IMG/VR virus record: IMGVR_UViG_3300045988_149282
Coordinates: 32,001 to 96,000 of that record
Source: a virus
Lineage: Duplodnaviria; Heunggongvirae; Uroviricota; Caudoviricetes
Strand: one strand, 5' to 3'
DNA: 64,000 bases
Position numbers and translations under genes: made by a program
In this document: positions 1 through 64,000 of the stretch, one piece after another
Numbering within the stretch: position 1 is the first letter of the stretch
How the letters are laid out: each line of letters starts with the position of its first letter
Notes under the pieces: generated by a model
What the model saw: the letters and a program-made list of their open reading frames with translations, nothing else
Databases searched by the model: none
Told to the model about the DNA's origin: nothing

Positions 1-3000
1 CTGGCCTGATCTATCAGGAGAAAAATGCTCGTATCACCGCCGATGCTGCGGAAGCGAGTGCGCGTGAATCCCTGCAGACTGAATTCAACAGAAACAAAGC
101 CTCTGTTGCAGAAGAGCTGCATACGCTGTCCACTGAACAAGCTTCCCAGGCAAGCAAGATTACCGGGTTGCAAACAAGCCTTGGCCAGAAGGCCGATGCC
201 AGTGCAGTACAGACAATTTCCCAGAAGGTTGAAGAGCAGGGCAACACCCTTAAATCACAAGGTGCGGCATTGTCTACGCTGGATAATCGCGTAGGAAGTG
301 TTGAGTCTGGTGTATCTGCGAATAGCAAGGCGATCACGGGTCTGCAGTCGACCGTAACCCAGCAGGATAAAACCCTTAGCAGCCAGAGTGAAAGCATCAC
401 CACCCTGAATAACTCGCTGAGCGATATCCAGAGCGATACCGATACTGCCAAAAGCAACCCGAGTAATTTGCTGGTTAACGCCTCCTTTGAGCGTGACCTG
501 GCAGGGTGGTCTGCAGGGAACAGCGTATCCAATGTTATCAAAGCGAGCGCGCCCCATTCTGGTAGCAAAATTCTTGTTTGCGCCGCTGGCACGGTGCAAA
601 TCACGCAATCTGTAAGCGTCGTCGAAGGGCGGACATACAAGCTGTCCTCTTTTGTGCGGTGCACCACTGATGCGGTGATCAGCAGCCCTGGCAACAACAA
701 ACTGCGTATTGGCGCGGCTACGTTGCTCAAAGAGATTCCGATCCGTCCGGAGAATCTGCCCAAAGATGAAACATGGAAGGAGGTCTCTGATACCTGGAAG
801 GCGACGCTGACCGGTAAAGTTGACGTATCGATCATGTCTTCTCTCAAAACCGGTTCTCAGTACTTCGATGATGTTGGTTTTGTTGACGTCACTGATGCTC
901 TGGCGATTGAGGCGAACGCCAGTGCCACCAATGCTTTGACCTCTCGGGTATCGTCTGTTGAGGGCACCATCACAAGTCAGGGGCAACAGATCACTTCGAT
1001 GCAGAACAGTATCAAGAACAAAGCTGACGCCTCAGCTGTGACTAATCTGGCAAACCGCGTAACTGCTGCCGAAAATCAGATCTCCAGCCAGTCCCAGAGC
1101 ATCACCAGCCTGTCAAATTCGCTGGATAACGCCAATGCTGATGCGGATGCCTCGAAAGCGATCATCGGCAACATGCTCAAAAACAACTCTTTTGAACGTG
1201 GTTTCGAAGGTTGGGAGTATGTTGGTTGGACTCTGCTGGAGGCCCAAAACCCCAAATCGGGGAAATACATCATCCAGGCGGGCAAACTGGCCTCTGGCGG
1301 TGACTCGGGCTGCAACCAAACGATCGAGCTGCAGGCTGGCAAGACTTATCGTATCGGCGCATGGGTTCGCAAATCCGCTGACTTCGCGATTAATAATGCC
1401 GGCAACAACAAAATTAGCCTTCGAAACGCAGATCTTACGCCAATAAAGGATATCCCGATCACTGGCGCCGGGCTGTCGACGAACTGGGCGCTTATTAGCG
1501 GCGAGTATACGCCAGCCAAAACCGCGAGCGTGGTTGTGTCTCTGCGCGCAAGTGTCGCTTCAGGCTATATGTATCTCGATGACGTCTTCTGCGTTGACGT
1601 GAGCAATGAGAAAGCGATTGATGCGACGTCCAATGCGTTATCAACCCTCAACAGCACCGTGACCCAGCAGGGAAAAGACATTACGTCTAACTCCAACAGC
1701 ATCACTTCGCTGTCAAACCAGATGGTTAACGGCCGCCAGAACATGTGGGTGCGTAGCGTATACAACGTACAACTGGCGAACAATACCACTGAGCCGACCT
1801 TTAGCGATATCAACGGTAAGGCGCCAATCTCGATCGATGAGGTTCCTGACGCGGCAAAACTGGACTTTGCGAGCGCCGGCAGTTACGTGATCGCGCATTA
1901 CAAAGCCTTCGTGAAAGTCAATGCTGATACCACCATCACTATGGCACCAGGGTCTCGTGTTTTTGATGATACGGGCGCCGTGTACGTGAACGGTGTTAGG
2001 GTTGCCTTTGGTAATGCGAGCTGGAATACGGTTAGCTTTGATCTGAAAGCTGGCTGGAGCACGGTTGAGTTCTTGGTGAACCAATGGACTGGTCAGGCTT
2101 ACATTAACCTCGGCTTTAAACTGTCCGAGAAGGTAGCCCAGCTGAATTCTGCTCTTGGGATGAACGCGCTTTCGAATGCCATTAGCGCCGTCACCTCAAA
2201 CGTCAGCACCGTAGGTGATCGCGTCACGAGCACCTCGCAGAGCGTTACTGATCTGCGAAACAGCCTCGAACAGACCAACGCTAATCTGGCGAATAAGGCA
2301 GATGCACAGGCGCTGTCTACGCTGCAAAATACGGTCTCCAAGCAGGGGGATACGATTTCCAGCCAGGGTAACAGCATCACGAACCTGAATAACACCCTGA
2401 CCGCTGCCAGAAACTCCGGTGACAACCTGATCCCGAACTACGATTTCCTGCAGGGTGCAACTGCGTGGGATATCCAGTATCCGGCGGGCGTCGCTTTCGG
2501 CAACTTCGGTGATGGTAAGGCTGGGGTTAAACTGAACCGGACGACCACTACCAGCCCAGGCATCTTCTCCAACAACAACAAGCCGCTGCCGCTTAATGGT
2601 CAGCGCAAATATCGTGTTGTGGTTAAAGCCAAGGGCGTGTCCGGGGCGATGAACATGTTGATCCGGCGCCAGAACAAAATCGGCCAGACCGACAGCAATT
2701 ATGAAGATAAAAACGTCACACTCACCAGTGAGTGGCAGACCATTACCTGGGAAACTGGGCTTACTGCCTCTAACGCTGATGGTCAGAACTTTAAGCTTTA
2801 TGCGCACCCGGCTAATGCCGAAATCTGGGTTGATACCTTTAAGGTCTTTGATATCACGGATGAGGTGAAGATCAAGGCTAATAGCGATGCGCTGTCTACG
2901 TTGTCGAGCACGGTGACACAGCAGGGTGACAAGATCACCAGCCAGGGCAACAGCATCACTAAGTTGACCAATGACCTCGAGGCCGCTGACGCAAACATCG

Positions 3001-6000
3001 CGAAAAAGGCCGATCAGTCGGCAGTCACTACGCTGACAGGTCGGGTAGAGAAGACGGAGTCCGGTCTGACGGCGGCGAACAGCAACATTACGTCGCTTAG
3101 CAGCTCTCTGAGCCAGCAATCCAAACGCGGCGCTAATCTGCTTCCTGATGGCACTTTTGAAAGCTACGCGGTTGGCCATAATCTATCAAATAATCGCGTT
3201 ATCGTTACCACTGATGACTCTCACGGTGGAAATAAGTGCATCCGTGTGACGCGTCCGAACGACTACAACGCCAACGCAACAGATAACAGCGATAACCATA
3301 TTTTTAGCGGATTTCAGGTTCGCGATAACGCAGTGTTCTACATGGAGTGCTGGGTTAAGCTGGATGCCAATAGCACAGCCATGGCCGAGAACACGCAGAT
3401 CTCTATCGGTTTGTCGCTCCAGTATCAGGATAACTCGTGGCAGTGGCCGGCAGTAACTAAAGCTGCGAAAGATCTGTCTACAGCTCAATGGACGAAGGTT
3501 TCTGGTTACCTGAAATCAACGAAGAGCGGTATTAAGCAGGCAATGGTGAGGATTTCTATTCCTAACGTTAGCAGCGTTAAGGCGGGAAACTCATTCCTTA
3601 TTGATGACCTGGTCATTACCGAAGTAACTGATGCCTACAATGCGCAAAGTACAGCAGATGCTAACGCCAATGCGATTTCGACACTGGACTCGACCGTTTC
3701 CCAACAGGGCGACCAGATCACCAGTCAGGGTAACAGCATCACCAAACTGACAAATGACCTGGCAACGACCAATAACAACGTCAGTAAAAAAGCGGATCAG
3801 AGCGCTTTAAGCGTGTTGTCCGGGCGCGTCGATCAAACAGAATCGGGCTTATCCTCTGCGAATAGCAGTATCACTGCGCTTAATTCATCTGTACGCGCAG
3901 GGAATGCGACAAGTGGCGATTTGATTAGCAACCCGACATTTGACCCAGAGTTTAGTCAGATGGGCTTCACTGTGGTTCCCAGCTCGTCTGAGGGCGTGCC
4001 AGCCAATTGCCCATACGCTTATGTTGCACGCATTGCGGCTCGCGACCATCACCCAAATTTTGCTGCTATTCCGGCGACATTGGGGGATGTCTATGAAATG
4101 TCTGCTCTCGTCGCGTGTGGCACTGGCTCCGCTGATTTCAACCTGTATCTCGGAACCGCAACACGGCCAAGCGGCAGCGTGGGCGCGCCTCTGTCATCTG
4201 GCGGCAACCGCAAGGCGTCGGCCACATGGCAGCGAGTAACCTGGCGTTTCAAAATTACTCAGGGGATTGTCGATCGCGGCTTCTTCCGTCCATTCCTGCA
4301 AATCAACCAGTCCAGCCCGTTCGGCACCGTCTGGTATGTGACCGACTGGCATCTGCGGAACGTAACCGACTCCTCCAAAGTTCAGGATTCTCTCGATGCT
4401 ACGGCGAAAGCGGTTGATTCGCTGACCTCTACGGTAAATCAGCAGGGGGAGAATATCTCCAGCATTGGTACACGTACTACCAATCTTGAGAATAATTTGA
4501 GAACAACAAATGCAAACGTTGCTCAAAAAGCGGACGCCAATGCTCTGACGGCACTGACCAACCGTGTTACCCAGACCGAAAAAGACATTAACTCAACGAG
4601 TTCTTCTGTCACGAATCTGAACAACAAGGTTGATGCAATTTCTGTCGGCGGTACAAACCTGATCAAGAACTCCGGCGATATGACCGGCTGGTCGAACGTT
4701 GTCAGCGATACGTATCGTGGTAACGCGGTAATTGGCGCAACTGTAAAAGCCGGCTCCGGTTACAGGGATTTGCGGGAAATCACGCTTGAGTCGCCGGTCG
4801 ATGCAGGTGAGTACGTTTACAGCTTCTATGCGAAAGGCGGTGTTGCTGGCCAGATTATGACGGCGTTCTTCTACAATCCGAACACTACAACGTCTATCGA
4901 GACCAGCCAGGGTGCGAAGGGTAACAACAGTGATGGCCGTGCGCAGTTCACGCTGACCACTTCATGGGCCCGCTATTGGGTTAAGTGGAAACAGACACCT
5001 ACCACGAGTACCAAGCGCCTGATTCTGTGTCGTATCGAGAGCAATACCTCCAAAGACCAGACGGTGTACATCAACAGTCCGAAGTTTGAGGTAGGTAACG
5101 TTGTTTCCGACTGGAACGAGTCTCCGTCTGATAGTGCCAGTGCGTCGGCTGTGGACTCGCTGACAACGAAAGTGAATCAGCAGGGCACTTCCATTAGCTC
5201 TATCGGAAATCGCACCACATCGTTGGAAAACGGGTTATCGACAGCTCAAAACAACATTGCCAAGAAGGCTGATGCTTCTGCATTGCAGGATCTCCGGAAC
5301 ACGGTGACATCTCAGGGTGATGATTTAACCGCGGCGAACAGCAGCATTACCAGCCTGCATGCCTCGATGAACCGTCGCACTGTGTTTACTGTCACTGCAC
5401 GGGGTAATGGCAACAGCGTTACCCATGGGGTGTTTGATGAAAGCGGCAAGAATCTGTTTACCCCTGGTCGCAGCTGGGCGCTGGTCACTTTTGCAAAACA
5501 CAGCGACGGATCAACGGTGATTGCGACCTCCAAAACATACGATGTCTTTGGCAGCGCGAATAATGGCGCCACGATGTCGGCTGATATCGAGGCACTGGCC
5601 AGTGGGACTTACGTTTGCGTCCTGACATTCGATGAGCCAACTGGCAACCGAGGTAAGGTGTTGTCTGCCCTGGAATCTCTTGGTGGCACTTCCGAAGTCG
5701 TTAACTCTCTGCCGTATCGTGGCGCCTACATTCTCCTTGGCCGCAAAGGTATGAAGCCGGGCGATGGTCTGGAACTGCGTGCGCCAACCGGTGGCGACGG
5801 CACCGCCCACATTTCGACCTCAGTCGAGTTTGTGAACGGGGTAATGATGGGGCTGGGCGCCGCTGGTGGTGTGATGATGAAGGCTGATGCGAACGCATCT
5901 GCAATTACCACGCTCCAGAATACAGTGAAGACCCAAGGGGATAATATTGACTCCCTGAGCTCCTCGACAACAGCGCTGGAAAACAGCCTTGCGTCCAGTA

Positions 6001-8456
6001 ACGCCAGCGTGGATGCAGCAAGCCAGATCCCCGGTAACCTGATCGTAAACCCGTCTTTTGAGCGTGGTACGGAGGGCTACACTGGTTGGAGCGGTATTGC
6101 CACGGTGGCAACGCTGCAGGTTCCACATCTTGGCACCAAAGCCGCCAAACTAGCGGCGGGTGGTTCTGCAGGCGTGGGCCAGAAGATCTCCTTCAAAAAG
6201 GATCGGTCGTACAAAATTGGTATTTGGGCAAAGCAGGACCCTAATACCACCATTCAGTCGACCGACAACACAAAATTCCGTGTGGCTGACGGTACTGGCC
6301 TGATTGCAAGTAAGGTTTATGGTCCGTTCACCTCGAACTGGCAGGAGGTGTCATGGACATGGAAGGCGACAAAGGATGTCCTTGCTGACGTTCAGTTCAC
6401 TGCTTTCTTGTCAGCCGGCGCGATGTACTTTGATGATTTTTACGTCGTCGATGTGACCGACTCAGTTGAAACTCAGGCGAACTCGAGTGCGATCACGAAG
6501 CTCGATAGTCGTGTGACCAAGACAGAGAATGACATCACCAGCCAGGGCAGCCAGGTTACGCAACTTAAGAATGACCTTGCTACCACAAACACAAATGTTT
6601 CGAAGAAAGCGGATGCAGCTGCGTTAACGGCATTAACGAACCGCGTCACGCAGAATGAGAAAGAAATTGGAACCCAGAGCAGCCAGACAACTTCGCTCAA
6701 AAACTCTTTGAGCACTGTTCAGGCAATGGGAAGCAACCCGTGGTTTGATGGTTCTCTGGAGACGTACTCCGAAAACCAGCAGATCAGCGGCTCGCGCGCG
6801 GTCGTCGTCAGCTCTCAGAAACGAAGCGGAACGAAGTCGTTGCGTGTTTCCCGCGGCGCCGGTGAGGGCGGAAACAGCGATAAAACCATCGGTAAGTGGA
6901 TTGCTCTGCGTGAAAATGCGGTATTCCGCATTGAACTCTGGGCGATGATGCCGGCAGATCAGTCGCCATCATCCGGGTGGTCAACGCTCGTTGGTTTGCA
7001 GACCCAAAACGCTGCCAACAACAATAACTGGCCGACGGCAATCACTATCAATGAAGCCGCATTGGGTGCAAGAGGCGCATGGAAGAAATTCACCGGTACG
7101 CTCCGTGTAGCCGCTGGCCACACTCGCGGCGCATTTTGGGTATCTACCCGCGGCACAACTGGCACTGGTACACCGGGGTATGATCTGTATATCGATGACG
7201 TTGTTGTCACCGATATCACCGACGCAAAAGAGGCTCAAGATTCGGCTAATTCGAACGCATCCGCGCTCACCAGCCTTACCTCACGTGTTACCAATGTAGA
7301 AGGGCAGGTGACATCCCAGGCGTCTCAGCTGTCCTCTTTGACGTCCCAGGTGAATGATGCGTCTTCGAAGGTTGATCAGATGGCGCAAACCATCACCAAC
7401 AACGAGAAAACGCAGTCGTCGCTGAATACCAGCTTGCAGTCGCAAATTGATGCGCAGGCATCGGCAAACATCAAGAACCAGACGGAGTTGAATAACGCCA
7501 CCACTTCGATGGCGGCAATTAAATCAACTCAGCAGACTCAGGCCACAACGATTAGTGCACTGTCTCAGCAGCAAACGAATTTAACGGCCCAGGTAGGAGG
7601 CCAGTCAGCCGAGCTGCAGGAGCTGAAGAAAACGGTTGTTGAAAACGGCAACGTTAACAGCACCTGGATGGTCAAAATGGAAACCAACAGCAACGGTAAA
7701 AAGTATGCTGCTGGTATAGCTTTAGGTATCGATGGCAAAAATTTGCAGAGCCAGTTTCTGGTTCAGACTGATCGCTTCGGCTTAATCAACACCTCTAACG
7801 GGAATACGACTACACCTTTCGTTATCGAAAATGGCGTTGCGTATATTAATGCCGCTGTCATTAAAGATGGCTCGATCACCAATGCGAAAATTGGAGGCGA
7901 AATCCGTTCTGACAATTTCGTTAATGGTTCAAATGGCTGGAGAATTGGAAAAGACGGTAGTTCACAGTTCAACAATGCGATATTCAGAGGTCATATTGAA
8001 GCGCGCAGTGGTACGTTCAAAGGAACCCTGGAAGCTCAAAACTTTATTGGTGATATCGCTGTAGCTCGGCGTTATGCGGGTTTATCGTTCCGTCGTAACA
8101 ACACCGTACAGCGTGATGGTCGTTACCAGAACCGCGGATACGGTATGACTATTGTGCTAAGTTGCACCCTGATATATCAGGTTACTGGGGGGAATGAGGA
8201 TCGTAACGGTTATATTGTTGAAATGACATTTAACGTTGGCGGTCAGGAGGCAACTCGCAGTTTCCCGATCAACCCGCGAATGAATATGGGCTCCTACTCG
8301 ATGGAGTTTCGTTTTGCAGCGGATATTCCAGGCAACTATGACAACGTCCCGTTCTTTGTAAGAGCACGTGGTCGGGATGCTACTTGGAACTACCAGTGTT
8401 ATGTAGAAAACATCACTGCCACTGCTTTCCGTACAAACAGCAACTCATTCAGCTAA
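1..8456 (+). CDS. Giant tail fiber protein, 5' end probably outside the window; coiled-coil segments alternating with carbohydrate-binding-module-like domains
   Basis: Single reading frame ending at TAA 8454-8456 and still open back to nt 3 with the same repeat pattern. About 8 recurrences of heptad-like A/S/T/Q-rich stretches followed by an N-x-S-F-E-R-G-x-E-G-W type signature. C-terminal fiber-tip-like region. Confidence 0.8.
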   Translation, partial: GLIYQEKNARITADAAEASARESLQTEFNRNKASVAEELHTLSTEQASQASKITGLQTSLGQKADASAVQTISQKVEEQGNTLKSQGAALSTLDNRVGSVESGVSANSKAITGLQSTVTQQDKTLSSQSESITTLNNSLSDIQSDTDTAKSNPSNLLVNASFERDLAGWSAGNSVSNVIKASAPHSGSKILVCAAGTVQITQSVSVVEGRTYKLSSFVRCTTDAVISSPGNNKLRIGAATLLKEIPIRPENLPKDETWKEVSDTWKATLTGKVDVSIMSSLKTGSQYFDDVGFVDVTDALAIEANASATNALTSRVSSVEGTITSQGQQITSMQNSIKNKADASAVTNLANRVTAAENQISSQSQSITSLSNSLDNANADADASKAIIGNMLKNNSFERGFEGWEYVGWTLLEAQNPKSGKYIIQAGKLASGGDSGCNQTIELQAGKTYRIGAWVRKSADFAINNAGNNKISLRNADLTPIKDIPITGAGLSTNWALISGEYTPAKTASVVVSLRASVASGYMYLDDVFCVDVSNEKAIDATSNALSTLNSTVTQQGKDITSNSNSITSLSNQMVNGRQNMWVRSVYNVQLANNTTEPTFSDINGKAPISIDEVPDAAKLDFASAGSYVIAHYKAFVKVNADTTITMAPGSRVFDDTGAVYVNGVRVAFGNASWNTVSFDLKAGWSTVEFLVNQWTGQAYINLGFKLSEKVAQLNSALGMNALSNAISAVTSNVSTVGDRVTSTSQSVTDLRNSLEQTNANLANKADAQALSTLQNTVSKQGDTISSQGNSITNLNNTLTAARNSGDNLIPNYDFLQGATAWDIQYPAGVAFGNFGDGKAGVKLNRTTTTSPGIFSNNNKPLPLNGQRKYRVVVKAKGVSGAMNMLIRRQNKIGQTDSNYEDKNVTLTSEWQTITWETGLTASNADGQNFKLYAHPANAEIWVDTFKVFDITDEVKIKANSDALSTLSSTVTQQGDKITSQGNSITKLTNDLEAADANIAKKADQSAVTTLTGRVEKTESGLTAANSNITSLSSSLSQQSKRGANLLPDGTFESYAVGHNLSNNRVIVTTDDSHGGNKCIRVTRPNDYNANATDNSDNHIFSGFQVRDNAVFYMECWVKLDANSTAMAENTQISIGLSLQYQDNSWQWPAVTKAAKDLSTAQWTKVSGYLKSTKSGIKQAMVRISIPNVSSVKAGNSFLIDDLVITEVTDAYNAQSTADANANAISTLDSTVSQQGDQITSQGNSITKLTNDLATTNNNVSKKADQSALSVLSGRVDQTESGLSSANSSITALNSSVRAGNATSGDLISNPTFDPEFSQMGFTVVPSSSEGVPANCPYAYVARIAARDHHPNFAAIPATLGDVYEMSALVACGTGSADFNLYLGTATRPSGSVGAPLSSGGNRKASATWQRVTWRFKITQGIVDRGFFRPFLQINQSSPFGTVWYVTDWHLRNVTDSSKVQDSLDATAKAVDSLTSTVNQQGENISSIGTRTTNLENNLRTTNANVAQKADANALTALTNRVTQTEKDINSTSSSVTNLNNKVDAISVGGTNLIKNSGDMTGWSNVVSDTYRGNAVIGATVKAGSGYRDLREITLESPVDAGEYVYSFYAKGGVAGQIMTAFFYNPNTTTSIETSQGAKGNNSDGRAQFTLTTSWARYWVKWKQTPTTSTKRLILCRIESNTSKDQTVYINSPKFEVGNVVSDWNESPSDSASASAVDSLTTKVNQQGTSISSIGNRTTSLENGLSTAQNNIAKKADASALQDLRNTVTSQGDDLTAANSSITSLHASMNRRTVFTVTARGNGNSVTHGVFDESGKNLFTPGRSWALVTFAKHSDGSTVIATSKTYDVFGSANNGATMSADIEALASGTYVCVLTFDEPTGNRGKVLSALESLGGTSEVVNSLPYRGAYILLGRKGMKPGDGLELRAPTGGDGTAHISTSVEFVNGVMMGLGAAGGVMMKADANASAITTLQNTVKTQGDNIDSLSSSTTALENSLASSNASVDAASQIPGNLIVNPSFERGTEGYTGWSGIATVATLQVPHLGTKAAKLAAGGSAGVGQKISFKKDRSYKIGIWAKQDPNTTIQSTDNTKFRVADGTGLIASKVYGPFTSNWQEVSWTWKATKDVLADVQFTAFLSAGAMYFDDFYVVDVTDSVETQANSSAITKLDSRVTKTENDITSQGSQVTQLKNDLATTNTNVSKKADAAALTALTNRVTQNEKEIGTQSSQTTSLKNSLSTVQAMGSNPWFDGSLETYSENQQISGSRAVVVSSQKRSGTKSLRVSRGAGEGGNSDKTIGKWIALRENAVFRIELWAMMPADQSPSSGWSTLVGLQTQNAANNNNWPTAITINEAALGARGAWKKFTGTLRVAAGHTRGAFWVSTRGTTGTGTPGYDLYIDDVVVTDITDAKEAQDSANSNASALTSLTSRVTNVEGQVTSQASQLSSLTSQVNDASSKVDQMAQTITNNEKTQSSLNTSLQSQIDAQASANIKNQTELNNATTSMAAIKSTQQTQATTISALSQQQTNLTAQVGGQSAELQELKKTVVENGNVNSTWMVKMETNSNGKKYAAGIALGIDGKNLQSQFLVQTDRFGLINTSNGNTTTPFVIENGVAYINAAVIKDGSITNAKIGGEIRSDNFVNGSNGWRIGKDGSSQFNNAIFRGHIEARSGTFKGTLEAQNFIGDIAVARRYAGLSFRRNNTVQRDGRYQNRGYGMTIVLSCTLIYQVTGGNEDRNGYIVEMTFNVGGQEATRSFPINPRMNMGSYSMEFRFAADIPGNYDNVPFFVRARGRDATWNYQCYVENITATAFRTNSNSFS

Positions 8457-8512
8457 CATGGCGCCCCTTTGGGGCGCCCACTAAACCGTATTAACTCAAG
8501 GAAGAGTAAATT

Positions 8513-9952
8513 ATGGCAATGTATGAAGTTGGCACCATAACGGGTGCTGCAAACCAGGCAAAGGTTACAGGTATTTCCACTAAGTGGTCGGAGACCGCCC
8601 TGGGTATTCAAGAGGGTTCGATTCTTGTCATTTATCGCAATGGAAGTGCCGATCTGTATGCCATCAAATCCGTTAATAACGACACTCAACTGACCCTGAC
8701 GAGAAACATTACAACAGCTTTTTCTGGTGCGAAATATGGAATTATCACATCAGAAACAGCCAGCACATCGTCTTTTGCTAATCAACTCGCCAGTGCATTC
8801 ACTCTGTGGCGTAATGTTGTCCAGGGGTGGTCTACAGCACTAACAGGTAGTGGCAATATTACAATAACAGACCCTTTAACGGGTGTATCTGTGACTGTTC
8901 CAGCAATTTCAGGAATGGCGAAAGCGTCCGATCTCACAGCACTTAGCAACTCGCTGAAAGATGTAGCGAAGACTACAACGGCAAACACATGGACGCAGGC
9001 GCAGACGTGGAACGCAGCATCTACGTTTAAAAATAACCTTACGGTGAACGGCACTTTTACAGTAAATGGGAATTTCTACGGCAAGCAGCTTGCTGGAGGC
9101 CACATAGAGTTAACAGGGGCGACCCCTTATATCGACTTTCACCACGGCAACACCACAACAGACTACACACATCGAATTATTACTGAGAATGGGGCATTGG
9201 CTGTTTATCCGGGCTTACGCGTCCGTGGTGGATTGGGGATTTATGGTGTAGCTACGCAATACGGAGATCAGTACGGGCAGGGATTTATCACCCGTCTTAA
9301 CACAGATCCAGGTAACGTAGCTAACGGCACAATCATTGCCTCTCCACGCGTCACAACTAGGTTCAACACTCGCGGCAGTGACACAAATGTTGACGGCGGA
9401 CAGGGGGCCATGTGGTTTGAGGAGCAGGTGGGGACGAACCATAGGCTGGTATTCATGCTTGGTGGTTTCAGTCAGCCTGTCCAATATTGGCACCACTTGC
9501 CTGATGGGCGGATCTATAGTAGTTCTCGCGGCGATGTTGCATTTAACGGGACGTCCGACGAACGGTTGAAACATAGTATAGAACCGACTGACGGCCATTT
9601 GTCAGTCGATCGCATTCGTCAGCTTGAGCTGGTGACGTTCGTCTATAACGATGACGAGCAGGAACGAGTACGCCGCGGGATTATTGCGCAGCAGGCTCAG
9701 CTGGTCGACAAACAGTATGTTAAGCAGATTAACACATCGTATATTCTCAACGGTGAGAAAGTGGACGATGACCGTCTGCAACTCGATAATAACGTTATTC
9801 TAATGGATACATTGGCGGCGGTTAAAGTACTGATTCAGCGAGTTGAAGAACTTGAGAATAAACTTAACTCATCAGAAGGGAGCGACGCCATAAATACAAA
9901 CCAGAATACCTTCGATACAGGCGTGGCCATGAGAAGTGAGCAATCAAATTAA
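8513..9952 (+). CDS. Tail fiber/tailspike protein with C-terminal intramolecular chaperone (peptidase S74-like) domain
   Basis: ATG 8513 with AGGAAG ribosome-binding site. C-terminal SDERLKHSIEP...coiled-coil signature typical of self-cleaving chaperone domains of phage fibers; HxH-containing fiber region. Confidence 0.75.
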   Translation: MAMYEVGTITGAANQAKVTGISTKWSETALGIQEGSILVIYRNGSADLYAIKSVNNDTQLTLTRNITTAFSGAKYGIITSETASTSSFANQLASAFTLWRNVVQGWSTALTGSGNITITDPLTGVSVTVPAISGMAKASDLTALSNSLKDVAKTTTANTWTQAQTWNAASTFKNNLTVNGTFTVNGNFYGKQLAGGHIELTGATPYIDFHHGNTTTDYTHRIITENGALAVYPGLRVRGGLGIYGVATQYGDQYGQGFITRLNTDPGNVANGTIIASPRVTTRFNTRGSDTNVDGGQGAMWFEEQVGTNHRLVFMLGGFSQPVQYWHHLPDGRIYSSSRGDVAFNGTSDERLKHSIEPTDGHLSVDRIRQLELVTFVYNDDEQERVRRGIIAQQAQLVDKQYVKQINTSYILNGEKVDDDRLQLDNNVILMDTLAAVKVLIQRVEELENKLNSSEGSDAINTNQNTFDTGVAMRSEQSN

Positions 9953-10042
9953 TTCAATTCGTATGTAAGTGCTTACCTACAATTAGTTTCTAATTTATGA
10001 TATAAATCTGCCATCCGATTTGACTTATTCATGGAGGAAGAC

Positions 10043-10366
10043 ATGTCAAACGAGATGGCAGGCGTGACGCCAGAGCAGGTGGAGCGCATTGCCGCAATTG
10101 TTGCGCGAGAAGTCGTAGGAAAATTAAGTAAGGAGCTTCGCGATGATATTGGCCAGGAGGTCAACGATCAGCTGCGAACCTACTTTGGCGATATGACTCC
10201 GGCGCAACATAGCATTCAGCATTCCAACCTGGACAAACTTCTTAATCGGCTCGACACGATTTCAAGCGGGTTCTTTGGAGGCATTATTTCCAAGATTACC
10301 TCGTTCCTGATCACCGTGCTGCTTTTGGGTTTGGCCGCTTATGGCGTGAAAAATGGACTGCAATAA
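10043..10366 (+). CDS. Holin-like small membrane protein
   Basis: GGAGGA ribosome-binding site before ATG 10043; about 107 aa with one C-terminal transmembrane helix; first gene of the lysis cassette. Function inferred from position. Confidence 0.4.
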   Translation: MSNEMAGVTPEQVERIAAIVAREVVGKLSKELRDDIGQEVNDQLRTYFGDMTPAQHSIQHSNLDKLLNRLDTISSGFFGGIISKITSFLITVLLLGLAAYGVKNGLQ

Positions 10367-10379
10367 CAGGAGAACAAGG

Positions 10380-11072
10380 ATGAGTACTCCAAGAGGCATT
10401 CGTAACAACAACCCTGGCAACCTGGATAAAGGGTCGCCGTGGCAAGGGTTAGTAAACAACCCGTCGGAACCGCGGTTCTGTACTTTTAAAGACCCCGTAT
10501 GGGGGATTCGAGCACTGACAGTAACGCTCATCACCTACCATGATAAGCGCCGTGCAAAAGATGGCTCCAGCATCGATACGATCCGCGAAGTCATCGAGCG
10601 TTGGGCGCCGCCACACGAAAACAACACCGCCGCCTATATCAATGAGGTTTCTAAAGCCGTTGGCGTGACGCCGGACATGATCATCGATCTGCATGACTAC
10701 AATACTATGCGGCCGCTGGTGGAGGCGATTATTCGTCATGAGAACGGTCGTGGCCCTTTGAAAACACTCAACAGCTGGTATTCGGCCGAAGTTATTGACG
10801 AAGGTATGCGTCGCGCCGGCGTCGTTAAACCGGTAACTGCAGTGAAAGCCGTACCTGTCACGAAAGAAACTGCAGGCGCAACGGTGACTGCAGGTATCGG
10901 TATTGCGCAGCTGGCGGACGTAATGCCGCAGATCTCCGTTGCGATGGATAAGGCCCAGGGACATATTACCAGCGGGGATACCGTTCGCATTATCTTCGGT
11001 ATTGCGACCATTGTTGTCGCCGGCTTTATTGCCTGGTCGCAAGTTCGTAAGCATCAGGCAGGAGTGGTGTAA
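10380..11072 (+). CDS. Putative endolysin/cell-wall hydrolase with C-terminal membrane anchor
   Basis: AGGAGA ribosome-binding site then ATG 10380; N-terminal RNNNPGN motif region; hydrophobic C-terminal tail; sits between the holin-like gene and the spanin pair. Catalytic family not recognised. Confidence 0.4.
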   Translation: MSTPRGIRNNNPGNLDKGSPWQGLVNNPSEPRFCTFKDPVWGIRALTVTLITYHDKRRAKDGSSIDTIREVIERWAPPHENNTAAYINEVSKAVGVTPDMIIDLHDYNTMRPLVEAIIRHENGRGPLKTLNSWYSAEVIDEGMRRAGVVKPVTAVKAVPVTKETAGATVTAGIGIAQLADVMPQISVAMDKAQGHITSGDTVRIIFGIATIVVAGFIAWSQVRKHQAGVV

Positions 11073-11074
11073 CC

Positions 11075-11326
11075 ATGAACGGCAGCCTGCTTTCAAAGGT
11101 CAAATCGACCATCATGACTTTGGCTGCCGTCTTCTCTGTGCTCGTTGGGGCGTACACCTGGGGTGGACGTGCTGCCCGGCGGGCCATGGAAGAAAAGGCG
11201 CAGAGAGAAACCAACAAACGGCTTCAAGGCACAGTGGATGTGAAAAATGAGACGATTAATGAAGTCAGGACTAAGGATGCTTCTGCCGTTCATCGCGAGC
11301 TTCGCGATAAGTGGATGCGTGATTAA
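11075..11326 (+). CDS. i-spanin-like (Rz-like) protein
   Basis: ATG 2 nt after upstream stop; N-terminal transmembrane helix followed by a charged coiled-coil-like segment. Confidence 0.5.
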   Translation: MNGSLLSKVKSTIMTLAAVFSVLVGAYTWGGRAARRAMEEKAQRETNKRLQGTVDVKNETINEVRTKDASAVHRELRDKWMRD

Positions 11327-11474
11327 ACCCCAGACCGTGGGCGTACAATTCTGCGATGGGGCTAACCCTATCTACATCAGCAAGGACGACGCCCTGACAG
11401 AAGAAACTGAGAGGGAAATCCTGATCCACAACACGCTGGGTGAGCGAATCTGTGATTGGGGGAAAGGTACATAA
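11247..11474 (+). CDS. o-spanin-like (Rz1-like) lipoprotein, overlapping the i-spanin gene in another frame
   Basis: Signal peptide with lipobox AISGC; starts inside and extends beyond the i-spanin frame (overlapped spanin architecture). Confidence 0.5.
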   Translation: MRRLMKSGLRMLLPFIASFAISGCVIKPQTVGVQFCDGANPIYISKDDALTEETEREILIHNTLGERICDWGKGT

Positions 11475-11486
11475 GGAACTGACGTA

Positions 11487-11525
11487 AGATGCGCTTGCGT
11501 TGATGTGAGGCGCATCTGTTTCTTC
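11487..11525 (+). terminator. Hairpin plus T-rich tract after lysis cassette
   Basis: AGATGCGC ... GCGCATCT stem followed by GTTTCTTCT. Confidence 0.45.
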
Positions 11526-11715
11526 TATCTGTAATCGAGTAAATGCCGTCATCCAAGTTCACCGAACTTGATTATTCTTCACCGAACTTCACTCAAGGTA
11601 ATCTTGAATCATCCTGCTTAATGATGTAGATTTAACCAACAGCTGACGATGTCGTCAGCCGTTAGACCTGAAAAGGTGCCGCAATGACACTTGTGTTAAC
11701 GGCTAAGGTGGATAT

Positions 11716-12135
11716 ATGCTAAATTATCATGACAATACGCGTTCTATGCAGACGATCCGCACCAATACTGCGGTTATCGACAGCTTTCCTATGCGTATTC
11801 ACAACAGTGAAGACGCAGTAGAAGTGCGACGTATGTTGTGCCGTGAATCAGCTAACCGCCAGCACTTCATCGTCACTTTTAAGAGCGATGTGGCGCGTGC
11901 CGAAAAGATCTCTAATTCTACGTCACTGGTTAAACCGTTGGCCGAGGTTGTCACTAACGGTAAACGAACCTCTTTTGTTTTAGATGTTGCTGAACAATAT
12001 CCTGACTTGAAGTGTTTAGATCGTGATATTTCTTCACGAATCAAACAAGTTGTAGAGTCTTTTATGAAGAAATTCTGTAAAATCGATGATATGGAACCAT
12101 CAACGGCACAGAATACTTCATGGCACCATCTCTAA
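11716..12135 (+). CDS. Hypothetical protein (139 aa)
   Basis: GGTGGA ribosome-binding site 6 nt before ATG; no recognisable motif. Confidence 0.6.
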   Translation: MLNYHDNTRSMQTIRTNTAVIDSFPMRIHNSEDAVEVRRMLCRESANRQHFIVTFKSDVARAEKISNSTSLVKPLAEVVTNGKRTSFVLDVAEQYPDLKCLDRDISSRIKQVVESFMKKFCKIDDMEPSTAQNTSWHHL

Positions 12136-12893
12136 TTGGTCAGGCGAACAGATTAATCCCTGAAATAGAAGACTACAGCAAGGTCTTGTCTGAAATGCCG
12201 AGAGCGACGAGAATTATCGCTCTCGGTGAGTTCTATTTTATCTCCCGAGGTTTCGATCTAATTCGATTTACCGAATACGAGCTTGTTGATTCGGCCTATG
12301 AACGCTGTATTGTTGGCGAGTGTCTTGAGTCATGTGATCCTGATTACCAAGAGCAGGAAGTTAAGCGACTCAAACGTGCTGGTTACACACCTCTTGAGAT
12401 AGGAGCAGAAATTGAATCCTACAAGTTGCATGTGGGGCAGCCAGTCCAAACAGTCTTCCGCGTGGCCTACTGCGAGTTTCCAATCAAGGATAAATCTGGA
12501 GTAAAAGTCAGCGCCAAGCAGATTAGAGGGGTTTTTACTCATGCTGATTATATGGGATTAGGCATCGCAAGTTTTGCTTACCTTTATCTCGTAGATAAGT
12601 ATCAGTACTTGGTTTGCGATACGTTACAGACGGTAAAAGGCGCAACTCTTTGGGCTGTGAGTATGCGCAAACATGGACTGGTCGAAATTTACGATACGAA
12701 GAACGAAAATTTTATAGAGGAATTGGGTGAGGATGCCTGTGGCGTAAGTGGTTTTATTCCGTGGGATATCGGTAAGTCTGACGGAGGCCAGATGCGAAGA
12801 CGTGAAGAGTGGGGGACTAATAAAATCAATCTCACCCCAGGTGCTTGTACTCATATAGTGAACATTCTGAGTAAACGATCTATGAATCAATAA
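12120..12893 (+). CDS. Hypothetical protein, possible GNAT-like acetyltransferase fold in C-terminal half
   Basis: Overlaps upstream gene by 16 nt (operon-like). Segment DYMGLGIASFAYLYLV...ATLWAVSMRKHG resembles GNAT motif A/B by eye only. Start uncertain (alternative ATG 12195). Confidence 0.5.
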   Translation: MAPSLIGQANRLIPEIEDYSKVLSEMPRATRIIALGEFYFISRGFDLIRFTEYELVDSAYERCIVGECLESCDPDYQEQEVKRLKRAGYTPLEIGAEIESYKLHVGQPVQTVFRVAYCEFPIKDKSGVKVSAKQIRGVFTHADYMGLGIASFAYLYLVDKYQYLVCDTLQTVKGATLWAVSMRKHGLVEIYDTKNENFIEELGEDACGVSGFIPWDIGKSDGGQMRRREEWGTNKINLTPGACTHIVNILSKRSMNQ

Positions 12894-12915
12894 ACCCGCT
12901 ACGGCGGGTTTTTTG
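12893..12915 (+). terminator. Rho-independent terminator
   Basis: CCCGC-tacg-GCGGG hairpin followed by TTTTTT. Confidence 0.7.
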
Positions 12916-12993
12916 TTATTAAGCCCACCTATGTACCTATCATTAAACCTTTACACCGCAGCCGTAGGCATTTAGGCTATATCACATATAAGA

Positions 12994-13006
12994 AAACAAG
13001 TTGTTT
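12994..13006. promoter_or_regulatory. AAACAA-N-TTGTTT palindromic site upstream of parA-like gene
   Basis: Perfect 6+1+6 palindrome; same motif recurs upstream of at least five other genes. Confidence 0.45.
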
Positions 13007-13041
13007 CAGACGATAATTATATACGCAAAGGGAACTCTCCA

Positions 13042-13710
13042 ATGACCAAGATCTTTGTGGTTGGCGGCACAAAGGGCGGGCCTGGCAAATCCACCGTTGC
13101 CCAGCAAATTGCCGTTTGCCTGAAAGTCAAAAAGAAGAAGAAGGTTTATATTACCGATATAGATATTCAGCGCACGACAACGAGCTGGTGTGAAGACCGT
13201 CGACAGAACGAAGACCTTGAGCTGATTCCTTTTGCATACGTTCAGGATGACATCATTAAGCACCTAAAATCGCTTCAGGGTAGAGCTGAGTTTGTAGTGG
13301 TAGATGCTGGTGGCTTCGACTCCGAAATTCAGCGACAAGCGATGCTGATGGCTGACGTTATCATTATCCCGCTGCGTCCTAAGCGTCGTGATTTGAAATC
13401 TTTACGTGACATCGATCCTATTATCGACAATGTTCGCAATGTAAACGATAAAGTGAAGGTCCGCGCGGTCATGAACCAGTGCCCGGCTTTGCCATCACAA
13501 GTGTCTCGCATTCTGGCGGCTAAAGAGATTGTTGAGACGTTTGGCATCGAGTCTGCGCCAGTCAATCTATATAACCGCAACGTCTATGATGATGCGGAAG
13601 AGTCTGGTCGCTCTATCTTTGAAATGACCGGTAGCGAGCGCGACAAAAAGGCGGAAGCCGAGTTTGAAGAATTTGTAGATTATCTGTTGAGTCTGGAGGA
13701 AGAAGAATAA
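13042..13710 (+). CDS. parA: ParA/ParF-type partition ATPase
   Basis: Deviant Walker A GGTKGGPGKST at N-terminus; 222 aa, small ParA class without N-terminal helix-turn-helix. Confidence 0.85.
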   Translation: MTKIFVVGGTKGGPGKSTVAQQIAVCLKVKKKKKVYITDIDIQRTTTSWCEDRRQNEDLELIPFAYVQDDIIKHLKSLQGRAEFVVVDAGGFDSEIQRQAMLMADVIIIPLRPKRRDLKSLRDIDPIIDNVRNVNDKVKVRAVMNQCPALPSQVSRILAAKEIVETFGIESAPVNLYNRNVYDDAEESGRSIFEMTGSERDKKAEAEFEEFVDYLLSLEEEE

Positions 13711-14069
13711 TGTCCATGAAAATGGGTGACCTAGCAAAGCGCAAAGAGCCTGATGCACCGGCTAAGAACACAACTCCTTTGCGCCAACCAGTCAGACCAC
13801 AGGGACGCCCGACTCGTGGCAAAGAGAAAATTAAAAGCCGCACAATGTCACTGGAGGACGAATACTTCGAACTGCTGGAGATGATGAAGTTCATCCCTCG
13901 CTTCGAGAAGTTCACTCGTTCTGACGTGATTCGAGCAGCCATTTTCCATCTGGCAGAGAAGTCACCGCAGGAAATCGAGGACATCGTGAAATTGAATGAG
14001 GCGATCACCGCTGCCGATGTCACGATGCGTACCGATGAAATCAAACGAGAGTTGATGAAGAAAGGTTAA
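13710..14069 (+). CDS. Partition centromere-binding protein, ribbon-helix-helix (ParG-like)
   Basis: Start overlaps parA stop (TAATG); basic disordered N-terminus followed by a ribbon-helix-helix-like segment. Confidence 0.55.
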   Translation: MSMKMGDLAKRKEPDAPAKNTTPLRQPVRPQGRPTRGKEKIKSRTMSLEDEYFELLEMMKFIPRFEKFTRSDVIRAAIFHLAEKSPQEIEDIVKLNEAITAADVTMRTDEIKRELMKKG

Positions 14070-14074
14070 AAATC

Positions 14075-14105
14075 ATGCATTGGCGCGTACATTGCGCCAA
14101 TGCAT
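14075..14105. repeat. Perfect 12-bp inverted repeat ATGCATTGGCGC-N7-GCGCCAATGCAT between convergent genes
   Basis: Read directly; either a bidirectional terminator or a protein-binding site such as a partition centromere. Confidence 0.5.
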
Positions 14106-14121
14106 AACTACAGTGTCAGCT

Positions 14122-14889
14122 TTATGCCGCGCTAACACTATGTTCAGTCCTAACCACCCCAACCTTCACAAAAGGGCTACCGTAGCTTGGTGGCTTCTTG
14201 ATTAATTTGCCTACATACAGTTTTCTAATATGCTCATCGGCTATTCTGCCAACAAATTCATAACGTTTTGTGTCGGGGCCAAGAGCTATATCCCTTGTAA
14301 AGTACTGCTGAGAACCGGCTTTGACCCAGCATTCAATCTGATAAACTTCCATTATCAGCCCACCATATGTAGCGTAGGCATATTTGAGATTCTCGTCTCT
14401 TGGAACCTTTGCCCATACGCCACGCGTAGCTTCATATAATGCCAGAGCGGACATTCCTGACTTGTAGGTGCTGTTTAGCAGGAAGGCAAGACCGGCGTGC
14501 TCAGGAGCAATTTCAGTTTCCTCTTGCAGCACTAAGTGATGGTAGGCGTCCAGTGATATTCTGCCCATCATGGAACCACTTCCTCGTACCTTATTCGTAA
14601 GCTCTCCGACCCCCATAAGGTCGATGCATGTCGCCTCAACAAGTTTGGCTGTGGTTTCATCCATACCATGACGAAGTATATCTATGCCTAATTTTTTATT
14701 AGCCAAAAGTTCTTTGATCCGCATGGATTTGGGAGAGTCATCGGGATACTTGATGTGATCGAGACAACGAGTCGATTTGCCTTTTCCTATGTAAAACGGT
14801 CTTTTCATCTTGTCTTCTGTATCATAGAGACAGTAAACATAGTATTTAGCCTTATCCAATGATCTCGCGTATACCGATAAATCGTCCAT
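14122..14889 (-). CDS. GIY-YIG-like nuclease domain protein (homing-endonuclease-like or defence-type nuclease)
   Basis: N-terminal YVYCLYD...PFYIGKGKSTR matches the GIY-(10)-YIG-R signature; about 160 aa C-terminal domain of unknown type; antisense to flanking operons. Confidence 0.55.
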   Translation of the reverse strand: MDDLSVYARSLDKAKYYVYCLYDTEDKMKRPFYIGKGKSTRCLDHIKYPDDSPKSMRIKELLANKKLGIDILRHGMDETTAKLVEATCIDLMGVGELTNKVRGSGSMMGRISLDAYHHLVLQEETEIAPEHAGLAFLLNSTYKSGMSALALYEATRGVWAKVPRDENLKYAYATYGGLIMEVYQIECWVKAGSQQYFTRDIALGPDTKRYEFVGRIADEHIRKLYVGKLIKKPPSYGSPFVKVGVVRTEHSVSAA

Positions 14890-15000
14890 TATTGCATCTC
14901 TTTGCTACTGACTAATGCGTTCTATTTTACACATAAGTTTTTAATCAATTTAACAGGCTCAAAGTGTAGAGCTTCTGGGCGTCTAAGACGACAAGTTATG

Positions 15001-15055
15001 CCTGCTTCTGTATATATAAATAATAAGTAACTTATTAAATATATACGGAAGCAGG
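15001..15055. repeat. 55-bp composite palindromic element, copy 1 (CCTGCTTCTGTATATAT ... ATATATACGGAAGCAGG)
   Basis: About 17-bp arms around an AT-rich centre containing ATAAGTAACTTAT; a near-identical copy lies at about 60132-60188. Confidence 0.6.
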
Positions 15056-15171
15056 TCTTTTAAAAGACACCACCAGAACAACTCCCTTCCGTTTCCACTT
15101 CCAAAAACTGCCACCAGTCGCTATCATCCGCTCATTGTGATAAGTAAGTAACTACCTACCAGGTGAGCCAC

Positions 15172-15912
15172 ATGAGCCAAATCTTTTTCGATACCATCGA
15201 CAACGACCAGTACGACTTCATGACAGAGTGGAATACCGCTGTTATGGACAAGTGGGTCGCTGAAAACATTGGTTTGTCGCGCTGTAAAGACGAGGCTGAA
15301 CTCTTCGAGACGAAGTGGTTTGATTACCGCGACATGCATCCTCTCATGGCCACCTGTCTTTTTACGGAGGCATACAAACGTCAGTACTCAAATATCATGC
15401 TGACGCACGGTCGCGAACACTTTGAAACAGCTCCGTTCACCACCGGGTTAAAACGCCTGCCTTATCAGGAGTTGTCGACTGCCAATAAAACGTCGCTATG
15501 GAAAGCACGCCAGTTTGCGGATCGCTATTGCTGCTCATACGACTACTTTATCTCCACCGTTCTTTCCGCAGCTGCACGACGGCTGTGGGACAAGCTGCCG
15601 CGCCCACAGCATTTATGGCAGCCAGAACTGATTGAGATATTTGAAGAGAAATTAGCCAGACGCGCAACAACCCGTCTGGATGACTCTCTGGTTAGCTTTA
15701 AGCATATGGGAGACATGCAGTTCAACCCGATTCAGGAAAGCTATTTTGAGTGGATTCTGGAGCGTTTGCGCACCATCCCTCGCAGCAAGCGCATACGCGC
15801 AATTTTCTCCGCTATCTGGCTAATGGAAATCGTTCCAGAGCGCCTTATTTCCGCCCACTTTCCAGAAGAACTGGAAGAAGCACGGCGGTTTATTGATCCC
15901 CTATCTAATTAA
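15172..15912 (+). CDS. Hypothetical protein
   Basis: AGGTGA ribosome-binding site then ATG 15172 (ORF track opens at GTG 15163); no motif recognised; upstream of helicase. Confidence 0.55.
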   Translation: MSQIFFDTIDNDQYDFMTEWNTAVMDKWVAENIGLSRCKDEAELFETKWFDYRDMHPLMATCLFTEAYKRQYSNIMLTHGREHFETAPFTTGLKRLPYQELSTANKTSLWKARQFADRYCCSYDYFISTVLSAAARRLWDKLPRPQHLWQPELIEIFEEKLARRATTRLDDSLVSFKHMGDMQFNPIQESYFEWILERLRTIPRSKRIRAIFSAIWLMEIVPERLISAHFPEELEEARRFIDPLSN

Positions 15913-15923
15913 CTAATACTAGA

Positions 15924-15936
15924 AAACAATTTGTTT
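15924..15936. promoter_or_regulatory. AAACAA-T-TTGTTT palindromic site upstream of helicase gene
   Basis: Perfect palindrome 20 nt upstream of the conserved AAAGGAAAGCAC-ATG leader. Confidence 0.45.
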
Positions 15937-15955
15937 AAAAAACAAAGGAAAGCAC

Positions 15956-17296
15956 ATGACCGAACTTTGCCATACAGGACGCGGGCTGTCCGAAGAGTTT
16001 GATGAAGATTTCCAGAACAGACTGACGGCATATTTTTGTCGTGATCACGAGTTTCTTACTCGTGCGGGAGATCTGGTTGTGCCTAGCCAGTTTGCCAATG
16101 CGGCCAATGCCATATTGGTTAATATGGTTTCGGGCTATTACCGTATGTACAAGAGCGCGCCCTCTTCATCTGCAATTCTGGATATGCTTAAGCGTGCGAA
16201 ACGCGATAAGACTATCCGTGAGGAACTATTCGCCGATGTTGTTGCTGCGTTTAAGCGCATTCTTGCAGAAAAATTGTCCGATACCTCGTACATGGTTGAC
16301 CAGGTATCAACCTTCGCAAAAAGTGTAGCGTTTGATGATGCTCTGATTAAGGCTGCTGAACTGAAAGAGAAAGGCGACTTTCAGGGGGCGATGGCAATCA
16401 TGGCCAAGGTTCAGCAGATTGGATCGAACGAAGCGACCGGAATCTATGACTACTACACCTCCGCAAGTGAGCGATTGAAAGCGCGTGAATATGAGGCTTC
16501 AGAGGAGTATGTACCAAACAGTATTACAACTGGACTCCCTCTTCTCGATAGGTTGCTGTACCAAAAAGGCTGGGCAAAGCGCGAAATGGTGCTCTTCATG
16601 GGGTTCGCTAAATCCGGTAAATCGACCGCAATGGGTGAGTTTTCCATAAACGCAACGCTTGCTGGCTACAATGTTCTGTATCTCTCGCTGGAGGTTCACA
16701 CCACCATTTTATCCGACCGTTTTGATGCAAGATTGTCGGAGACAGAAATGTCCAAGCTGGTGGAACGGCGCGATGAGGTTCATCGTAAGTTGGCAGAGTT
16801 GGGAGCCACGAAGGGGATTGGTAGTTTGTGGGTGGTTGAGCGTCCGTCAGGAAGTATGTCACCGGCAGATCTGGACCGTATGCTTAACAGCATGAAAGCC
16901 AACGGCATGGTGCCTGACATGGTTGTTGTCGACTACGCAGATTTGATGCGTGCCAGTTATGACCTTCGTGATGATCGCGCCAACATTCGTAGCATCTACA
17001 CCGATTTACGTGCTCTTTATGACAAGCATAACGTTGCTGGGATCACGGCATCGCAGACAAACCGTGAAGGTGGCGCGTCAGAAGTTGCCACAATGATGCA
17101 CGCTGCCGACAACATCGAAAAAGTACGTATTGCTGACCTGGTAATAACGATCAACAAAACCGAAGAAGAAGAAGCGAAAGGAGAGGCTCGTCTCTACTTT
17201 GCCGGTTCACGTAACCAGCAGGGAGGGATCAGCATTCGCGTTAAACAAAACCTCGAACAAATGCGCTTCATTGAGCGAATCTTAGACGTTACCTAA
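15956..17296 (+). CDS. DnaB-like replicative DNA helicase
   Basis: Walker A GFAKSGKST and Walker B-like VVVDYADL in a RecA-fold C-terminal domain. Confidence 0.8.
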   Translation: MTELCHTGRGLSEEFDEDFQNRLTAYFCRDHEFLTRAGDLVVPSQFANAANAILVNMVSGYYRMYKSAPSSSAILDMLKRAKRDKTIREELFADVVAAFKRILAEKLSDTSYMVDQVSTFAKSVAFDDALIKAAELKEKGDFQGAMAIMAKVQQIGSNEATGIYDYYTSASERLKAREYEASEEYVPNSITTGLPLLDRLLYQKGWAKREMVLFMGFAKSGKSTAMGEFSINATLAGYNVLYLSLEVHTTILSDRFDARLSETEMSKLVERRDEVHRKLAELGATKGIGSLWVVERPSGSMSPADLDRMLNSMKANGMVPDMVVVDYADLMRASYDLRDDRANIRSIYTDLRALYDKHNVAGITASQTNREGGASEVATMMHAADNIEKVRIADLVITINKTEEEEAKGEARLYFAGSRNQQGGISIRVKQNLEQMRFIERILDVT

Positions 17297-17302
17297 AAAA
17301 TA

Positions 17303-17325
17303 AGCGTGGAGAACACCTCCACGCT
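17303..17325 (+). terminator. Hairpin after helicase gene
   Basis: AGCGTGGAG-aacac-CTCCACGCT; weak U-tract. Confidence 0.4.
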
Positions 17326-17443
17326 TGATTCATTGGTGAAACAACTTTTCTTTTGCCAAACCACAAAAGAAAAACACATGAACCTTTATATTATATCAAC
17401 ATTTAGGTTGGTCACAATATTGCCTGTTAAAAGTGGAATTATC

Positions 17444-18559
17444 GTGAGCGAGCTGAAAGAGCTAATTACCGAATTAGATTTTGAACAATGGTTGGATACT
17501 GAAGGTATCGTTTATCGACGTGGAGGCGTGAGTACTCGCGGTCGTGAAGTGAATATCAAGGAGTGTCCGGTATGCGGCAGCTCCAACTGGAAGGTATATT
17601 TCAATCTGACCAGTGGCGTCGGTAAATGCTTCGCTGGTGATCATCCCGAAGAGATTCAGTTCAATAAGCTGGTCTTCCTCAAGCACTACAGCGGCAAATC
17701 ACGACGACAGTTCGAGGAATATGTGCAGAACGCCCTTCTTTCCCAGGGGTGGGCACCAAAGAAAGAAGAGCTAGTGCTTGCAAGCACAGTCGAGTTAGAG
17801 GAGCCAGTTGCACTCCCTCGTCATTACGAGCTTCCTATAGATGGCCGTCTTCCAGACTATCTGGTTGAACGAAACATATCGCCTGAAATGGCAAAGTATT
17901 TTGACCTACGATACTGCGTCGAAGGCAAGCACGCCTATGTAGATCCGTATACAGATCAGGTTAAAGGACAGATATTCGATATGCGAATACTGATACCGGT
18001 TTACGATCTGGATGGGGTAATGAAGACATTTCAGGGACGAGACATTACCGGTACAGCAGAACGCCGCTACCTCTTTCCTATGCAACTTCCAGCTTCAGGT
18101 AAGTTTCTCTACAACGGCCATAATGCAGTCGGCAAACAGACTGTAGTTGTCTGTGAGGGGGCGTTCGATGTTATGGGGGTTAAACGAGCTATTTTTGACG
18201 AAGAAACATTACGTGATTACGTGGAACCAATAGGAACGTTCGGGATGCATCTATCTGGTAACACCACTCAGGATGCAGAAGATCAGTTAGGCGCGTTCCT
18301 GACGCTCAAGGCGCGTGGGTTACGTAATGTGATCATGATGTGGGATAGTGAAAAGCAAGCTATACGCAACACGATGGCCGCAGCCAGGCGACTGACCAGT
18401 ATTGGTCTTAATGTCAAAGTGGCGTGTTTGGGCGAGGAAGGACTCGACCCGGGCGATGCAACGCCAGAGCAAATCATCAAAGCCTATTATCGGGCAAAAC
18501 CGTATACCAAACAGTTGGAGTTGCAAAGCAAGGTTTTGGGCATTAAGGCTCTATCATAA
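17444..18559 (+). CDS. DNA primase (zinc-ribbon plus TOPRIM-like)
   Basis: CPVCGSS...KCFAGDH zinc-binding motif and VVVCEGAFDVMG acidic core. Start uncertain: GTG 17444 with GTGGA ribosome-binding site is preferred; ATG 17378 possible; ORF-track start 17306 lies inside the upstream hairpin. Confidence 0.7.
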   Translation: MSELKELITELDFEQWLDTEGIVYRRGGVSTRGREVNIKECPVCGSSNWKVYFNLTSGVGKCFAGDHPEEIQFNKLVFLKHYSGKSRRQFEEYVQNALLSQGWAPKKEELVLASTVELEEPVALPRHYELPIDGRLPDYLVERNISPEMAKYFDLRYCVEGKHAYVDPYTDQVKGQIFDMRILIPVYDLDGVMKTFQGRDITGTAERRYLFPMQLPASGKFLYNGHNAVGKQTVVVCEGAFDVMGVKRAIFDEETLRDYVEPIGTFGMHLSGNTTQDAEDQLGAFLTLKARGLRNVIMMWDSEKQAIRNTMAAARRLTSIGLNVKVACLGEEGLDPGDATPEQIIKAYYRAKPYTKQLELQSKVLGIKALS

Positions 18560-18634
18560 CAATCACCTTTAAAATAAGTAGATGATTACTTATCTTTCTG
18601 TGAGAATACTTTCATCTGTTAGCTAGGAGTTGGT

Positions 18635-19417
18635 ATGAAAGACGAAATTCAGAAATTAGCCTGCGACATCATTGATAAAACTGGTTTAGAAATCAGCGAG
18701 AGCAATCGGCTAGACATCATTGAAAAAGCCGTAAAAACAGCAATGGATCATATCGCCACTCGTTTGGTCGAGATCCCGCTACCGGGGCTACCTTATCTGA
18801 AGGTTAAGTTACACGTATGGGGTGAACCTTCTTGTGCACGGCGTTCTGCATTAGTTGTTTTTATTAGCAAAGAAAACCCGATCAGTCTTAAAGTGCAGGT
18901 TGGGGCATGGATGGATGGCAAAGTGATCTACACAAATACCGTTTTTTGTGCGTCAAATGACAGTATTATTGAAGAGGCTATTCAAGAATCACTTCTAACT
19001 ATGCATAGCTTATTTTTGCTGGAAGACAAGCAAAACTACGAAGAGTACTTACGGTCGATAAAAGGTGAGAGAACATTGTCACTTAAAGCCGATTTCGTTA
19101 CCCCGACAAACCTGTTGGAAGTCTTGCTTAATAAAGGGGCTAATGATGCCGTAAATGTAATCAGAGAGAGTGAGTATGCGTCTCTTTGCGACATGTGCAA
19201 AAGCCAGTTGGATCTGGTGCATATCGTTATTGATGCTGGGAAGGCATGTGATGGCGTAATGGCGGAGTTTGCTGGGAAGATGGTCAGGATTGCTAACGAA
19301 TTACCGATGATAGAGCAAGAGGCTAAATCATACGCCACCAATCATGTCACAGAGCTTCTTGTCCCCTATCGCTTAGAAAGCGATCAGCGCAAGATGATTA
19401 GCTGGGGAAGTTGGTAA
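18635..19417 (+). CDS. Hypothetical protein (260 aa)
   Basis: AGGAG ribosome-binding site; no motif recognised. Confidence 0.6.
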   Translation: MKDEIQKLACDIIDKTGLEISESNRLDIIEKAVKTAMDHIATRLVEIPLPGLPYLKVKLHVWGEPSCARRSALVVFISKENPISLKVQVGAWMDGKVIYTNTVFCASNDSIIEEAIQESLLTMHSLFLLEDKQNYEEYLRSIKGERTLSLKADFVTPTNLLEVLLNKGANDAVNVIRESEYASLCDMCKSQLDLVHIVIDAGKACDGVMAEFAGKMVRIANELPMIEQEAKSYATNHVTELLVPYRLESDQRKMISWGSW

Positions 19418-19472
19418 TCTCTCCGCGCGTCGTTTTTTACGCAAATAACGATAGGTAAGTACAAGATTATTT

Positions 19473-19955
19473 ATGGCGGTAGTTGTGAAAGCTGATTTGT
19501 CAAAAATCCCCTCTATTTCAGGAAATAATGGTTATTCACTTCGTTGTGAGGAAGTAAAGATAAACGGTGAGTCGGCATATTGCAGCTACTCCGTTTGCCA
19601 GCACACCATTCTTGCCTTCAAAGAAAACCGTCTTCCTCGAACTTCATTCCAGTCGTGCGCAACCGCTATCAAAGCAGGCAAATGCAAGGCGTTAAAAATG
19701 ATGGTTGAAGAGATTCGTAAAGGAGAATCTCTGTATTTCGAAGATATGACCGCGCTCATTAAGGAGGTTGAAGAACGGAATAAACAAGCCAGAACTTTAA
19801 AACGAAAACGTGACAGTGTAACGATTAATAGCATGGTTAAGAAGAGCGCCACATCACAAACAGCGATCACTGACGTGTATGCGGCGTTGCTTGAAGAAAC
19901 AACAAAAGAAACACATGAGCAAATCGATCAACATATGGAGGCAAAACAACAATGA
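19473..19955 (+). CDS. Hypothetical Cys-rich protein (160 aa)
   Basis: ORF with weak ribosome-binding site; several Cys residues; basic C-terminal half. Confidence 0.45.
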   Translation: MAVVVKADLSKIPSISGNNGYSLRCEEVKINGESAYCSYSVCQHTILAFKENRLPRTSFQSCATAIKAGKCKALKMMVEEIRKGESLYFEDMTALIKEVEERNKQARTLKRKRDSVTINSMVKKSATSQTAITDVYAALLEETTKETHEQIDQHMEAKQQ

Positions 19956-21274
19956 AAAAGTTGATCGCACTTAAGCATAAGCTGGACGAAATGAAAGCTA
20001 TGGGAACCAATGCAAAAAAAGAGGCATTGGCCAACATGGATGACTTTGAACAAAGCATGGTTTCATTGATGCTCAACCCTTTCATCCGTTTTGGGGTAAA
20101 GAAATACAAAGTGGCAAAGCCGCTTAGTGAGTCCGTCCCAAGTGACGAAAAAGCCATTGATGTACTGAATAAGCTGGCCTCTCGCGAGCTGACGGGGAAC
20201 GCAGCAATAGCAGCTGTTGAGTCTATCGTGGCGTCAATGTGCGCCGATGGGCAGGACGTGTTCCGTCGTTTCCTCTTAAAAGACCCGAAAGCAGGTGTTG
20301 GGATTAGCCTATGCAACAAGGTTTTTGAAAATCCCATTCCGAAATTCGAGGTGCAGCTGGCGTCACCGTATAAAGAAAAAGGCGACAAATACCCCTTCAA
20401 GCCAAATCCTAAAGCAAAATGGCCGATGATTGGCAGTCTTAAGCTCGATGGTTTGCTAGTAATTTGCGAGGTTATTGTTGACGAGGAAGAGGTTAACTTC
20501 CTTTCTCGTACTGGTAATCCAATCACGTCTCTCGATCACCTAAAGCCAGCAATGCTCGAATTAGGCAAACTTTCAGGCCACAAACACATCTTCTTCGATG
20601 GTGAAGGAACAGCCGGTTCATTTAACCAGTCCGTATCTGCATTGCGCAAAAAGAACGTGCAGGCAATTGGCGCTATTTATCATGTTTTCGACTTCTTCCT
20701 ACCGGAATGGCGAGCACAGGCTAAATCCAAAGAGTATGCAAAGACAGGTATGAAGCTGAAAGAGCGCCTGGCTATTCTCGTGGCGTTGTTCAAAAACGAT
20801 CGCAGTGAAGGCTACACACAAGACATTCACCTGCATCCGTTCTATATCATCCATAGCCACGAAGACCTCATCGAACGCTTCATGAAACGCCTGGACGATA
20901 ACGAAGAAGGGGAGATGGGTAAAGATCCGAACTCTGTTTACGAGTTTAAACGCACCCGCAGCTGGTGGAAGTTAAAAGACGAAGATTCAGAAGATGGTGA
21001 AATTATCGATTTTGAGCCGGGCGATCCGGACTCTGGTTTTGCCAACACGCTTGGAAAAATTGTTATTCGTCTTGAAAACGGCGTCATCGTGCGTGCGAGC
21101 GGCATTAAGCATAAATATCTGGACGAGATCTGGAACAACAAAGAGAAGTACCGTGGTCGTATTGTTGAGGTTCATTGTCACGAGAAAACACCGGATGGCA
21201 GCTTACGCCACCCACGACTGAAATGGCCGCGTTGCTTACGCGATACAGAAGATCGAATCGGAGATAAAGAATGA
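19952..21274 (+). CDS. ATP-dependent DNA ligase
   Basis: Adenylation motif I KLDGL (K-x-D-G); start overlaps upstream stop. Confidence 0.75.
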   Translation: MKKLIALKHKLDEMKAMGTNAKKEALANMDDFEQSMVSLMLNPFIRFGVKKYKVAKPLSESVPSDEKAIDVLNKLASRELTGNAAIAAVESIVASMCADGQDVFRRFLLKDPKAGVGISLCNKVFENPIPKFEVQLASPYKEKGDKYPFKPNPKAKWPMIGSLKLDGLLVICEVIVDEEEVNFLSRTGNPITSLDHLKPAMLELGKLSGHKHIFFDGEGTAGSFNQSVSALRKKNVQAIGAIYHVFDFFLPEWRAQAKSKEYAKTGMKLKERLAILVALFKNDRSEGYTQDIHLHPFYIIHSHEDLIERFMKRLDDNEEGEMGKDPNSVYEFKRTRSWWKLKDEDSEDGEIIDFEPGDPDSGFANTLGKIVIRLENGVIVRASGIKHKYLDEIWNNKEKYRGRIVEVHCHEKTPDGSLRHPRLKWPRCLRDTEDRIGDKE

Positions 21275-21450
21275 TGCTCGGCTGGATGATTGCATTTTTA
21301 GCAGTTGGTTTTTTCATCGGTATTGTGGTGATGTCCAGTTGCATTAATGACTACATTAAAAACGGTGTTATAGAAAGACGCGGTCGTATTTATCGCATTG
21401 TAGAAATAACCAACACCCTGAAGGAGATTAAGGATGATCGTATTAAGTAA
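21271..21450 (+). CDS. Small membrane protein (59 aa)
   Basis: ATGATG overlapping ligase stop; one hydrophobic helix; below the ORF-track length cutoff, so manually read. Confidence 0.35.
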   Translation: MMLGWMIAFLAVGFFIGIVVMSSCINDYIKNGVIERRGRIYRIVEITNTLKEIKDDRIK

Positions 21451-21649
21451 ACGGGAGAAGGAAACGCTTCATGAAATCAGTAAGTGGCCGGAGTTCCCTG
21501 AGTACTGGAAGCCTAAAACGCGAGCTAAGTTAGAGCGTTTAGGGTTGGTTGCAAACGTTTCTGAAACGAAGTGTTCGGCCAACTACCAGTTAACTGATAA
21601 AGGGAAAGTATTGCTACAGCAATTAGTAGAATCAGGAGTGTTAAAATGA
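21434..21649 (+). CDS. Hypothetical small protein (71 aa)
   Basis: Strong AAGGAG ribosome-binding site 7 nt upstream of ATG. Confidence 0.55.
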   Translation: MIVLSKREKETLHEISKWPEFPEYWKPKTRAKLERLGLVANVSETKCSANYQLTDKGKVLLQQLVESGVLK

Positions 21650-21798
21650 TTCCATACATCTCATTAGCTTTTATGGGTGGCTTCCTTATCGGCTTCGGCA
21701 TCTGTCGTGATTTAATTAAGCAGGAACTTAAAACCAAAACACTGTGCATCGGAAAGCGTGTGTATCGGGTAGTTCATGAAACAAAGGTTAAAAAATGA
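21646..21798 (+). CDS. Small membrane protein (50 aa)
   Basis: CAGGAG ribosome-binding site; start and stop overlap neighbours; hydrophobic helix; manually read. Confidence 0.35.
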   Translation: MIPYISLAFMGGFLIGFGICRDLIKQELKTKTLCIGKRVYRVVHETKVKK

Positions 21799-22085
21799 GC
21801 AATTTAACTTCTTGGGACTGGTGGTTGGCCACCTATTTCTTAGCGGCCGGAGTCGCATTCGCCTTTTACGTAGGTCAGTTAGTCGTAAAACTGTTGCTGA
21901 TTAAATTTGCTAGTCATAAACGTATCGATGATGGTCTGTGGCGTCTTGGCACCCTGGTGGAAACTCGCTACGGGCAACTTAAGGAGAACGAAACCATTAC
22001 TATCCAGGCGAAACGATTCACTGCCACCATCACAAGAACACCTAGTCGTAGAGTGGCCTTGATCAAAAAAGTCACAACCGAATAA
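21795..22085 (+). CDS. Small membrane protein (96 aa)
   Basis: N-terminal transmembrane segment WWLATYFLAAGVAFAFYVGQLVV. Confidence 0.5.
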   Translation: MSNLTSWDWWLATYFLAAGVAFAFYVGQLVVKLLLIKFASHKRIDDGLWRLGTLVETRYGQLKENETITIQAKRFTATITRTPSRRVALIKKVTTE

Positions 22086-22863
22086 AAACATCATGATAAG
22101 TATTTACTTACTTATCTTTTATGTATAAGATGACTTTGTTTTCGTTGAGACGCGACTGTTTGAACTTAAATACAAGTGCAAACGAAGAAGTCTATCTGGC
22201 AGTAGCCTAATAAGCCAAACACCAGCGAGGTCAGTTTCCAGCCTCGTTACCGAAATGGGACACACTGAGCGAGTGTGATTGCAGAACGCAGGAGGGAACA
22301 TTCATGTTCCCTCCGATGAAGTAACAGAATGGGCGGTTGGTATATTTTCAACTCCATATGACTCCCGGATTCTTAGCCTCTGACCGCCCATCCTGTTACG
22401 TCATTTTGTTCAATTATGTCGTTTATACTGGGTTAAAAAGCGGCGACGTAGCCCGGCTGGTATGGTTAGCCAGCACACAACGTTGAGGCCATTACATTTT
22501 TATCAATTCTAAGGTTCTATTCACAGAGATACCGGCGAGCGTTGATATGTAACATGTTGGGCAAACATTCAATCGGAGTAGTGGCCTCAACGTTGTGAAG
22601 ACAGGATTGTTGTGTAGGTTTAACCACTGTTGCCATTGGTGCCTGTTTTCACAACAAATGATTCCATACATCACATTGTATAAATTACAAAGTAGGTGCT
22701 GTCCTCAGAAACATCATCTACTTAAAGATTTTGCCTTCTACTATTGAGCGAAGTCGAAAGCGTCTGGCACTAACGAAAAGTGCAAGTAGCGGTGCGTTTC
22801 CTGGCAGAAACTAAACCGTCGCGATTGGCACTGTTGAGTAATAAATACTGGCAGTGCTGAATT

Positions 22864-22938
22864 GATGGTGTAGCTCAGCGGTAGAGCAGTTGGCTGTTAA
22901 CCAACTGGTCGGTGGTTCGAATCCACCCACCATCGCCA
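22864..22938 (+). tRNA. tRNA-Asn (anticodon GTT)
   Basis: Manual cloverleaf: acceptor GATGGTG/CACCATC, D-arm GCTC-AGCGGTA-GAGC, anticodon loop CTGTTAA, T-arm GGTGG-TTCGAAT-CCACC, encoded CCA. Confidence 0.85.
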
Positions 22939-22943
22939 ATTTA

Positions 22944-23030
22944 GGGGAGTTAGTCCGTAGAGGTAGCGGTGTAGACTGTAAATCTACTGTCATGGCGACT
23001 CGGGTGGTTCGACTCCATCACTCCCCACCA
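22944..23030 (+). tRNA. tRNA-Tyr (anticodon GTA), long variable arm
   Basis: Acceptor GGGGAGT/ACTCCCC, anticodon stem-loop GTAGA-CTGTAAA-TCTAC, long variable arm, T-loop TTCGACT, encoded CCA. Confidence 0.8.
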
Positions 23031-23034
23031 AATT

Positions 23035-23110
23035 GCCGGTTTAGCTCAGTTGGTAGAGCGCCTGCCTTGTAAGCAGGATGTCAGCGGTTCGAGTCCGTTA
23101 ACCGGCACCA
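23035..23110 (+). tRNA. tRNA-Thr (anticodon TGT)
   Basis: Acceptor GCCGGTT/AACCGGC, D-arm GCTC-AGTTGGTA-GAGC, anticodon loop CTTGTAA, T-loop TTCGAGT, encoded CCA. Confidence 0.8.
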
Positions 23111-23404
23111 ACATAATATTGAGAACATTGGCGTAACGGGTTCATATCCCAATTTATGAATATAATGTTGCGTTGCAGCGTGACAACCAGTGTTCTCAAC
23201 ATTGTGGTGAATGCACAGGCTGATGTGCGACGTAGAAGCAAGCGGATGAACTGCCTGAAGGCCGCTAACGTAGGCAATGCCGGAGATCAGCACCGGCCAT
23301 CACAATTTGGCTCTCTTGCAACAGCATAACGCTGAAATACGTCCAACCTGGTGCGGTCTGATCACCCGCCGTTAGCTCCACGAAACGGAGCACACAACAC
23401 AATT

Positions 23405-23491
23405 GGAGAGTAGGGAGCATGGTGCTCAAGCGGTCTTGAAAACCGTCCCATTGTGCAAACGATGATGGTTCGATTCCATTACTCTCCGCCA
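23405..23491 (+). tRNA. tRNA-Ser (anticodon TGA), long variable arm
   Basis: Acceptor GGAGAGT/ACTCTCC, anticodon stem-loop GCGGT-CTTGAAA-ACCGT, long variable arm, T-arm GATGG-TTCGATT-CCATT, encoded CCA. Confidence 0.7.
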
Positions 23492-23494
23492 GAC

Positions 23495-23570
23495 ACAGCG
23501 TTGAGCGGTTTGGCCTTTTAATCAACCAGATTAAGACTCCGCTAACATAAACCAGACCGCTCAACGCTGT
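23495..23570 (+). other. Long hairpin (19-bp stem, about 38-nt loop) immediately after tRNA-Ser
   Basis: ACAGCGTTGAGCGGTTTGG pairs with CCAGACCGCTCAACGCTGT with one wobble position. Confidence 0.5.
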
Positions 23571-23645
23571 GATAGACAATTACGGCAGACGTTCTTAACC
23601 ATAGCTTGCTAACATCCTAGCAACACTTTTTTCAGCGCAAAATTC

Positions 23646-23668
23646 AAAGGGGCTTCGGCCCCTTTTTT
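23646..23668 (+). terminator. Rho-independent terminator
   Basis: AAAGGGGC-ttcg-GCCCCTTT followed by a T-run; its 5' half is duplicated at about 24553-24581. Confidence 0.8.
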
Positions 23669-23784
23669 GATTTGTTGACACTTAGTTATATTCACGTATC
23701 GTTTTATCGCTTTGATCCGAGGCAGCGTTAGACTGCCTTCATGTTCCTGATTAGATCGCAGCAGTTAAACATGGAGACAAATTA

Positions 23785-24339
23785 ATGAAGAAGTGCCATC
23801 TCAATATTTTCGCATCTCTAATAATTGCGTTAACACTAACAGGGTGTAACGAATCTGAAATAGATGAATTAACGTTAATAGGCAAAGATAAAAGTGAACT
23901 TGAACAAAATTATAAAGCCCAATTCAAGAAGCTAACACAAAATGTTGAAGTGTTTATTCTTCAAGATAAAAATAGTCCGACTGAAAAAGAACCGCATACG
24001 AATGGCAACCTGATCGACGGAAAAGTCGAAATGTCATTAACCAGTAATGTTGGTAAGTATACATTCATCCAGATAAGTGAAATGCTGACAAAGGAGTACG
24101 GAAAACCCGTTGCTACAAAAGATCGTGTTTTTAACAGAGAAGCAGTATCTGGCATGGACTGTATTGAAACTAAAACTTGTGGAGCTGGTAAATATTATGA
24201 AATCTTTCGAGGGAAGGATAGATTGATTATGGTGTCAAACGGTGCCGGTCTTTTACACGAAAAGGAAGGTGTAACACTACTCACCATCACCGATAAACAA
24301 TTTAAATTTTCTCGTTTAGAAGAAGATAAAATAAAATAA
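23785..24339 (+). CDS. Lipoprotein (184 aa) in AT-rich islet; candidate superinfection-exclusion/lysogenic-conversion factor
   Basis: Signal peptide with lipobox LTGC; GGAG ribosome-binding site; coding DNA looks AT-rich by eye; flanked by about 29-bp direct repeats. Confidence 0.6.
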   Translation: MKKCHLNIFASLIIALTLTGCNESEIDELTLIGKDKSELEQNYKAQFKKLTQNVEVFILQDKNSPTEKEPHTNGNLIDGKVEMSLTSNVGKYTFIQISEMLTKEYGKPVATKDRVFNREAVSGMDCIETKTCGAGKYYEIFRGKDRLIMVSNGAGLLHEKEGVTLLTITDKQFKFSRLEEDKIK

Positions 24340-24344
24340 TGACA

Positions 24345-24372
24345 GGGGCGTATACGCCCCTATCTAAAATTT
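24345..24372 (+). terminator. Hairpin after lipoprotein gene
   Basis: GGGGCG-tata-CGCCCC followed by an A/T-rich tract. Confidence 0.45.
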
Positions 24373-24590
24373 GACATTAAACATATATTGCATCTGGTAT
24401 CAGCAATTTTTGTGCGCTATGTAAGTCCTTACCTGCAATCAGTCTCATAAATATCGGATTTTACGTAGCGTACCATCGTTACAGCAAGCATCAAATTATT
24501 CACTGACATTTATGCGCTGAAAACAGCGTTACTTACCGTAAAATAACAATTTTCAGCGCAAAATTTAAAGAGGCTTCGAATCTGCACAAC

Positions 24591-25886
24591 CTATTGTGCG
24601 TACTCGCCCAATTTTAATGTTTCACGCTTATATTCATCAACTATCTCACATGATTTAATATAGATATGGCACAATAGGTTATCACTATCATCATTATCGT
24701 TTATTGCCATAAGTGCCAACTTTTTCTCATATTCATCGATCGCATCACTCAACTGATCACCTGTAATTACATCTGACTCACTCGAGAAATATAACTGCCC
24801 AAGATTTACCGCATTTTTTCCAGTTTTTCTTTGCTCTATGTAATTTTTAATCATATCCTTCACATCCTTTTCACTACTCAGTATTTCACTTTCGAAATGG
24901 ACATGCTCTGAAATCGACGCGACTCTGCAACCGATCAAACGATGAATATAGTCATCAATAGACGTAACACTATCATTAGCTTTTTTTAGTGCTTCATCAA
25001 AAATGCTCTTTACCTCATTTGGCAAATTTTTAAAATAATCATCAATTAAACCAGATAATGGTGTTTGGTAGTTCATTAATACCGATGAAGCAACTTGCGG
25101 ACGACGAGCCACCCAGATTTCTTTGACTTCAACTTGAGAATAATATTCCTTAATCACGTTCCAAAAGTATTTTAACATCTTGGTTTTAAATATTTTATCA
25201 AATCTATCCTTTATAAATAGCTCTACTTCAGGCATGCTTGAATAAGCATCATCAAAGAATATTTCATCTTTGAAAAAATCATATTTATTTAATAAAGCAT
25301 ACAGTTTTTTTGAATCCAGCGGTTCACGAGAATCGATGTCCAATCCAAAAACTGCAATAACCAACTTCATTTGCGGTGGTATTTTTCCACTCAATTGAAT
25401 AATATATTCCATTTTTTCATCAAAACAATTTCCATCTATGTAAAATCGGTTATCTACATAGACTAATATATTGGTAATATGTTTTATGTACTGAATAACC
25501 TCATGCTTTCTTACCAATGGATAAAAAAACGAATGCATTTCATTTTTATTAAATTGTTTTTTTGTCTGTTCAATGATTGGTATGACATTATTGTACAACT
25601 CATCATGCTGATTTAATAAAGTGTCAAACCATTCTTTGAAAGAATTTTTTCTCATCTCAATCAATGAATCGGTAGTTATCCTAACGGCCTCCAGTGCTGC
25701 CTTTGCACTTTTTCTTGCTTCATAGGCGTTCCACGCTGTTGCACAAAAAGCCGCTGTCGTTATAAAACTACTCAATACAGCAATTTGGTCTGTAACCTTC
25801 CAATCTTGAAATGGCTCAAGTAGTAAACCTAAAAACAAAATTATTATGGAAAACATTAGAATTGCAACAGAAATAAAAACAGGCAT
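24591..25886 (-). CDS. Membrane-anchored protein (about 431 aa, two N-terminal transmembrane helices plus large cytoplasmic domain) of unknown function; candidate abortive-infection/exclusion protein
   Basis: Antisense ORF in AT-rich DNA; GAGAG ribosome-binding site supports start at M12 of the ORF-track product (25886); two hydrophobic helices within the first 60 aa; no catalytic motif recognised. Confidence 0.55.
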   Translation of the reverse strand: MPVFISVAILMFSIIILFLGLLLEPFQDWKVTDQIAVLSSFITTAAFCATAWNAYEARKSAKAALEAVRITTDSLIEMRKNSFKEWFDTLLNQHDELYNNVIPIIEQTKKQFNKNEMHSFFYPLVRKHEVIQYIKHITNILVYVDNRFYIDGNCFDEKMEYIIQLSGKIPPQMKLVIAVFGLDIDSREPLDSKKLYALLNKYDFFKDEIFFDDAYSSMPEVELFIKDRFDKIFKTKMLKYFWNVIKEYYSQVEVKEIWVARRPQVASSVLMNYQTPLSGLIDDYFKNLPNEVKSIFDEALKKANDSVTSIDDYIHRLIGCRVASISEHVHFESEILSSEKDVKDMIKNYIEQRKTGKNAVNLGQLYFSSESDVITGDQLSDAIDEYEKKLALMAINDNDDSDNLLCHIYIKSCEIVDEYKRETLKLGEYAQ

Positions 25887-25981
25887 GTATGCTCTCGTAC
25901 TTACCATTGTTAGTTGCATTAAATATTAACTAAATTAAGTTGTGATTAACAGGCAAGTTTACGATGTATTGCAGACATTAA

Positions 25982-26002
25982 ATAGGTTTTTACTTACCTA
26001 TC
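25982..26002. promoter_or_regulatory. ATAGGT-N-TACTTACCTAT palindromic motif (class-2 dispersed family)
   Basis: Upstream region shared by the divergent 431-aa gene and the glutaredoxin gene. Confidence 0.4.
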
Positions 26003-26058
26003 TTTTATAGTAATATTTATTTTCTGGTTAAGTAACACATAATTATTATGAGGTAAAC

Positions 26059-26304
26059 ATGACTATCGTTATCTACGGACGAGATAACTGCTCATATTGC
26101 AAACGTGCGGTCGAGCTGGCGAAACAACTAAAGGGACACGGCTATGGTGATTATGAGTACATCGACATCACCACTGCCGGTATCGATAAGGAAAAACTTA
26201 GCGAAATTGTTGGCAAACCGGTAGAGACTATCCCCCAGGTACTGATCGATGGCCAACCGATTGGCGGATACACAGAACTGGCTGCATACGTCACCACTCT
26301 CTAA
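26059..26304 (+). CDS. Glutaredoxin/NrdH-like redoxin
   Basis: CSYC active-site motif near N-terminus; 81 aa thioredoxin-fold length. Confidence 0.75.
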   Translation: MTIVIYGRDNCSYCKRAVELAKQLKGHGYGDYEYIDITTAGIDKEKLSEIVGKPVETIPQVLIDGQPIGGYTELAAYVTTL

Positions 26305-26309
26305 TTTTA

Positions 26310-26332
26310 ACGGCTCACAGGAGCCGTTTTTG
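26310..26332 (+). terminator. Rho-independent terminator
   Basis: ACGGCTC-acag-GAGCCGT followed by TTTTT. Confidence 0.8.
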
Positions 26333-26514
26333 TTCCCACCAAACTCACGCTTGGTTCCCTTAAAATTCAAAAAACAACGGCTAAATGATTCCATACCTAC
26401 TATGTATGGAATCATTACTGAAAATGAGTTACTTTTACTCTTGATCCTATAAGAATCTATGCCTAATATACTGTTTACTTATACAGTGAATCGGCGTAAC
26501 TCGGTGATTGTCAT

Positions 26515-27618
26515 ATGAAAAATAGCTTTGACAGAGCACGCGCTGCGGAGAACACCTCAAAAGAGGCGATTGAGTATCTCGAAAGAGCATCTCAAATGCA
26601 GGCCGTTATGATCTCGCAGGTCAGCAATGACATGAGATTCTCGGACGCATTCATGTTATTCACTCGCTTATCTCTGCTGATAACAAGACGTCGGCCAGAG
26701 ATCGCTGTTCATTGTATTTTGATACATGTTTTGCCGCACATTGCCGATGTAAAAGTAAGTGACATTAATAGGTTCATGGTGAACCAACTGGTCAACCCAC
26801 TAATACTGGATGGCAAAATTGTTATGGGCCGCCGCGTTTTCTCTCTGATGAAGCAGTTCCTTAGCTGGTGCGCCTTCCAGGGGATGATAGACGTGTCACC
26901 GTTAAACGATATGTCACTAAACAAAGTTGCCGGTGGCGCAAAGCCTACACCTCGCGAGCGGAAGCTGACCGACGCAGAGGTATGGGTGTTCTGGAATATA
27001 TGGGACTACTTCAATGTGTGCGCTGGTACAAAATGGGCGGCCAGGCTGTGTCTTGTATCCGCAAGACGACCTGACGAAGTACTGCGGGCTAAAAAAAGTG
27101 AGTTCAATCTTAAGCGTGGGGTTTGGAATCAAGGCAAGAGGAACAAATCTGCCCGTGAGCATTCTCTGCCTTTAAGCTCATTAATGCGCACTTGTATTGA
27201 AGAGTTGTTCGAATATGGTAAAGACAGCCAGTGGCTCGTGCCTTCGAATAAAAAAATCGGGAAAGACCTTCCTATGTCTAAAGTGGCAATAGCCCAGGCA
27301 TTACGTCGTATTCTGGAACGACCAGAACTGATGGAGCTTGAGCCATTTACACCCCGAGATTTGCGCCGTACTGCGCGTAGTTACTTCCCAGCATTAGGCA
27401 TAAGCCAGGAGGTATCACGTAAAATCATGAACCACAGTCTTGAGGGGATAGATCGGGTCTACGACCGGCACGATTATATGGACGAGATGCGAGACGCCTT
27501 AGAAAGTTTCTCGACGTACATCGCATCAATCGTAGAGCAACCGGATTTAGACGAAATTGACCACAAATTTAAGGGAGATCGTCTATCAACAGAGCTTATT
27601 CGTGTAAATTTTTCATAG
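26515..27618 (+). CDS. Tyrosine site-specific recombinase (integrase/resolvase family)
   Basis: C-terminal catalytic signatures in order: ARRPDEVL (Arg), HSLP, RDLRRT, HSLEGIDRVYDRHDY (His and Tyr nucleophile). Start uncertain; weak ribosome-binding site at 26515. Confidence 0.75.
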   Translation: MKNSFDRARAAENTSKEAIEYLERASQMQAVMISQVSNDMRFSDAFMLFTRLSLLITRRRPEIAVHCILIHVLPHIADVKVSDINRFMVNQLVNPLILDGKIVMGRRVFSLMKQFLSWCAFQGMIDVSPLNDMSLNKVAGGAKPTPRERKLTDAEVWVFWNIWDYFNVCAGTKWAARLCLVSARRPDEVLRAKKSEFNLKRGVWNQGKRNKSAREHSLPLSSLMRTCIEELFEYGKDSQWLVPSNKKIGKDLPMSKVAIAQALRRILERPELMELEPFTPRDLRRTARSYFPALGISQEVSRKIMNHSLEGIDRVYDRHDYMDEMRDALESFSTYIASIVEQPDLDEIDHKFKGDRLSTELIRVNFS

Positions 27619-27999
27619 AGACTTTATGGCCTCAACAACCTTTTGTGATGCGCCTTTCTCTTTACCGAATCGCTCGTTATATGCAGCAAGAACCTGTTTT
27701 TCGTCCTCGTTAAGAGGAGCAGTGCCTTCTTTGTATAAAAATGCTGCGAGTTCGGGTTGGCGTTCTTCCAGCACCATCATCATAAGACGACTTGGCTCAA
27801 TGCCCAGTGCCAGCGCCAGCGGACGAACCTTATCGATAGGCAAAGGAATTTTGCCGCTTTTAATTAAAGAAAGGTTGTTGGCGTTTTTATACCCAATTGT
27901 TTTGGCTATCTGGGCCTGGCTCATAGGTGAGGATTCAATCAACCCTGCGATAAAAGCAGCATAGCGACTTTCTATAAATTCAATCTTGTTGTCAGACAT
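27613..27999 (-). CDS. XRE-family helix-turn-helix transcriptional regulator (repressor-like)
   Basis: Helix-turn-helix segment SQAQIAKTIGY...NLSLIKSG; 128 aa; convergent with recombinase, overlapping by 6 nt. Confidence 0.7.
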   Translation of the reverse strand: MSDNKIEFIESRYAAFIAGLIESSPMSQAQIAKTIGYKNANNLSLIKSGKIPLPIDKVRPLALALGIEPSRLMMMVLEERQPELAAFLYKEGTAPLNEDEKQVLAAYNERFGKEKGASQKVVEAIKSL

Positions 28000-28030
28000 T
28001 GTTACAACCTTTGCGCGTTCAATTCTCTCT

Positions 28031-28044
28031 GGTAAGTGCTTACC
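28031..28044. promoter_or_regulatory. GGTAAGTGCTTACC palindrome upstream of the XRE regulator gene (candidate operator)
   Basis: Perfect 14-bp palindrome about 35 bp upstream of the regulator start; near-identical cores at 9965-9976 and 49932-49952. Confidence 0.45.
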
Positions 28045-28249
28045 GATATTACATCAAAGGTTAGGGTTGTAAAGCTATTATCATTTTTTCGATAGGCACT
28101 TAAAAGACCGGTTAAAGGCCATTGCACGGAGAAAAATTGGCCCAAAACAGGTAAGAAAATTAACTTGCATATGATATGAATGTATTCAGTATTGATATAA
28201 ATTTTAGTAGTATTCCTTACCATAGTATAAGTTAGAATGGATTGATTGA

Positions 28250-28462
28250 ATGAACACCACTATTTCCAGCCTAATCGCTCTTGAGATCGGACACGTACAG
28301 AAATTAGCTGATGAGTGTGTAGCTGACATCCTCACCGATCTACCGAATGAGCAGATTCAGGTTGGTGTGAATGACACAACTGGCTTTATATTCGAACTTA
28401 ACAACAAACGCTTCACGCTTCTCAATATCGGCTCCGGGTCTTTAGCCGTCAGAATCTGTTAA
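28250..28462 (+). CDS. Hypothetical small protein (70 aa), divergent from the XRE regulator
   Basis: ORF only; position resembles a cro-like partner but no helix-turn-helix recognised. Confidence 0.3.
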   Translation: MNTTISSLIALEIGHVQKLADECVADILTDLPNEQIQVGVNDTTGFIFELNNKRFTLLNIGSGSLAVRIC

Positions 28463-28560
28463 CCCCTCTTCTCCCTGCGCGAATGGCTTAGTTCCCTGTT
28501 CGCGCAGTGCTACATTAAACACACTAGTAAATAATTTGTTTTCATAACAAAGGATTAGCC

Positions 28561-30669
28561 ATGTCTAAAAAACGTTCCATCAAAGAGGTTCAGGACTTCC
28601 GTGACAGTGTAAAACGAGTAGTCGCTCTCCTTTCAGGTAAAAACATCCCTGTTGCAGAACGAGGGGACGACGCTTATGTACGCTATAACGATGATGGAGA
28701 GCCAATTCTCGTAAACATCCCATCAATCCCGGATAACGCAACACCGGCATTGATGAATGCTGTGCGCGGATTTCTCGATCATGAGGTTGCTCACATTTTG
28801 TTTACCGATATTCGTGTGTCCAACAAAATGAGAGAAAAAGGACGCGTTCCTTCCTGGTCGCTATGGAATGCCTTAGAAGACGTGTTCATCGAGCGAAAAA
28901 TGGGTCAGGTCTTTAACGGAACAAGACGTAATCTGATGGCAACTCAGCGCCTTATAATCGAAAAAGTCTTTAAACCAAAGGCTTCAGAGGCTATTGCTTA
29001 TTGTGGCAAAGATCAGCGCGCGCTTTTTCTAAACTTCTTTCTCTGTCCGGTTGTAAGAGCCTGGGATGGCCAAGCACCGTTCGTAGATTTCATGGATGAA
29101 TACTGGCCTGTCATTGAGAAACCAATTTCATTATTAAAAGAACATGGTATCGATGTGGCCGTGCGTAACATGTCTTGCACCGAGGATTGTGTAAAGGTGG
29201 CTGCGACCATAGCTAAGATCCTCAAAGACACTGAAAGTGAAAGCAAAGGTAAGGAGTCAGCTCCGGGAAAAACTTCCGATCCTTCAGACGCTGACCAGAC
29301 GGATGCCTCTGGAGAAAACAATGAAGACAACGAAGATCATGAGACACCCTCATCGTTAGATAATCACAAATCTATCGAATCAGAATCACATAGTAAGCAC
29401 AAACATGATAATAACGACAGCGATGATTCAGATAATTCTGAATCATCAGAAACAATATTCGATGATACAGAAAATGATAAAGAGGTATCAGATTCTGATG
29501 CTTCTGATAACGCGGCGTCAGAATCATTAACCGCTGACCACGAAAAAAGAAAAACGACAGAAGACGGCTCTTCAGATATCCCAACTCCGTCAAAAATGAG
29601 TCTGGAAGAGGCTTTAGAGGAGCTGGATAGCATAGAAGATGAAGTCGGAGGCATGACAGAAGATGCTCTATCCGAAACGATTAAAAGCGAGTTAACAGAA
29701 AGCTCGAAAAGCGAATACAGGCCATACAATCGCTCATACGACTTCATCGGCTCGATTGATCAGGCAGAAGCCCATATCAAACGGCTTATTAAAACATTCT
29801 CCGATATTGATTTGGGAGGATATCCAATCAGCCGCTATCGCATCGTTCCTGAAGGCAACCAGCTCTTCGACAAATATATTGAAAAGCATCTTTCGTCAGG
29901 TGTTTCGTCGACGCTGGCAAAAGACCTGGAGCGAGCAATAGCAAGCAGAAACAGAGTTCAGTTTATACCGGGCCAGCGTCGGGGGCGCATTCATGGTTCT
30001 AGTATCTACAGATTAGCAATGAATGATGCTCGCGTGTTTCGTAAAAAAGAAGAATCTAAAGCCGTTAACGCCTGTGTTCAACAAGTGATTGATTTATCAG
30101 GTTCAATGAGTGGTATAACGATTAAACTGGCTCTTGCAAGTGCATATACCATCGCCGATGCCCTTGATCGAATAAATGTTCCCAACATTATCACCGGCTT
30201 CACTACATTTGGTAGTCATATGGCGGCAGGAGAACTTAAGGCTGTCAAGTATGAGTTCTCTCGCTTTGAATCTTTAATGCTACCTATCATCAAAAATTGG
30301 AATGAAAAGGTAAATTCTCGCGAAGTTCGCTCACGTATGGGGTGCGTAGGCTACACATTCCCACTTCTTAATAACGTGGATGGTGAAAGCATAGCCAGCC
30401 TTGCATCGTTATTTTCCGGTCGCTTGGAGGACAGGAAGATCATGCTTGTTCTGAGTGATGGCGCGCCGTGGGCTGTTGGGAGAGGTTTTGACGCTCATTT
30501 GCGTTCAGTTGCGAAGCAAATTGAAACGCAGACTGATATTGATTTGATGGCAATTGGCATCATGACTGACGCACCGGAGAGATTTTACTCAAATCATGCC
30601 CTGGTAACGAGCGTTGATAGTCTTGGTTCATCTGTAGTTACTGAACTATCTCGTATCATTTTAAAGTGA
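28561..30669 (+). CDS. CobT-like protein with C-terminal von Willebrand factor A domain and a long acidic low-complexity insert
   Basis: MIDAS-like DLSGSMSG motif near C-terminus; about 120 aa D/E/S-rich tract; AAA+ ATPase gene immediately downstream. Confidence 0.65.
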   Translation: MSKKRSIKEVQDFRDSVKRVVALLSGKNIPVAERGDDAYVRYNDDGEPILVNIPSIPDNATPALMNAVRGFLDHEVAHILFTDIRVSNKMREKGRVPSWSLWNALEDVFIERKMGQVFNGTRRNLMATQRLIIEKVFKPKASEAIAYCGKDQRALFLNFFLCPVVRAWDGQAPFVDFMDEYWPVIEKPISLLKEHGIDVAVRNMSCTEDCVKVAATIAKILKDTESESKGKESAPGKTSDPSDADQTDASGENNEDNEDHETPSSLDNHKSIESESHSKHKHDNNDSDDSDNSESSETIFDDTENDKEVSDSDASDNAASESLTADHEKRKTTEDGSSDIPTPSKMSLEEALEELDSIEDEVGGMTEDALSETIKSELTESSKSEYRPYNRSYDFIGSIDQAEAHIKRLIKTFSDIDLGGYPISRYRIVPEGNQLFDKYIEKHLSSGVSSTLAKDLERAIASRNRVQFIPGQRRGRIHGSSIYRLAMNDARVFRKKEESKAVNACVQQVIDLSGSMSGITIKLALASAYTIADALDRINVPNIITGFTTFGSHMAAGELKAVKYEFSRFESLMLPIIKNWNEKVNSREVRSRMGCVGYTFPLLNNVDGESIASLASLFSGRLEDRKIMLVLSDGAPWAVGRGFDAHLRSVAKQIETQTDIDLMAIGIMTDAPERFYSNHALVTSVDSLGSSVVTELSRIILK

Positions 30670-30764
30670 ACAAAACAGCCTTAATGATAAGTTACTACTT
30701 ACGATAGATGATGATATATTTATATAAGAAGTTGAACGCTCATTAGAGAACAAAGGAAAAACGC

Positions 30765-32000
30765 ATGACGACTACTGCACTGCAAAATGAAAAAAATCCT
30801 TCTGATTACCTTGTTTGCAAGTGGTGCGGCAAATCATTTCACTATTTTAAGTCCCATGTAGCCAATGGTAATTGCGAGGGCATTCCTGAGTCAGTAAAAG
30901 ATGCCGATCCTGACACCGTACTGAAAATGTACACAACGCAGTTTCCAGATGAACCAACGCTATCGAAAAAGGCACTTGATGCAATTCAAGCTAAACGTGC
31001 CGAGCAAAAAAGCGAAATGGCCAAATCTTCTGGCTTGACCAGTAGCCCTGGCTACACAGGCACAGTTGAGTACAAGATGGATCTGGTCGCAGCTCACGAA
31101 CTGCTAAACGTAACGGTGGAAGAACTCGGAACAAAACGTGGGACGCCGCTCATGGTTAGCGTCAACGTCAATACGCCGTATCCAGAGTTCGTTCCCGAAG
31201 TGAAGAAAGGCTACGTATATGGCGACTTCGAACTGATCAAAGATATTTTCATGATGCTTGAACTTGGCATACCTGGCTATTTGTGGGGTCATGCAGGAAC
31301 AGGCAAATCGTCATTGCCTACACAGCTATGTGCTTTGCTCAATCGTCCGTTGATCCGTGCCCAACATACAGCATCAATGGAAGAGGCACATGTTACGGGG
31401 CAAATTCTGGCGCGTGATGGCTCTACGTATTTCGAACCTGGCTTGCTTGCGCTCGCAATGAAGCATGGCTGGGTTTACCTCGCGGATGAATACGACTTTG
31501 CGTTTCCACAAATTCTTGGCGTGTATCAGCCAGTGCTGGAAGGTGAAGCGTTGGTCATCAAAGAGGCAACTCCAGAATGGCGTCGCATTACTCCGCATGA
31601 ACGGTTTGCTTTCATTGGCACTGGCAACACGAACGGATCTGGTGATGAAACCGGCTTGTACCAGGGTACAAACATCCAGAACGCCGCGAACTTTTCGCGT
31701 TTTGGCATCGTTTCGAATGTGAAATACATGAGCAAAGACGCAGAGATCAACATGTTGACAAATGCAGGCATCGTGGATGAATACGCTGAAAAGATGGTTA
31801 AGTTTGCCGGTATCGTTCGCGATGGATACGAAGAACACCTTATTAGTCAGCCAATTGGCCCTCGTGAACTTTTGTTGTCGGCCAAGATTGGAATGATGCG
31901 AGGCGACTTTGTGACAGGTATTGAGCGTTCTTTCATTAACAAACTCCCTTCAGCTTCTGCACAAGCGGCTCGTGAAGTTGTTCAAAAAATATTTGGTTAA
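30765..32000 (+). CDS. AAA+ ATPase, MoxR/CobS-like, with N-terminal Cys-rich region
   Basis: Walker A GHAGTGKSS, Walker B YLADEYDFA; N-terminal C-x2-C ... H ... C cluster. Confidence 0.75.
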   Translation: MTTTALQNEKNPSDYLVCKWCGKSFHYFKSHVANGNCEGIPESVKDADPDTVLKMYTTQFPDEPTLSKKALDAIQAKRAEQKSEMAKSSGLTSSPGYTGTVEYKMDLVAAHELLNVTVEELGTKRGTPLMVSVNVNTPYPEFVPEVKKGYVYGDFELIKDIFMMLELGIPGYLWGHAGTGKSSLPTQLCALLNRPLIRAQHTASMEEAHVTGQILARDGSTYFEPGLLALAMKHGWVYLADEYDFAFPQILGVYQPVLEGEALVIKEATPEWRRITPHERFAFIGTGNTNGSGDETGLYQGTNIQNAANFSRFGIVSNVKYMSKDAEINMLTNAGIVDEYAEKMVKFAGIVRDGYEEHLISQPIGPRELLLSAKIGMMRGDFVTGIERSFINKLPSASAQAAREVVQKIFG

Positions 32001-32002
32001 TC

Positions 32003-32206
32003 GTGCGTAAAGGATGTTTCGGCTCTCTTATCGCTGCTTCTGAAACTGGTAAGGCTTGTCTGGTGTGTCCAGACAAGCCCGATTGTCACCAATCAGCAAA
32101 AGAAGTTGCGATTTCGATGCATGGGAAGTTCGTAGGCTTCCCCAATGACAAAATCAAAAAAACCAGAAAGGTAAAAACACATGAAGGCACTGATGGTTCG
32201 AACTGA
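32003..32206 (+). CDS. Hypothetical small Cys-rich protein (67 aa)
   Basis: GTG start right after upstream stop; CLVCPDKPDCH cluster; overlaps the polymerase start; low support. Confidence 0.3.
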   Translation: MRKGCFGSLIAASETGKACLVCPDKPDCHQSAKEVAISMHGKFVGFPNDKIKKTRKVKTHEGTDGSN

Positions 32207-35200
32207 CTTCTCACTTGGGGAGTCGGCTTTAAAAGCAGAAAACGCGGTGAAGATTGCCAGAGAAGCTGGCTACACCGCTGTAATTTCAGCAGATAGCATG
32301 AATATTGCGAGCGTTATTCCACTACAACGTGCCGCTGGTGACGACATGGCGGTTATTTGTGGTGTGAAACTAAACATTGTTGATGATCCCACATACGAGC
32401 ACCGGGTTAAACTTGCTAAAGAATCTATGAGATGTATGGAATCATTAGAGCGGGGACGTAACTACTCGTTTACCGCTCTAATTAAAAATGAGCAAGGATA
32501 TCGCGACATCTGCGAACTAATGACGGTGGCCAACACACGAGAACAGTTCTACTTTGTACCGCGTCTCTCGCTCGAACAGTTGGTTTCTACATATGCCAAA
32601 GGCAACATCATCCTGCTCACTTCCGACATCGATAGCGTGTTCCAACGCAACGATTTTGCAAAAATCACAAGCTCACTGATTACAGCGGGCGGGAAAGACA
32701 ACTTCTATAGCGTGGTTTATCCGCACCCTACCCCATTCTACGACCAGATTAACGTCCGGGCGATGAAAGTCGCCAGCGCATTGAAAATAGAGCCAGTGGC
32801 GTTCTATCCCGCTTATTACGAATCGATCGACGATGCAGACATTAAAGACATTGCGCACATGGTTACGAACAACATAAAAATCGACCAGCCGCATCGTCTG
32901 CGTATCCCCCACCAGCGAGATAACGCCATCAATGGTCGTCGCCATCTCCTTGAGGCGCTTAAAGCCTTCTCCATTCGCATGGATGTGCCGGTAACAGCTG
33001 CAATGGCCTCAACAACGCAGGATACCATTATCGATGCCTGCACATGGCGCTGGCATGAATTGCCACCAGCACTGCCCAAGATGGCAGACGACGAACCTGC
33101 AACGCTGATGAAACTGGCTGTTGCAGGGCTGCGTAAACGTCTTACCACAAAAGAGTTTGGATACACACCACCTGCTTCTGAGAACAGGGTTTATGTTGAG
33201 CGGCTAAAGTACGAAATGGACACGCTGACTCGCCTGGGATTCTGTGGTTACTTCCTGATGGTGCGCGATCTGATGAATCATAGTCGTGAAACTGGCATTC
33301 CCGTTGGGCCTGGTCGTGGTTCCTCTGCCGGTTCTCTGGTGGCGTGGTGCATAGGCATAACCAACGTCGACCCAATCCGTCACGGTCTTCTGTTTGAGCG
33401 TTTCATCAACCCTGAGCGTCTCGACTTGCCGGATGCGGACTTGGACTTCAGCCAGGCACGTCGCCATGAGGTGATCGAGTATCTGAATGAACGCTACGGC
33501 GAAGATTACGTTGCAGGCATTCCGAACTTCACCTACCTGGGCGCAGCCTCTGCACTACGTGACACCGCTCGTATTTATGGTGTGGAGTCCGCAGATATGG
33601 CGGTATCAAAAGAACTGAAGAACGTCGAGGATGATAGCCTTCCATTGGAAGAGCTGCGCGAACAACTGGCAAGTCTCGACAAATACGCAACAAAATATCC
33701 TGATGCATTCAATGCAGCCTGCAAGTTACAAAGCCTTATGCGTGGCTTTGGTAGACATGCGGCAGGGATGATCGTAGCAGGTGTTCCTCTGACAGAACGT
33801 ACACCGGTTGAGCGCCGTGGTGACGCGCGTTGTATCGCATTTGACAAGCGTTACTGCGAGGCTATGGGCCTAATTAAGCTGGACGTACTTGGTCTGGCAA
33901 CTCTCGATTTGCTCGATAGTGCAAAACGCTACATAAAAGAGAACACAGGTGAAGATATCAATCTTGATGCCATTTCTCTTGAAGATCGCAAGGTGCTGGA
34001 TGGTTTTGCTGCTGGGTACACTCAAGGTGTTTTCCAGCTTGAATCAGGCCCAATGCGCAAGCTGCTTAAAGATTTAGGTGGTGGAATTGAGCCAATGAGC
34101 TTTAAAACGGTTGTTGCTACGACTGCGCTCTTCCGGCCGGGGCCAATTCAGTCAGGCATGTTGGATGACTATGTTTCTGTAGCCAAAGGCTTTATGACGC
34201 CGGAATCATTACACCCCGTTCTTGATGAACTTACCGCAGAAACAAATGGCGTGATTCTCTATCAGGAACAGACGATGAACGCGACTCGATTGCTTGCTGG
34301 CTTCACAATGGCTGAAGCTGACGGCGTTCGTAAAGCGATCGGCAAAAAAGACATGGAAAAAATGAAGAGCATGGGCGAGAAGTTCATCGTTCAGGCTCAA
34401 GCTGGCTGGATAGACGTTGAGCTGGAAGATGGCACTACACAGCGCATTCACCGTGCGGAACATTTTAAATGCGAAGACGGAACTCTGAAAACTGTCGAAG
34501 AGGCACTTGAGTACGGCGCAAAACTACCTATAAACGCAGTACGCGTTACAGCGTCACATCCAGGGCTATCAGAGATGAAAGCGAAGGAGATCTGGACCGC
34601 ATTCGAAAAGAATGGTGCCTACCAGTTCAACAAATCACACTCTGTTGCTTACTCCTTAATCAGTTATCAATCTATGTGGTTGAAAATTCATTATCCCGCG
34701 GAGTTCTTCGCTGCTGCTCTCACTATTCTTGGCGAAGATAAACACCAGGGGCTGGTTAAAGATGCGCTGACCTATGGTATTCGCGTATTGCCACCAGACG
34801 TTAACGTGTCATCTAACCGAATCGAGATCCGCACGCTTGAAGATGGCAGCCAGGTGCTGTATGCGCCCTTCTCTGCTGTGAAAGGGTGTTCTGAGAATGG
34901 CTGCCAAGCCATCATGAGAGCGCGAGAAAAAGTTGGCGGCAAATTCGAGTCACTGGCGCAATTCGAAGAAGCTGTCGAGAAACGTGCCTGTAATAGTCGA
35001 GTGCGCGAATCGCTGCAAAAAGTAGGGGCGTTTGCATCCATCGAGCCAGGCAGTCTGCCAGCAACTGATCCAGAGCGCCTACGCGACCAGGCTGAATTGA
35101 TGGGAAACCTTGTCATAGACGCAGTTAAAGCCTCACGTCCGTTTGAGATGAACCCCAAACGTTCGGCTGAAATTAACGTACTCATGACGCGGATGGCGGC

Positions 35201-35699
35201 TGAAATGGGCTTAGGTGATGAACTAATCCGCCCCAGCATTGGTATTAAGCCGAAAATCATGATCATTCTGGACAATGCGAACGGCAATGATGCTCGAACC
35301 GGTTACTTTATGGAGAACGGATACGACGACTTTAAGGCCAAGCTATTGACGGCTGGAGATTTACGCATGGGCGATCTCTATGTCACAGGTGTTTGCAAGA
35401 AGGTTAAAGACAAAGAAAAAGACTACACCAAAGACGAGATCGGCCAGTTCACCGACTTTATGCGTGAAGAGATCAATCTGGTGCGTCCGACCTATGTGCT
35501 GACGTGTGGCAGCCGGGCAACTTCATTGTTTAACAACAAAAACAAGCCATCCGATTTGGTCGGCAGGAAGGAGTATCTTCCAGACCTTGACGTTACTGTC
35601 TTTTACGGGTTTAACCCCAACATTCTTTACTTCAGACCTGAAGAGGGAGAACGACTAGAAGCGATATTAACCGACGTAGCAGAAACTATTAAGTCGTGA
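32181..35699 (+). CDS. dnaE: DNA polymerase III alpha subunit (DnaE family, PHP domain plus polymerase core)
   Basis: 1172 aa; core motif GPGRGSSAGSLVAWCIGITNVDP...FERFINPER..LPDADLDF; leader AAAGGTAAAAACAC-ATG. Confidence 0.85.
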   Translation: MKALMVRTDFSLGESALKAENAVKIAREAGYTAVISADSMNIASVIPLQRAAGDDMAVICGVKLNIVDDPTYEHRVKLAKESMRCMESLERGRNYSFTALIKNEQGYRDICELMTVANTREQFYFVPRLSLEQLVSTYAKGNIILLTSDIDSVFQRNDFAKITSSLITAGGKDNFYSVVYPHPTPFYDQINVRAMKVASALKIEPVAFYPAYYESIDDADIKDIAHMVTNNIKIDQPHRLRIPHQRDNAINGRRHLLEALKAFSIRMDVPVTAAMASTTQDTIIDACTWRWHELPPALPKMADDEPATLMKLAVAGLRKRLTTKEFGYTPPASENRVYVERLKYEMDTLTRLGFCGYFLMVRDLMNHSRETGIPVGPGRGSSAGSLVAWCIGITNVDPIRHGLLFERFINPERLDLPDADLDFSQARRHEVIEYLNERYGEDYVAGIPNFTYLGAASALRDTARIYGVESADMAVSKELKNVEDDSLPLEELREQLASLDKYATKYPDAFNAACKLQSLMRGFGRHAAGMIVAGVPLTERTPVERRGDARCIAFDKRYCEAMGLIKLDVLGLATLDLLDSAKRYIKENTGEDINLDAISLEDRKVLDGFAAGYTQGVFQLESGPMRKLLKDLGGGIEPMSFKTVVATTALFRPGPIQSGMLDDYVSVAKGFMTPESLHPVLDELTAETNGVILYQEQTMNATRLLAGFTMAEADGVRKAIGKKDMEKMKSMGEKFIVQAQAGWIDVELEDGTTQRIHRAEHFKCEDGTLKTVEEALEYGAKLPINAVRVTASHPGLSEMKAKEIWTAFEKNGAYQFNKSHSVAYSLISYQSMWLKIHYPAEFFAAALTILGEDKHQGLVKDALTYGIRVLPPDVNVSSNRIEIRTLEDGSQVLYAPFSAVKGCSENGCQAIMRAREKVGGKFESLAQFEEAVEKRACNSRVRESLQKVGAFASIEPGSLPATDPERLRDQAELMGNLVIDAVKASRPFEMNPKRSAEINVLMTRMAAEMGLGDELIRPSIGIKPKIMIILDNANGNDARTGYFMENGYDDFKAKLLTAGDLRMGDLYVTGVCKKVKDKEKDYTKDEIGQFTDFMREEINLVRPTYVLTCGSRATSLFNNKNKPSDLVGRKEYLPDLDVTVFYGFNPNILYFRPEEGERLEAILTDVAETIKS

Positions 35700-35705
35700 T
35701 CCAAT

Positions 35706-35735
35706 AAACATGGCCTCTATGGCCATGTTTTCTCT
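35706..35735 (+). terminator. Rho-independent terminator
   Basis: AACATGGCC-tctat-GGCCATGTT followed by a T-rich tract. Confidence 0.75.
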
Positions 35736-35824
35736 TATCCCCTCATATCCCCTATCCTCGAACTCCTTGCCTTATCATCACAATGATATAATCAATATAA
35801 GATGATAAGTCAAAAGGAAAGCAC

Positions 35825-36256
35825 ATGATCACCGATATTTACGAGAAAATAATGTCTGATCTCGAGTTTGACCGAGACAATCTGGAGGAAGTCTGGCGTA
35901 GACAACCCCGCCTTTTAATGGAGTATGGCTCAAAACTCGCTCATGCAGAAAGAAGTGTCGCAGAGGCAAAACTTAACCTTGAAGCTGTTGAAGCAAAGCT
36001 ATACGACACAGAGCGTAAGAACTTGAGTATGAACGGTATTAAGTTCAACGAGTCTGTACTGGACGCTAAGGTTAAAACAAACCCACAGTATCTGTCTAAA
36101 CGGCAGAAGTTGGATGAAGCACGGCACATCGCAGACATATACAAACATGCTGTCGCCGCCTTTTCGCATCGCCGAGACATGATCGTTCAGGCGTCAAAGA
36201 TGGCCATCGTTGAATTAGAGCGATTAGGCTCTGAACGCTTTATTACTCCCCGTTGA
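35825..36256 (+). CDS. Hypothetical coiled-coil protein (143 aa); possibly a recombination/replication mediator
   Basis: Conserved leader AAAGGAAAGCAC-ATG; sits between the polymerase and SSB genes; role is a guess from position. Confidence 0.55.
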   Translation: MITDIYEKIMSDLEFDRDNLEEVWRRQPRLLMEYGSKLAHAERSVAEAKLNLEAVEAKLYDTERKNLSMNGIKFNESVLDAKVKTNPQYLSKRQKLDEARHIADIYKHAVAAFSHRRDMIVQASKMAIVELERLGSERFITPR

Positions 36257-36261
36257 TTTTT

Positions 36262-36290
36262 GATAGATAATAAGTAAGTACTGATCTATC
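36262..36290. promoter_or_regulatory. GATAGATAATAAGTAAGTACTGATCTATC palindromic motif (class-2 family)
   Basis: Outer GATAGAT/ATCTATC arms around a TAAGTAAGTAC core. Confidence 0.4.
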
Positions 36291-36373
36291 ATTTAACAGC
36301 TCGAAAGAGCCACGAATGAACGAAAGCCCAACGCGCATAGCGCCATCGGCCAAATCACAACAAGGAGAAACAC

Positions 36374-37402
36374 ATGTCTAAGACATTACTTGATTTGCTT
36401 AACAAAACTCGTGAAGACATTGCCGCCAAACGTGGTAACAACGTTGATCTGACTCGCTTAAAAGACGGCGTCAACTATATCCGCATCTTCCCGAATAAAG
36501 ACGACCCAAACGGTAAGTTCTTCCAGACTTTCGGTATGCACTACGTTAAGTATCAGAACGAGGAAGGTAAAGAAGCAACCAACGCTTATATTTGTGAGCA
36601 ACATACTCACGGTCGCGCTTGTCAGCTATGCGAAATGGTGATGGAAGGTCGCGCTCGTCACAAGGGTAACAAAGCAATGGAAGAACGCATCGGTCAAATG
36701 CGTGCCACTCCTCGCTACCTGGTCAACGGCATTCTTTCTGCTCGTGAGGATTTCGCAGATGCTGAGAAATGCCAGTTAATCGAGCTGCCGTCTACTGTAT
36801 TCGATGATATCTGCAAAGCAATCACCGAAGACATCGCTGATGATATCGGCAATCCACTGAGCAAAGAGGAAGGCTACGCATTCCTGATTAAACGTACTGG
36901 CTCTGGTCGCGATACCAAATATGACGTCTCGCCTAAGCGTAAAGTCTACAAAGGCGATATCGAAGATAAATTCTGGAATACCCAGCATGATCTGATCGCA
37001 TACGCAAATCAGGCTGATGAAACTCGTCTTCTGTCGACAGTTCGCACTATGGGTCGTCTGATTGGCATCGCTGCACCAACTGCCGCAGCATCTGCACCAG
37101 CAATTTCCTCAACCGCGAAAACATCGGCTGCGGCACTACCTGGATTTGGCTCTGTCACTGGTCATACGGAGGGTGCGACTGCTGTAGCTACCGCTCATAC
37201 CCCAGCTTCTGAACCAACCAGTCTGGTTGATGAAGAAATCCTCCGTGCCGTTGAAACTGAATTTAAACCAGAAGCAAGTCCCGCTGCCGTTGCAGTATCA
37301 GTCAAAGAGTCTGAAGCAGTCGCAGCGACATCTGTAGCAGCCGCATCTGCGACGGAAGATGAAGGTCTGGATGACCTACTGAGAGAGCTGGACTCTCTGT
37401 AA
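36374..37402 (+). CDS. Single-stranded DNA-binding protein, gp32-like (zinc-binding, acidic C-terminal tail)
   Basis: C-x-H ... C-x2-C cluster (YICEQHTHGRACQLCE) and acidic C-terminus EDEGLDDLLRELDSL. Confidence 0.6.
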   Translation: MSKTLLDLLNKTREDIAAKRGNNVDLTRLKDGVNYIRIFPNKDDPNGKFFQTFGMHYVKYQNEEGKEATNAYICEQHTHGRACQLCEMVMEGRARHKGNKAMEERIGQMRATPRYLVNGILSAREDFADAEKCQLIELPSTVFDDICKAITEDIADDIGNPLSKEEGYAFLIKRTGSGRDTKYDVSPKRKVYKGDIEDKFWNTQHDLIAYANQADETRLLSTVRTMGRLIGIAAPTAAASAPAISSTAKTSAAALPGFGSVTGHTEGATAVATAHTPASEPTSLVDEEILRAVETEFKPEASPAAVAVSVKESEAVAATSVAAASATEDEGLDDLLRELDSL

Positions 37403-37420
37403 TCCCATTACGTGACCAGT

Positions 37421-37447
37421 AAGGCGTCTACGGACGCCTTACTTTTT
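37421..37447 (+). terminator. Rho-independent terminator
   Basis: AAGGCGTC-tacg-GACGCCTT followed by ACTTTTT; the stem sequence recurs at about 39754 and 40892. Confidence 0.8.
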
Positions 37448-37462
37448 GGAAGGAATGTACCG

Positions 37463-38407
37463 GTGAATTATCTCTTCGTAGATGGCAATAGCCTGGGTTA
37501 TTACCACCAACAATCTGACAAATTGCACAACGGCGAAATGGAAGTACAGGCTGCTTTCGGCTTTGTTAAGAACGTCCGTCGTTATGCCTCCATCCTCCAT
37601 GCCCGACCTATGATTCTTTGGGATGGATTTAGTGACAAGCGTCGCGACTTTTACCCGGACTACAAAGCAAATCGCGACGACGATCCTGATATGAAAAAGA
37701 TGAAGGAAGGCTTTGCTATCCAGAAGCCATACATCCTCAAAATGATGACCGCGCTTGGAGTTACCCAACTCATTGCAAAAGATGCAGAAGCGGATGATCT
37801 GGCCGGGCTGCTGGTAGCCAGCATTGCACCGCAGCCAATCGTTGAACACATCTATCTGTTAACAGGCGATAGCGACTGGCTTCAGTTAGTTCGCGAAAAC
37901 GTAAGCTGGGTAAGCCTGCGCGAAGACGCCAAAAACAAGCAGGTTAATTTTGAGCAATTTGCGGAGCTGACAGGATTCGCTACTCCTCGCGCATTTTTGG
38001 AAGCAAAAGCATTACAAGGCGATAAATCGGACAACATTAGCGGTGTTGGTGGCATTGGTGCTGGCGGTGCGAAAGAGCTGCTGCATGAATGGGGAAGTGT
38101 CGCAACGATGGTACGCGGCATCAACGACGGCTCAATCGTGGTTGACAAAGGACGCCATAAGACCGCCTTCAACAAACTAGCGAAGAATGCCTTCAACGAG
38201 AAAACAGGCTGTCGAATGCTCGAAGCGTTCAAGAGAAACATCACGCTAATGAACCTGATTGAGACGAAGTTTCCGCCTACCGAAATCGAAACAATCAAAG
38301 GCAATCGTGACGTGAAAGCATTCGAGCAACTGTGCTACGAGCTGAATTTCCGTTCGTTCCTTGAAGACCTTGAAGTGTTTGTTCTTCCATTCGAAAGGTA
38401 TTGCTAA
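37463..38407 (+). CDS. 5'-3' exonuclease/flap endonuclease (FEN family)
   Basis: GGAAGGA ribosome-binding site then GTG 37463; N-terminal YLFVDGNSLGYY and acidic metal-binding motifs (DGFSDKRRDFYPDYKANRD, LTGDSDWLQL). Confidence 0.75.
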   Translation: MNYLFVDGNSLGYYHQQSDKLHNGEMEVQAAFGFVKNVRRYASILHARPMILWDGFSDKRRDFYPDYKANRDDDPDMKKMKEGFAIQKPYILKMMTALGVTQLIAKDAEADDLAGLLVASIAPQPIVEHIYLLTGDSDWLQLVRENVSWVSLREDAKNKQVNFEQFAELTGFATPRAFLEAKALQGDKSDNISGVGGIGAGGAKELLHEWGSVATMVRGINDGSIVVDKGRHKTAFNKLAKNAFNEKTGCRMLEAFKRNITLMNLIETKFPPTEIETIKGNRDVKAFEQLCYELNFRSFLEDLEVFVLPFERYC

Positions 38408-38673
38408 TGCTTAAATCGATTATCAATGGCGCTACAACCACCCCTGCCCAACTGGCAAAAGAGATTGTCTTTTATCACGGTGAGTACGCTGTCATCGCAC
38501 TGCCGTCAATTCTAGGCGCTGCCGGAATGAAAGCGACAGATCGCGAGTTTGGATTAGTCAGCGAGCAGGTCGTAAAAATCCTCGCTCGTGTATCCAGACT
38601 CCTTAACCACGATGCGATTATATTCGACGAATCCGCCGCTTTAAAACGAATCAACGAAACAAAAGGAGCCTGA
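38407..38673 (+). CDS. Hypothetical small protein (88 aa)
   Basis: ATG 38407 overlapping the nuclease stop. Confidence 0.45.
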   Translation: MLKSIINGATTTPAQLAKEIVFYHGEYAVIALPSILGAAGMKATDREFGLVSEQVVKILARVSRLLNHDAIIFDESAALKRINETKGA

Positions 38674-38675
38674 TC

Positions 38676-39749
38676 ATGGCAAAAGGAAAATCCGCACTGG
38701 CACTTGCTCTGAAAAAGAAAATCGGTAGCAACGACGAAATTCAGAAAGTAACTCATTGGATTGATACAGGCTTTCCACCGTTAAACAAAGCTATTTCTGG
38801 TCGTTACGATGGCGGCTTCCCATGTGGTCGTATCGTCGAAGTATTCGGTCCTCCAAGTGCAGGGAAAACGTTCCTTGCAACAGCAGCGATGATCTCCGCT
38901 CAAAAACAAGATGGTCTGGCGGTATTCCTCGATCATGAAAACAGTTTTGACGTTGGCCTGGCTGTAGCCAATGGCCTGAACGCAGATGAGGATGACGGTC
39001 AGTGGGTATACAAGCAGCCTGATACCTTCGAAGACTCTGTAGAGTTGATCGGCACAATTCTTAAATTGGTACGTGATGAAGAGCTTATTCCTGAATCAGC
39101 ACCTATCTGTATCGTGGCTGACTCACTTGCGTCTATGGTTCCGAACTCCAAAGCCGAGAAGTTCGAAAAGATGGCTGAAGGCACTGCCAAAGACAAAGAT
39201 CAGCTAAACATGAACGACAATACGGCACTGGCTCGTGCGACAAGTGCGAACTTCCCTACTCTGGCTTTGTGGGCACGCAAATACAACGCCTGCATCATCT
39301 TCTTGAATCAGGTTCGCACAAAAATCGGTGTAATGTTTGGCGACCCTACTACGTCTCCAGGTGGAGATTCACCGAAGTTCTACGCTTCTGTACGTATCCG
39401 TCTTGGTGCATCGGTGATGAAGGATGGTAAAGAGAAGATCGGCCAGGACGTAGGCGCAGAATGCATCAAAAACAAAGTTGCACCACCGTATGGCAAATGC
39501 ACCTGGAAATTCTACTTCGATCCTACTCGTGGCCTCGACGTTATCGAATCGCTCGTCGAGTACATGCTGGAAGAAGGATACCTGCCAAAGAACGCCAGCG
39601 GGCGAGTTGAAATTGGTGACAAGAAATACACCAAATCGCAGATCGTCGAGATGTATCGGGAGAAGCCACTGGCTGAAATCATTGCGGCTTTGCAGGCAAT
39701 CGACGACCGAAGAGCAAAAGACAACCCAACCGAGTCAGTAGAAGAGTAA
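38676..39749 (+). CDS. RecA/UvsX-like recombinase
   Basis: Walker A GPPSAGKTFLA, Walker B-like ICIVADSLAS; AAAGGAG ribosome-binding site. Confidence 0.7.
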   Translation: MAKGKSALALALKKKIGSNDEIQKVTHWIDTGFPPLNKAISGRYDGGFPCGRIVEVFGPPSAGKTFLATAAMISAQKQDGLAVFLDHENSFDVGLAVANGLNADEDDGQWVYKQPDTFEDSVELIGTILKLVRDEELIPESAPICIVADSLASMVPNSKAEKFEKMAEGTAKDKDQLNMNDNTALARATSANFPTLALWARKYNACIIFLNQVRTKIGVMFGDPTTSPGGDSPKFYASVRIRLGASVMKDGKEKIGQDVGAECIKNKVAPPYGKCTWKFYFDPTRGLDVIESLVEYMLEEGYLPKNASGRVEIGDKKYTKSQIVEMYREKPLAEIIAALQAIDDRRAKDNPTESVEE

Positions 39750-39753
39750 ACAC

Positions 39754-39779
39754 AAGGCGTCCACAGGACGCCTTTTTTA
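39754..39779 (+). terminator. Rho-independent terminator
   Basis: AAGGCGTCC-aca-GGACGCCTT followed by TTTTTAT. Confidence 0.85.
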
Positions 39780-39792
39780 TCTCTTGAAAATA

Positions 39793-39809
39793 TATAAGTA
39801 CTTACTTAT
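39793..39809. promoter_or_regulatory. TATAAGTACTTACTTAT palindromic motif (class-2 family)
   Basis: About 35 bp upstream of the small membrane protein gene. Confidence 0.4.
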
Positions 39810-39841
39810 TATTTTCGCATAACAACCACATAGGAAAACAC

Positions 39842-40042
39842 ATGATCAAAATCTATCTATTGGCAGTAGCCACAGGCGTTTCAGTGGCTCTCATCTACGG
39901 TTTACTGGTTCCGTCGCTGATTTCTACCAAGAGTGATTTAGCCGTCATGTTTGGAGTTATCGTTGGTTTTGGTGCTCCTGTAATCGGTCTTATTGCTGGT
40001 CGTAAGTTTATCAACTCATTAATCAAAGCAAAGGGGAAATAA
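39842..40042 (+). CDS. Small membrane protein (66 aa, two transmembrane helices)
   Basis: Conserved leader AGGAAAACAC-ATG; two hydrophobic helices; 3 nt upstream of the SPFH gene. Confidence 0.5.
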   Translation: MIKIYLLAVATGVSVALIYGLLVPSLISTKSDLAVMFGVIVGFGAPVIGLIAGRKFINSLIKAKGK

Positions 40043-40045
40043 GTA

Positions 40046-40876
40046 ATGAAGAAAGGTTTACTTGCAGTTGCTCTGGCGGCTATTTGCACAATGGGTCTTA
40101 CTGGCTGTGATCGCGTGGAGCCTGGATACGTTGGCATCAAAGTAAACAAATTAGGTGAAGACAAAGGGATCGGTGAAGTGGTTGGCGTTGGTCGCCAATG
40201 GACAGGTCTTAACACCGAACTTTACGTATTCCCGACCTTCAAACAAATGAAGACCTACGACGAACCGTTCACATTCCAGATGAGTGACGGTACTGCTATT
40301 GGTCACAAAATTGGCGTTGCGTATCTGGTTAATCGTGACAAGGTAACGACGGTGTTCCAGACCTATCGCAAAGGCGTAGACGATATCACCGAATCAGATC
40401 TGCGTCAGAAAATTGCCGACTCTCTAAACCGTTTGGCCAGCCGTATGACCACTGACTCATTTATCGACGGTGGTAAGGCGCAATTGCTGGACAACGCACT
40501 GAAAGACATTCAGAAAGAGATGTCTCCGGTTGGTATTGAGGTACTGAGCCTGTCATGGGTTGGAAAGCCTGATTACCCAAAAACCGTCATTGAATCTATC
40601 AACGCCAAAGTAACGGCTAACCAGCGTACTCTGCAACGTCAGCAGGAAGTTGAACAACGTAAAGCTGAGGCGAATATGCTACGTGAACAGGCTAATGGTG
40701 AAGCTGATGCTATCCGTGCTCGTGCTCAAGCAGAAGCAGACGCCATTCGTCTGCGCGGTGAAGCTCTGCGTCAAAACCCGAACGTTATGGAACTGGAAGC
40801 CATCAATAAATGGAATGGCCAGTTACCGCAGTACATGACTCAAGGGGCTAACACTCCTTTCATTACAGTGAAATAA
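40046..40876 (+). CDS. SPFH/band-7 (stomatin/prohibitin/HflKC-like) lipoprotein
   Basis: Lipobox LTGC at residue 21; SPFH-like core followed by an Ala/Glu/Arg-rich coiled-coil (EVEQRKAEANMLREQANGEADAIRARAQAEADAIR). Confidence 0.6.
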   Translation: MKKGLLAVALAAICTMGLTGCDRVEPGYVGIKVNKLGEDKGIGEVVGVGRQWTGLNTELYVFPTFKQMKTYDEPFTFQMSDGTAIGHKIGVAYLVNRDKVTTVFQTYRKGVDDITESDLRQKIADSLNRLASRMTTDSFIDGGKAQLLDNALKDIQKEMSPVGIEVLSLSWVGKPDYPKTVIESINAKVTANQRTLQRQQEVEQRKAEANMLREQANGEADAIRARAQAEADAIRLRGEALRQNPNVMELEAINKWNGQLPQYMTQGANTPFITVK

Positions 40877-40891
40877 CTCCCCTAAAAAGTT

Positions 40892-40918
40892 CAGGCGTCC
40901 AGTTGGACGCCTTTTTTA
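40892..40918 (+). terminator. Rho-independent terminator
   Basis: AGGCGTCCA-gtt-GGACGCCT followed by TTTTTTATC. Confidence 0.85.
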
Positions 40919-40938
40919 TCGCAATTATCTTATTAAGA

Positions 40939-40951
40939 AAACAATTTGTTT
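40939..40951. promoter_or_regulatory. AAACAA-T-TTGTTT palindromic site
   Basis: Perfect palindrome 17 nt upstream of ATG 40968. Confidence 0.45.
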
Positions 40952-40967
40952 AAAAGGATAAGAAAAC

Positions 40968-41393
40968 ATGACAGTTATTAAGAAACTCTACGATGCCGCA
41001 AACGTGGCTCTGGATGTTATTGATGATGAAGTAGCAAAAGGCTTTCCTGAACCTGATTGGGCGCATCAGCTACGAAACGCTATCGCAGAAATGACCCCAC
41101 CAGATCCAACCCCCGACGAGACAGACTGGCAGCGATTCATCCGTATGTACGCTCAGGAAATAGGTCCAACGCCAACGGCAGAGCAGGCAATGCTGCTGAA
41201 ATACTTCAAAGAGGCGGGAGAGGATTTACCAATTGATGACTCAGCATATTGGTTCCACTGCGCATGGCGTAAGTATGACGTGATATACACACAAGGCATG
41301 GGAAGCAAAGATATGGTTGTGTGGCATCTACTCCATATAGACACAGCCGTTGACAGAGTTATTGAACAGTTTTTCCCTAACCAAGAAGATTGA
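40968..41393 (+). CDS. Hypothetical protein (141 aa)
   Basis: ORF with palindromic site upstream; no motif recognised. Confidence 0.55.
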   Translation: MTVIKKLYDAANVALDVIDDEVAKGFPEPDWAHQLRNAIAEMTPPDPTPDETDWQRFIRMYAQEIGPTPTAEQAMLLKYFKEAGEDLPIDDSAYWFHCAWRKYDVIYTQGMGSKDMVVWHLLHIDTAVDRVIEQFFPNQED

Positions 41394-41448
41394 TCGCCTA
41401 TTCATAACTAACAAAATAAGTAAACACTAACCACAAAAGGAAAAACAC

Positions 41449-41724
41449 ATGAGAGTTTTAGTTCGAATCGTTACCAGCACTGTCTATGACGTGTTTCCGC
41501 TTTTTATGGTCAAAGTCGATGGCCTTAACGATGAAGAAACTGACGCGCTGATCCAGCGTACTCTTGTTGAATATACAGGTCATGACGCTGATTCAGTGAT
41601 GGTTGATGATGATGGTGTTTGTTGGCATAACGGCAACTGTTGGTACGTAGAAGAGACTCAACAAATCAGTAATGAAGATGCTGAACATCTTGAGCGTATT
41701 TTAAGCATCAGCACTTTTGAGTGA
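41449..41724 (+). CDS. Hypothetical small acidic protein (91 aa)
   Basis: Conserved leader AAAGGAAAAACAC-ATG. Confidence 0.5.
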   Translation: MRVLVRIVTSTVYDVFPLFMVKVDGLNDEETDALIQRTLVEYTGHDADSVMVDDDGVCWHNGNCWYVEETQQISNEDAEHLERILSISTFE

Positions 41725-41763
41725 GTTTACAGTAAAGTTTATATAAGTTAGTATCTACCTATC

Positions 41764-41943
41764 ATGAAGATTTTTATTGAATACTTGTTACTCATCGTTT
41801 CAATAGCTTTTGTCATCGACTGCATTTTCACTGGTGTCATTCGTAAAGTCTTTTCCCCGGTGCACGACGTAGTCATAAACGCTTTGGCTATCGTGCTCGT
41901 ATTTAATTCAGCATTTGATGTAATCAAAGAGGTGGCAGCATGA
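41764..41943 (+). CDS. Small membrane protein (59 aa)
   Basis: Manually read; two hydrophobic helices; stop overlaps the start of the next gene. Confidence 0.35.
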   Translation: MKIFIEYLLLIVSIAFVIDCIFTGVIRKVFSPVHDVVINALAIVLVFNSAFDVIKEVAA

Positions 41944-42275
41944 AGACCATCCCATTCGCGCTGTTGTTTCTTTCTTCGATCGTTGTGGCCGACACCACTG
42001 TTTATCAGTGTGAAATGTCTGTAGCCGACGTTAAGAATGGCGCTCTTACCGACGTCATAAAAGCACCATATGGAGCGATGGTCGTAGACAGCGGCGACCA
42101 GTTCTATGTTGTGCGTGACGATCGAGTGTTGTCATCCCCATATCTCACAAATCGTAATGGCAAATTAACCGGCGTCGGAGAAGACCACTTCGTATACAAC
42201 AAATACAAGGGCTTCTATGGCGTTCACGCTTCTCAGCAAAGCTACCTTTTCGATGACTGCAAGGAGGTTGGGTAA
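41940..42275 (+). CDS. Secreted/periplasmic protein with signal peptide (111 aa)
   Basis: N-terminal MKTIPFALLFLSSIVVA signal-like segment; GAGGTGG ribosome-binding site. Confidence 0.5.
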   Translation: MKTIPFALLFLSSIVVADTTVYQCEMSVADVKNGALTDVIKAPYGAMVVDSGDQFYVVRDDRVLSSPYLTNRNGKLTGVGEDHFVYNKYKGFYGVHASQQSYLFDDCKEVG

Positions 42276-42487
42276 TGGCATTAACACTGGCAGGTCTGGA
42301 AATCGAGAAAACAAGCGGCTACTGGCGTGCTAAGGGTTTCAAGCAGCATGGCATTCTTGAGCGTCTGGAACGTGAAGATGGGTATATCGTCCACCAGCGG
42401 CGTGAATGGCGTATGTACGATCCAGAAACAGGAAAACTGACTACAAAAGCCGGAACACTTTGGGGTCTGTTAAAGAAAATACACTAA
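42275..42487 (+). CDS. Hypothetical small protein (70 aa)
   Basis: Start overlaps upstream stop (TAATG). Confidence 0.45.
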   Translation: MALTLAGLEIEKTSGYWRAKGFKQHGILERLEREDGYIVHQRREWRMYDPETGKLTTKAGTLWGLLKKIH

Positions 42488-42534
42488 ATGCAAACTGACT
42501 GCGGCACGTTCCGCAGTCATATTTCATAGTCGTC

Positions 42535-43067
42535 ACCGCTGACAGCATACACAATCAACTACCGCTGATAGCATATCGAGAGTCTATCTCACCGCTCACA
42601 GCATACTTTACTCGATTTTTTACCGCTGACAGCATACTTAAGAAATTGCATGAATAATGTGTCCCGGTATGGGTATAACCAGAACAAAATTACCGCTGGC
42701 AGCATACGAATGTCTGACATATACCATTAATTACCGCTGATAGCATATCCAAACAAAAATTCCTCAATAAAACACCGCTGACAGCATACGTTCTATCAGG
42801 GAGTAGCAGGCAATAAATGCCTTTCACTACAAGCAATCAGCGCAATAGCAATAGAATGTTAGTGAGCGCAAACCTATATGGAATGCACTCTTCGAGGTTA
42901 GTAACCACTGGGGAGGTATGACAGAGCATTGAGTGGTGATAGATGATTTACCGCTCACAGCATACGTTCATCTCACTATACCGCTGGTAGCATATCTTTA
43001 ACCGTTCACAGCATACTTTTCAGAAAAATAGCCGCTGATAGCATACATTTCACCGCTGACAGCATAT
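42535..43067. repeat. Iteron array, about 12 copies of ACCGCTGACAGCATAC (control locus downstream of repA)
   Basis: Copies start at about 42535, 42561, 42591, 42622, 42692, 42733, 42774, 42950, 42980, 43001, 43030, 43052, with point variants (GATAGCATAT, CTCACAGC, CTGGCAGC). Confidence 0.8.
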
Positions 43068-44161
43068 CAAAGCAGTTTGAGACTATTGGAAAGGATCTCA
43101 ATCATCTTGATATTTTCAGGCGTCAAATTCTGCGAAAGTTCGGTTATCTTGTTGATAATGTTCTGTTTGGCATCAATTTCCCCAGCTTTCTCATCTGGTT
43201 TTTTGGGTTCGATGTCTTCAGGTTTTGGCGGTGCGACTTTGAGTTTTGGATTGCGGCTGTGAATCTGGATATAGATCGACCGCCCACGCTTAATCTCGCT
43301 GTATTCGAGATAGCCCAAATCTTGGAGAGCTTTTAAGCCGTTACGTATAGTCTGATTCTGCGAGCTGACATTCCTGCTACTCAAATTGAGTCGCGCACGC
43401 AATCGAGCAAGCGATACCGGCGCAGGCTTGGTAGGAAGACTTTCGATGAAGGTGTACAGAGCCTGTGCTGTTTCTTTGCGTGGTAGCTTATTGATAACCT
43501 TTAACTGCAAAAGAACCTTATGGTCAAAGCGATATAGTTCGGCCAGCTTCGGTTCTGCATAGAACACCACCGTATCTTTCTGCTCGTTGTAGTCCACGCT
43601 ATTGATGAGGTGCACCATCAGAAGCGAGATCTTGTTAGAGCCGTCGACGTTCTTTTCTTCATACGTTCTCTGGAAAGACAGAGTTGTACGCATGATCTTC
43701 AAAAGACTGTTTGTAAGCCGGTCGCGGAGTGTTTTGCGGATCTGTGACGATGGATAGCCACAAAACTTAGCAAATTTCGTGATGCTTAACTCGACACGAC
43801 CGTTAGGTTCGCCGTATTCTGCCAGCGAACGCACAACGCCCACCCACGTTTTGAAATCATGATCCATGTCGAGACGAGGACCGGTTATCTTGATATCGGA
43901 ATAGCCTTCAGAACGGGCTACTTCGAGCTGGACAAGCTCCTTTGAAGCATCAATCTCATTTGGCTTGTTACGTTTACTGTATTTTGTTCCCTTAAGCGTG
44001 GGGACGAACAACCCCAGTCGCATCAACGCAATTGGTTGGACTGTATTGTTGCTATTAGGGACAAGTTCCCCTGTGTACAATTCAAGGGAACCTTCTTCAA
44101 AGTTGTCGATGTTATCTTCTACTTCTTTGTTATTTTTACCTTTTTTATTTTTTGTGGACAT
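43067..44161 (-). CDS. repA: Plasmid-type replication initiator RepA (iteron-binding)
   Basis: Antisense ORF flanked on both sides by the same iteron; start set at M41 of the ORF-track product (AAAGGTG ribosome-binding site); basic N-terminus and winged-helix-like segments. Family assignment rests on context. Confidence 0.65.
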   Translation of the reverse strand: MSTKNKKGKNNKEVEDNIDNFEEGSLELYTGELVPNSNNTVQPIALMRLGLFVPTLKGTKYSKRNKPNEIDASKELVQLEVARSEGYSDIKITGPRLDMDHDFKTWVGVVRSLAEYGEPNGRVELSITKFAKFCGYPSSQIRKTLRDRLTNSLLKIMRTTLSFQRTYEEKNVDGSNKISLLMVHLINSVDYNEQKDTVVFYAEPKLAELYRFDHKVLLQLKVINKLPRKETAQALYTFIESLPTKPAPVSLARLRARLNLSSRNVSSQNQTIRNGLKALQDLGYLEYSEIKRGRSIYIQIHSRNPKLKVAPPKPEDIEPKKPDEKAGEIDAKQNIINKITELSQNLTPENIKMIEILSNSLKLL

Positions 44162-44181
44162 GTGGACACCTTTGTCATTCA

Positions 44182-44283
44182 ACCGCTGACAGCATACTTG
44201 ATTTGCCGCTGACAGAATACCAAAAACAGTTGGCAGCATACGGTGAACCGCTGACAGACTATCAATTACCGCTGACAGCATAC
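44182..44283. repeat. Origin iterons (5 copies at about 21-bp phasing) upstream of repA
   Basis: Copies start at about 44182, 44205, 44231 (partial), 44247, 44268; spacing near two helical turns. Confidence 0.75.
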
Positions 44284-44330
44284 ATGAACATGGCTTCAGA
44301 CCAGTCGTGGCGCGGCTTACAGCGATCGGG

Positions 44331-44396
44331 GATCTTATTTGATCTATACAAGGATCTATCTATGGATCTCTTTATTAGGATCTATCCTGTGGATAT
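44331..44396. promoter_or_regulatory. GATC-rich AT-rich block with DnaA-box-like TGTGGATAT, putative origin unwinding region
   Basis: Five GATC within about 55 bp (44331, 44341, 44353, 44365, 44381); TGTGGATA at 44388-44395 matches the DnaA-box complement 8/9. Confidence 0.55.
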
Positions 44397-44482
44397 GTGA
44401 ATAATTAAAACAGGCATTTACTACCTTCGGCGCACCTGGTGGGTTATCGTTGCCTCGGCTAACAATCACAGAAAAATGACAT

Positions 44483-45127
44483 ATGGATCTAAAACGCACG
44501 CGCTGGGTTCGTCGTCTTGAAGACGGCTCCTACACTATCGAATCAAATTCCAACCTGAATAAGCAGAAGTTGCTTTGTGACATCTGCGGTATAGCGGCGA
44601 AGTGCCCGATCTACGAAACCAGAATTAAACTTGATAAGGCTGGTGTGAATTTTCATTTAAACAGTTGCATCAGGTACGTTCCATTACTCGCATTTCGTAA
44701 ACCGATCATCGGATTGGATGCTCCCTACTTCAACACACTCCGTTCAGGTGTGACGTGGCGAGATCGTTTATCACCAGACAAGCTGATTTGCCTCGTATCC
44801 GCAGACACAGGGAAAATCATCCGTTTTGGGAAAGTAGACAAGGTTTACTCAGGCCCAGTAGACGAAATGTTGCGGAAACACAGCCGGTTTAATCATCTCT
44901 GTATGGGTGGTGAGAAAATCGAGAAGGTAGAAGAAGTGATCCGCAAATCCTACGGACACTTTCTGACCAAAGATAGCCTGCTCACCGCAATCTACATCAG
45001 ACATGTAAAACGTGAGTTCGACCTCGAATACCACAGCGAAGAAGAGCTTAACCTTGTTGACCCACGTCCAAAAGCTGGCGTCATAAGCATAAACGCAGCG
45101 CGTAAAAAGCCCACTGACGCGCTGTAA
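44483..45127 (+). CDS. Hypothetical protein (214 aa)
   Basis: ORF next to the origin; no motif recognised. Confidence 0.5.
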   Translation: MDLKRTRWVRRLEDGSYTIESNSNLNKQKLLCDICGIAAKCPIYETRIKLDKAGVNFHLNSCIRYVPLLAFRKPIIGLDAPYFNTLRSGVTWRDRLSPDKLICLVSADTGKIIRFGKVDKVYSGPVDEMLRKHSRFNHLCMGGEKIEKVEEVIRKSYGHFLTKDSLLTAIYIRHVKREFDLEYHSEEELNLVDPRPKAGVISINAARKKPTDAL

Positions 45128-45249
45128 CCCTCCAGATCGTATATTGGCGTAGATAGAATCTACGCCTCCTCAAAATAGCTCTCATAGCGTTCTACAGTGA
45201 TCCTGTCTTATTTTTAGTCATACAGACAAGCAAAGTTGCTCCACAATAA

Positions 45250-45269
45250 ATAGGTATATACTTACTTAT
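45250..45269. promoter_or_regulatory. ATAGGTATATACTTACTTAT palindromic motif (class-2 family)
   Basis: Upstream of the SbcD-like gene. Confidence 0.4.
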
Positions 45270-45381
45270 AAATTTTGTATATTAAGACGCTCGTTTCATT
45301 CCTAACATACCGTTATGCATAGTTGTTTACCTTCTCATTGCTCTTAAAATTTGTATCAAAATAACCACAAAGGAAAAACAC

Positions 45382-46467
45382 ATGACTTTGCCATACGGCG
45401 TCATTTCTGACTGCCACTACCACAAATGGGATGCGTTCTCCACGACGAACGCAGAGGGGCTTAACTCCAGACTTGAAATACAGTTGGAAGCAACGAAAGA
45501 AGCAGCCATCGCCATGAAGAAGGCCGGTTGTAAGTACATGTTGGTTGCCGGTGATACATTTCACGTCCGAGGAACTGTGTCCCCTTCTGTTTTGCATTAC
45601 GTAACTGAAACGTACAAGTGGATTATCAACGAGCTTGATCTGACAGTAGTAATGCTGGCCGGTAATCACGATCTTGAAACCAACGATTCAGTATATAGCG
45701 CCAACGCAGCAGCATCGCTGAGTTCTATCGGCGTGGTAATCGTATGTGGCAAACGCCCACACTCAATAAAAATTGGTGATGTGACTGTCCACCTGATTAG
45801 CTGGCGTAACAATCATGCGGAGCTTATCAGCGATCTGAAAGCATTACGTAAGAGCGTAGAAGGTGATAATCATGACGTTGTTATCCATACATCCATTAAC
45901 AAAGCCATTCCAACAATGCCTGACGTCGGTATCGATGCGCAGGAGTTAAAGGATATCGGCTTTCGTCTCGTGCTTAGTGGGCATTACCACAACCACAAAG
46001 AGGTCATTCCTGGAGTTATCAGTGTCGGTGCGCTGACCCATCAAAATTGGGGAGATGTTGGATCTCTGGCTGGTTACATGATCGTAAACCCGGACGGCAG
46101 TTTCAGTCACTACGAAACCAGTGCGCCTAAATTCATTAACCTGGAAGATTATGTTGCCGATGACCAAATTCGCGGCAACTACGTGCGTTTCCGCGCCGTA
46201 ATTGAGAACGATGAAGAAGGCATTAAGTACCAGAACATCCTCAAAACAATGGGTGCAAAAGGTGTCGTGTGCAACTTCATCCGTAAGTCATCAATGATGG
46301 AAGGGACAGCAAGCACAACGGAAACCAGCAAAATCGATAGCCTGGGAGAGTCGGTATCTGCTTATTGCAAGATTGTCCACGATACTGACGGCGGATTTGA
46401 TCTGAGCAAGTTGGATATTTTGTGTCAGGAAATCCTCACCGAAGCGGAGAGTTCGGAGGCTGTGTGA
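45382..46467 (+). CDS. SbcD/Mre11-like nuclease (calcineurin-like phosphoesterase)
   Basis: Phosphoesterase motifs VISDCHYH, GDTFHVRG, LAGNHD, SGHYHN; conserved leader. Confidence 0.75.
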   Translation: MTLPYGVISDCHYHKWDAFSTTNAEGLNSRLEIQLEATKEAAIAMKKAGCKYMLVAGDTFHVRGTVSPSVLHYVTETYKWIINELDLTVVMLAGNHDLETNDSVYSANAAASLSSIGVVIVCGKRPHSIKIGDVTVHLISWRNNHAELISDLKALRKSVEGDNHDVVIHTSINKAIPTMPDVGIDAQELKDIGFRLVLSGHYHNHKEVIPGVISVGALTHQNWGDVGSLAGYMIVNPDGSFSHYETSAPKFINLEDYVADDQIRGNYVRFRAVIENDEEGIKYQNILKTMGAKGVVCNFIRKSSMMEGTASTTETSKIDSLGESVSAYCKIVHDTDGGFDLSKLDILCQEILTEAESSEAV

Positions 46468-46508
46468 GGCAAAGTCGTTATGGGAGCTTTCGAGACTTTG
46501 CCATCACG

Positions 46509-46700
46509 ATGAAAAGACTTGAACGAGGCCAGACGGTGATGTTTCACAAGCCCTACCCGCCACAAGGAAATCCCGTAGCGTTTTATCTTGGAAGGTTAAC
46601 CAGAAAAGGCGTATTGAGGCGCAGATCCTTCCCGGCGCATACGGAGTTCAGATTGAAAGAAGGTCAAAAGCTAACACACGGTATCAAAGGTGTTATATGA
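46509..46700 (+). CDS. Hypothetical small basic protein (63 aa)
   Basis: Sits between the SbcD-like and SbcC-like genes; weak ribosome-binding site; low support. Confidence 0.3.
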   Translation: MKRLERGQTVMFHKPYPPQGNPVAFYLGRLTRKGVLRRRSFPAHTEFRLKEGQKLTHGIKGVI

Positions 46701-48613
46701 AGTTTTTAAAGCTCCAGGTTGAGAATTTTATGGCTATCGCCAGCGCGGAGGTCGAGTTAGATCAGCGTGGTTTAGTGCTCATTCAGGGTGTTAATAGTGA
46801 TGATAGTTCCGCATCAAGTAATGGCTCTGGAAAGTCAACGCTAATGAATAGCCTGATGTGGTGTCTTTATGGCGAAACAGCTCATGGTGTGAAGGGTGAC
46901 GATGTGTTGTCTACCGACCATGAAAAGAACTGTCGTGTTGCAGTAACCATCGAGGATGAAGGCAAGAGATATGCGATCATTCGTCACCGTAAACACAAAG
47001 AGTTCAAAAATCGGCTTATCGTTCGTGGTGAAGACGGCGATATGACGAAAGGCAAAGATGCGCTGACGCAAGAGTTCGTCGAGCGTCTGATCGGTGCATC
47101 TAAAGAGGTTTTCATGGCTTCCATCTATGCGAGCCAAGAAGCTATGCCAGATTTACCTGGAATGTCCGACAAAAACCTCAAAACCATCGTAGAAGAAGCC
47201 GCTGGCGTTGACAGACTGACACGCGCCTACGCTATTGCTCGTGAGCGAGCTAATGCAGCTGCCGCACGTATGGATGTGGTTAAAACCAAATTGGAGTCGA
47301 CAATCTCGACCATTGAGGCAACACAGTCAGAAATTGAGTCAGCGAAAGCCTCCTCTGAATCATGGGAGCAAGAGCGTTCTAAACGTTATGACGATGCCCT
47401 GGCTGGGCTGGCCAGTGCCGAAGTTGAGTTAACGGAAGTTGAACTTGAGATCCGCACTCTTCCCGAACAGATCCGTGATACCGAGAAGGCAATCGAAAGT
47501 GAGCGCAAAAAGTTAGCCTCAAAAGAAGAACATGACGCCAAGTTGCTCAAAGTTCGTGGTGCGATAACTGATATTCGGGCAAGCATCAAAGCTACAGAAA
47601 ATAGTCAGGCTGATGCAATGAACCGCGCGCGTAATTTTAAGACTAAAGCAGAAGAGGTTGGTACTAAAGTGGGATCACCATGCCCTACTTGTGGCAAAGC
47701 CTACTGCGAAGAAGATCTATCAACGGTGAAGGAGAATTTCATTGAACAAGCACGTCAGGAAATTGGTCAGGCGAAGACACTTGCAGAGGCAATGGCTAAA
47801 CACAAAACGAATCTTGAGAAAGCGTTAAGCATTGAGTCTGCCCTTGTTAAAACGACACCTGATGTAACGGCTATCATTGCCCGGATTGAAGAGCTTACGA
47901 AACAACTCTCATCTTTGCGTCATCGTGAGAAGGAGGTTGTTGCTATTGAGTCTCTTGTGACTCGTGCTCGTACTGAGGTCGATCGTATATCAAAAGAGAT
48001 TAATCCGTTTATTGCTCTTATCGCCAGACACGAAGATAACCTGGTATCCAGTAAGTCTACCTTCAAGTCCTTAAAAGATGAGTTGAAGGCTATTCAGGAA
48101 CAAACGTTGCTATTGGAAAAAGCTCGTCAGGTCTACTCTCCTGCCGGGGTGCGTTCTCATATTTTGACGTCTGTTACGCCTTTCCTGAATACACGCACTG
48201 CCGAGTATCTCAATACGTTGTCTGACGGGAATATTACTGCTGAGTGGTCGACGATGGATGTCACTAAAAAAGGTGAGTATCGCGACAAATTCAACATTAG
48301 TGTGCAGAAGAAAGGTTCAAGTAAGTCGTTCCAGACCCTCTCTGGTGGTGAGAAGCGGAAGGTTCGCATTGCGTGTTCTTTGGCATTGCAGGATCTGGTT
48401 AGTAACCGGGCGAGTAAAAACATCGATTTGTTTATCGGCGACGAAATTGACGATGCACTCGATACAGCCGGTCTTGAACGCCTCATGGGTATTCTGGAGT
48501 CCAAAGCTCGCGAGCGAGGTACTGTGCTGATTATCTCCCATAAAGAGATGAAGTCATGGTTCCGGGAAACTATTACGCTGGAAGTTAAAGAGGGGCGCAG
48601 CTATGTCGTTTAA
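46697..48613 (+). CDS. SbcC/Rad50-like ATPase
   Basis: N-terminal Walker A GVNSDDSSASSNGSGKST, long coiled-coil with central C-P-T-C-G zinc-hook-like motif, C-terminal signature LSGGEKRKV and Walker B LFIGDEIDD. Confidence 0.75.
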   Translation: MKFLKLQVENFMAIASAEVELDQRGLVLIQGVNSDDSSASSNGSGKSTLMNSLMWCLYGETAHGVKGDDVLSTDHEKNCRVAVTIEDEGKRYAIIRHRKHKEFKNRLIVRGEDGDMTKGKDALTQEFVERLIGASKEVFMASIYASQEAMPDLPGMSDKNLKTIVEEAAGVDRLTRAYAIARERANAAAARMDVVKTKLESTISTIEATQSEIESAKASSESWEQERSKRYDDALAGLASAEVELTEVELEIRTLPEQIRDTEKAIESERKKLASKEEHDAKLLKVRGAITDIRASIKATENSQADAMNRARNFKTKAEEVGTKVGSPCPTCGKAYCEEDLSTVKENFIEQARQEIGQAKTLAEAMAKHKTNLEKALSIESALVKTTPDVTAIIARIEELTKQLSSLRHREKEVVAIESLVTRARTEVDRISKEINPFIALIARHEDNLVSSKSTFKSLKDELKAIQEQTLLLEKARQVYSPAGVRSHILTSVTPFLNTRTAEYLNTLSDGNITAEWSTMDVTKKGEYRDKFNISVQKKGSSKSFQTLSGGEKRKVRIACSLALQDLVSNRASKNIDLFIGDEIDDALDTAGLERLMGILESKARERGTVLIISHKEMKSWFRETITLEVKEGRSYVV

Positions 48614-49346
48614 ATTAAGCCGCTCGCAGTTTTTGCAGGTATTTGCAGTGATGCAGTCGATAAAACTGATCAATGGGCATACTTCCAATGGTGCGGCTCC
48701 ACGTATTCTGTGGAGCAGCAACAATATTGACGGAGTACAATTCGCCGCGTTGCTTGGTCTAATATCCGAGACACCATTGATGCAAAGTTTGAAATCACTA
48801 CCACCTGGATGTATTGCGCCGATCCTGATTAATCCTTTTGTTGAGGGGGGATATCTTCCCAACGTCGGGCCTGGGTTTATTGCATCCCATGAAACTGAAG
48901 ATCTTAACATTAATAGCGAAGGGTTCTTTGGGGGAATGGGTGCGCATCACTGTATGGCTTTCACGAACCTTATTCGACTTGCCAATAAGCGGGTGGATAG
49001 TTTGGCATCGCCAGGTGATGCTTTTACTGGTTTCCTTATCCAAAGGAGGGATAAAAAGTACAGTACGGACAAACTACAGTTTGTTGGTAAGTATGGAGAA
49101 ATGGTAGAAATCGAACTTCAGCTCCCTCATGTTTTAGCAAACGATAGTGCAGACAGTCGGAGGCTGTTGGGCATCATGCGTCATTTCATAGCAAGTGGTG
49201 TTAAACATGCCGCAGATAAACGTGTCACGCAGGAAAATGAGTATTCAGACTTTGCAAACTATCCCCAACCAACGTTGCAAACGGCAATAGTAGCCAATTC
49301 GTTGGAGGCGAGATTATTGGAAAACCCTATATGGGGAACATGGTAA
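48603..49346 (+). CDS. Hypothetical protein (247 aa)
   Basis: Start overlaps the SbcC-like stop. Confidence 0.55.
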   Translation: MSFKLSRSQFLQVFAVMQSIKLINGHTSNGAAPRILWSSNNIDGVQFAALLGLISETPLMQSLKSLPPGCIAPILINPFVEGGYLPNVGPGFIASHETEDLNINSEGFFGGMGAHHCMAFTNLIRLANKRVDSLASPGDAFTGFLIQRRDKKYSTDKLQFVGKYGEMVEIELQLPHVLANDSADSRRLLGIMRHFIASGVKHAADKRVTQENEYSDFANYPQPTLQTAIVANSLEARLLENPIWGTW

Positions 49347-49355
49347 GGAGACTAT

Positions 49356-49925
49356 ATGAGTAAAAAAATCAGCGTAGTTGGTGTTGATCCCTCAATGAGC
49401 AACTTTGGGCTTGCTGTGGGCACTTTAGACCTTGAGACGGACGAACTTGAGATTCACGGCCTTACTCTTGTTGAGACTAAAGCGGGGAGTAACAAAAAGA
49501 CCGTTCGTGTGAACAGTGACGATCTGCGCCGAGCCAGTGAAATATGGCGTGTTGCGAAGCCAATCATTGATAAGGCAAATATGGTTTTTTGTGAGCTACC
49601 GGTTGGGAGCCAAAACTCTCGTTCGCAGACGTCTTACGGTATTTGTATCGGTGTACTTGCGTGTGTGGATAAGCCATTGATCCAGGTTACTCCAAACGAA
49701 ATCAAGCATTTTGTCGGCAATAAACTTACTACATCGAAAGAAGAGATTATCCAGTGGGCTACGAAAAAACACCCTAAAGCACCGTGGCTGCGTCGTAAGC
49801 AATCTGGACAGGATGTTCTCGTGAACAAAAACGAACATTTGGCTGATGCGGTGGCTGCCATCCATACCGGTATGCAAACAGATCAGTTCCGCCAGGTGCG
49901 CGATGTTCTTAAGTCTCTCATTTGA
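49356..49925 (+). CDS. Putative RuvC-like Holliday-junction resolvase
   Basis: N-terminal VVGVDPSMSNFGLAV and later EHLADA acidic motifs resembling the RuvC/YqgF fold; AAGGAG ribosome-binding site. Assignment tentative. Confidence 0.5.
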   Translation: MSKKISVVGVDPSMSNFGLAVGTLDLETDELEIHGLTLVETKAGSNKKTVRVNSDDLRRASEIWRVAKPIIDKANMVFCELPVGSQNSRSQTSYGICIGVLACVDKPLIQVTPNEIKHFVGNKLTTSKEEIIQWATKKHPKAPWLRRKQSGQDVLVNKNEHLADAVAAIHTGMQTDQFRQVRDVLKSLI

Positions 49926-49931
49926 TTTCAT

Positions 49932-49952
49932 TGATAGGTAAGTGCTTATCTA
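49932..49952. promoter_or_regulatory. GATAGGTAAGTGCTTATCTAT palindromic motif upstream of nrdA (candidate operator)
   Basis: Shares the GGTAAGTGCTTA core with the sites at 28031 and 9965. Confidence 0.45.
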
Positions 49953-49998
49953 TTAACATGGGCCACTATATTTAGTGGCCCTCTTTATTTGGTGATAC

Positions 49999-52314
49999 AT
50001 GATAAGCATCGTAAAACGTAACGGCCAAACAGAGCCGTTATCCGAAGAAAAATACAACCGCGTCGTAATGTATGGCGTAGAAGGCATTCGTGGTGTAAGC
50101 GCATCCGCTGTAGCAATGGGAGCTGCGGCCAGCATTTTTGATGGGATGACCACCAGCCAGTTGCATGAGGCTTTGGTTAAATCTGCCGCTGATTTGATCT
50201 CACCAGAAGCACCAAATTACTCACAGGTGGCTGCCCGCCTGAACATTTTTAAAATCCGCAAAGATGCCTTCGGTCGTTACGACTATCCGAACTTCTACCA
50301 ACACATTGTCAAGAACGTTAACAAGGGCGTTTATGACAAGGATTTGCTGACACATTATTCGTTTGAAGAGATCGAAGAACTCGGCAATTACATTAAGCCG
50401 AAACGTGACGATCTTTTTGGCTATGCAGCTACGGTGCAGTTGCAAAGCAAATACCTCGTTCAAAACCGTGTTACTGGTGAGATTCATGAGGGGCCCCAAC
50501 ATATCTATATGCTGGTAGGCATGTGTCTGTTCCAGAATTGGGAAGACGACTGCGCTGGCAAAACACGTATGGAGATGGTCAAAGGTTTCTATGACGTTAC
50601 AAGTACGTTCAAACTGTCTCTGCCCACACCAATCATGGCCGGCGTCCGTACTCCAACCCGTCAGTTCTCCAGTTGTGTGCTGATTGAGTCTGGCGATAGT
50701 CTGAAAGGGATTAGTGCAGCTTCAGCCGCAATTATCGACTACGTTTCACGTCGTGCTGGAATTGGTATTGGTTTTGGCCGTATCCGTGCGTTGGGCAGCG
50801 AGATCCGCAATGGTGAAGCCACCCATACCGGAGTTATTCCATTCCTGAAGCATTTCCAGACGGCTGTTAAATCTTGTTCGCAAGGTGGTGTTCGTGGTGG
50901 CGCAGCAACAGCGTTTTACCCGATCTGGCATCTTGAAGTTGAAAGTCTGCTGGTGGTGAAAAATAACCGTGGTATTGATGAAAACCGCGTTCGCCATCTT
51001 GATTACGGCGTCATGAGTAACCGTCTAATGTACCGTCGACTCGTCAGAAGCGAGAACATCACTCTGTTCAGCCCGCATGATGTGCCTGATATGTACGAAG
51101 CCTTCTTCACAGACCAGGAGCTGTTTGAAAAGCTGTACCATAAATACGAAGCCGATGATTCAATTCGCAAGAAGTCAGTACCTGCCATTGAGCTGTTCTC
51201 ATCTCTGATGCAGGAACGAGCGTCCACGGGCCGAATTTATATTGCGAACGTCGATCATATTAATGAGCATGGCGCTTTCATTCCTGCTCTTGCACCTGTC
51301 CGCCAGTCAAACCTGTGTATGGAGATCACCCTACCCACCCGTCCACTGGCATTTACCGACGACCCGAACGGTGAGATCGCGCTATGCACTTTATCCGCTT
51401 TTAACCTCGGAGCCATCCGTTCACTGGAGTCTCTTAAAGAGGTGGCGTTCTATGCCGTTGCTGCACTGGATTCGTTACTGGATTATCAAGACTATCCGAT
51501 GGAGGCAGCCGAAGTGCCTGCCAAAGCTCGTCGTAGCTTGGGAATTGGTGTAACCAACTTTGCTTATTACCTGGCAAAGAATGGCGTTCGTTATTCTGAT
51601 ACCGCTGGCAATAAACTGGTGCATGAAACATTCGAAGCTATCCAGTATTACCTTCTTGATGCCAGCTGCCGACTTGCTGAAGCAAAAGGTGAGTGTGACT
51701 GGTTTGAGCAGACCAAGTACGCAATTGGTCAGTTGCCGATCGACCATTACCGTTCTTCATTAGACGAAAGTGGCGAAACCAACTTTGAGTTAAAGATGCC
51801 GTGGGAAGAACTGCGTGAACGTATTGCAAAATACGGCCTTCGCAACTCCACACTGACGGCACAAATGCCATGCGAGACTTCCAGCCAGATCACTAATTCC
51901 ACCAACGGCATCGAACCGCCTCGTGGCCCGGTGTCGGTGAAATCTTCTAAGGACGGCATCGTTAAGATGGTCGTGCCTGAGTTTGAAAAACTGAAGGAAC
52001 AGTATGAATACCTGTGGGATATGCCGGACAACCGCGGCTATCTGACAAAGGTGGCGATCATCCAGAAGTTCTTTGACCAGGCTATTTCAGCCAATACCAA
52101 CTATGACCCTTCTCGCTTTGAAGGCGATAAAGTCCCAATGATGACGCTACTGTCAGATTTGCTTCTCGCCTACAAGATGGGAGTTAAAACGCTTTACTAC
52201 CACAACACCAGAGATGGGGCAGGAAAGCGTGATGACGACGAACCGCAAAATCCACTGACGCAAGCTGTAGCCGTCGAGCCAGAAGATGAGTGCGACGGAG
52301 CCTGCAAAATCTGA
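49999..52314 (+). CDS. nrdA: Ribonucleoside-diphosphate reductase, large subunit (class Ia)
   Basis: 771 aa; N-terminal ATP-cone-like region, active-site Cys context (SNLCMEI) and C-terminal redox Cys pair (EDECDGACKI). Confidence 0.9.
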   Translation: MISIVKRNGQTEPLSEEKYNRVVMYGVEGIRGVSASAVAMGAAASIFDGMTTSQLHEALVKSAADLISPEAPNYSQVAARLNIFKIRKDAFGRYDYPNFYQHIVKNVNKGVYDKDLLTHYSFEEIEELGNYIKPKRDDLFGYAATVQLQSKYLVQNRVTGEIHEGPQHIYMLVGMCLFQNWEDDCAGKTRMEMVKGFYDVTSTFKLSLPTPIMAGVRTPTRQFSSCVLIESGDSLKGISAASAAIIDYVSRRAGIGIGFGRIRALGSEIRNGEATHTGVIPFLKHFQTAVKSCSQGGVRGGAATAFYPIWHLEVESLLVVKNNRGIDENRVRHLDYGVMSNRLMYRRLVRSENITLFSPHDVPDMYEAFFTDQELFEKLYHKYEADDSIRKKSVPAIELFSSLMQERASTGRIYIANVDHINEHGAFIPALAPVRQSNLCMEITLPTRPLAFTDDPNGEIALCTLSAFNLGAIRSLESLKEVAFYAVAALDSLLDYQDYPMEAAEVPAKARRSLGIGVTNFAYYLAKNGVRYSDTAGNKLVHETFEAIQYYLLDASCRLAEAKGECDWFEQTKYAIGQLPIDHYRSSLDESGETNFELKMPWEELRERIAKYGLRNSTLTAQMPCETSSQITNSTNGIEPPRGPVSVKSSKDGIVKMVVPEFEKLKEQYEYLWDMPDNRGYLTKVAIIQKFFDQAISANTNYDPSRFEGDKVPMMTLLSDLLLAYKMGVKTLYYHNTRDGAGKRDDDEPQNPLTQAVAVEPEDECDGACKI

Positions 52315-52320
52315 CATATG

Positions 52321-52348
52321 GTGGGGTGTATCCCCACCTTCTCTTTGA
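52321..52348 (+). terminator. Hairpin plus T-rich tract after nrdA
   Basis: GTGGGG-tgtat-CCCCAC followed by CTTCTCTTT. Confidence 0.6.
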
Positions 52349-52358
52349 TTTGTAAGCC

Positions 52359-52394
52359 TTGTTTAAACAAATAAGATAACAACTTGTTTAAACA
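52359..52394. promoter_or_regulatory. Tandem palindromic sites TTGTTTAAACAA and AACAACTTGTTTAAACA upstream of nrdB
   Basis: Two overlapping copies of the AAACAA/TTGTTT palindrome family. Confidence 0.5.
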
Positions 52395-52419
52395 CATCAA
52401 AAAGCAAAAGGAAAAACAC

Positions 52420-53562
52420 ATGTCATATTCAACGTTCCGTTTGGGTGCTAATGATGCAACCAAAGAGCCTATGTTCCTCGGACAATCTGTCAACGTGGCA
52501 CGTTACGATCAGCAAAAATACCGTGATTTTGAAAAGTTGATTGAACGTCAATTGTCTTTCTTCTGGCGGCCGGAAGAAGTTGATATTTCGAGCGATCGTA
52601 TCGACTTCAACACGAAGCTGCGGGACCACGAACGTCACATTTTTCTGAGCAATCTCCGTTATCAAACGTTACTCGATTCAGTTCAGGGACGTAGCCCAAA
52701 TGCAACGCTGCTGCCGCTTATCTCTATTCCTGAACTGGAAACGTGGGTTGAAACATGGTCTTTCTCTGAGACTATCCATAGCCGCAGCTACACCCACATT
52801 ATTCGTGGCATGGTGGACGATCCGAGCATTGTTTTTGACGGTATTGTTACGGATGAAGAAATCATCAACCGAGCGATCAGTATCTCTGCTGAATATGACA
52901 GGCTTTATGGGATGACCTGCGAGCGCCAGTCGTTAGGTGAGAAAGAGTTTGAACGTCTGTACGTAAATGAATATGGCTGGGAGCCATACCCTTTGCATCG
53001 TCAGCTTTTCCGCACGTTGGTGTCCATTAATGCGCTTGAGGCGATCCGTTTCTACGTAAGTTTTGCATGTACGTTTGCCTTTGGTGAACGGAAGTTGCTT
53101 GAGGGTAACACCAAAATTATGCGCTTTATTGCCCGTGATGAAGCTCTGCATTGCGAAGGAACTGAACGCATGATCCGCTTCATGCGTACCGGTCGCGAAG
53201 GTTTATTGTGGAAAGAGATTGCTGCTGATGAAGAAAACGTCATTTACGACACCATGAAATCAGTCGCCGAACAAGAAATGAACTGGGCAGACTATCTCTT
53301 CAAAGACGGTTCGATGATTGGTTTAAACGCGGATATTCTCAAAACCTATGTAAAATACCGCACCAATCTGGCTATGAATCGTCTTGGCCTGAAGGCTTTA
53401 TTTCCAGAAGTTACCACTGATCCGCTGGTCTGGATGAACAAGTGGTTGTTAACCGACACACTGCAAATTGCACCACAAGAGGCAGAGCAAAGCACATATC
53501 TGGTAGGTCAGATAGATTCTACCGTGGATAAGGCTTCTCTAAGCCAGTTTGCAGACCTGTAA
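52420..53562 (+). CDS. nrdB: Ribonucleoside-diphosphate reductase, small subunit
   Basis: Conserved leader AAAGGAAAAACAC-ATG; di-iron ligand context (E..H motifs) and tyrosyl-radical region; ORF-track start 52384 is an upstream in-frame TTG. Confidence 0.85.
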
Positions 53563-53639
53563 ACCGATACAAAGCATTATGTGGCCTGGCAACGCTGGGC
53601 CACAATGGATCACAAGAATTAAGAAGGAACAAAACTAGC

Positions 53640-54509
53640 ATGAACTTTACCAAACTGACTGACCACCTGAAACTTGCCACCGATCGACTCATTGGATTTA
53701 AGCCAGAACCATATGAGTTGCATGAAGGCCATGGTGTAGCCACTGAAAGTATTTACAAGATGGTCGATCAGTTTCATGAACTCTTCCAGCATCCGAGACG
53801 CGTTATGCCGACACCAGCGCTGCTTCGTCTCCGTGCAAGCCTGATTCATGAAGAAGCTGTAGTGGAAGGTATTCCAGCCGCAATGAATGGGGATATTGAG
53901 CAACTGCTGGATGCAATGGCCGACTTTTTATACGTTGGTGTTGGTACGATGGTCGCCATCAAAGGTGGTATTTCTACCGGCATGACCTATTACACGCAGG
54001 AACAGAGCATTGATCGCTTTATGCAGACAATTTTTGTGCCTGGTAACACTGTTTTCGATGATATGGCAATGCCATTTCAGGAAGCTCGTGAGGCGTCATG
54101 TATGCTCGAAGAGCTGGCAGATAAACTTGAGAACAAGACTGTTAAGGATTCTGAGCTGATTCAGGAACTGCGCCGTGTAATGAACAAAATCTATGTGGCG
54201 TGCATGATGACCTATCGACTGGCTGATTTCCTCGGTATCAATGTTGTCGAGCTGGTTGGCGAAATTCATCGGTCCAACATGACAAAATTATGGCCTGCAG
54301 ATGCCGAAGAGCGTCGCCATGCTGTGGCCAACTGCAAATACGACTCTTCTGACCTGGGATTTCGCCATGCTGATGGCACCGATAAGATGATCGGTTTTCG
54401 AATTTCCGATGGAAAGATTCTGAAGTCTCCAACCTATAGTGATGTCGATTTATCCTCCTTTGTTGAGCAAGCTAAAGCCTCAGCAATGTACGGAATGATC
54501 AAAAAATAA
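53640..54509 (+). CDS. Putative nucleotide pyrophosphohydrolase (MazG/HisE-like all-alpha domain) protein
   Basis: EE-x-E ... D ... E-x(2)-D-x(3)-DFLYV pattern (LIHEEAVVEGIP...DIEQLLDAMADFLYV) by eye; 289 aa with extra domains. Confidence 0.4.
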   Translation: MNFTKLTDHLKLATDRLIGFKPEPYELHEGHGVATESIYKMVDQFHELFQHPRRVMPTPALLRLRASLIHEEAVVEGIPAAMNGDIEQLLDAMADFLYVGVGTMVAIKGGISTGMTYYTQEQSIDRFMQTIFVPGNTVFDDMAMPFQEAREASCMLEELADKLENKTVKDSELIQELRRVMNKIYVACMMTYRLADFLGINVVELVGEIHRSNMTKLWPADAEERRHAVANCKYDSSDLGFRHADGTDKMIGFRISDGKILKSPTYSDVDLSSFVEQAKASAMYGMIKK

Positions 54510-54578
54510 TTGTAGGTAGTTATCTATCTGTGTATATTGCATTTGCGCGTTAAATTTCTGAAACAACTATTCGTTTTT

Positions 54579-54604
54579 GGTGGCCTATGGCCACCATTTT
54601 TTTA
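54579..54604 (+). terminator. Rho-independent terminator
   Basis: GGTGGCC-tat-GGCCACC followed by ATTTTTTTTAT. Confidence 0.85.
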
Positions 54605-54649
54605 TCTATCTGGTCTTGTTCTCTCAATAAATGTAAACTCACACAATGA

Positions 54650-54666
54650 ATAAGTGGTTACTTATC
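54650..54666. promoter_or_regulatory. ATAAGT-GGTT-ACTTAT palindromic motif just upstream of thyA
   Basis: Class-2 family site overlapping the ORF-track 5' extension of thyA. Confidence 0.4.
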
Positions 54667-54680
54667 TTTGTGAGGTTTTT

Positions 54681-55784
54681 GTGTCACTCCTTTTGAATCG
54701 TGAGCATACGAACGGTCAGGTAACAAACGCATCGTATGCAAAAGTTATTGAGACGGTGCTTAAAAGCGGCGTGCAGGCTGATGATCGCACAGGCACTGGT
54801 ACTTTAAGCACCTGCTACGTTCCCTCTTACTACATGCTTACTGGTGGGACTGTGCCGCTTATTTCTGGAAAGGCGGTAAATCTTAAGCCACTACTTGTCG
54901 AACTTGAGTGGTATCTGAAAGGCACGGGCAACATCCAATTTCTCAAGGATAACGGCGTTAAGATTTGGGATGCATGGGCCGATGAGAATGGCGATTTGGG
55001 GCCGGTTTACGGTAAGCAGTGGCGTCGATGGGAAGATACCCGCATCGTGAGCCATAGTGAATATCTGAGCAAGATCGATACTTTCCGTGAACGCGGGTAC
55101 AAAGTCGAGGGATACCTGGGTATCAGTGAAGATCGCGTAGTGCTGTCCCGTGAAATCGATCAGCTACAGCGTATTGTCGATACACTGCGCACGAATCCTA
55201 CCGATCGTCGCATCATGCTTAACGCATGGAACGTAGGCGAGCTTGAGGATATGAAACTGCCACCTTGCCACTTTGTCTTCTCTTTGTGGAGTCGTGAGCT
55301 TGATTTTGAAACCCGTTTAACGATGGCAACTGACATTGGTCTTCAACACAGTCGCCTCGGTTATGAGTCTATCTACACCAAGATGCTATACGATCTGGAG
55401 ATGGACGGCAGTGTTACTGAAACTGAACTGGATGAACTTGGAATCCCCAAACGCATCCTCAACTCCTGCCTCGTACAGCGTAGCGTAGACACTTTTGTTG
55501 GTATGCCATTCAATATTGCTGGCTATGGCATTCTCACTCATTTTCTCGCGAAGATTACGGGTCACATGGCCGGTGCATTTGTACATTTTGGCTTTGACGT
55601 GCATTTGTACAACAACCACATGGAAGGTGTGTGTGAGCTAATGAAACGACAGGCTCCAGAGCATTCAGATCCGGTCGTTATTTTCCCTCATGAATGGTCT
55701 GAGCTGGATGATTTCAAATGGGACGATATTCTGATTCTTGGCTATGACCCTCTACCGTGGATCAAGGTTCCAGTGGCGGTGTGA
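54681..55784 (+). CDS. thyA: Thymidylate synthase (ThyA type)
   Basis: DRTGTGTLS and active-site PPCH motifs; GAGG ribosome-binding site 5 nt before GTG 54681 (ORF track opens at GTG 54654). Confidence 0.85.
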   Translation: MSLLLNREHTNGQVTNASYAKVIETVLKSGVQADDRTGTGTLSTCYVPSYYMLTGGTVPLISGKAVNLKPLLVELEWYLKGTGNIQFLKDNGVKIWDAWADENGDLGPVYGKQWRRWEDTRIVSHSEYLSKIDTFRERGYKVEGYLGISEDRVVLSREIDQLQRIVDTLRTNPTDRRIMLNAWNVGELEDMKLPPCHFVFSLWSRELDFETRLTMATDIGLQHSRLGYESIYTKMLYDLEMDGSVTETELDELGIPKRILNSCLVQRSVDTFVGMPFNIAGYGILTHFLAKITGHMAGAFVHFGFDVHLYNNHMEGVCELMKRQAPEHSDPVVIFPHEWSELDDFKWDDILILGYDPLPWIKVPVAV

Positions 55785-55785
55785 T

Positions 55786-56199
55786 ATGGCAAGAGGTATG
55801 TATGTCTTATGCGAAATTGAAGGTGTGCTGGCAAATACCAGCCATCGTAAATCTGTATCTGACGCGGATGCAGGCCAGCTCATTGCCGGTGATGAACTCA
55901 TTTTCCCCACCAGCCGTATGTTGCGTGGTTTTGCTCGCTCAGGGGCTGAAGTGGTGCTTATCAGTAGCCGCTCTGAAACTCTTGAAGCGCCCACTAAACG
56001 ATGGCTGAAAGATTTTGGCGTTGATTACGACTGGCTTCATCTCGTACCGAATGGCACCAGTTATGAGAAGCATATTAAGCGCACATTAGCGGAGCATAAA
56101 GGCGATCTGCTTATCGCTGCGCTGGTGCACGATCCTCGACTCCGTGCCGCTTTAGCTGACTCTCATCATAGACCGGTCATCTATGAGGTGAGCAAATGA
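55786..56199 (+). CDS. Hypothetical protein, possibly a degenerate HAD-like nucleotidase fold
   Basis: ATG 1 nt after thyA stop; N-terminal VLCEIEGVLAN resembles a HAD motif I position but lacks the catalytic Asp pair. Confidence 0.35.
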   Translation: MARGMYVLCEIEGVLANTSHRKSVSDADAGQLIAGDELIFPTSRMLRGFARSGAEVVLISSRSETLEAPTKRWLKDFGVDYDWLHLVPNGTSYEKHIKRTLAEHKGDLLIAALVHDPRLRAALADSHHRPVIYEVSK

Positions 56200-56672
56200 A
56201 GATGATAGCTGCTGTTGGCCGTAACTATGAGATCGGCATAGCGAACGAACTGCCCTGGCGTTGTTCTACCGATCTGAAGCTATTTAAGAGACTCACCAAA
56301 AACGCTACTGTCGTTATGGGGCGTAAAACGATGGAAAGTCTCAAACGCCCTCTTCCAGAGCGTCATAACCTCGTTTTGACGCGCTCTCATGGCTTTGTAC
56401 CAAATGGATTCTACCCTGCTGGTGTGGATGATGTGTTGCGATTACCAGAGCCTGTGTGGGTGATTGGCGGGGAACAAATTTACTCGCTATTCATGCCGCA
56501 TGTTGAAGAGATTTGGCTCTCCCACATCGGCGTTGATGTACCAAACGCCGATGCATTCTTCCCGGCAAGCATGATGCGTAACTTAGGCTTTGTGCCTGTT
56601 GAAACAGCTTATACCCAACGAGCCAGCGAGGAAGAGCCTGGCTTTTCGCAGATCGTATACAGAAGGTCGTAA
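56196..56672 (+). CDS. Dihydrofolate reductase
   Basis: MIAAVGRNYEIG...LPW...VVMGRKT motifs; start overlaps upstream stop. Confidence 0.85.
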   Translation: MKMIAAVGRNYEIGIANELPWRCSTDLKLFKRLTKNATVVMGRKTMESLKRPLPERHNLVLTRSHGFVPNGFYPAGVDDVLRLPEPVWVIGGEQIYSLFMPHVEEIWLSHIGVDVPNADAFFPASMMRNLGFVPVETAYTQRASEEEPGFSQIVYRRS

Positions 56673-57316
56673 TGGATTACCGGATTGGGATCACTGGTGC
56701 TCAGGGCAGTGGGAAAACAACCCTGGCTAAATATATCGACAAACATTACGGAATCCCTTACGTGGATGCTGGTGTCGGAAGTTTGATGAGCCGCCTCGGT
56801 GTTCGAGTAGGTGAGTCTATGCCTCTATATGAGCGGCTTCAGATTCAAATGGAAATAGCAAAGCATATAGAGCTACTTACACGTGGTGTTGAAGGCTTTG
56901 TTATCGATCGCACACCTGCTGATGTTATGGCCTACACGTTGGATTTGGTCGGCCATACCAATGAAGATCGGTGTATTGAGTTAGCCCTCGATATCGAAAA
57001 GTTTTGCCACAAAACTGCTATTTCAAACTTTAACGCCATTGCTGGCTTACGCCCGGGAGTCGCTCTCTCAGAGCGAGATTACTTGCGATCACAACGAGCA
57101 TCATTAGACCGTCTGTATGTCGCTCGTATTGATGCGTTGATGTGCGGGGAACTGACAAAAATTCACCTGCATCCGCAAAGGGGAGATCTGCAAACCTTCG
57201 TCGTTTCCAACCGGTATCGCACAGTTGAAGCAAGAGCCAGATCAGTGATGAGAATGCTAGATAACGCTGTAGAAAAGATAGAAAACCGGTTCTGTGGCCG
57301 AGTGACCGTTCATTAG
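56672..57316 (+). CDS. P-loop nucleotide/nucleoside kinase-like protein
   Basis: Walker A GAQGSGKTTLA at N-terminus; 214 aa; sits in the nucleotide-metabolism cluster. Confidence 0.5.
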   Translation: MDYRIGITGAQGSGKTTLAKYIDKHYGIPYVDAGVGSLMSRLGVRVGESMPLYERLQIQMEIAKHIELLTRGVEGFVIDRTPADVMAYTLDLVGHTNEDRCIELALDIEKFCHKTAISNFNAIAGLRPGVALSERDYLRSQRASLDRLYVARIDALMCGELTKIHLHPQRGDLQTFVVSNRYRTVEARARSVMRMLDNAVEKIENRFCGRVTVH

Positions 57317-57377
57317 AAATTGTTCGCCTCTTCGACATTGCGACAATAAAACTCTCAAAATGGGTTAAGGATAAAAA

Positions 57378-57797
57378 ATGTTTAGTGAAATGTTGCTTGA
57401 AGATGAACTGGATCGGAAAACAACAGAGGCTTTGATTCGTGTAGCGGACGAACATTCCCGGTCGCTTATGAGCGATCGAGAGGCTCGTCTGGCTATTCGT
57501 GCCATATTCGAAACTGCGCAGGGGCTTGTTGGTACACAAGTGGGTGAAGCCATTAACATCGCCATGTCTCAGTTCAGTGAAGGCAGTAAAAAGCCTCTGT
57601 TTCCTATGCATTTGATGCTGGCTGGTGGCACAGTGCTTTATATCTCTGTTTGTCTGGATAGCAACCAAATCAATATTCTCAACACTGTGTCAGGTAAGTG
57701 GAAAGATCCGATTGTCTGTGAAACCAGTGAAGAAACTTTGAAAAAAGCGGCTCAATTTGTACGTAGCGCACTACTTAAGGGCGCTAAGAAGTTGTAA
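57378..57797 (+). CDS. Hypothetical protein (139 aa)
   Basis: ORF; no motif recognised. Confidence 0.5.
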   Translation: MFSEMLLEDELDRKTTEALIRVADEHSRSLMSDREARLAIRAIFETAQGLVGTQVGEAINIAMSQFSEGSKKPLFPMHLMLAGGTVLYISVCLDSNQINILNTVSGKWKDPIVCETSEETLKKAAQFVRSALLKGAKKL

Positions 57798-57806
57798 GGA
57801 GTTCTG

Positions 57807-58364
57807 ATGACAACGATTGTTGCAGGCATCGATATCGAGTCTACGGGACTGGATTTCCTTGCTGGTCATAAAATTATTGAAATCGCAATTACCCGCTATG
57901 AACTGGAGACACAGAGACATATTGATAGTCTGGAGATGCGTTTTAACCCTCGCAGAAACATAGATCCGAAAGCTCAAGCCGTTCATGGCATTTCATTGGA
58001 ACAGCTCGCAGCTGAACCTTTGTTGTCAAATCATGCCAGCGAAATTGGCGCTTATATGGGGGCATGTAGTGTGTGGGTTGCTCATAACGGCGAAGCATTT
58101 GATATACCATTTATTCGACACGAGTTTTCAGGGTATGGAGTAAGACTGCCAGAAGTTCCTGTTATAGATACTATGTTATCGGGATTTTGGGCCACAGAAG
58201 ACGGAAAACGTCCCCGCCTTGAAGAGTTGGCCTTCTCTCTTGGCTTTATATACGATCATGCCAAAGCACATAGTGCCTTATATGACACAAACTTAATGAT
58301 GCAATGCTTCTTTAAGGCACGTAATAAGTACGGATTTTTTAAATTACCCTCTGAAATTGTGTAA
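57807..58364 (+). CDS. DnaQ-like 3'-5' exonuclease (DEDDh), probable proofreading partner of DnaE
   Basis: Exo motifs GIDIESTG (I), AHNGEAFDIPF (II), HSALYDT (III). Confidence 0.75.
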   Translation: MTTIVAGIDIESTGLDFLAGHKIIEIAITRYELETQRHIDSLEMRFNPRRNIDPKAQAVHGISLEQLAAEPLLSNHASEIGAYMGACSVWVAHNGEAFDIPFIRHEFSGYGVRLPEVPVIDTMLSGFWATEDGKRPRLEELAFSLGFIYDHAKAHSALYDTNLMMQCFFKARNKYGFFKLPSEIV

Positions 58365-58377
58365 AACAAAAGCCTAC

Positions 58378-58412
58378 TTTAAAAAGTTTAAAGTAGGCTT
58401 TCTTTTAAAGAA
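58378..58412 (+). terminator. Rho-independent terminator (15-bp stem)
   Basis: AAAGCCTACTTTAAA-aag-TTTAAAGTAGGCTTT followed by CTTTT. Confidence 0.8.
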
Positions 58413-58522
58413 CAGTCGCCTTTCAATCATTTCCTGCCTGTATTTAATACTTTTCCGCCTGATAGGTTTAGTCAAAATGCAGCTATCGAAATGCAAATGT
58501 AACCAAACAGAAGGAGACTTAC

Positions 58523-59332
58523 ATGAGTTCGGTTGAAAATGTAATGACAAATGATGATCTGGACGAGCTGACAGCCATGTTGCAATCACTTGATGAACCA
58601 GTAAAAAAAGCTGCACAGGTTGAAAATACTGATGATATTGACGATCTGTTGCTCGGCCTAGATGCTGGCGTAGCCATGAGTTCTGATGATGTTGCCGAAG
58701 AACTGTTCAATGAAGAAAAAGCAGGTGATTTCAGCTCTGCTTTAAATGAGTTGGAGTTAGCGCATGAGCCTATAAACGTAATTAACGCTGAAAGTGTTGA
58801 AGCTGCCGAAAACGAGCCAGAACAATTGGGATTTATTGAAGTTGAAGAGTGTGTTGAGGTTAATGATGAATTAAAAGTTCAACAGTCAAATGATAGCAAT
58901 ACAAATAAAAAAGCTCGTACTGCAAGAGGTCCTCGTTTTACTTTAAGTGATAAAGATGATTCGTTTTTCAATAAAGCGGGCTTAGAAAAAGATATTTTCT
59001 TAGACGCTTACGATAACGCGCCTGTCAAAGCAAAGGATAAGATATTAAACCTTCTTAATTGGTTTAGCGGAGGTCCAGATATTAGTGTTTACACGGTAAT
59101 TTCCATGAGACACCTTCTCACAGAAAAGAAGGCAACAAGTAATAGTATTAAGATTGCTTTAATGAGCAATCCAGAAAAACCGTATCCGCTTAATACTGCG
59201 TCAACTCAGGCTGGGCAAATGATGGCTGTATTTCCAGCGACAGGAATTGCCGTTAGAGACGGTGGAAATCTAACATTGAACGAAGAATCACCGATCGTTA
59301 AGAAGTTTGTCGCGGAGTACACTATTGGATGA
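58523..59332 (+). CDS. Hypothetical protein with strongly acidic N-terminal half and basic C-terminal half; candidate DNA-mimic/anti-restriction protein
   Basis: AAGGAG ribosome-binding site; first ~120 aa rich in D/E; directly upstream of the Dam-like methyltransferase. Confidence 0.55.
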   Translation: MSSVENVMTNDDLDELTAMLQSLDEPVKKAAQVENTDDIDDLLLGLDAGVAMSSDDVAEELFNEEKAGDFSSALNELELAHEPINVINAESVEAAENEPEQLGFIEVEECVEVNDELKVQQSNDSNTNKKARTARGPRFTLSDKDDSFFNKAGLEKDIFLDAYDNAPVKAKDKILNLLNWFSGGPDISVYTVISMRHLLTEKKATSNSIKIALMSNPEKPYPLNTASTQAGQMMAVFPATGIAVRDGGNLTLNEESPIVKKFVAEYTIG

Positions 59333-59484
59333 CGTTCCCCTACTTAAAATAAAGCCCATAGAGAGCTTTATAGTACTGGGTAAGCCAATCACATACCCAG
59401 CACCACAAAAACGCGCCAGAGAGCTTCTCGTTTGCATTTCTGGCGTGTTTTATTTGATTGCCAGACATAAAATCAAATGCAAAA

Positions 59485-59504
59485 ATAGGTATATACTTAC
59501 CTAT
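59485..59504. promoter_or_regulatory. ATAGGTATATACTTACCTAT palindromic motif upstream of the methyltransferase gene
   Basis: Perfect 7-bp arms ATAGGTA/TACCTAT; class-2 family. Confidence 0.45.
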
Positions 59505-59515
59505 CGAGAAAGAAG

Positions 59516-60109
59516 ATGATTGCAGCCGAAAAAATCAAACAGCGAAAGCGCGACAACTCTCTTCGTGACCTCTGGAGAACACCTGACTGGCTGTTTTCTG
59601 CCATTCAACGTTATCTTGGAGTGACATTTGATGTTGACGTTGCCTGCAACAAGGACAATGCAAAGCTGCCTAATTTCATAGGCGTTGAGCGTGATGCTTT
59701 GAAATCTGAATGGGGACAGCCAGGTACAATTGCCTTCCTCAATCCACCCTACTCCAAAATCTACCCCTGGATTGATGCGGCTATACGTGAGCAGGCTCGC
59801 GGAGTTACAACAGTGATGCTAATTCCTCAATCCCTCGATACAAAGTGGTATGAGCGTGCAACAGAGTGTGCGAATGAGACGATTATTCTGTCTGGTGGCC
59901 GCGTAGCGTTTGTCGAGCCTGACGTAAATCTGGGTCAGGTAGAAGTAAACATCAACCCAGGTGGCAGTATGCTCGTTGTTTTTCGAGGATTCTGTCAGGA
60001 CGCTGGGCACTCTATAAGCAAGATCCCTTTGGACGTCATGAAAAGTCTGGGAGGGTATGATCCTGCGAATGTGATCAGGAAAAAAAGACCATCAAAGAAG
60101 GCTGCTTAG
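59516..60109 (+). CDS. DNA N6-adenine methyltransferase (phage Dam-like)
   Basis: Catalytic NPPY motif (AFLNPPYS); N-terminal RTPDWLFSAI segment; 197 aa. Confidence 0.75.
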   Translation: MIAAEKIKQRKRDNSLRDLWRTPDWLFSAIQRYLGVTFDVDVACNKDNAKLPNFIGVERDALKSEWGQPGTIAFLNPPYSKIYPWIDAAIREQARGVTTVMLIPQSLDTKWYERATECANETIILSGGRVAFVEPDVNLGQVEVNINPGGSMLVVFRGFCQDAGHSISKIPLDVMKSLGGYDPANVIRKKRPSKKAA

Positions 60110-60131
60110 TTTGTTCTGGTGTCTGTAATTA

Positions 60132-60188
60132 GCCTGCTTCTGTATATATAAATAACTACATATTAATTATTAATATACGGAAGAAGGC
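60132..60188. repeat. 55-bp composite palindromic element, copy 2 (GCCTGCTTCTGTATATAT ... ATATACGGAAGAAGGC)
   Basis: Near-identical to the copy at 15001-15055; downstream of the methyltransferase gene. Confidence 0.6.
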
Positions 60189-60294
60189 TGTTTTGTATCA
60201 GAGACTCCAGACCTGAACATCACTACAGAATCCACTAGAACCCCTTCCCAGACGCTTTAAAATCGATTTTATGAACCACTTTAAGGAAACCAAC

Positions 60295-60525
60295 ATGTCA
60301 TACCCGACTAATGTCGTTGCGCTCGTAGAGAGCGATTTTCTGGCCCAGGCTCGTGAAATGATGAAAGATCGTGAGCAGGCTTTCAACTTGTACGAATGGG
60401 CAATTAAGTGCTTGCATCTTGGCGAGCATCGCGAACTTGTTGAACAGCTTTTAGGTGAGTTGATCAATGAGGTGTTTGCCTTGAATGTTCAACTACATGG
60501 TAGAGAAAATAATCAATCACAATGA
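60295..60525 (+). CDS. Hypothetical small protein (76 aa)
   Basis: AAGGAAACC ribosome-binding site then ATG 60295 (ORF-track start 60271 lies upstream in frame). Confidence 0.45.
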   Translation: MSYPTNVVALVESDFLAQAREMMKDREQAFNLYEWAIKCLHLGEHRELVEQLLGELINEVFALNVQLHGRENNQSQ

Positions 60526-60539
60526 TAGATAAGTACAAA

Positions 60540-61045
60540 CTATTCATAAAGTGAATTGTAAGTGCTAAGATCTGATAGTTTCCAGTCGTAGACTGGAGAC
60601 TCGACCTGATGGGTGGGGGTAAGCGTCACTGGCGTCAGGTTTAAAAAAGCTCACTACCAGCGTAGAACTGGTGCCGTTTAGGTGTCGGGGAAGGGGGAAC
60701 CAAAGTGAGCAGAGACAAGGGTCACTTTATGATTGTCGAGTCTGGGGTGTTTCGAGAGGTTGAATCCAGTACTCCCCTTCATAAAGTGTGGGAAGATCTC
60801 GGTTCTGGGGTGCTGTCATCCATAACTTCCCAAGTCTAAGCTGGCAGTAGACTTAGACCATAACTTTTCAGGTTATGAAACGACCAGGTTGGTGAGAGAT
60901 TTTTATACTCACCTCCCTGGGAGAGTATTACCTGAAAAGACAACCTCTCACTTCGTTCGAGGTGAACTTCACTCACTTCGTTCGTTCAGTTCAGGTTTAT
61001 AAAAACCTGTTCTGGGAAGTAATTTGTTTATTTTAATAATTATTA
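60540..61045. other. About 500-bp non-coding region with multiple hairpins and direct repeats; candidate structured RNA, packaging site or lytic origin
   Basis: No credible ORF; hairpins CCAGTC-gtaga-GACTGG and CAGGTTT-ataaa-AACCTG; direct repeat CTCACTTCGTTCG twice; inverted GTCTAAG/CTTAGAC. Confidence 0.4.
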
Positions 61046-61070
61046 ACACGCACGCGTGTGCGCACGCGCG
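61046..61070. repeat. 25-nt perfect alternating purine-pyrimidine tract (ACACGCACGCGTGTGCGCACGCGCG)
   Basis: Read directly; contains the CACGCGTG palindrome; GC-rich in an otherwise AT-rich promoter region before the RNase H gene. Confidence 0.7.
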
Positions 61071-61108
61071 AGGAAAAAATCGGCGCGGCGCTTGATTCAG
61101 GAGTTTAT

Positions 61109-61699
61109 ATGACGACGAAGACACCAGCCCGATCGCAAGCAAAAACTCGCAAAAAAGCCAAAAACAAAAATTCTCCCCGCACCAATCCCACAACGCCTGT
61201 CGTAGAGTTCAATCCCCAGCTCAAAACCGTGAAAATCTTTAGTGATGGCTCTTGCCTTAAAAATCCGGGTGGCCCGGGCGGTTACGGTATCGTTCTCCAG
61301 TATCGTGGTGAGGAACGCGAATTCTCAGATGGTTTTCATAGCACCACCAATAACCGCATGGAGATGATGGGGGCACTTATCGGGCTGGAGCGTTTGAAAT
61401 ATCCATGCAACGTTATTTTGCACTCTGATAGCCAGTATCTGAAAAACGGCATGACACAGTGGATGAAATGGTGGAAACGCAATGGATGGATGACTTCTGA
61501 CAAAAAACCGGTAAAGAATGTTGATCTGTGGAAGCGTCTGGATGAGGCCGCAAGTCGACATAATGTTCGCTGGAAGTGGGTTAAAGGTCACGCCGGGCAT
61601 CGTGAAAATGAAATATGTGATCGACTCGCGAAGATCGCAGCTTTTTCAGCAGCAGATATGCCTCACAAGAAAGATATTGGTTTTGTTTATAACAAATAG
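61109..61699 (+). CDS. rnhA: Ribonuclease HI with basic N-terminal extension
   Basis: CAGGAG ribosome-binding site then ATG 61109; motifs [39 protein letters not shown]. Confidence 0.8.
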
Positions 61700-61718
61700 T
61701 AAGTAAGTGTTTACCTAT
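61696..61718. promoter_or_regulatory. ATAGTAAGTAAGTGTTTACCTAT palindromic motif (class-2 family)
   Basis: Immediately after the RNase H stop. Confidence 0.4.
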
Positions 61719-61847
61719 CATTTCAAATCATGTATCTTATCGGCGTCAGGATGACAATGTGTTGGTAAGACACAGTTCCAGGATGGAACGAGAAAGGCGG
61801 CTGGCAATCGCCAGCCGCAACTCTTTCTGACACTGGATGGAGTCCAC

Positions 61848-62342
61848 ATGGCACGTCAAACCTATTTCACTTCTGTAACTAAACGTCCTCGTTCTTTACG
61901 TCAAATTTTGGCCGAATTATTTAGCGGTCGTGTTATGTCACGTCTTGATGAACTAGAGACTACCGTTCGGTTGCTGAATGAACGTTTAGATAATCAAGCG
62001 TCAGTTGTTGCGAACGTGGGGGCGATTGTTGCCTCTGGTTCTTCACGCGAAGCGAAAAATGCACGGCCTTTAGTGAAGGAGAAAAACAACAAGGACAGTT
62101 CGAATGGAAAATTTTCAAAGAAAGAGGCTGAAACCAATGGCCTACGTTCTCATTATAGTTTCACTGGCGACGGTAGCCGTTCCAGCCGGTCAGAGCCTTT
62201 TGATGCCGGATTCATCCATCACCACACCTTCGTCGACGACAATTACCACCACTCCAGTGGAGCGTCCTGTCACTCTGGATGGGATGGCGGTGGATGCGAT
62301 ACCTCAACTTCATCCAGTTACTCAGGATCATGCTGTGACTAA
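61848..62342 (+). CDS. Hypothetical protein; 3' part may be a non-genic frame extension
   Basis: TGGAG ribosome-binding site then ATG 61848; C-terminal third is low-complexity and overlaps a membrane-protein frame. Confidence 0.4.
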   Translation: MARQTYFTSVTKRPRSLRQILAELFSGRVMSRLDELETTVRLLNERLDNQASVVANVGAIVASGSSREAKNARPLVKEKNNKDSSNGKFSKKEAETNGLRSHYSFTGDGSRSSRSEPFDAGFIHHHTFVDDNYHHSSGASCHSGWDGGGCDTSTSSSYSGSCCD

Positions 62343-62355
62343 GGCGGTTGTATGA
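62137..62355 (+). CDS. Small membrane protein (about 72 aa)
   Basis: AGAGG ribosome-binding site then ATG 62137; N-terminal transmembrane helix; alternative frame to the 3' part of the previous ORF. Confidence 0.4.
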   Translation: MAYVLIIVSLATVAVPAGQSLLMPDSSITTPSSTTITTTPVERPVTLDGMAVDAIPQLHPVTQDHAVTKAVV

Positions 62356-62540
62356 ACTGGTTTTCAAATCACTTTGGAAAAATTTGGCTGGCAATTCTTG
62401 CCCTCATGGCCGCCGGTTGGGTATCGAACATTATAAAACTTGTTTGCTCTGGCGATCTCCAGTTTCAGGCTGGCATGACCTTGGCTCGTGTAGTTGGGAT
62501 TTTTATTTTTCCAGTCGGTTCGGTACTTGGTTATTTCTGA
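62352..62540 (+). CDS. Small membrane protein (62 aa, two transmembrane helices)
   Basis: ATG overlaps upstream stop; two hydrophobic helices. Confidence 0.5.
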   Translation: MNWFSNHFGKIWLAILALMAAGWVSNIIKLVCSGDLQFQAGMTLARVVGIFIFPVGSVLGYF

Positions 62541-62596
62541 CGGTTGTTAGTGCATATGCATTGACCGTCTTTGCGTAAGCAATTTATTTAACTAGA

Positions 62597-62609
62597 AAAC
62601 AACTTGTTT
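62597..62609. promoter_or_regulatory. AAACAA-C-TTGTTT palindromic site
   Basis: 25 nt upstream of the TerB-like gene start. Confidence 0.45.
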
Positions 62610-62633
62610 TGACAAATAACAAAAGGAAAACAC

Positions 62634-63059
62634 ATGTTAGGTTTCTTCAAAAAGAAAACTCGTAAAGCAGTTATCGAAGTCAAAAAAATGGAGAACCGTG
62701 ATGCGGTTGAGGCCACCGTGTGGGGCGCGTACATGATCTCCTATGCCGACGGCACATGTGACGCAAAAGAAATTGCCATTCTTGAGAAGACAATTGCAGC
62801 TCTGCCTGCGTTTTCTCCGTTTGCTGGTGAAATTGCCCAAATGAGCGCCAATATCCGTGCTCGTTACGAAGCGTCCCCTCGTTCTGCTAATGCACAGGCT
62901 ATTCGTGAGCTGTCTGATATTGCGGGTACTCCAGAGGCGGTCGATGTTCTGTGTCTGTGCCTTGATATTGCCGATCAGGATGGCATTGGTGAACAAGAAG
63001 AGCAGGCACTGAAAAAGATCGCCCAGGCGCTTCAGTTGTCACTGGATGCTTATCTCTAA
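62634..63059 (+). CDS. TerB-like protein (tellurite-resistance TerB fold family)
   Basis: Two A-x-A-D-G/Q-D-G ... E ... L repeats (MISYADGTCDAKEIAILE and LDIADQDGIGEQEEQALKKI); 141 aa; conserved leader. Confidence 0.5.
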   Translation: MLGFFKKKTRKAVIEVKKMENRDAVEATVWGAYMISYADGTCDAKEIAILEKTIAALPAFSPFAGEIAQMSANIRARYEASPRSANAQAIRELSDIAGTPEAVDVLCLCLDIADQDGIGEQEEQALKKIAQALQLSLDAYL

Positions 63060-63217
63060 TGCTTGAGAGATTCCGGCTTGTGACCGTCATTGCTCTTCTG
63101 GTGATGGCGGTGTTGGTGGATTTTACGGGAAAGATGATGTCTGTCATTTCTGATGGCCTCCTCATTGGTTTGGCGATCTACTTCGCTTATCCGCTAGTCC
63201 GTAAAGCAACGTGTTAA
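63059..63217 (+). CDS. Small membrane protein (52 aa)
   Basis: Manually read; ATG overlaps the TerB-like stop; two hydrophobic helices; terminator follows. Confidence 0.35.
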   Translation: MLERFRLVTVIALLVMAVLVDFTGKMMSVISDGLLIGLAIYFAYPLVRKATC

Positions 63218-63220
63218 TGA

Positions 63221-63245
63221 CAAGGGCCAAATGGCCCTTGTGTTT
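63221..63245 (+). terminator. Rho-independent terminator
   Basis: CAAGGGCC-aaat-GGCCCTTG followed by TGTTTCGTT. Confidence 0.7.
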
Positions 63246-63325
63246 CGTTGACCGAAATAGAGAGTTTGCACCTTTACGTTTAGCTTGCTCCCCTTTTATG
63301 CCACATCACAATAAAGCCAATAAGA

Positions 63326-63338
63326 AAACAACTTGTTT
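63326..63338. promoter_or_regulatory. AAACAA-C-TTGTTT palindromic site
   Basis: 19 nt upstream of ATG 63357. Confidence 0.45.
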
Positions 63339-63356
63339 AAGCATTAGGAAAAACAC

Positions 63357-63926
63357 ATGTGCAAGAAATGCAAAGCGATAGCTGATGAACAAAACGCCTT
63401 ATTCGAAGAAATGGATGCTAATGAACTGGTCAAAATGTTAGCCATTCTTCGAGGAATAGAAGACGTTTCCATATTTGAGAGAGTGGTTACAGCACTTAAT
63501 TTTGAGTCCACCTTTGAAGAGCCAACTCAGGTTGTAGCTTTAGCACATCATTTCGGTGTTCATTATCTTGCTGAAAAAGAGCGCGCTGATAAGTTGCAGG
63601 CGACTTTGGATATGGTGAGCGAGACTCAACGAACTGATGACACTAACAAGAGTGAGGCGATTATTGCCAGCAAAGATCGTGAAATTGCTGGGCTTAAATC
63701 CTCTCTAACGATGTTGATGTCTGCGTTCAATCTTATGTCTTCTCAGGCGGGTTATAAAATGCCATCACTAAACAGCGATGATCCGATGGCCGTTCGTCAG
63801 CTTTTGGGAGCAATGGCCGACCAACTCGACGACACAAAGAGTCGCCTTGAAGACATGATGCGTGAGTTAAGCCATCGACATAACCTCGCAACACAACCAC
63901 ACAAAGTCTTTCAAAGCTCTAATTGA
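63357..63926 (+). CDS. Hypothetical coiled-coil protein (189 aa)
   Basis: Conserved leader AGGAAAAACAC-ATG; no motif recognised. Confidence 0.55.
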   Translation: MCKKCKAIADEQNALFEEMDANELVKMLAILRGIEDVSIFERVVTALNFESTFEEPTQVVALAHHFGVHYLAEKERADKLQATLDMVSETQRTDDTNKSEAIIASKDREIAGLKSSLTMLMSAFNLMSSQAGYKMPSLNSDDPMAVRQLLGAMADQLDDTKSRLEDMMRELSHRHNLATQPHKVFQSSN

Positions 63927-64000
63927 TCTGATATGGCCGCATGATCGGCCATATTGTGTTGATAAAAACAAGGGTGAAAAATGGCATACGGTACAGGGAT

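Follow-up and report, generated by a model that had tools for sequence, protein, structure and literature searches.

A truncated terminator repeat, probably a mosaic-recombination scar, in the cargo slot of an Escherichia coli phage-plasmid

The terminator repeat and the genes around it

Within the 64-kb window (the whole stretch of DNA that we analysed), a plus-strand tRNA cluster (Asn, Tyr, Thr, Ser; 22864-23491, as called by ARAGORN) is closed by an intact hairpin terminator, beyond which lie a lipoprotein gene, a convergent 442-aa ORF (ORF442) and the glutaredoxin gene grxA (Table 1). Rfam detected tRNAs in this region and nothing further. The terminator that ends the tRNA transcription unit, AAAGGGGC-TTCG-GCCCCTTT followed by a T-run, folds with -15.3 kcal/mol and is apparently bidirectional. 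The putative promoter of the lipoprotein gene is a 10/12 match; sites of this kind are as frequent in the region as expected from shuffling, and the -35 and -10 columns are kept in 6/6 aligned lipoprotein alleles, with variable flanks. Between the two convergent genes there is a second hairpin, t2, which folds with -15.0 kcal/mol on the plus strand and -19.6 kcal/mol on the minus strand (z of -4.7 and -5.2, respectively); its tail is more U-rich on the minus strand, and for this reason t2 probably ends both convergent transcripts.

Table 1. Features of the locus, in coordinates of the window.
Feature	Position	Strand	Remarks
tRNA-Ser	23405..23491	+	last tRNA of the cluster; ARAGORN, Rfam
Repeat copy A	23629..23657	+	5' flank, left arm and loop of the backbone terminator
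Intact terminator	23646..23668	+	A-tract, 8-bp stem, TTCG loop, T-run
Sigma-70-like promoter of the lipoprotein gene	23675..23702	+	TTGACA-16-TATCGT; predicted from sequence only
5' leader hairpin	23721..23737	+	GGCAGC-GTTAGA-CTGCC; 16/17 positions invariant across aligned lipoprotein alleles
Lipoprotein gene, 184 aa	23785..24339	+	signal peptide, lipobox LTG-C; phrog_15156 (function not annotated)
Second hairpin t2	24341..24364		between the convergent genes
Non-coding spacer, 185 nt	24365..24549		seen only in plasmids with this exact arrangement
Inverted partial copy	24510..24533	-	complementary to backbone 23619-23642, 20/24
Repeat copy B	24550..24578	+	left half of the terminator, vestigial; 2 substitutions; no right arm or T-run
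ORF442, 442 aa, convergent	24591..25919	-	phrog_18168 (function not annotated); divergent allele family
grxA (glutaredoxin)	26059..26304	+	right boundary of the slot; backbone homology back at 26027-26066

The left part of the intact terminator recurs on the far side of the lipoprotein gene. Copy A (TTTTCAGCGCAAAATTCAAAGGGGCTTCG), which is unchanged among the E. coli-type relatives, and copy B (TTTTCAGCGCAAAATTTAAAGAGGCTTCG) are identical at 27/29 positions, their starts are spaced 921 nt apart, and the similarity ends exactly at the hairpin loop. The interval between them holds the promoter-like site, the 184-aa lipoprotein ORF, the strong hairpin t2 and the 185 nt of non-coding DNA. A preliminary description of the locus had proposed a direct repeat of about 29 bp, its first copy inside an intact terminator, its second copy without an intact hairpin, and the two copies bracketing the lipoprotein gene together with that gene’s own hairpin. 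All of this holds, with coordinates corrected by 1-3 nt: the match is above all shuffles, ORF and hairpin lie between the two copies, and the region of copy B folds with -3.2 kcal/mol (against -15.3 kcal/mol for the intact terminator), a value that shuffled sequences equal. Predicted terminator function is now absent from copy B.

The idea that two AT-rich intergenic sequences merely resemble each other by chance has the low GC content of the region in its favour and nothing more, and we regard it as refuted. When 23000-25200 was shuffled (n=30), the top direct 29-mer match was 19-22/29, as compared to the 27/29 of the real sequence; a 20-nt degenerate pattern taken from the 3' part of the repeat has only two sites in 64 kb, copies A and B themselves, with 0.03 matches expected per window; and copy B is colinear with the terminators of relatives, as detailed below. 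No dispersed copies of the motif were found elsewhere in the 64-kb window with up to 3 mismatches allowed, which leaves one intact copy and one fragment. A third, degenerate direct copy in the spacer (24377-24417 versus 23595-23638) was considered and dropped, since 31/500 shuffles were as good (not significant). The repeat, 138 nt past tRNA-Ser, is not tRNA-derived. We also rejected the target-site duplication of a transposon or IS element: there is no transposase ORF, there are no inverted repeats at the inner edges, and the repeat measures 29 bp, versus 2-14 bp for such duplications.

The inverted copy that the preliminary description had placed near 24513 is likewise real, and longer than noted (Table 1). 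Its alignment score of 16 compares with a null mean of 10 and a maximum of 15 (200 shuffles), and it extends 10 nt into the backbone that precedes copy A, a part not represented in copy B. Together, the inverted patch and copy B make up a long minus-strand hairpin just 3' of the ORF442 stop codon, which itself lies 12 nt from copy B: the hairpin begins ~27 nt past the stop, and the minus strand of 24500-24595 folds with -26.3 kcal/mol (z of -2.65; 3/200 shuffles as good). The fold and its position would suit an explanation in which copy B has been kept for its function, forming with the inverted copy a hairpin in the 3' UTR that would stabilise the ORF442 transcript or bring about its termination. 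We consider this improbable: the hairpin is not followed by a U-run, the z-score is modest, and t2, 225 nt further on, is the better minus-strand terminator. The instances of the arrangement are near-clonal, which precludes a covariation or conservation test and makes conservation uninformative as to the function of copy B or of the inverted patch. As for the spacer that separates t2 from copy B, no DNA match to it was found beyond plasmids of the window type in PLSDB, complete E. coli genomes and the phage collection, and its translations have no similarity to the genes located 3' of the lipoprotein gene in relatives.

The lipoprotein is predicted to be lipidated: its N-terminus, MKKCHLNIFASLIIALTLTG-C, agrees with the lipobox pattern [LVI][ASTVI][GAS]C, and L18, T19, G20 and C21 are invariant in 13 homologues. 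The residue at +2 is Asn, and Cys126 and Cys132 are invariant as well. The family comprises 16 clusters (61-99% identity), enterobacterial wherever the source is named. Searches against Pfam, NCBIfam, PADLOC and PDB sequences gave no match; comparison with Plp of phage P1 showed the two to be unrelated; and the AlphaFold model (pLDDT of 46.7) is too poor to use. A profile search of 1.8 billion proteins returned only a weak FMN_bind-type likeness (hhalign probability of 9%), which is a lead only. The lipoprotein gene resembles a moron in its promoter-like site, its own hairpin and a GC content of 35-37% over 23600-24600, the backbone on either side having 42-51%. Llp, Cor and Bor are envelope proteins encoded by phage morons. 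By analogy with them, and because sister alleles of the locus carry defence genes, we infer a role in surface exclusion or host conversion as the one to be favoured. Cor and Bor both appear among the references of PMC3594210.

ORF442 is predicted to consist of N-terminal hydrophobic helices and an all-alpha body (model pLDDT of 73.6). The model matched no PDB fold at E<=0.001, and the protein has no match in PADLOC. Apart from identical copies, the relatives of this allele are at most 56% identical to it.

A cargo slot between the tRNA-operon terminator and grxA

The window represents an E. coli phage-plasmid of ~110 kb. Its segment 23400-24800 matches a portion of MF554642, a plasmid of 113 kb, with 100% identity, and the window is closely akin to ~110-kb non-mobilizable E. 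coli plasmids and to the Escherichia phages Cyrano and CMS-2020a. Relatives are typed as rep_cluster_488 or IncFIB and as non-mobilizable, and those that are annotated encode DNA ligase, a tRNA cluster, GrxA, a tyrosine integrase and CobT. Judged from the literature, the element is a putative member of the SSU5/pHCM2 group of phage-plasmids.

Pairwise comparison with seven relatives delimits a cargo slot, the left boundary of which is the tRNA-operon terminator and the right boundary grxA: backbone identity is 97-99% up to ~23669, the end of the T-run, and is back at 26027-26066, around the start codon of grxA, and between these points the relatives are unrelated or distantly related to the window. 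With terminator-sequence scans of IMG/VR and metagenome contigs, which contributed 33 further contigs, at least 11 different sequences follow GCCCC(T)n across plasmids, IMG/VR and metagenomes, some of the cargo junctions falling within the T-run or straight after the right arm. The GC content of the slot is 28-37%, versus 42-50% for the backbone. The cargo includes a minus-strand family of ~410-444-aa proteins with hydrophobic N-termini, of which the window’s ORF442 is a member; unrelated minus-strand ORFs of ~300 aa; an AbiH abortive-infection protein (Pfam E=2.6e-62); a gp49-family protein in Cyrano; and the lipoprotein gene, followed in other plasmids by a 262-aa protein that matches the PADLOC PDC-M68A and HNH-effector models. 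In a Citrobacter relative, another module junction of the slot is marked by a pair of intact terminators, 29/34 identical and 483 nt apart. One plasmid (L014) is recombinant, resembling L003-type plasmids from the terminator to ~24066 and the window from there onward, which indicates that homologous exchange in the slot is still going on.

The second repeat copy is confined to elements of the window type: three PLSDB plasmids, 5/5,426 complete E. coli genomes, three IMG/VR contigs and ~12 Logan/ENA contigs. All instances have the same flanks, and the 271-nt junction region is 99.6-100% identical among them; the identity of the junction in every instance implies that the composite of two modules arose once. 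Every contig with the exact ORF442 (or with a 431-aa call of it) is colinear with the window, with the lipoprotein gene and the two repeat copies in place. Of the 335 E. coli records that match, ~20 have a lipoprotein allele (5 window-type, ~14 L003-type and a single one of a third type). The remaining ~315 match only as far as the terminator, so that the gene is missing from ~94% of the E. coli relatives, in which the repeat is present once; relatives that all carry the gene between two repeats are thus not what is seen. In the IMG/VR and metagenome scans, all but three contigs were also without the lipoprotein gene and had a single copy. Relatives lacking the gene and carrying one repeat copy, which the preliminary description had anticipated, therefore do exist and are the majority, but other cargo always occupies the place, and a simple empty site is not among them. 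No exact empty-site or deletion allele was found in PLSDB, the E. coli genomes, IMG/VR or Logan/ENA. The right-hand junction pattern of copy B had 0 matches in JGI metagenomes and GTDB genomes, collections from which the window type itself is absent.

Could the repeats be sites of active cassette exchange, through mini-circles like those of the promoter-early stem-loops (PeSL) of T4-type phages or as att-like sites of the nearby tyrosine integrase, so that the 921-bp unit is mobile? Such exchange would account for the clustering of many cargo junctions at the terminator hairpin and for the duplicate terminators of the Citrobacter relative; in addition, the terminator of copy A is directly followed by a putative promoter, as in PeSL (PMC2839356), and an integrase gene (26515-27618) lies 2 kb from the repeat. 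We nevertheless hold it to be very unlikely. The 64-kb window has just one intact copy and no dispersed family, copy B has neither stem nor promoter, and the composite arose once, with no deletion product in the collections that hold the window type. The integrase gene lies outside the repeat-bounded segment and has beside it a lox-like 13-7-13 palindrome (26385-26417) that bears no resemblance to the repeat. An attL/attR reading was rejected on the same grounds, the 921-bp unit holding only the lipoprotein gene. As the motif is not dispersed, as there are no transposase and no terminal inverted repeats, and as the integrase is outside with its own lox-like palindrome, nothing indicates a dedicated mobility mechanism. 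A related proposal, which we find distinctly unlikely too, is that the tRNA-operon terminator hairpin is a preferred and perhaps hairpin-stimulated recombination site that drives cassette exchange, a low-copy analogue of the T4 PeSL. If this were true, copy B, the inverted patch and the Citrobacter duplicate terminators would be by-products, and the slot would be specialised in swapping exclusion and defence genes (lipoprotein, ORF442 family, AbiH, HNH-like protein).

Origin of copy B and direction of the event

Copy B and the DNA next to it are colinear with a simpler arrangement of the slot. Window positions 24550-25751 align with 4230-5445 of the plasmid L005 (CP124394) at 67.6% nucleotide and 55% amino acid identity, and the L005 stretch opens at the repeat in a single intact terminator, followed by a convergent 420-aa homologue of ORF442. 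The alignment starts at exactly TTTTCAGCGC and then continues into the 3' end of the ORF; in between, 14 nt of L005, GCCCCTTTTTTGTT, which make up the right arm and T-run, are missing from the window. This colinearity identifies copy B as the vestige of a terminator that once flanked an ORF442-type gene, and so upholds the earlier claim that the second copy is terminator-derived and records recombination at the terminator. Copy B is 93% identical to the terminator and ORF442 67% identical to its L005 homologue, which fits copy B as once-conserved backbone sequence. The ORF442 family is highly divergent, and in relatives its alleles adjoin the terminator directly; the arrangement of terminator plus ORF442 homologue is still present in ~20 plasmids and 7 IMG/VR contigs. 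No parental form was found in which a close ORF442 allele (>56% amino acid identity) adjoins an intact or broken terminator, and in the nearest ‘empty’ form the homologue of the downstream ORF is merely 55% identical; the ancestor is thus reconstructed from a distant allele.

In our judgement, the repeat is likely to be a mosaic-recombination scar in a hypervariable cargo slot of the phage-plasmid, where two modules were joined in tandem. Two modules stand in tandem in the window and are separate in relatives, and their junction holds a 29-nt direct and a 24-nt inverted patch of one backbone site. The slot of relatives contains one of many alternative low-GC modules, starting directly after the terminator, and that of the window contains the lipoprotein module, with its own putative promoter and hairpin, and then the convergent module of the predicted 442-aa membrane protein. 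In this scheme, the latter would have brought along the 29 nt of terminator that formerly adjoined it (flank, left arm and loop), now copy B. The joining may have been illegitimate, either non-homologous or guided by microhomology, and may have involved two variants that resided together and differed in cargo, or else sister genomes of one concatemer, with one breakpoint just upstream of the terminator in the ORF442-bearing parent. The exact loss of the right arm and T-run calls for a second event or an unobserved parent: these 14 nt could have been deleted later, or the cargo junction of the ORF442 parent could already have been in the loop, which is plausible because elsewhere in the family the junctions are found at various points between the right arm and the last letters of the T-run. 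The adjacent inverted patch suggests template switching at the hairpin, and, speculatively, switching at a hairpin-stalled fork may have contributed. The composite would later have spread via homologous recombination in the conserved flanks.

This scheme can be read in two directions. In L003-type E. coli plasmids the lipoprotein gene is located directly 3' of the terminator, with no second copy, and the same is true of a clade with a ~76%-identical backbone, sampled from one E. coli plasmid and metagenome contigs; a Citrobacter member of this clade has additional cargo between the terminator and the lipoprotein gene. These single-copy relatives imply that the repeat belongs to the join of two cargo modules rather than to the lipoprotein gene as a mobile unit. 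In the ~76%-identity clade, homology is unbroken over 23533-24330 at 75.7%, versus 76.8% for the backbone. With the recombinant L014 (86.7%) set aside, the window’s lipoprotein allele is ~72-77% identical to each other independent allele, those being 80-98% identical among themselves. A long-resident, co-diverged copy would fit these values at least as well as a recent import would, and the lipoprotein gene, to go by such comparisons, is not necessarily the incomer. In relatives, the 262-aa gene usually starts 31-40 nt after the lipoprotein gene, and the two apparently form an operon; in the window the place of the 262-aa partner is taken by the hairpin, the spacer, copy B and ORF442.

The preliminary description had read the repeat as the footprint of a moron inserted by duplication or recombination at a terminator. 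In such a history, starting from an ancestor in which the terminator was followed by ORF442, the lipoprotein cassette would be the newcomer, and 29 nt of terminator would have been duplicated. In favour of this history are the promoter-like site, separate hairpin and low GC content of the cassette, the absence of the gene from ~94% of the E. coli relatives, and the many relatives in which ORF442 homologues adjoin the terminator directly. Yet the lipoprotein gene follows the terminator without a second copy in L003-type plasmids and in the ~76%-identity clade, the homology that extends from terminator into gene equals the divergence of the backbone there and suggests long residence, and an empty site with the same ORF442 allele was not found. 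We therefore see a simple insertion as possible though somewhat doubtful; structurally, it is the same event as the tandem joining of modules and differs in direction alone. What stands of the earlier reading is recombination at the terminator and a moron-like gene; the simple empty site and the necessary status of the gene as incomer do not stand. The lipoprotein module may have been put in front of ORF442, or the ORF442 module, together with its 29-nt tail of terminator, may have been put behind the lipoprotein gene. Structurally, the two histories are one event, and the data favour neither direction.

Under the tandem-module reading, the repeat would be a dated, readable record of two accessory modules joined in a clinically common E. 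coli phage-plasmid. No new mechanism is revealed. What is most useful, as a by-product, is that a compact cargo slot with candidate exclusion and defence genes has been delimited: between terminator and grxA it is sharply bounded and samples many alternative cargo genes, which makes it a handy typing marker for these elements. Since the slot also houses anti-phage genes (AbiH and the HNH-like PDC-M68A candidate), the lipoprotein and the ORF442 family are reasonable candidates for superinfection exclusion or defence.

Relation to known systems

Phage-plasmids, including the SSU5 supergroup, have hotspots for defence genes and other cargo (Pfeifer et al. 2021, PMC7969092; bioRxiv 10.1101/2025.09.12.675607). 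The elements described here have in common with them the format of non-mobilizable plasmids of ~110 kb that combine phage genes with genes for tRNAs, DNA ligase, CobT and an integrase, and the location of accessory genes near tRNA loci, with AbiH and nuclease-like cargo in the slot. At the level of keywords, the papers searched yielded no description of this slot, its terminator boundary or the repeat.

The PeSL of T4-type phages are ~100-bp motifs present in ~50 copies per genome (Arbiol et al. 2010, PMC2839356; PMC4122927), and recombination at them is a proposed route of module shuffling (PMC2839356; PMC4122927). As with PeSL, a stem-loop terminator and a sigma-70 promoter, here a predicted one, border variable ORFans, and repeated copies flank a gene that is polymorphic among relatives. 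The present locus differs in having one intact copy plus a 29-nt fragment with neither stem nor promoter, and in the absence of evident mini-circles or of repeated use of the homology.

Morons of temperate phages, of the type of HK97 gp15 (Juhala et al. 2000, as summarised in PMC3594210), resemble the lipoprotein gene in being single accessory genes with a promoter-like site, a hairpin terminator and a GC content below that of the surroundings, present in a minority of close relatives of a temperate element and coding for an envelope protein like Bor, Cor and Llp. The differences are that the locus is a multi-allelic replacement slot and not an addition between two adjacent genes, that no allele joins the flanks without cargo or joins the backbone context of copy A to the ORF442 flank, and that the lipoprotein gene may be an old resident. 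Measured against the features that define morons in sequence (PMC3594210), the gene appears to have most of them and to lack that of plain addition, because the locus is a replacement slot.

Mosaic junctions at phage gene boundaries arise by illegitimate recombination followed by selection (the Hendrix model), and lambdoid phages have ‘boundary sequences’ at such places. The slot shares with these junctions the sharp breaks in homology at a terminator and at a start codon, the many modules per locus, and the spread by homologous recombination in conserved flanks, of which the L014 recombinant is an instance. It differs in that a short fossil of the flanking backbone has been kept, betraying the former neighbour of the module; to our knowledge, backbone fossils of this kind are rarely preserved at mosaic junctions. 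The class that fits best is ordinary gene-boundary mosaicism, with the rare preservation of a fossil of a former neighbour.

Recombination and terminator duplication in the slot

Comparison of a relative's slot (L014, Logan SRR29183797 contig, 4835-5816) with window positions 23629-24600 revealed a recombinant lipoprotein gene: it is 98-100% L003-like, i.e. of the plasmid type lacking the second repeat copy, until approximately window position 24066, and 98-100% window-like beyond it. Read from the sequences, this recombinant is direct evidence of homologous exchange among slot alleles. In the Citrobacter freundii plasmid L007, two intact terminators, 29/34 identical with flanks included and separated by 483 nt, bracket an unannotated insert, downstream of which lie a 242-aa ORF and the lipoprotein gene. 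This pair is a second instance, in the same slot, of a module junction with a duplicated terminator.

Positions of the features described in this part
Feature	Location	Position or context	Source
Leader hairpin GGCAGC-GTTAGA-CTGCC	window 23721-23737	lipoprotein mRNA leader	allele alignment
Second small variable patch	window 23117-23398	tRNA-Thr to tRNA-Ser interval	
Inverted repeat (20 nt, 95% complementary, 38-nt loop)	window 23494-23571	directly after tRNA-Ser	
Two intact UUCG-loop terminators	L007 (NZ_OW849211) 2616-2649 and 3099-3132		
Inverted-arm palindrome AATGATTCCATAC-CTACTAT-GTATGGAATCATT	window 26385-26417		self-reverse-complement matches

Defence-like cargo and the lipoprotein leader

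In three IMG/VR and metagenome contigs (L034, L049 and L050) the first ORF past the terminator encodes the abortive-infection protein AbiH (Pfam E=2.6e-62; PADLOC AbiH), and a PhoH-like ORF comes next. In most other carriers of the lipoprotein gene a 262-aa gene comes after it; the copy in plasmid L003 (NZ_CP024264, 4983-5771) matches two PADLOC models, PDC-M68A and an HNH-endonuclease effector (E=6e-25). The lipoprotein gene may normally make up half of a candidate defence unit of two genes. Across the six aligned lipoprotein alleles, the leader hairpin is invariant at 16 of its 17 positions, while the surrounding leader is variable and carries a 12-nt indel. The hairpin may have a regulatory or stabilising role.

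The tRNA cluster

Pairwise comparison shows that the relatives' homology with the window also drops out at the second variable patch, which harbours an inverted repeat (23109-23131 paired with 23187-23209). The tRNA-Tyr present in the window is absent from Cyrano. The inverted repeat following tRNA-Ser is conserved in the Citrobacter relative, where it carries substitutions (L007 2465-2547); it could be what remains of a tRNA, or an element involved in processing.

A palindrome beside the tyrosine integrase gene

A palindrome with perfect inverted 13-bp arms and a 7-bp spacer precedes the tyrosine integrase gene (26515-27618) by approximately 100 nt. It is retained in all compared relatives except two, as judged by pairwise self-reverse-complement matches. 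It is probably a resolution or recombination site of the adjacent tyrosine recombinase; on sequence grounds, its architecture is that of a lox/dif-type core site.

Follow-up and report, generated by a model that had tools for sequence, protein, structure and literature searches.

The window, which is the whole 64,000-nt stretch of DNA analysed, belongs to an SSU5/pHCM2-type E. coli phage-plasmid. It shares 99.8% identity with plasmids of about 110 kb, and 93–99% identity with the phages Cyrano and CMS-2020a. A compact two-gene cassette within it encodes a small membrane protein and an SPFH lipoprotein. Its elements are:

39754–39774, plus strand: intrinsic terminator (hairpin followed by U6) of the upstream recA/uvsX-like gene, forming the 5' boundary of the cassette
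39784–39812, plus strand: predicted sigma-70-type promoter (−35 TTGAAA, 17-nt spacer, −10 TATTAT), from conservation
39795–39804, no strand assigned: perfect 10-bp palindrome TAAGTACTTA in the promoter spacer, from its copy count in the window
39842–40042, plus strand: two-helix membrane partner, 66 aa, phrog_1130 family (ATG 39842 to TAA 40042)
40046–40876, plus strand: SPFH/Band-7 lipoprotein, 276 aa, phrog_200 family (ATG 40046 to TAA 40876)
40046–40108, plus strand: signal peptide (residues 1–20) and lipobox LTGC, with predicted lipidation site Cys21 and Asp-Arg at +2/+3
40112–40672, plus strand: SPFH (Band_7) alpha/beta core, residues 23–209, from PF01145, the structural model and Foldseek
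40580–40774, plus strand: long Ala/Glu/Arg/Gln-rich helix, residues 179–243 (65 residues), from the model and composition
40778–40873, plus strand: conserved C-terminal tail AI-x-KWNG-x-LP, with invariant W256, G258 and P261
40893–40912, plus strand: intrinsic terminator closing the cassette (8-bp stem, then U6)

The original prediction described a two-helix membrane protein 3 nt ahead of a lipoprotein gene, the pair forming an independent transcription unit bracketed by terminators. Both statements agree with the analysis: the two ORFs lie exactly as claimed, separated by the trinucleotide GTA, and the pair has a conserved predicted promoter and two intrinsic terminators. The Shine-Dalgarno sequence of the SPFH gene, AGGGGA (40032–40037), falls within the 3' end of the small ORF, and the two ORFs are tightly translationally coupled. 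Across diverged loci both genes are under purifying selection, with dN/dS values of 0.1–0.3 for the partner and 0.01–0.04 for the SPFH gene; the partner is therefore a genuine coding gene. An antisense ORF (39895–40215, minus strand, 106 aa) is unsupported and was taken as spurious.

The upstream terminator forms a 9-bp GC-rich stem followed by U6 (−14.8 kcal/mol, z = −4.6); at L097, a locus on a Yersinia pestis plasmid, the two arms of the stem have changed in a compensatory way (GGCGCCC..GGGCGCC). The downstream terminator (−15.1 kcal/mol, z = −4.3) is conserved across relatives. For each, none of 200 shuffled sequences folds equally well. The predicted promoter matches the consensus at ten of 12 positions, which is the chance level in a raw scan; among 13 diverged type-A loci, however, the promoter block hardly changes although its flanks do. 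The palindrome TAAGTACTTA in its spacer occurs seven times in the window at one mismatch or fewer (1.26 expected), with other copies directly upstream of a gp32-like SSB gene and a ribonucleotide reductase gene. The palindrome is a possible operator, and its being shared with promoters of DNA-metabolism genes hints at regulated expression of the pair. Annotated terminators likewise enclose the homologous pair in the N4-like phage Jura.

The second gene encodes the orthologue of N4 gp20 and SSU5_062. Pfam Band_7 (PF01145) matches residues 23–209 at 106.2 bits (cutoff 23.6, E = 2.6e-30). The AlphaFold (AF2) model has a pLDDT of 85.7, exceeding 90 over most of the SPFH core. Every top Foldseek match is a full-length SPFH protein known to form cages: HflK (9e-15), HflC, prohibitin, erlin, stomatin, flotillin, and QmcA, each with probability 1.00 over 240–300 aligned columns. 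Residues 179–243, with 58% A+E+R+Q, form a single continuous helix in the model, the counterpart of the cage-wall helix in the SPFH proteins aligned with it. The Flotillin profile PF15975 stays below its threshold over residues 208–266 (19.9 bits; cutoff 27). The C-terminal tail, with a pLDDT of 46–67 in the monomer model, may be an oligomer contact. The gene product thus runs from a membrane anchor through the SPFH core and the long helix to a conserved tail, as full-length SPFH proteins do. The SPFH-like core and the Ala/Glu/Arg-rich stretch of the original prediction, which named absence of an SPFH fold as the result that would speak against it, are therefore both present, as is the signal peptide with lipobox L-T-G-C21 that its lipoprotein claim implied.

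That signal peptide has a basic n-region, a hydrophobic core, and a lipobox (MKKGLLAVALAAICTMGLTG-C21; pattern applied, [LVI][ASTVI][GAS]C). Cys21 is kept in at least 90% of alignment rows, and a lipobox occurs at the equivalent position in 100 of 150 family representatives (clustered at 50% identity). Asp-Arg follows the Cys in 94 of the 99 close homologues with a recognised lipobox. In E. coli, Asp at position +2 of a lipoprotein directs retention in the inner membrane; the +2/+3 Asp-Arg therefore predicts this location for the phage protein. Family variants that are fused or signal-anchored argue for the same location. Against it, position +2 outside the close homologues is often Ser, Thr, or Glu, which is not of the enterobacterial inner-membrane-retention type. 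A spanin or lysis role was considered and rejected: the protein has an SPFH fold, its gene never lies beside lysis genes in the loci examined, and Asp at +2 speaks against the outer membrane.

The 66-aa partner consists of two hydrophobic segments, the short loop VPSLISTKSD, and a basic C-tail (GRKFINSLIKAKGK). Its predicted topology is N-in/C-in in the inner membrane, with the loop residues P-S-L-I-S-T-K-S-D toward the periplasm. The sole strongly conserved feature is this inter-helix loop, P-x-[LMF]-[ILV]-S-[AS]-x-[S/T/D]. A homology search with the 66-aa query returned only close relatives, all "hypothetical", and the word index restricts such short queries; family membership was therefore assigned through PHROG, where the profile match to phrog_1130 has E = 9e-26. 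Pfam yielded no family for the partner at E≤1.

The association of the two families is close. A phrog_1130 gene adjoins a phrog_200 gene in 81 of 82 viral loci, and partner adjacency holds in 77 of 86 further assessable loci from several phyla. Moreover, 18 of the 150 representatives carry the partner as an N-terminal extension of the SPFH protein (one further fusion is C-terminal); in many lineages such fusions begin with the hairpin, followed by a basic linker, the lipobox segment, and SPFH. The model of an enterobacterial fusion, P0021, shows three N-terminal helices with a turn at the conserved loop; it informs on per-residue confidence and secondary structure rather than on contacts. Possibly, signal peptidase II splits such fused precursors at the internal lipobox, so that both subunits derive from one polypeptide. 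A pseudo-paired alignment of fusions, SPFH-only, and partner-only sequences was discarded, since MAFFT had aligned the partner-only sequences to the SPFH part.

The association has exceptions, which count against the model developed below. Seven loci have no partner, including E. coli and Shigella chromosomal copies at 79% identity, and in LUZ24-like and phiCbK-like phages other small membrane proteins lie upstream of the SPFH gene. In RCS47, phiP27, and Stx2 phages the partner ORF is present yet unannotated. Across lineages, no conserved neighbour other than the pair itself was found. A three-gene module including a P22-gp17-like "superinfection exclusion" gene was rejected, as this neighbour is confined to N4-type phages. 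The partner gene is a distinct family, co-inherited with the SPFH gene across phyla. The genes themselves are already catalogued; their obligate partner relationship appears to be undescribed.

The original prediction treated the pair as a feature of a phage-plasmid, implied that a phage-borne copy is rare, and linked it to FtsH and lysogeny decisions. The distribution bears out neither the rarity nor the lysogeny link, and the module is not confined to phage-plasmids. The SPFH family is found in 373 sequenced phages, many of them virulent, and the two PHROG families are sizeable. Carriers include unrelated SSU5-, P1-, P2-, lambda-, Enc34-, and N4-like phages, among others. Strictly virulent ones are coliphage N4 (gp19/gp20), its relative S6 of Erwinia (N4-like), KB57 of the Vequintavirinae, and both crAss-like and jumbo phages. 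PHROG families 1130 and 200 are common to N4 gp19/gp20, KB57, P88, and a Salmonella prophage, and the mature SPFH coding region shows about 75% DNA identity in P1-like, P2-like, phiP27, and Stx2 phages. Hosts span Proteobacteria, Bacteroidota, and Leptospira. One family member (the L097 locus) comes from a plasmid contig of Yersinia pestis, about 108 kb long, and in Dyella the pair is chromosomal in a non-phage context. In 24 Rhodanobacteraceae loci it adjoins a BlaI/BlaR1-type envelope-sensing pair.

The pair is located among early or middle phage genes, and therefore is probably active during intracellular phage development rather than tied to lysogeny. In the phiP27 and PPompW-type lambdoid prophages, it occupies the early-left region between cI and xis/int. 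In Klebsiella phage pJN2-26, the slot after recA holds other genes, so the slot is variable. With its predicted own promoter and terminators, variable presence, and transfer between unrelated phages, the cassette is a mobile accessory (moron-like) element. The cassette and every related locus examined contain a single SPFH gene, with no paralogous second copy.

These observations make it probable that the two genes of the cassette specify a membrane module complete in itself: an SPFH cage that sits in the inner membrane, faces the periplasm, and has a transmembrane partner of its own. The SPFH protein would be exported, lipidated at Cys21, and held in the inner membrane through Asp at +2, facing the periplasm as HflK/HflC do. 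It would oligomerise on the periplasmic side of that membrane, as a ring or cage. The partner hairpins would then form a transmembrane palisade, taking the role that their own N-terminal helices play in HflK, prohibitin, and erlin. Presumably, the periplasmic loop of the partner docks at the membrane-proximal start of the SPFH domain.

What such a cage might do is a more tentative matter. The leading guess, still a tentative one, is drawn by analogy from SPFH assemblies on the non-cytoplasmic side of other membranes: the cage might enclose or regulate a conserved host inner-membrane protein, the prime candidate being FtsH or another membrane protease. A still more speculative version holds that the module is a minimal, portable two-component SPFH nanocage mimicking HflK/HflC, which virulent and temperate phages alike would deploy early in infection to enclose FtsH or another conserved inner-membrane enzyme and so reprogram membrane-protein turnover.

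A client-free scaffold is a possible, though doubtful, alternative: cage and hairpins would do no more than lend order or rigidity to parts of the inner membrane, so that its integrity, fluidity, or proton-motive force is maintained under infection or envelope stress. Hosts ranging from Proteobacteria to Bacteroidota and Leptospira would then require no specific client, and the SPFH family has generally been tied to microdomains and stress tolerance (PMC10434171, PMC12005517). The BlaI/BlaR1-type envelope-sensing neighbours in Rhodanobacteraceae point the same way; however, the Dyella synteny is confined to that one bacterial family and may merely reflect vertical inheritance. Constraint over the whole SPFH surface, at dN/dS 0.01–0.04, fits specific interactions at least as well.

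T4 Imm and Sp are early-expressed small inner-membrane and periplasmic phage proteins. They are described as superinfection-exclusion proteins (PMC7677548). The module resembles them by analogy only, with no relationship in sequence or fold; loosely like them, it could act early in infection as a periplasmic inner-membrane shield that stops incoming phage DNA or traps an entry factor. This would suit a moron-like accessory cassette with its predicted own promoter and variable presence among relatives, and PHROG places the partner in "moron/host takeover". The N4 pair adjoins gp18, annotated "superinfection exclusion, P22 gp17-like", and an SPFH gene of a Vi01-like phage also adjoins a gene of this kind. 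A role in adsorption or entry has been speculated (PMC13239085, a 2026 paper). An exclusion function is nevertheless rather unlikely: the gp17-like neighbour is limited to N4-type phages, chromosomal non-phage copies exist, and the PADLOC defence models contain no family matching either protein at E≤1. Moreover, phages whose injection machineries differ widely have near-identical SPFH domains, and this speaks against a target peculiar to the phage.

If the module tuned FtsH so as to influence entry into lysogeny or its maintenance, much as lambda CII is affected by HflK/HflC, it would be a prophage or phage-plasmid function. No structural match is better than HflK and HflC, whose orientation agrees with the one predicted here. 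The lambda early-left region carries the FtsH inhibitor cIII, and the pair lies in that region, between cI and xis/int, in the phiP27 and PPompW-type prophages. Such a role is improbable: the module occurs in the strictly virulent N4, S6, KB57, crAss-like, and jumbo phages, in P2-like phages, and on Dyella chromosomes, and the SPFH protein falls below the HflK/HflC family cutoffs. The virulent carriers and the Dyella copies thus weaken the lambda-style idea.

Bacterial lipoproteins in general stimulate TLR2. A lysogenic-conversion lipoprotein that acts on the animal host, either as an agonist of TLR2 or by promoting virulence, has a reported precedent in PM0222 of Pasteurella multocida, an HflK/C-like SPFH protein of 25–35 kDa encoded on a lambda-like prophage island. 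PM0222 is present in vesicles, its signalling depends on TLR1/2, and strains lacking it are attenuated (PMC9872710). The family member on the Yersinia pestis plasmid contig would accord with this, but the module is also carried by virulent phages and by soil and aquatic bacteria that have no animal host. PM0222 is only possibly related to the family, and a role of this kind is highly improbable here. As a separate point, the vesicles that contain PM0222, a possibly related protein, are outer-membrane vesicles (PMC9872710); this counts against an inner-membrane model.

Finally, the suggestion that the small gene is NfeD-like, its locus being a canonical SPFH-NfeD operon (QmcA-YbbJ, YqiK-YqiJ) with a diverged NfeD, is refuted for practical purposes: the order (small membrane protein, then SPFH) agrees and the two genes co-evolve, as in NfeD-SPFH pairs (PMC2636767), but the partner has two helices, loop, and basic tail with no soluble domain and no Pfam match, at only 66 aa has no room for an NfeD OB-fold, and pairs with an SPFH protein that is predicted to be exported whereas QmcA faces the cytoplasm (PMC2636767).

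Structures of SPFH cages (HflK/C, prohibitin, stomatin, flotillin, erlin) have lately become available, yet the roles of most bacterial ones are unclear. A 2026 paper still calls the reason for SPFH presence in phages unclear (PMC13239085), and the literature searches brought up no work on the function of SPFH proteins from phages. This family offers a small, mobile, and genetically tractable version: one SPFH gene and a 66-aa partner, present in the model phage N4. The module is dispensable enough for gain and loss; strong sequence constraint, together with spread over virulent and temperate phages of several bacterial phyla, implies a general benefit during infection. Identifying the cage content would inform the study of host takeover by phages as well as SPFH biology. 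Annotation gains too: several reference records lack the partner ORF, and "serine protease" is a frequent wrong label for the SPFH gene.

Among known systems, the pairs N4 gp19/gp20, SSU5_061/062, and Cyrano CYRAN_56/57 are direct family members, with the same gene order and a short gap or overlap. Their partners match phrog_1130 at E = 1e-20 to 1e-26, and their SPFH proteins match phrog_200 at E = 1e-94 to 1e-108. They show no essential difference from the pair described here; the records are named generically ("membrane protein", "lipoprotein", "stomatin-like").

E. coli HflK/HflC are the best full-length structural match, with the same anchor, SPFH core, long helix, and C-terminal tail, and with a location like that predicted here: an inner-membrane anchor and the bulk in the periplasm. 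Several differences stand out. The phage module has one SPFH gene, not a K/C pair; its predicted anchor is a lipid, whereas HflK/HflC use an N-terminal helix; and, unlike HflK/HflC, it has a dedicated 66-aa hairpin partner. Sequence identity is 13–18%, and the scores stay far below the NCBIfam HflK/HflC cutoffs (TIGR01932, 30.2 against 134.4 bits; TIGR01933, 18.7 against 159.4 bits). HflK Arg191 is the single reported contact residue with FtsH, a position that cannot be mapped onto the phage protein at about 17% identity.

The SPFH-NfeD operons (QmcA-YbbJ, YqiK-YqiJ, and Pyrococcus PH1511/PH1510) likewise comprise two genes, for a small membrane protein and an SPFH protein, and QmcA is also a structural match of the phage protein (8z5g). 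NfeD is thought to sit within the SPFH assembly, and NfeD-SPFH pairs co-evolve (PMC2636767). NfeD partners have 140–150 aa, three hydrophobic stretches, and an OB-fold, whereas the phage partner is a bare hairpin. QmcA (YbbK) is described as cytoplasm-facing (PMC2636767), in contrast to the predicted export of the phage SPFH domain.

A further comparison is with the prokaryotic SPFH4 "prohibitin-like" subfamily (Hinderhofer et al. 2009), predicted to be periplasm-facing and to have no NfeD partner, and with no bacterial member studied at that time. Some homologues of the phage protein are named "prohibitin family protein" by their sources, and the family may belong to SPFH4. The SPFH4 survey reported no conserved operon partner, whereas the phage SPFH family has one.

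By its sequence, the window belongs to the SSU5/pHCM2-type phage-plasmids of E. coli. For the cassette region, identity is 99.8% with many non-mobilisable plasmids of about 110 kb; with phages CMS-2020a, PhiR41_1, and Cyrano it is 93-99%, and with Salmonella phage SSU5 about 80%. Both genes of the original prediction lie exactly where it placed them, including the 3-nt intergenic gap:

39842-40042, plus strand: partner, the two-helix membrane protein, 66 aa (ORF reading)
40046-40876, plus strand: SPFH/Band-7 lipoprotein, 276 aa (ORF reading)

The Shine-Dalgarno sequence of the SPFH gene sits within the 3' end of the partner gene. The pair is flanked by a RecA/UvsX-like recombinase gene upstream and a DUF7238 gene downstream, within a recombination and replication block: UvsY, gp32-like SSB, exonuclease, RecA, then RepA (as annotated in Cyrano). 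In a Klebsiella phage of the SSU5 type, different genes follow recA. (The recA/uvsX-like gene of the window, 38676-39749, is an intein-free allele of 357 aa; that of Cyrano has 779 aa, with a 422-aa insertion exactly within the Walker A motif, GPPSAGK/C.../TFLAT. Some related plasmids have a LAGLIDADG homing endonuclease annotated at this place.)

Sequence and model agree with the prediction that the larger product is a genuine SPFH protein, and place it in a separate subfamily. Pfam Band_7 covers residues 23-209 (106 bits). The AlphaFold model, built with 67 diverse homologues as input (mean pLDDT 85.7), comprises a signal helix; an alpha/beta core, residues 21-176; and a single helix spanning 179-243, in which Ala, Glu, Arg, and Gln make up 58%. 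The C-terminal tail is modelled with low confidence, yet W256, G258, and P261 are invariant in the homologue alignment. Every Foldseek match among solved structures is a full-length, cage-forming SPFH protein: HflK and HflC are best (about 1e-14), and prohibitin, erlin, stomatin, flotillin, QmcA, and major vault protein come next; identity is 13-18% throughout, across 240-300 columns. Sequence-profile matches to these relatives are weak (2e-6 or worse), and scores against the HflK and HflC equivalog models fall far under cutoff. It is this combination of full-length structural matches with weak profile matches and sub-cutoff equivalog scores that argues for a separate subfamily.

The amino terminus is a lipoprotein signal peptide ending L-T-G-C21, followed by Asp-Arg. 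We infer that the protein is lipidated at Cys21 and kept in the inner membrane, since Asp occupies position +2 in 94 of 99 close homologues, and since fused and signal-anchored variants can only be inner-membrane proteins.

For the smaller protein, the original prediction had proposed a search for an NfeD-like partner. A profile search gave no Pfam match, and the protein belongs to family phrog_1130 (9e-26). Both ends are predicted by the positive-inside rule to be cytoplasmic, with the loop VPSLISTKSD periplasmic. In 81 of a first set of 82 loci (Cyrano, P88, and 80 viral contigs), a two-helix ORF of 55-78 aa precedes the SPFH gene. The gap to the SPFH start codon is 3 nt, or else there is an overlap of 1, 4, or 20 nt; the sole exception is cut by the contig end. 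A second set of 87 loci (86 assessable) comes from Enterobacterales, Sutterella, Dyella and relatives, Leptospira, Bacteroidota, and others. Here the partner is intact in 77, counting four fusions, broken by a stop codon in two, and absent in seven. The loop motif P-x-[LMF]-[ILV]-S-[AS]-x-[S/T/D] is shared between phyla, with divergent helices on either side. Within the SSU5 lineage, dN/dS is 0.1-0.3 for the partner and 0.01-0.04 for the SPFH gene, and amino-acid change is 4-8 times faster in the partner; between phage types, SPFH proteins are 77% identical and partners 25%. No other neighbour is conserved across lineages among the gathered loci. Adjacency, loop motif, selection, and fusions together mark the small protein, at the level of sequence, as a dedicated SPFH partner rather than NfeD. 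(Reference phage records contain the partner ORF unannotated: RCS47, L091 3738-3974; phiP27, L092 about 3250-3445; and Stx2_14040, L093 about 3750-3945; L-numbers denote loci gathered for comparison.)

The fusions were counted among 150 family representatives, clustered at 50% identity. The hairpin is fused ahead of the lipobox segment in 18 of them and at the C-terminus in one; 100 are plain lipoproteins, and 27 have a signal-anchor. The order of hairpin, basic linker, hydrophobic lipobox segment, and SPFH suits the topology of an exported SPFH domain. In the model of P0021, an enterobacterial partner-SPFH fusion, there are three N-terminal helices, and the turn falls at the conserved loop. 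In the type-B version of the pair (P1-like viral contig L046, 3990-4020), the partner ORF and SPFH start overlap by 20 nt over an A7 run (AATGAAAAAAACG). When this run changes by 1 nt, the result is the 347-aa fusion P0021, represented by eight NCBI sequences; real variation, slippage, or homopolymer sequencing error are candidate causes.

Two stable hairpins flank the pair (about -15 kcal/mol, z about -4.5), each followed by a U6 run. A plasmid locus from Yersinia pestis has a compensatory change in the upstream stem. The homologous pair of N4-like phage Jura likewise lies between annotated terminators. The promoter-like site had no significance in a raw scan; across 13 diverged relatives with differing flanks, its entire -35/spacer/-10 block hardly varies. 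Its spacer holds a palindrome:

39795-39804, no strand: perfect palindrome TAAGTACTTA
9966, 22097, 24422, 28033, 36275, 49939: further copies, at most one mismatch

Together with one-mismatch variants (mostly TAAGTGCTTA), it occurs 7 times in the window, versus 1.3 expected. One copy immediately precedes the cassette; others do so for the gp32-like SSB gene (36374), that of class I ribonucleotide reductase (49999), and a 111-aa ORF (10031). The palindrome may be the operator of a phage regulon. This enrichment, ahead of SSB and ribonucleotide reductase genes, suggests that the cassette may belong to a regulated regulon rather than being constitutive.

Both terminators (39754-39774 and 40893-40912) share the core GGCGTCC-N3/4-GGACGCC, then TTTTTTATC, and so form a short direct repeat bracketing the pair, which could be a trace of cassette insertion. 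Spacing after the terminator was compared between the window and L004, L009, L025-L029, and L181. From the SPFH stop to DUF7238 it is about 90 nt in the window (40913-40967 region), about 0.5-0.7 kb in SSU5-like loci that also have a DUF2591/NinX-like gene, and about 2.1 kb in L004, L009, L025, and L026; given this variation, the site looks like a hot spot for insertions.

The mature SPFH coding region is also carried, at about 75% DNA identity, by unrelated temperate phages:

P1-like RCS47: pair between upl/plp and ban
P2-like P88: pair in the early operon
phiP27 and PPompW-type lambdoids: pair between cI and xis/int
Enc34-like Salmonella prophage: pair between ssDNA-binding and DNA polymerase genes
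Alcaligenes lambdoid prophage: mature SPFH coding region present

At the protein level, the family occurs in 373 sequenced phages, many strictly virulent. In coliphage N4 the pair is gp19 ("membrane protein") and gp20 ("lipoprotein"), after the RNAP2 genes; other carriers include N4-like Erwinia and E. coli phages, Vequintavirinae-type myoviruses, jumbo phages, crAss-like phages, and Lak megaphages. The partner was confirmed in N4, S6, Jura, and KB57, with a variant form in a crAss-like phage. Directly upstream in N4, gp18 (L180 2669-2983) belongs to phrog_1510 ("superinfection exclusion", P22 gp17-like). A Vi01-like phage table also sets an SPFH gene beside such a gene; among the gathered loci, this neighbour was not found outside N4-type phages. 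Dyella and other Rhodanobacteraceae have a chromosomal pair in a non-phage setting. In 24 loci (L084 3131-5444 and 23 among L114-L165) it adjoins, divergently, genes for a BlaI-type repressor and a BlaR1-type M56 membrane metallopeptidase, which could reflect a functional link to a membrane protease/sensor or mere conserved gene order.

Both genes were already catalogued, as phrog_200 (SPFH) and phrog_1130. The former is annotated "SPFH domain-containing", "stomatin-like", or "lipoprotein", and often, wrongly, "serine protease" (phiP27, Stx2 phages, the P88 note, Erwinia phage Pastis, and others), a mistake that was probably carried over from a former family name. An SPFH protein from a Pasteurella prophage island, putatively akin to phrog_200, has been studied as a virulence factor (PMC9872710). 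A 2026 paper on an N4-like phage calls the reason for an SPFH gene in phages unclear (PMC13239085), and a 2009 survey of prokaryotic SPFH operons gives only NfeD-type partners, the remaining subfamilies having none (PMC2636767). No description of a non-NfeD two-helix partner was found in the literature. What appears to be new, then, is the obligate non-NfeD partner, with its fusions; the predicted architecture, lipid-anchored and facing the periplasm; and the wide occurrence among both virulent and temperate phages.

Read from sequence, the pair is an SPFH protein with export and lipidation signals and a co-inherited, sometimes fused, two-helix partner; purifying selection acts on both genes, which form one unit of expression. 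The SPFH protein would be exported, lipidated at Cys21, and held in the inner membrane; its ring or cage would form on the periplasmic face, by analogy with every solved full-length relative; and the partner hairpins would make a transmembrane fence, presumably docking via the loop. The reading tentatively favoured is that this cage controls a conserved inner-membrane protein such as FtsH. Second comes the possibility of a client-free scaffold that stabilises the membrane; early superinfection exclusion, ranked after the scaffold, is doubtful. A lysogeny-specific role, to which the original prediction had tied the FtsH link, is improbable: many strictly virulent phages, N4 included, carry the module, and the Rhodanobacteraceae pairs are chromosomal and non-phage, making it more plausible that the module serves generally when double-membraned hosts are infected. 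Control of the FtsH type is favoured because known SPFH assemblies on the non-cytoplasmic side act in this manner: HflK/C with FtsH, and prohibitin with the m-AAA proteases.

Follow-up and report, generated by a model that had tools for sequence, protein, structure and literature searches.

The origin oriR of the phage P1 R replicon is experimentally defined, and origins of the P1 type are served by host DnaA, DnaB and Pol III. In the R replicon, tandem DnaA boxes, a GATC cluster, a G+C-rich spacer, five iterons spaced at ~21 bp, repA and a downstream iteron array follow one another in this order. IncFIB phage-plasmids make up the SSU5 supercommunity (PMC7969092). Cyrano, a relative of the element studied here, is an episome of ~5.5 copies that is induced by ciprofloxacin, and its virions have been observed by EM (PMC9928086). 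pECOH89 and p09EL50 have 100% identical RepA proteins (PMC3999498), and a plasmid from a family whose rep regions are 98–100% mutually identical has been typed as IncFIB(H89-PhagePlasmid) (PMC13463583). A 2026 paper placed oriV in the distal downstream repeats (PMC13463583) and denied any relationship to P1.

Structure of the replicon

The window, the whole 64-kb stretch of DNA analysed here, contains a minus-strand repA gene flanked by iterons. The features of the locus are as follows.

42496–42519, unstranded: terminator-like bidirectional hairpin (stem of 9 bp, of which 6 are G-C; both strands have T-rich tails)
42535–42789, plus strand: distal cluster of the putative incA-like array (7 iterons, start-to-start 26, 30, 31, 70, 41 and 41 bp)
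42790–42949, unstranded: iteron-free spacer of 160 bp inside the downstream array
42950–43067, plus strand: proximal cluster of the putative incA-like array (5 iterons, spacing 30, 21, 30 and 21 bp)
43067–44161, minus strand: repA, replication initiator predicted to bind iterons (364 aa, ATG at 44161, preceded by AAAGGTG)
44182–44283, plus strand: putative origin iterons, incC-like (5 copies, spacing 23, 21, 21 and 21 bp)
44284–44323, minus strand: G+C-rich spacer beginning with GCCGCGCCACG, conserved with P1 oriR
44324–44385, minus strand: GATC cluster, five AGATC(C) repeats and CGATCG (66% A+T)
44388–44404, minus strand: tandem DnaA-type boxes TTATTCACA and ATATCCACA (minus-strand reading), aligned with the tandem DnaA site of P1 oriR

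The 16-nt repeat ACCGCTGACAGCATAC is present in 17 copies, all on the same strand and confined to the locus. When the 16-mer is scanned at up to 3 mismatches, 12 copies are counted downstream of repA (42535–43067) and five upstream (44182–44283). Both counts, as well as the phasing of the upstream copies at about 21 bp, agree with the original prediction. The core CCGCTGACAGCATA at up to 2 mismatches gives 16 matches, all on the plus strand, within 42536–43066 and 44183–44282. The number expected by chance is 0.40, and none of 100 shuffles attains 16.

The upstream iterons also number five in pJN2-26, PhiR41_1, p09EL50 and SSU5. The downstream number varies: 12 in the window and in p09EL50, 9 in PhiR41_1 and 8 in pJN2-26. 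PhiR41_1 has lost three iterons of the distal cluster by a clean 87-bp deletion that runs from iteron to iteron. Five fixed upstream copies and a variable downstream set are what is expected of an essential origin beside a dispensable control array. The iteron sequence is specific to each RepA lineage, while the layout is constant across lineages.

The spacer at 42790–42949 is kept in PhiR41_1, but its sequence is not conserved in Klebsiella pJN2-26. Its repA-sense strand has a modest folding score (z = -3.3, on this one strand), and a search for a hidden RNA in it gave zero Rfam matches. The hairpin at 42496–42519 marks the left boundary of the replicon and terminates the plus-strand operon that stops at 42487.

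The RepA protein

The antisense repA gene corresponds to the minus-strand ORF at 43067–44161, whose product matches the WH1 domain of iteron initiators, Pfam Rep3_N (PF01051; E 3.9e-9, 37.5 bits against a gathering score of 22.4), and PHROG 775 (E 5e-133). None of the NCBIfam models matches it. Sequence and profile searches for relatives among solved structures returned nothing usable, so the winged-helix fold of RepA is predicted from the Pfam match and the homology to P1.

RepA and P1 RepA are 43.5% identical over residues 32–309 (tblastn, E 2e-64), and 44% identical across the full length of the P1 protein in the multiple alignment. Relative to P1 RepA, the protein has both an N-terminal and a C-terminal extension. 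The latter, of ~55 aa, is found in SSU5-group RepAs in general; it is of low complexity, and little of it is conserved from the SSU5 type to the type in the window. RepA is also 49.8–50.9% identical (E ~1e-82) to the RepA proteins of plasmids typed as IncFIB by MOB-suite, which places it in the RepFIB family.

No minus-strand promoter turned up within the origin iterons in a scan for the consensus. The best sigma-70 candidate of a relaxed scan, TTGGTA-18-AAGTAT at 44223–44194 on the minus strand, is weak (7/12 matches). Since the scans gave only this candidate, we infer autoregulation of repA from P1.

The origin region and its relation to P1

At 44284–44420, the half of the origin outside the iterons, the DNA is 82% identical to the left half of P1 oriR; tandem DnaA boxes, AGATCC repeats and GCCGCGCCACG spacer all fall within the matching segment. 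A GATC cluster and a DnaA-box-like site had been predicted beyond the upstream iterons, and both are present. Six GATC sites lie within ~60 bp at 44324–44382, the densest 70-bp stretch in the 64 kb of the window (background 4.5 per kb), and the cluster aligns with the five annotated Dam sites of P1. It would serve both as a site of Dam methylation and SeqA binding and as the strand-opening region.

The predicted DnaA site is ATATCCACA at 44388–44396. A second DnaA-like box, TTATTCACA at 44396–44404, adjoins it just past the point where that prediction ended. Each box has one mismatch and is individually non-significant (17 in the window against 15 expected); their weight comes from their position and their homology to the DnaA boxes of P1. 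The tandem boxes are conserved in pJN2-26 and JK004, and the whole block of DnaA boxes, GATC cluster and spacer is common to SSU5, Cronobacter JK004 and Klebsiella pJN2-26.

The order of the elements is the same as in P1. RepA homology, five phased iterons, DnaA boxes with a GATC cluster, and a downstream array are all found. In both replicons, the downstream array begins at the repA stop codon: the final iteron of the proximal cluster overlaps it, and iteron 9 of P1 incA starts on the last base of repA. The spacing of the upstream iterons is 21, 21, 21 and 22 bp in P1 incC and 23, 21, 21 and 21 bp in the window.

The iterons themselves are unrelated, GTATGCTGTCAGCGGT in the window and GATGTGTGCTGGAGGGAAA in P1. 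The iteron identity that goes with the IncY specificity of P1 is lacking, and the replicon is accordingly a homolog of the P1 replicon outside the P1 incompatibility group. The 12 downstream iterons form two clusters and are all direct, whereas P1 has 9 (3 direct and 6 inverted). Because all 17 iterons of the window share one orientation, unlike those of P1 incA, the pairing geometry may differ.

The surroundings also differ. Downstream of the array there are small hypothetical genes on the opposite strand, and parA-parB-parS, which directly follows incA in P1, is absent from this position. The par genes of the window lie 29 kb from the replicon and encode a small ParA, while the ParA of P1 is of a different type. 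A P1-like RepL/oriL lytic replicon is not seen in the 64-kb window.

Based on the sequence, the locus is a true P1/RepFIB-type iteron replicon, with its origin upstream of repA and an incA-like copy-control array downstream. The RepA homology, the layout matching that of P1 and the 82% identity of the origin uphold the original reading of the locus as a P1/RepFIB-like replicon.

Relatives and distribution of the element

The 1.9-kb locus is at least 99% identical to ~46 plasmid records, p09EL50 among them, and to the phages PhiR41_1 and CMS-2020a. It is present in 119 of 5,426 complete E. coli genomes, at 184 places, all of them (100%) in plasmid records and none in a chromosome. The replicon of pECOH89, p09EL50, pEc_K1G_A and PhiR41_1, IncFIB(H89-PhagePlasmid), shows 99.1–99.7% DNA identity across the locus, and repA and its flanks are nearly identical to those of pECOH89 and p09EL50. 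The match to p09EL50 is 99.6% over 1921 bp, with 17 iterons at positions identical to those in the window; p09EL50 has ~2 kb of additional genes nearby, which are absent from the window. Like the iteron loss in PhiR41_1, this is a minor polymorphism. The type label is taken from PMC13463583, and the assignment here is by sequence identity. The phage relatives listed for the family in PMC13463583 are those that the window matches. Published and RefSeq annotations of this type differ from the anatomy described above in the repB start and the placement of oriV.

The replicon of SSU5, pHCM2 and Cyrano (pLF82) occupies the syntenic position, with the same genes flanking repA, and shares the layout: five phased iterons upstream and the conserved block of DnaA boxes and GATC sites. 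Its RepA is only 48% identical to that of the window, its iteron, AACCACTGTAGAGAGTAG, is different, its downstream array has direct and inverted copies, and additional iterons are present farther upstream. It is a distinct type, probably compatible with the replicon of the window.

The Klebsiella pKPHS1-type replicon (pJN2-26, vB_KpnS_p4727) is closer: its RepA is 85–87% identical, and it has the same iteron consensus, five upstream iterons and the 8 downstream iterons noted above. Classical RepFIB replicons of IncF conjugative plasmids have a RepA ~50% identical to that of the window, an upstream GATC cluster and iterons on both sides. They differ in the iterons, in their carriers, which are conjugative plasmids and not a phage genome, and in a shorter RepA (325–336 aa as annotated).

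The backbone and synteny of SSU5 are common to the window, in which phage structural, tail and replisome genes are present. DNA identity to SSU5 is 80.6% within the span 12890–22608. The exclusively plasmid-borne location among the 5,426 complete genomes agrees with the extrachromosomal maintenance typical of the SSU5 supercommunity. Judged by these similarities, the locus is the plasmid-maintenance replication unit of a widespread E. coli phage-plasmid of ~110 kb, belonging to the SSU5 family and the pECOH89/p09EL50/PhiR41_1 lineage. The membership in the SSU5 group and the plasmid-only location bear out the earlier view that the replicon is the hallmark of a phage-plasmid.

The element might alternatively be a phage-like plasmid that has lost infective virions, with the replicon on a decayed prophage. 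The matching records are nearly all deposited as plasmids, one E. coli SSU5-like phage-plasmid is not inducible with mitomycin C (PMC9600943), and PMC13463583 questions whether the deposited relatives are true phages. However, the near-identical PhiR41_1 (host E. coli K-12 MG1655) and CMS-2020a were deposited as phages, virion formation is known for the relatives SSU5 and Cyrano (PMC9928086), and the long tail-gene ORFs of the window are intact. Decay is an unlikely explanation, if one to be taken seriously. The identification of the replicon is left untouched by it.

The reading as the replicon of a phage-plasmid is in line with the public record. The replicon is already known and catalogued, as an existing PlasmidFinder type with more than 100 public records of the same sequence.

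Other replication and maintenance genes

Further maintenance genes are encoded elsewhere in the window.

13042–14069, plus strand: small ParA ATPase (222 aa) and a 120-aa partner, presumed to form the partition system, encoded 29 kb away from the replicon
26515–27618, plus strand: tyrosine recombinase (Pfam Phage_integrase, E 2.9e-10), presumed to act in multimer resolution
59516–60109, plus strand: the element's own Dam-family N6-adenine methyltransferase (Pfam PF05869, E 2.9e-38)

A ParA/ribbon-helix-helix pair, a tyrosine recombinase and a full replisome had been proposed for the element. The recombinase (26515–27618) and the replisome stand: a DnaB-like helicase at 15956–17296, a primase at 17306–18559, DnaE at 32181–35699 and a DnaQ-like exonuclease at 57807–58364. 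ParA (13042–13710) stands as well, while the ribbon-helix-helix assignment of its partner (13707–14069) is backed by neither Pfam nor NCBIfam. The partner has no Pfam match, belongs to a PHROG of unknown function and resembles the aCcr1 family only below threshold. No parS-like repeats were found near the ParA operon. The methyltransferase may be functionally tied to the GATC-rich origin.

With this replisome and the RepA replicon, the genome presumably has two replication systems, as was originally proposed. RepA and oriR could, on the other hand, also provide the lytic origin, one origin working in two modes with the DnaB-like helicase, the primase and the Pol III alpha of the element. Neither a separate lytic origin nor another initiator, of the RepL/oriL type or otherwise, was identified among the annotated genes of the 64-kb window, and the C-terminal extension is common to SSU5-group RepAs and absent from P1 RepA. 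Against this, the window covers 64 kb of ~110 kb, and a lytic origin could lie elsewhere or be unrecognisable; the extension is the low-complexity, poorly conserved sequence described above, and an origin of the P1 oriR type uses DnaA, DnaB and Pol III of the host. The dual role is improbable. Still more doubtful is the specific version in which RepA/oriR recruits the helicase, primase and Pol III alpha of the element via the ~55-aa extension, and the same origin switches from plasmid to runaway lytic replication, the switch being the variable incA-like array, with its 12, 9 or 8 iterons, together with the Dam that the element encodes.

Position of the origin

The origin has been placed on the other side of repA. 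PMC13463583 takes four distal 21-bp repeats as oriV (pEc_K1G_A annotation), IncpKPHS1 plasmids are annotated similarly, PMC6735626 lists just four downstream iterons, and the 1215-nt RefSeq repB, with its start at 44281, spans the upstream repeats. The distal downstream cluster at 42535–42642 would then be the replication origin, and the upstream repeats would be only operators or repB coding sequence. The downstream array, however, contains zero GATC sites and zero DnaA boxes, the DNA upstream of repA has 82% identity to P1 oriR, an origin established by experiment, and PhiR41_1, a phage record with E. coli MG1655 as host, lacks three of the four distal repeats. The 404-aa repB ORF is an over-extension, because homology of RepA to P1, SSU5 and JK004 starts only past the ATG at 44161 in the multiple alignment. 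An origin in the downstream array is highly improbable and was rejected for its lack of GATC sites and DnaA boxes and for the P1 oriR homology upstream. The 12 downstream repeats are most likely an incA-like copy-control array, by analogy with P1.

The repeats flanking repA were also rejected as att sites, although the pJN2-26 record (GenBank MZ779062) gives the labels attL and attR to two 20-bp copies. The repeats number 13 to 17 rather than 2, surround an initiator gene at a 21-bp phasing and co-vary with the RepA lineage, and no chromosomal locus was found in 5,426 complete E. coli genomes, which makes this reading next to impossible.

Proposed mechanism and implications

The plasmid-prophage replicon of this SSU5-family phage-plasmid is a homolog of the P1 R replicon and very probably works like it. 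The proposal builds on the observed homology of RepA and the origin, the anatomy, the way the iterons change along with the RepA lineage and the plasmid-only location. At 44182–44283, RepA monomers would bind the five iterons, which lie in helical phase, and host DnaA would bind the tandem boxes at 44388–44404. Jointly, the two proteins would open the adjacent A+T-rich stretch of GATC repeats. The Dam methylation state, set by the host or the element's Dam, would license initiation and permit sequestration after it. A repA promoter inside the origin iterons would let RepA repress its own synthesis. The downstream iterons at 42535–43067 may titrate RepA and handcuff the origin, leading to a low copy number. 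Partition (ParA and its partner) and multimer resolution (the tyrosine recombinase) would be encoded away from the replicon. Iteron binding by RepA, dependence on DnaA and Dam, autoregulation and handcuffing are all carried over from P1 in this scheme.

An arrangement of this kind, with two presumed replication systems, is ordinary for the SSU5 family, as it is for P1, and is no discovery. The family is a textbook phage-plasmid group, and the value of the analysis lies mainly in annotation, as a small corrective. The homology to P1 oriR argues against the RefSeq extension of repA over the upstream iterons, against the downstream placement of oriV and the statement that the replicon is not related to P1, and against the attL/attR labels on two iterons in one phage record. 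The true origin would lie upstream of repA, partly under the over-extended RefSeq repB ORF. Its location could be useful for building mini-replicons, for predicting incompatibility and for understanding copy-number changes in resistance-carrying phage-plasmids of the same type.

Structure of the replicon

The replicon at 42535–44396 is composed of an initiator gene, two sets of iterons and an origin block with DnaA boxes and GATC sites.

Features of the replicon
43067–44161, minus strand: repA, ATG at 44161, stop codon at 43067–43069, 364 aa
42535, 42561, 42591, 42622, 42692, 42733, 42774, 42950, 42980, 43001, 43031, 43052, plus strand: downstream iteron starts (16-mer, at most three mismatches)
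44182, 44205, 44226, 44247, 44268, plus strand: upstream iteron starts (16-mer, at most three mismatches)
44388–44396, repA strand (minus): DnaA box ATATCCACA, one mismatch
44396–44404, repA strand (minus): DnaA box TTATTCACA, one mismatch, adjoining ATATCCACA

The ATG at 44161 is preceded by the Shine-Dalgarno sequence AAAGGTG. RepA scores above the Pfam threshold for the Rep3_N winged-helix initiator domain. It is 43.5% identical to phage P1 RepA at residues 32–309 (tblastn, E = 2e-64), and 44% identical across the full length of P1 RepA in a multiple alignment. Judged from these alignments, it is a clear homolog of P1 RepA. RepA is also ~50% identical to its counterparts in at least 5,000 plasmid records, some typed IncFIB, and classical IncFIB-type replicons likewise have an upstream GATC cluster and iterons flanking the gene on both sides. 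Because of this identity and layout, together with the homology to P1 RepA and oriR, the label "P1/RepFIB-like" in the original prediction is accurate. Residues ~310–364 (43070–43230) form a charged, low-complexity C-terminal extension of ~55 aa, present in SSU5-family RepA and ending in a region with a short conserved L-x-x-E motif. RepA proteins of P1 and Cronobacter phage JK004 lack this extension.

The iteron core CCGCTGACAGCATA has 16 matches with up to two mismatches in a scan of the window, against 0.40 expected by chance. All of them are on the plus strand, within 42536–43066 or 44183–44282. The 16-mer with up to three mismatches is seen five times upstream of repA, spaced by 23, 21, 21 and 21 bp, and 12 times downstream, which reproduces the counts and the spacing of about 21 bp predicted around an antisense repA. 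The downstream array contains neither GATC sites nor DnaA boxes. It is divided into clusters of seven and five by a 160-bp spacer without iterons (42790–42949). The repA-sense strand of this spacer folds better than shuffled sequences (z = -3.3), and the spacer has no Rfam match. It is kept in phage PhiR41_1, and the Klebsiella relative either lacks it or has no recognisable version. On the minus strand, a terminator-like hairpin with a T-run is seen at 42799–42778.

The predicted GATC cluster corresponds to six sites at 44324–44382, outside the upstream iterons. This is the densest GATC stretch of the 64-kb window (background 4.5 per kb); it is 66% A+T and lies between the DnaA boxes and a G+C-rich spacer. 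The single DnaA-box-like site that had been proposed is found at 44388–44396, while the adjacent box at 44396–44404 had been missed. One-mismatch DnaA boxes are not enriched across the window (17 found, 15 expected), so the weight of these two comes from their position and homology. The non-iteron half of the origin (44284–44420) shows 82% column identity to P1 oriR, an origin defined by experiment. The aligned part takes in both DnaA boxes, the AGATCC repeats and the GCCGCGCCACG spacer, which is rich in G+C. This block is also conserved in SSU5, JK004 and Klebsiella phage pJN2-26. The origin block is homologous to an experimentally defined origin, beyond mere pattern likeness.

A 214-aa ORF at 44483–45127 is transcribed divergently from the origin. 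It belongs to PHROG 2105 (E = 1e-132), without a Pfam or NCBIfam match, and has an equivalent position beside the origin in SSU5 and pJN2-26.

Comparison with P1 and related replicons

According to the fully annotated P1 record, the P1 replicon is ordered as a tandem DnaA site, five Dam sites, five incC iterons, repA and nine incA iterons. The incC iterons are spaced by 21–22 bp and contain the repA promoter, and the incA set begins at the last base of repA. On the minus strand of the window, the parts and their order are identical, although the par operon adjacent to the P1 replicon is not found beside this one. Among the relatives, the layout is kept and the repeat sequence changes together with RepA.

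RepA identity to the window and iterons of the compared elements
Window and p09EL50: RepA ~100%; iteron GTATGCTGTCAGCGGT; 5 upstream; 12 downstream, all direct
PhiR41_1: RepA 99.7%; iteron GTATGCTGTCAGCGGT; 5 upstream; 9 downstream
Klebsiella pJN2-26: RepA 85%; iteron GTATGCTGTCAGCGGT; 5 upstream; 8 downstream
SSU5: RepA 48%; iteron AACCACTGTAGAGAGTAG; 5 phased upstream; downstream direct and inverted
P1: RepA 44%; iteron GATGTGTGCTGGAGGGAAA; 5 upstream; 9 downstream (3 direct, 6 inverted)

Every compared element has five upstream copies, and the downstream number varies. In PhiR41_1, a clean 87-bp iteron-to-iteron deletion (window ~42551–42637) removes three control-array iterons, from 12 to nine. 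A fixed set of five and a variable array fit an essential upstream origin and a dispensable, plastic downstream control array, the incC/incA logic of P1. Based on sequence, the replicon is homologous to the P1 R replicon, and it is placed outside the incompatibility group of P1 because the iterons differ.

By homology with P1, RepA monomers would bind the five phased origin iterons and host DnaA would occupy the tandem boxes, and the A+T-rich GATC-repeat stretch, from the boxes to the G+C-rich spacer, would open. GATC methylation by host Dam or the element's Dam might gate initiation and sequestration. RepA on the origin iterons would repress its own promoter, for which there is only a weak candidate, TTGGTA-18-AAGTAT at 44223–44194, at a position analogous to P1 PrepA. 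The 12 downstream iterons could limit copy number by titrating RepA and by pairing with the origin. Partition would be provided by ParA and its partner and multimer resolution by the tyrosine recombinase, both encoded away from the replicon.

Other genes of the element

Maintenance and replication genes
13042–13710: ParA, confirmed
13707–14069: ParA partner, 120 aa, PHROG 5111 (function-unknown)
15956–17296: DnaB-like helicase, confirmed
17306–18559: primase, PHROG 47, E = 5e-65
26515–27618: tyrosine recombinase, confirmed
32181–35699: DnaE, confirmed
57807–58364: DnaQ-like exonuclease, Pfam RNase_T, PHROG 192
59516–60109: Dam-family N6-adenine methyltransferase, PF05869, E = 2.9e-38

The tyrosine recombinase and all four predicted replisome genes (DnaE, DnaQ, DnaB and primase) are thus present in the window. 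In the proposed ParA/ribbon-helix-helix pair, ParA stands, while its partner has no recognisable family and shows only a sub-threshold match to the aCcr1 family. Repeats resembling parS are not seen near the partner gene. A separate parB-like gene is reported in another operon (PMC13463583).

Also present in the window are genes for a ligase, a gp32-like single-strand-binding protein, a 5'-3' exonuclease, a RecA-like protein, NrdAB, ThyA and DHFR. Neither a separate lytic origin nor an initiator for lytic replication is recognised in the window, and for this reason the "two replication systems" in one genome are a reasonable inference. Two replication systems are the standard description for SSU5-type phage-plasmids and P1. 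The element's own Dam coexists with the six clustered GATC sites at its plasmid origin; P1 likewise encodes Dam.

Three clustered tRNA genes (Asn-GTT, Tyr-GTA and Thr-TGT) are at 22864–23110. The tRNA region of P1-like phages matches this stretch at ~84–88% identity, so the tRNA module is common to both phage-plasmid families. The pECOH89 paper lists two tRNAs only (PMC3999498). Between the integrase and dnaE, a CobT-like VWA protein (702 aa) is paired with an AAA_5 ATPase (411 aa) at 28561–32000.

The tail/tail-fibre module (1–12900) includes a 2762-aa ORF (168–8456) and a 479-aa ORF (8513–9952). Its identity to Klebsiella phage-plasmids reaches 97%, and it is more distant from the phage records PhiR41_1 and CMS-2020a, whose strong matches to the window start only at ~10–12.9 kb, a pattern suggestive of a mosaic host-range module.

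Distribution

The 1.9-kb locus is at least 99% identical to ~46 plasmid records of ~110 kb, nearly all non-mobilizable, including p09EL50 from E. coli O104:H4 and several plasmids of Shigella sonnei. At this locus, the Escherichia phages PhiR41_1 and CMS-2020a are equally close. The remaining window is syntenic with SSU5-family phage-plasmids, with E. coli plasmids as the best full-length matches. The locus is seen in 119 of 5,426 complete E. coli genomes, and all 184 places are on plasmids, none chromosomal. The prediction of a replicon marking a phage-plasmid is confirmed as an observation and supported in its interpretation by this phage-plasmid family and by the exclusively plasmid location in the 119 genomes.

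RepA of pECOH89 is 100% identical to that of p09EL50 and 48% to that of pLF82 (PMC3999498). Plasmid pEc_K1G_A, typed IncFIB(H89-PhagePlasmid), is in a group of 177 related plasmids with rep regions 98–100% identical to its own, and its named phage relatives are CMS-2020a and PhiR41_1 (PMC13463583), the phages that match the window. Typed phage-plasmids are mostly IncFIB, chiefly members of the SSU5 supercommunity (PMC7969092), and SSU5 (IncFIB) rep genes are already in plasmid-typing tools (10.1101/2025.09.12.675607). Cyrano, a relative, exists as an episome with ~5.5 copies per chromosome; ciprofloxacin induces its virion production (PMC9928086).

Conflicts with existing annotation

RefSeq/PGAP places a 1215-nt repB (404 aa, "RepB family") on the minus strand at 43067–44281. 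Because its start is at 44281, it reads through the five origin iterons, which encode the extra N-terminus (MLSAVIDSLSAVHRMLP...). Homology to RepA of P1 and SSU5 starts only past the ATG at 44161, where the Shine-Dalgarno sequence is found, and the PhiR41_1 record uses a 1095-nt repA gene. A 2026 study on a plasmid of this replicon lineage recognised just eight downstream repeats, assigned the four most distal (window 42535–42642) as oriV, and considered the plasmid unrelated to P1 (PMC13463583); PhiR41_1 lacks three of these four. The Klebsiella type has been listed with four downstream iterons only (PMC6735626). In GenBank MZ779062 (pJN2-26), iteron copies flanking repA are labelled attR (1378–1397) and attL (2648–2667); these are almost certainly misannotated RepA-binding repeats. 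The homology to P1 oriR argues against the extended repB, the downstream oriV with no relation to P1, the four-iteron listing and the att labels alike.

The feature itself is already known, as a catalogued replicon type in a well-studied class of phage-plasmids, and the residual value lies in these annotation corrections.
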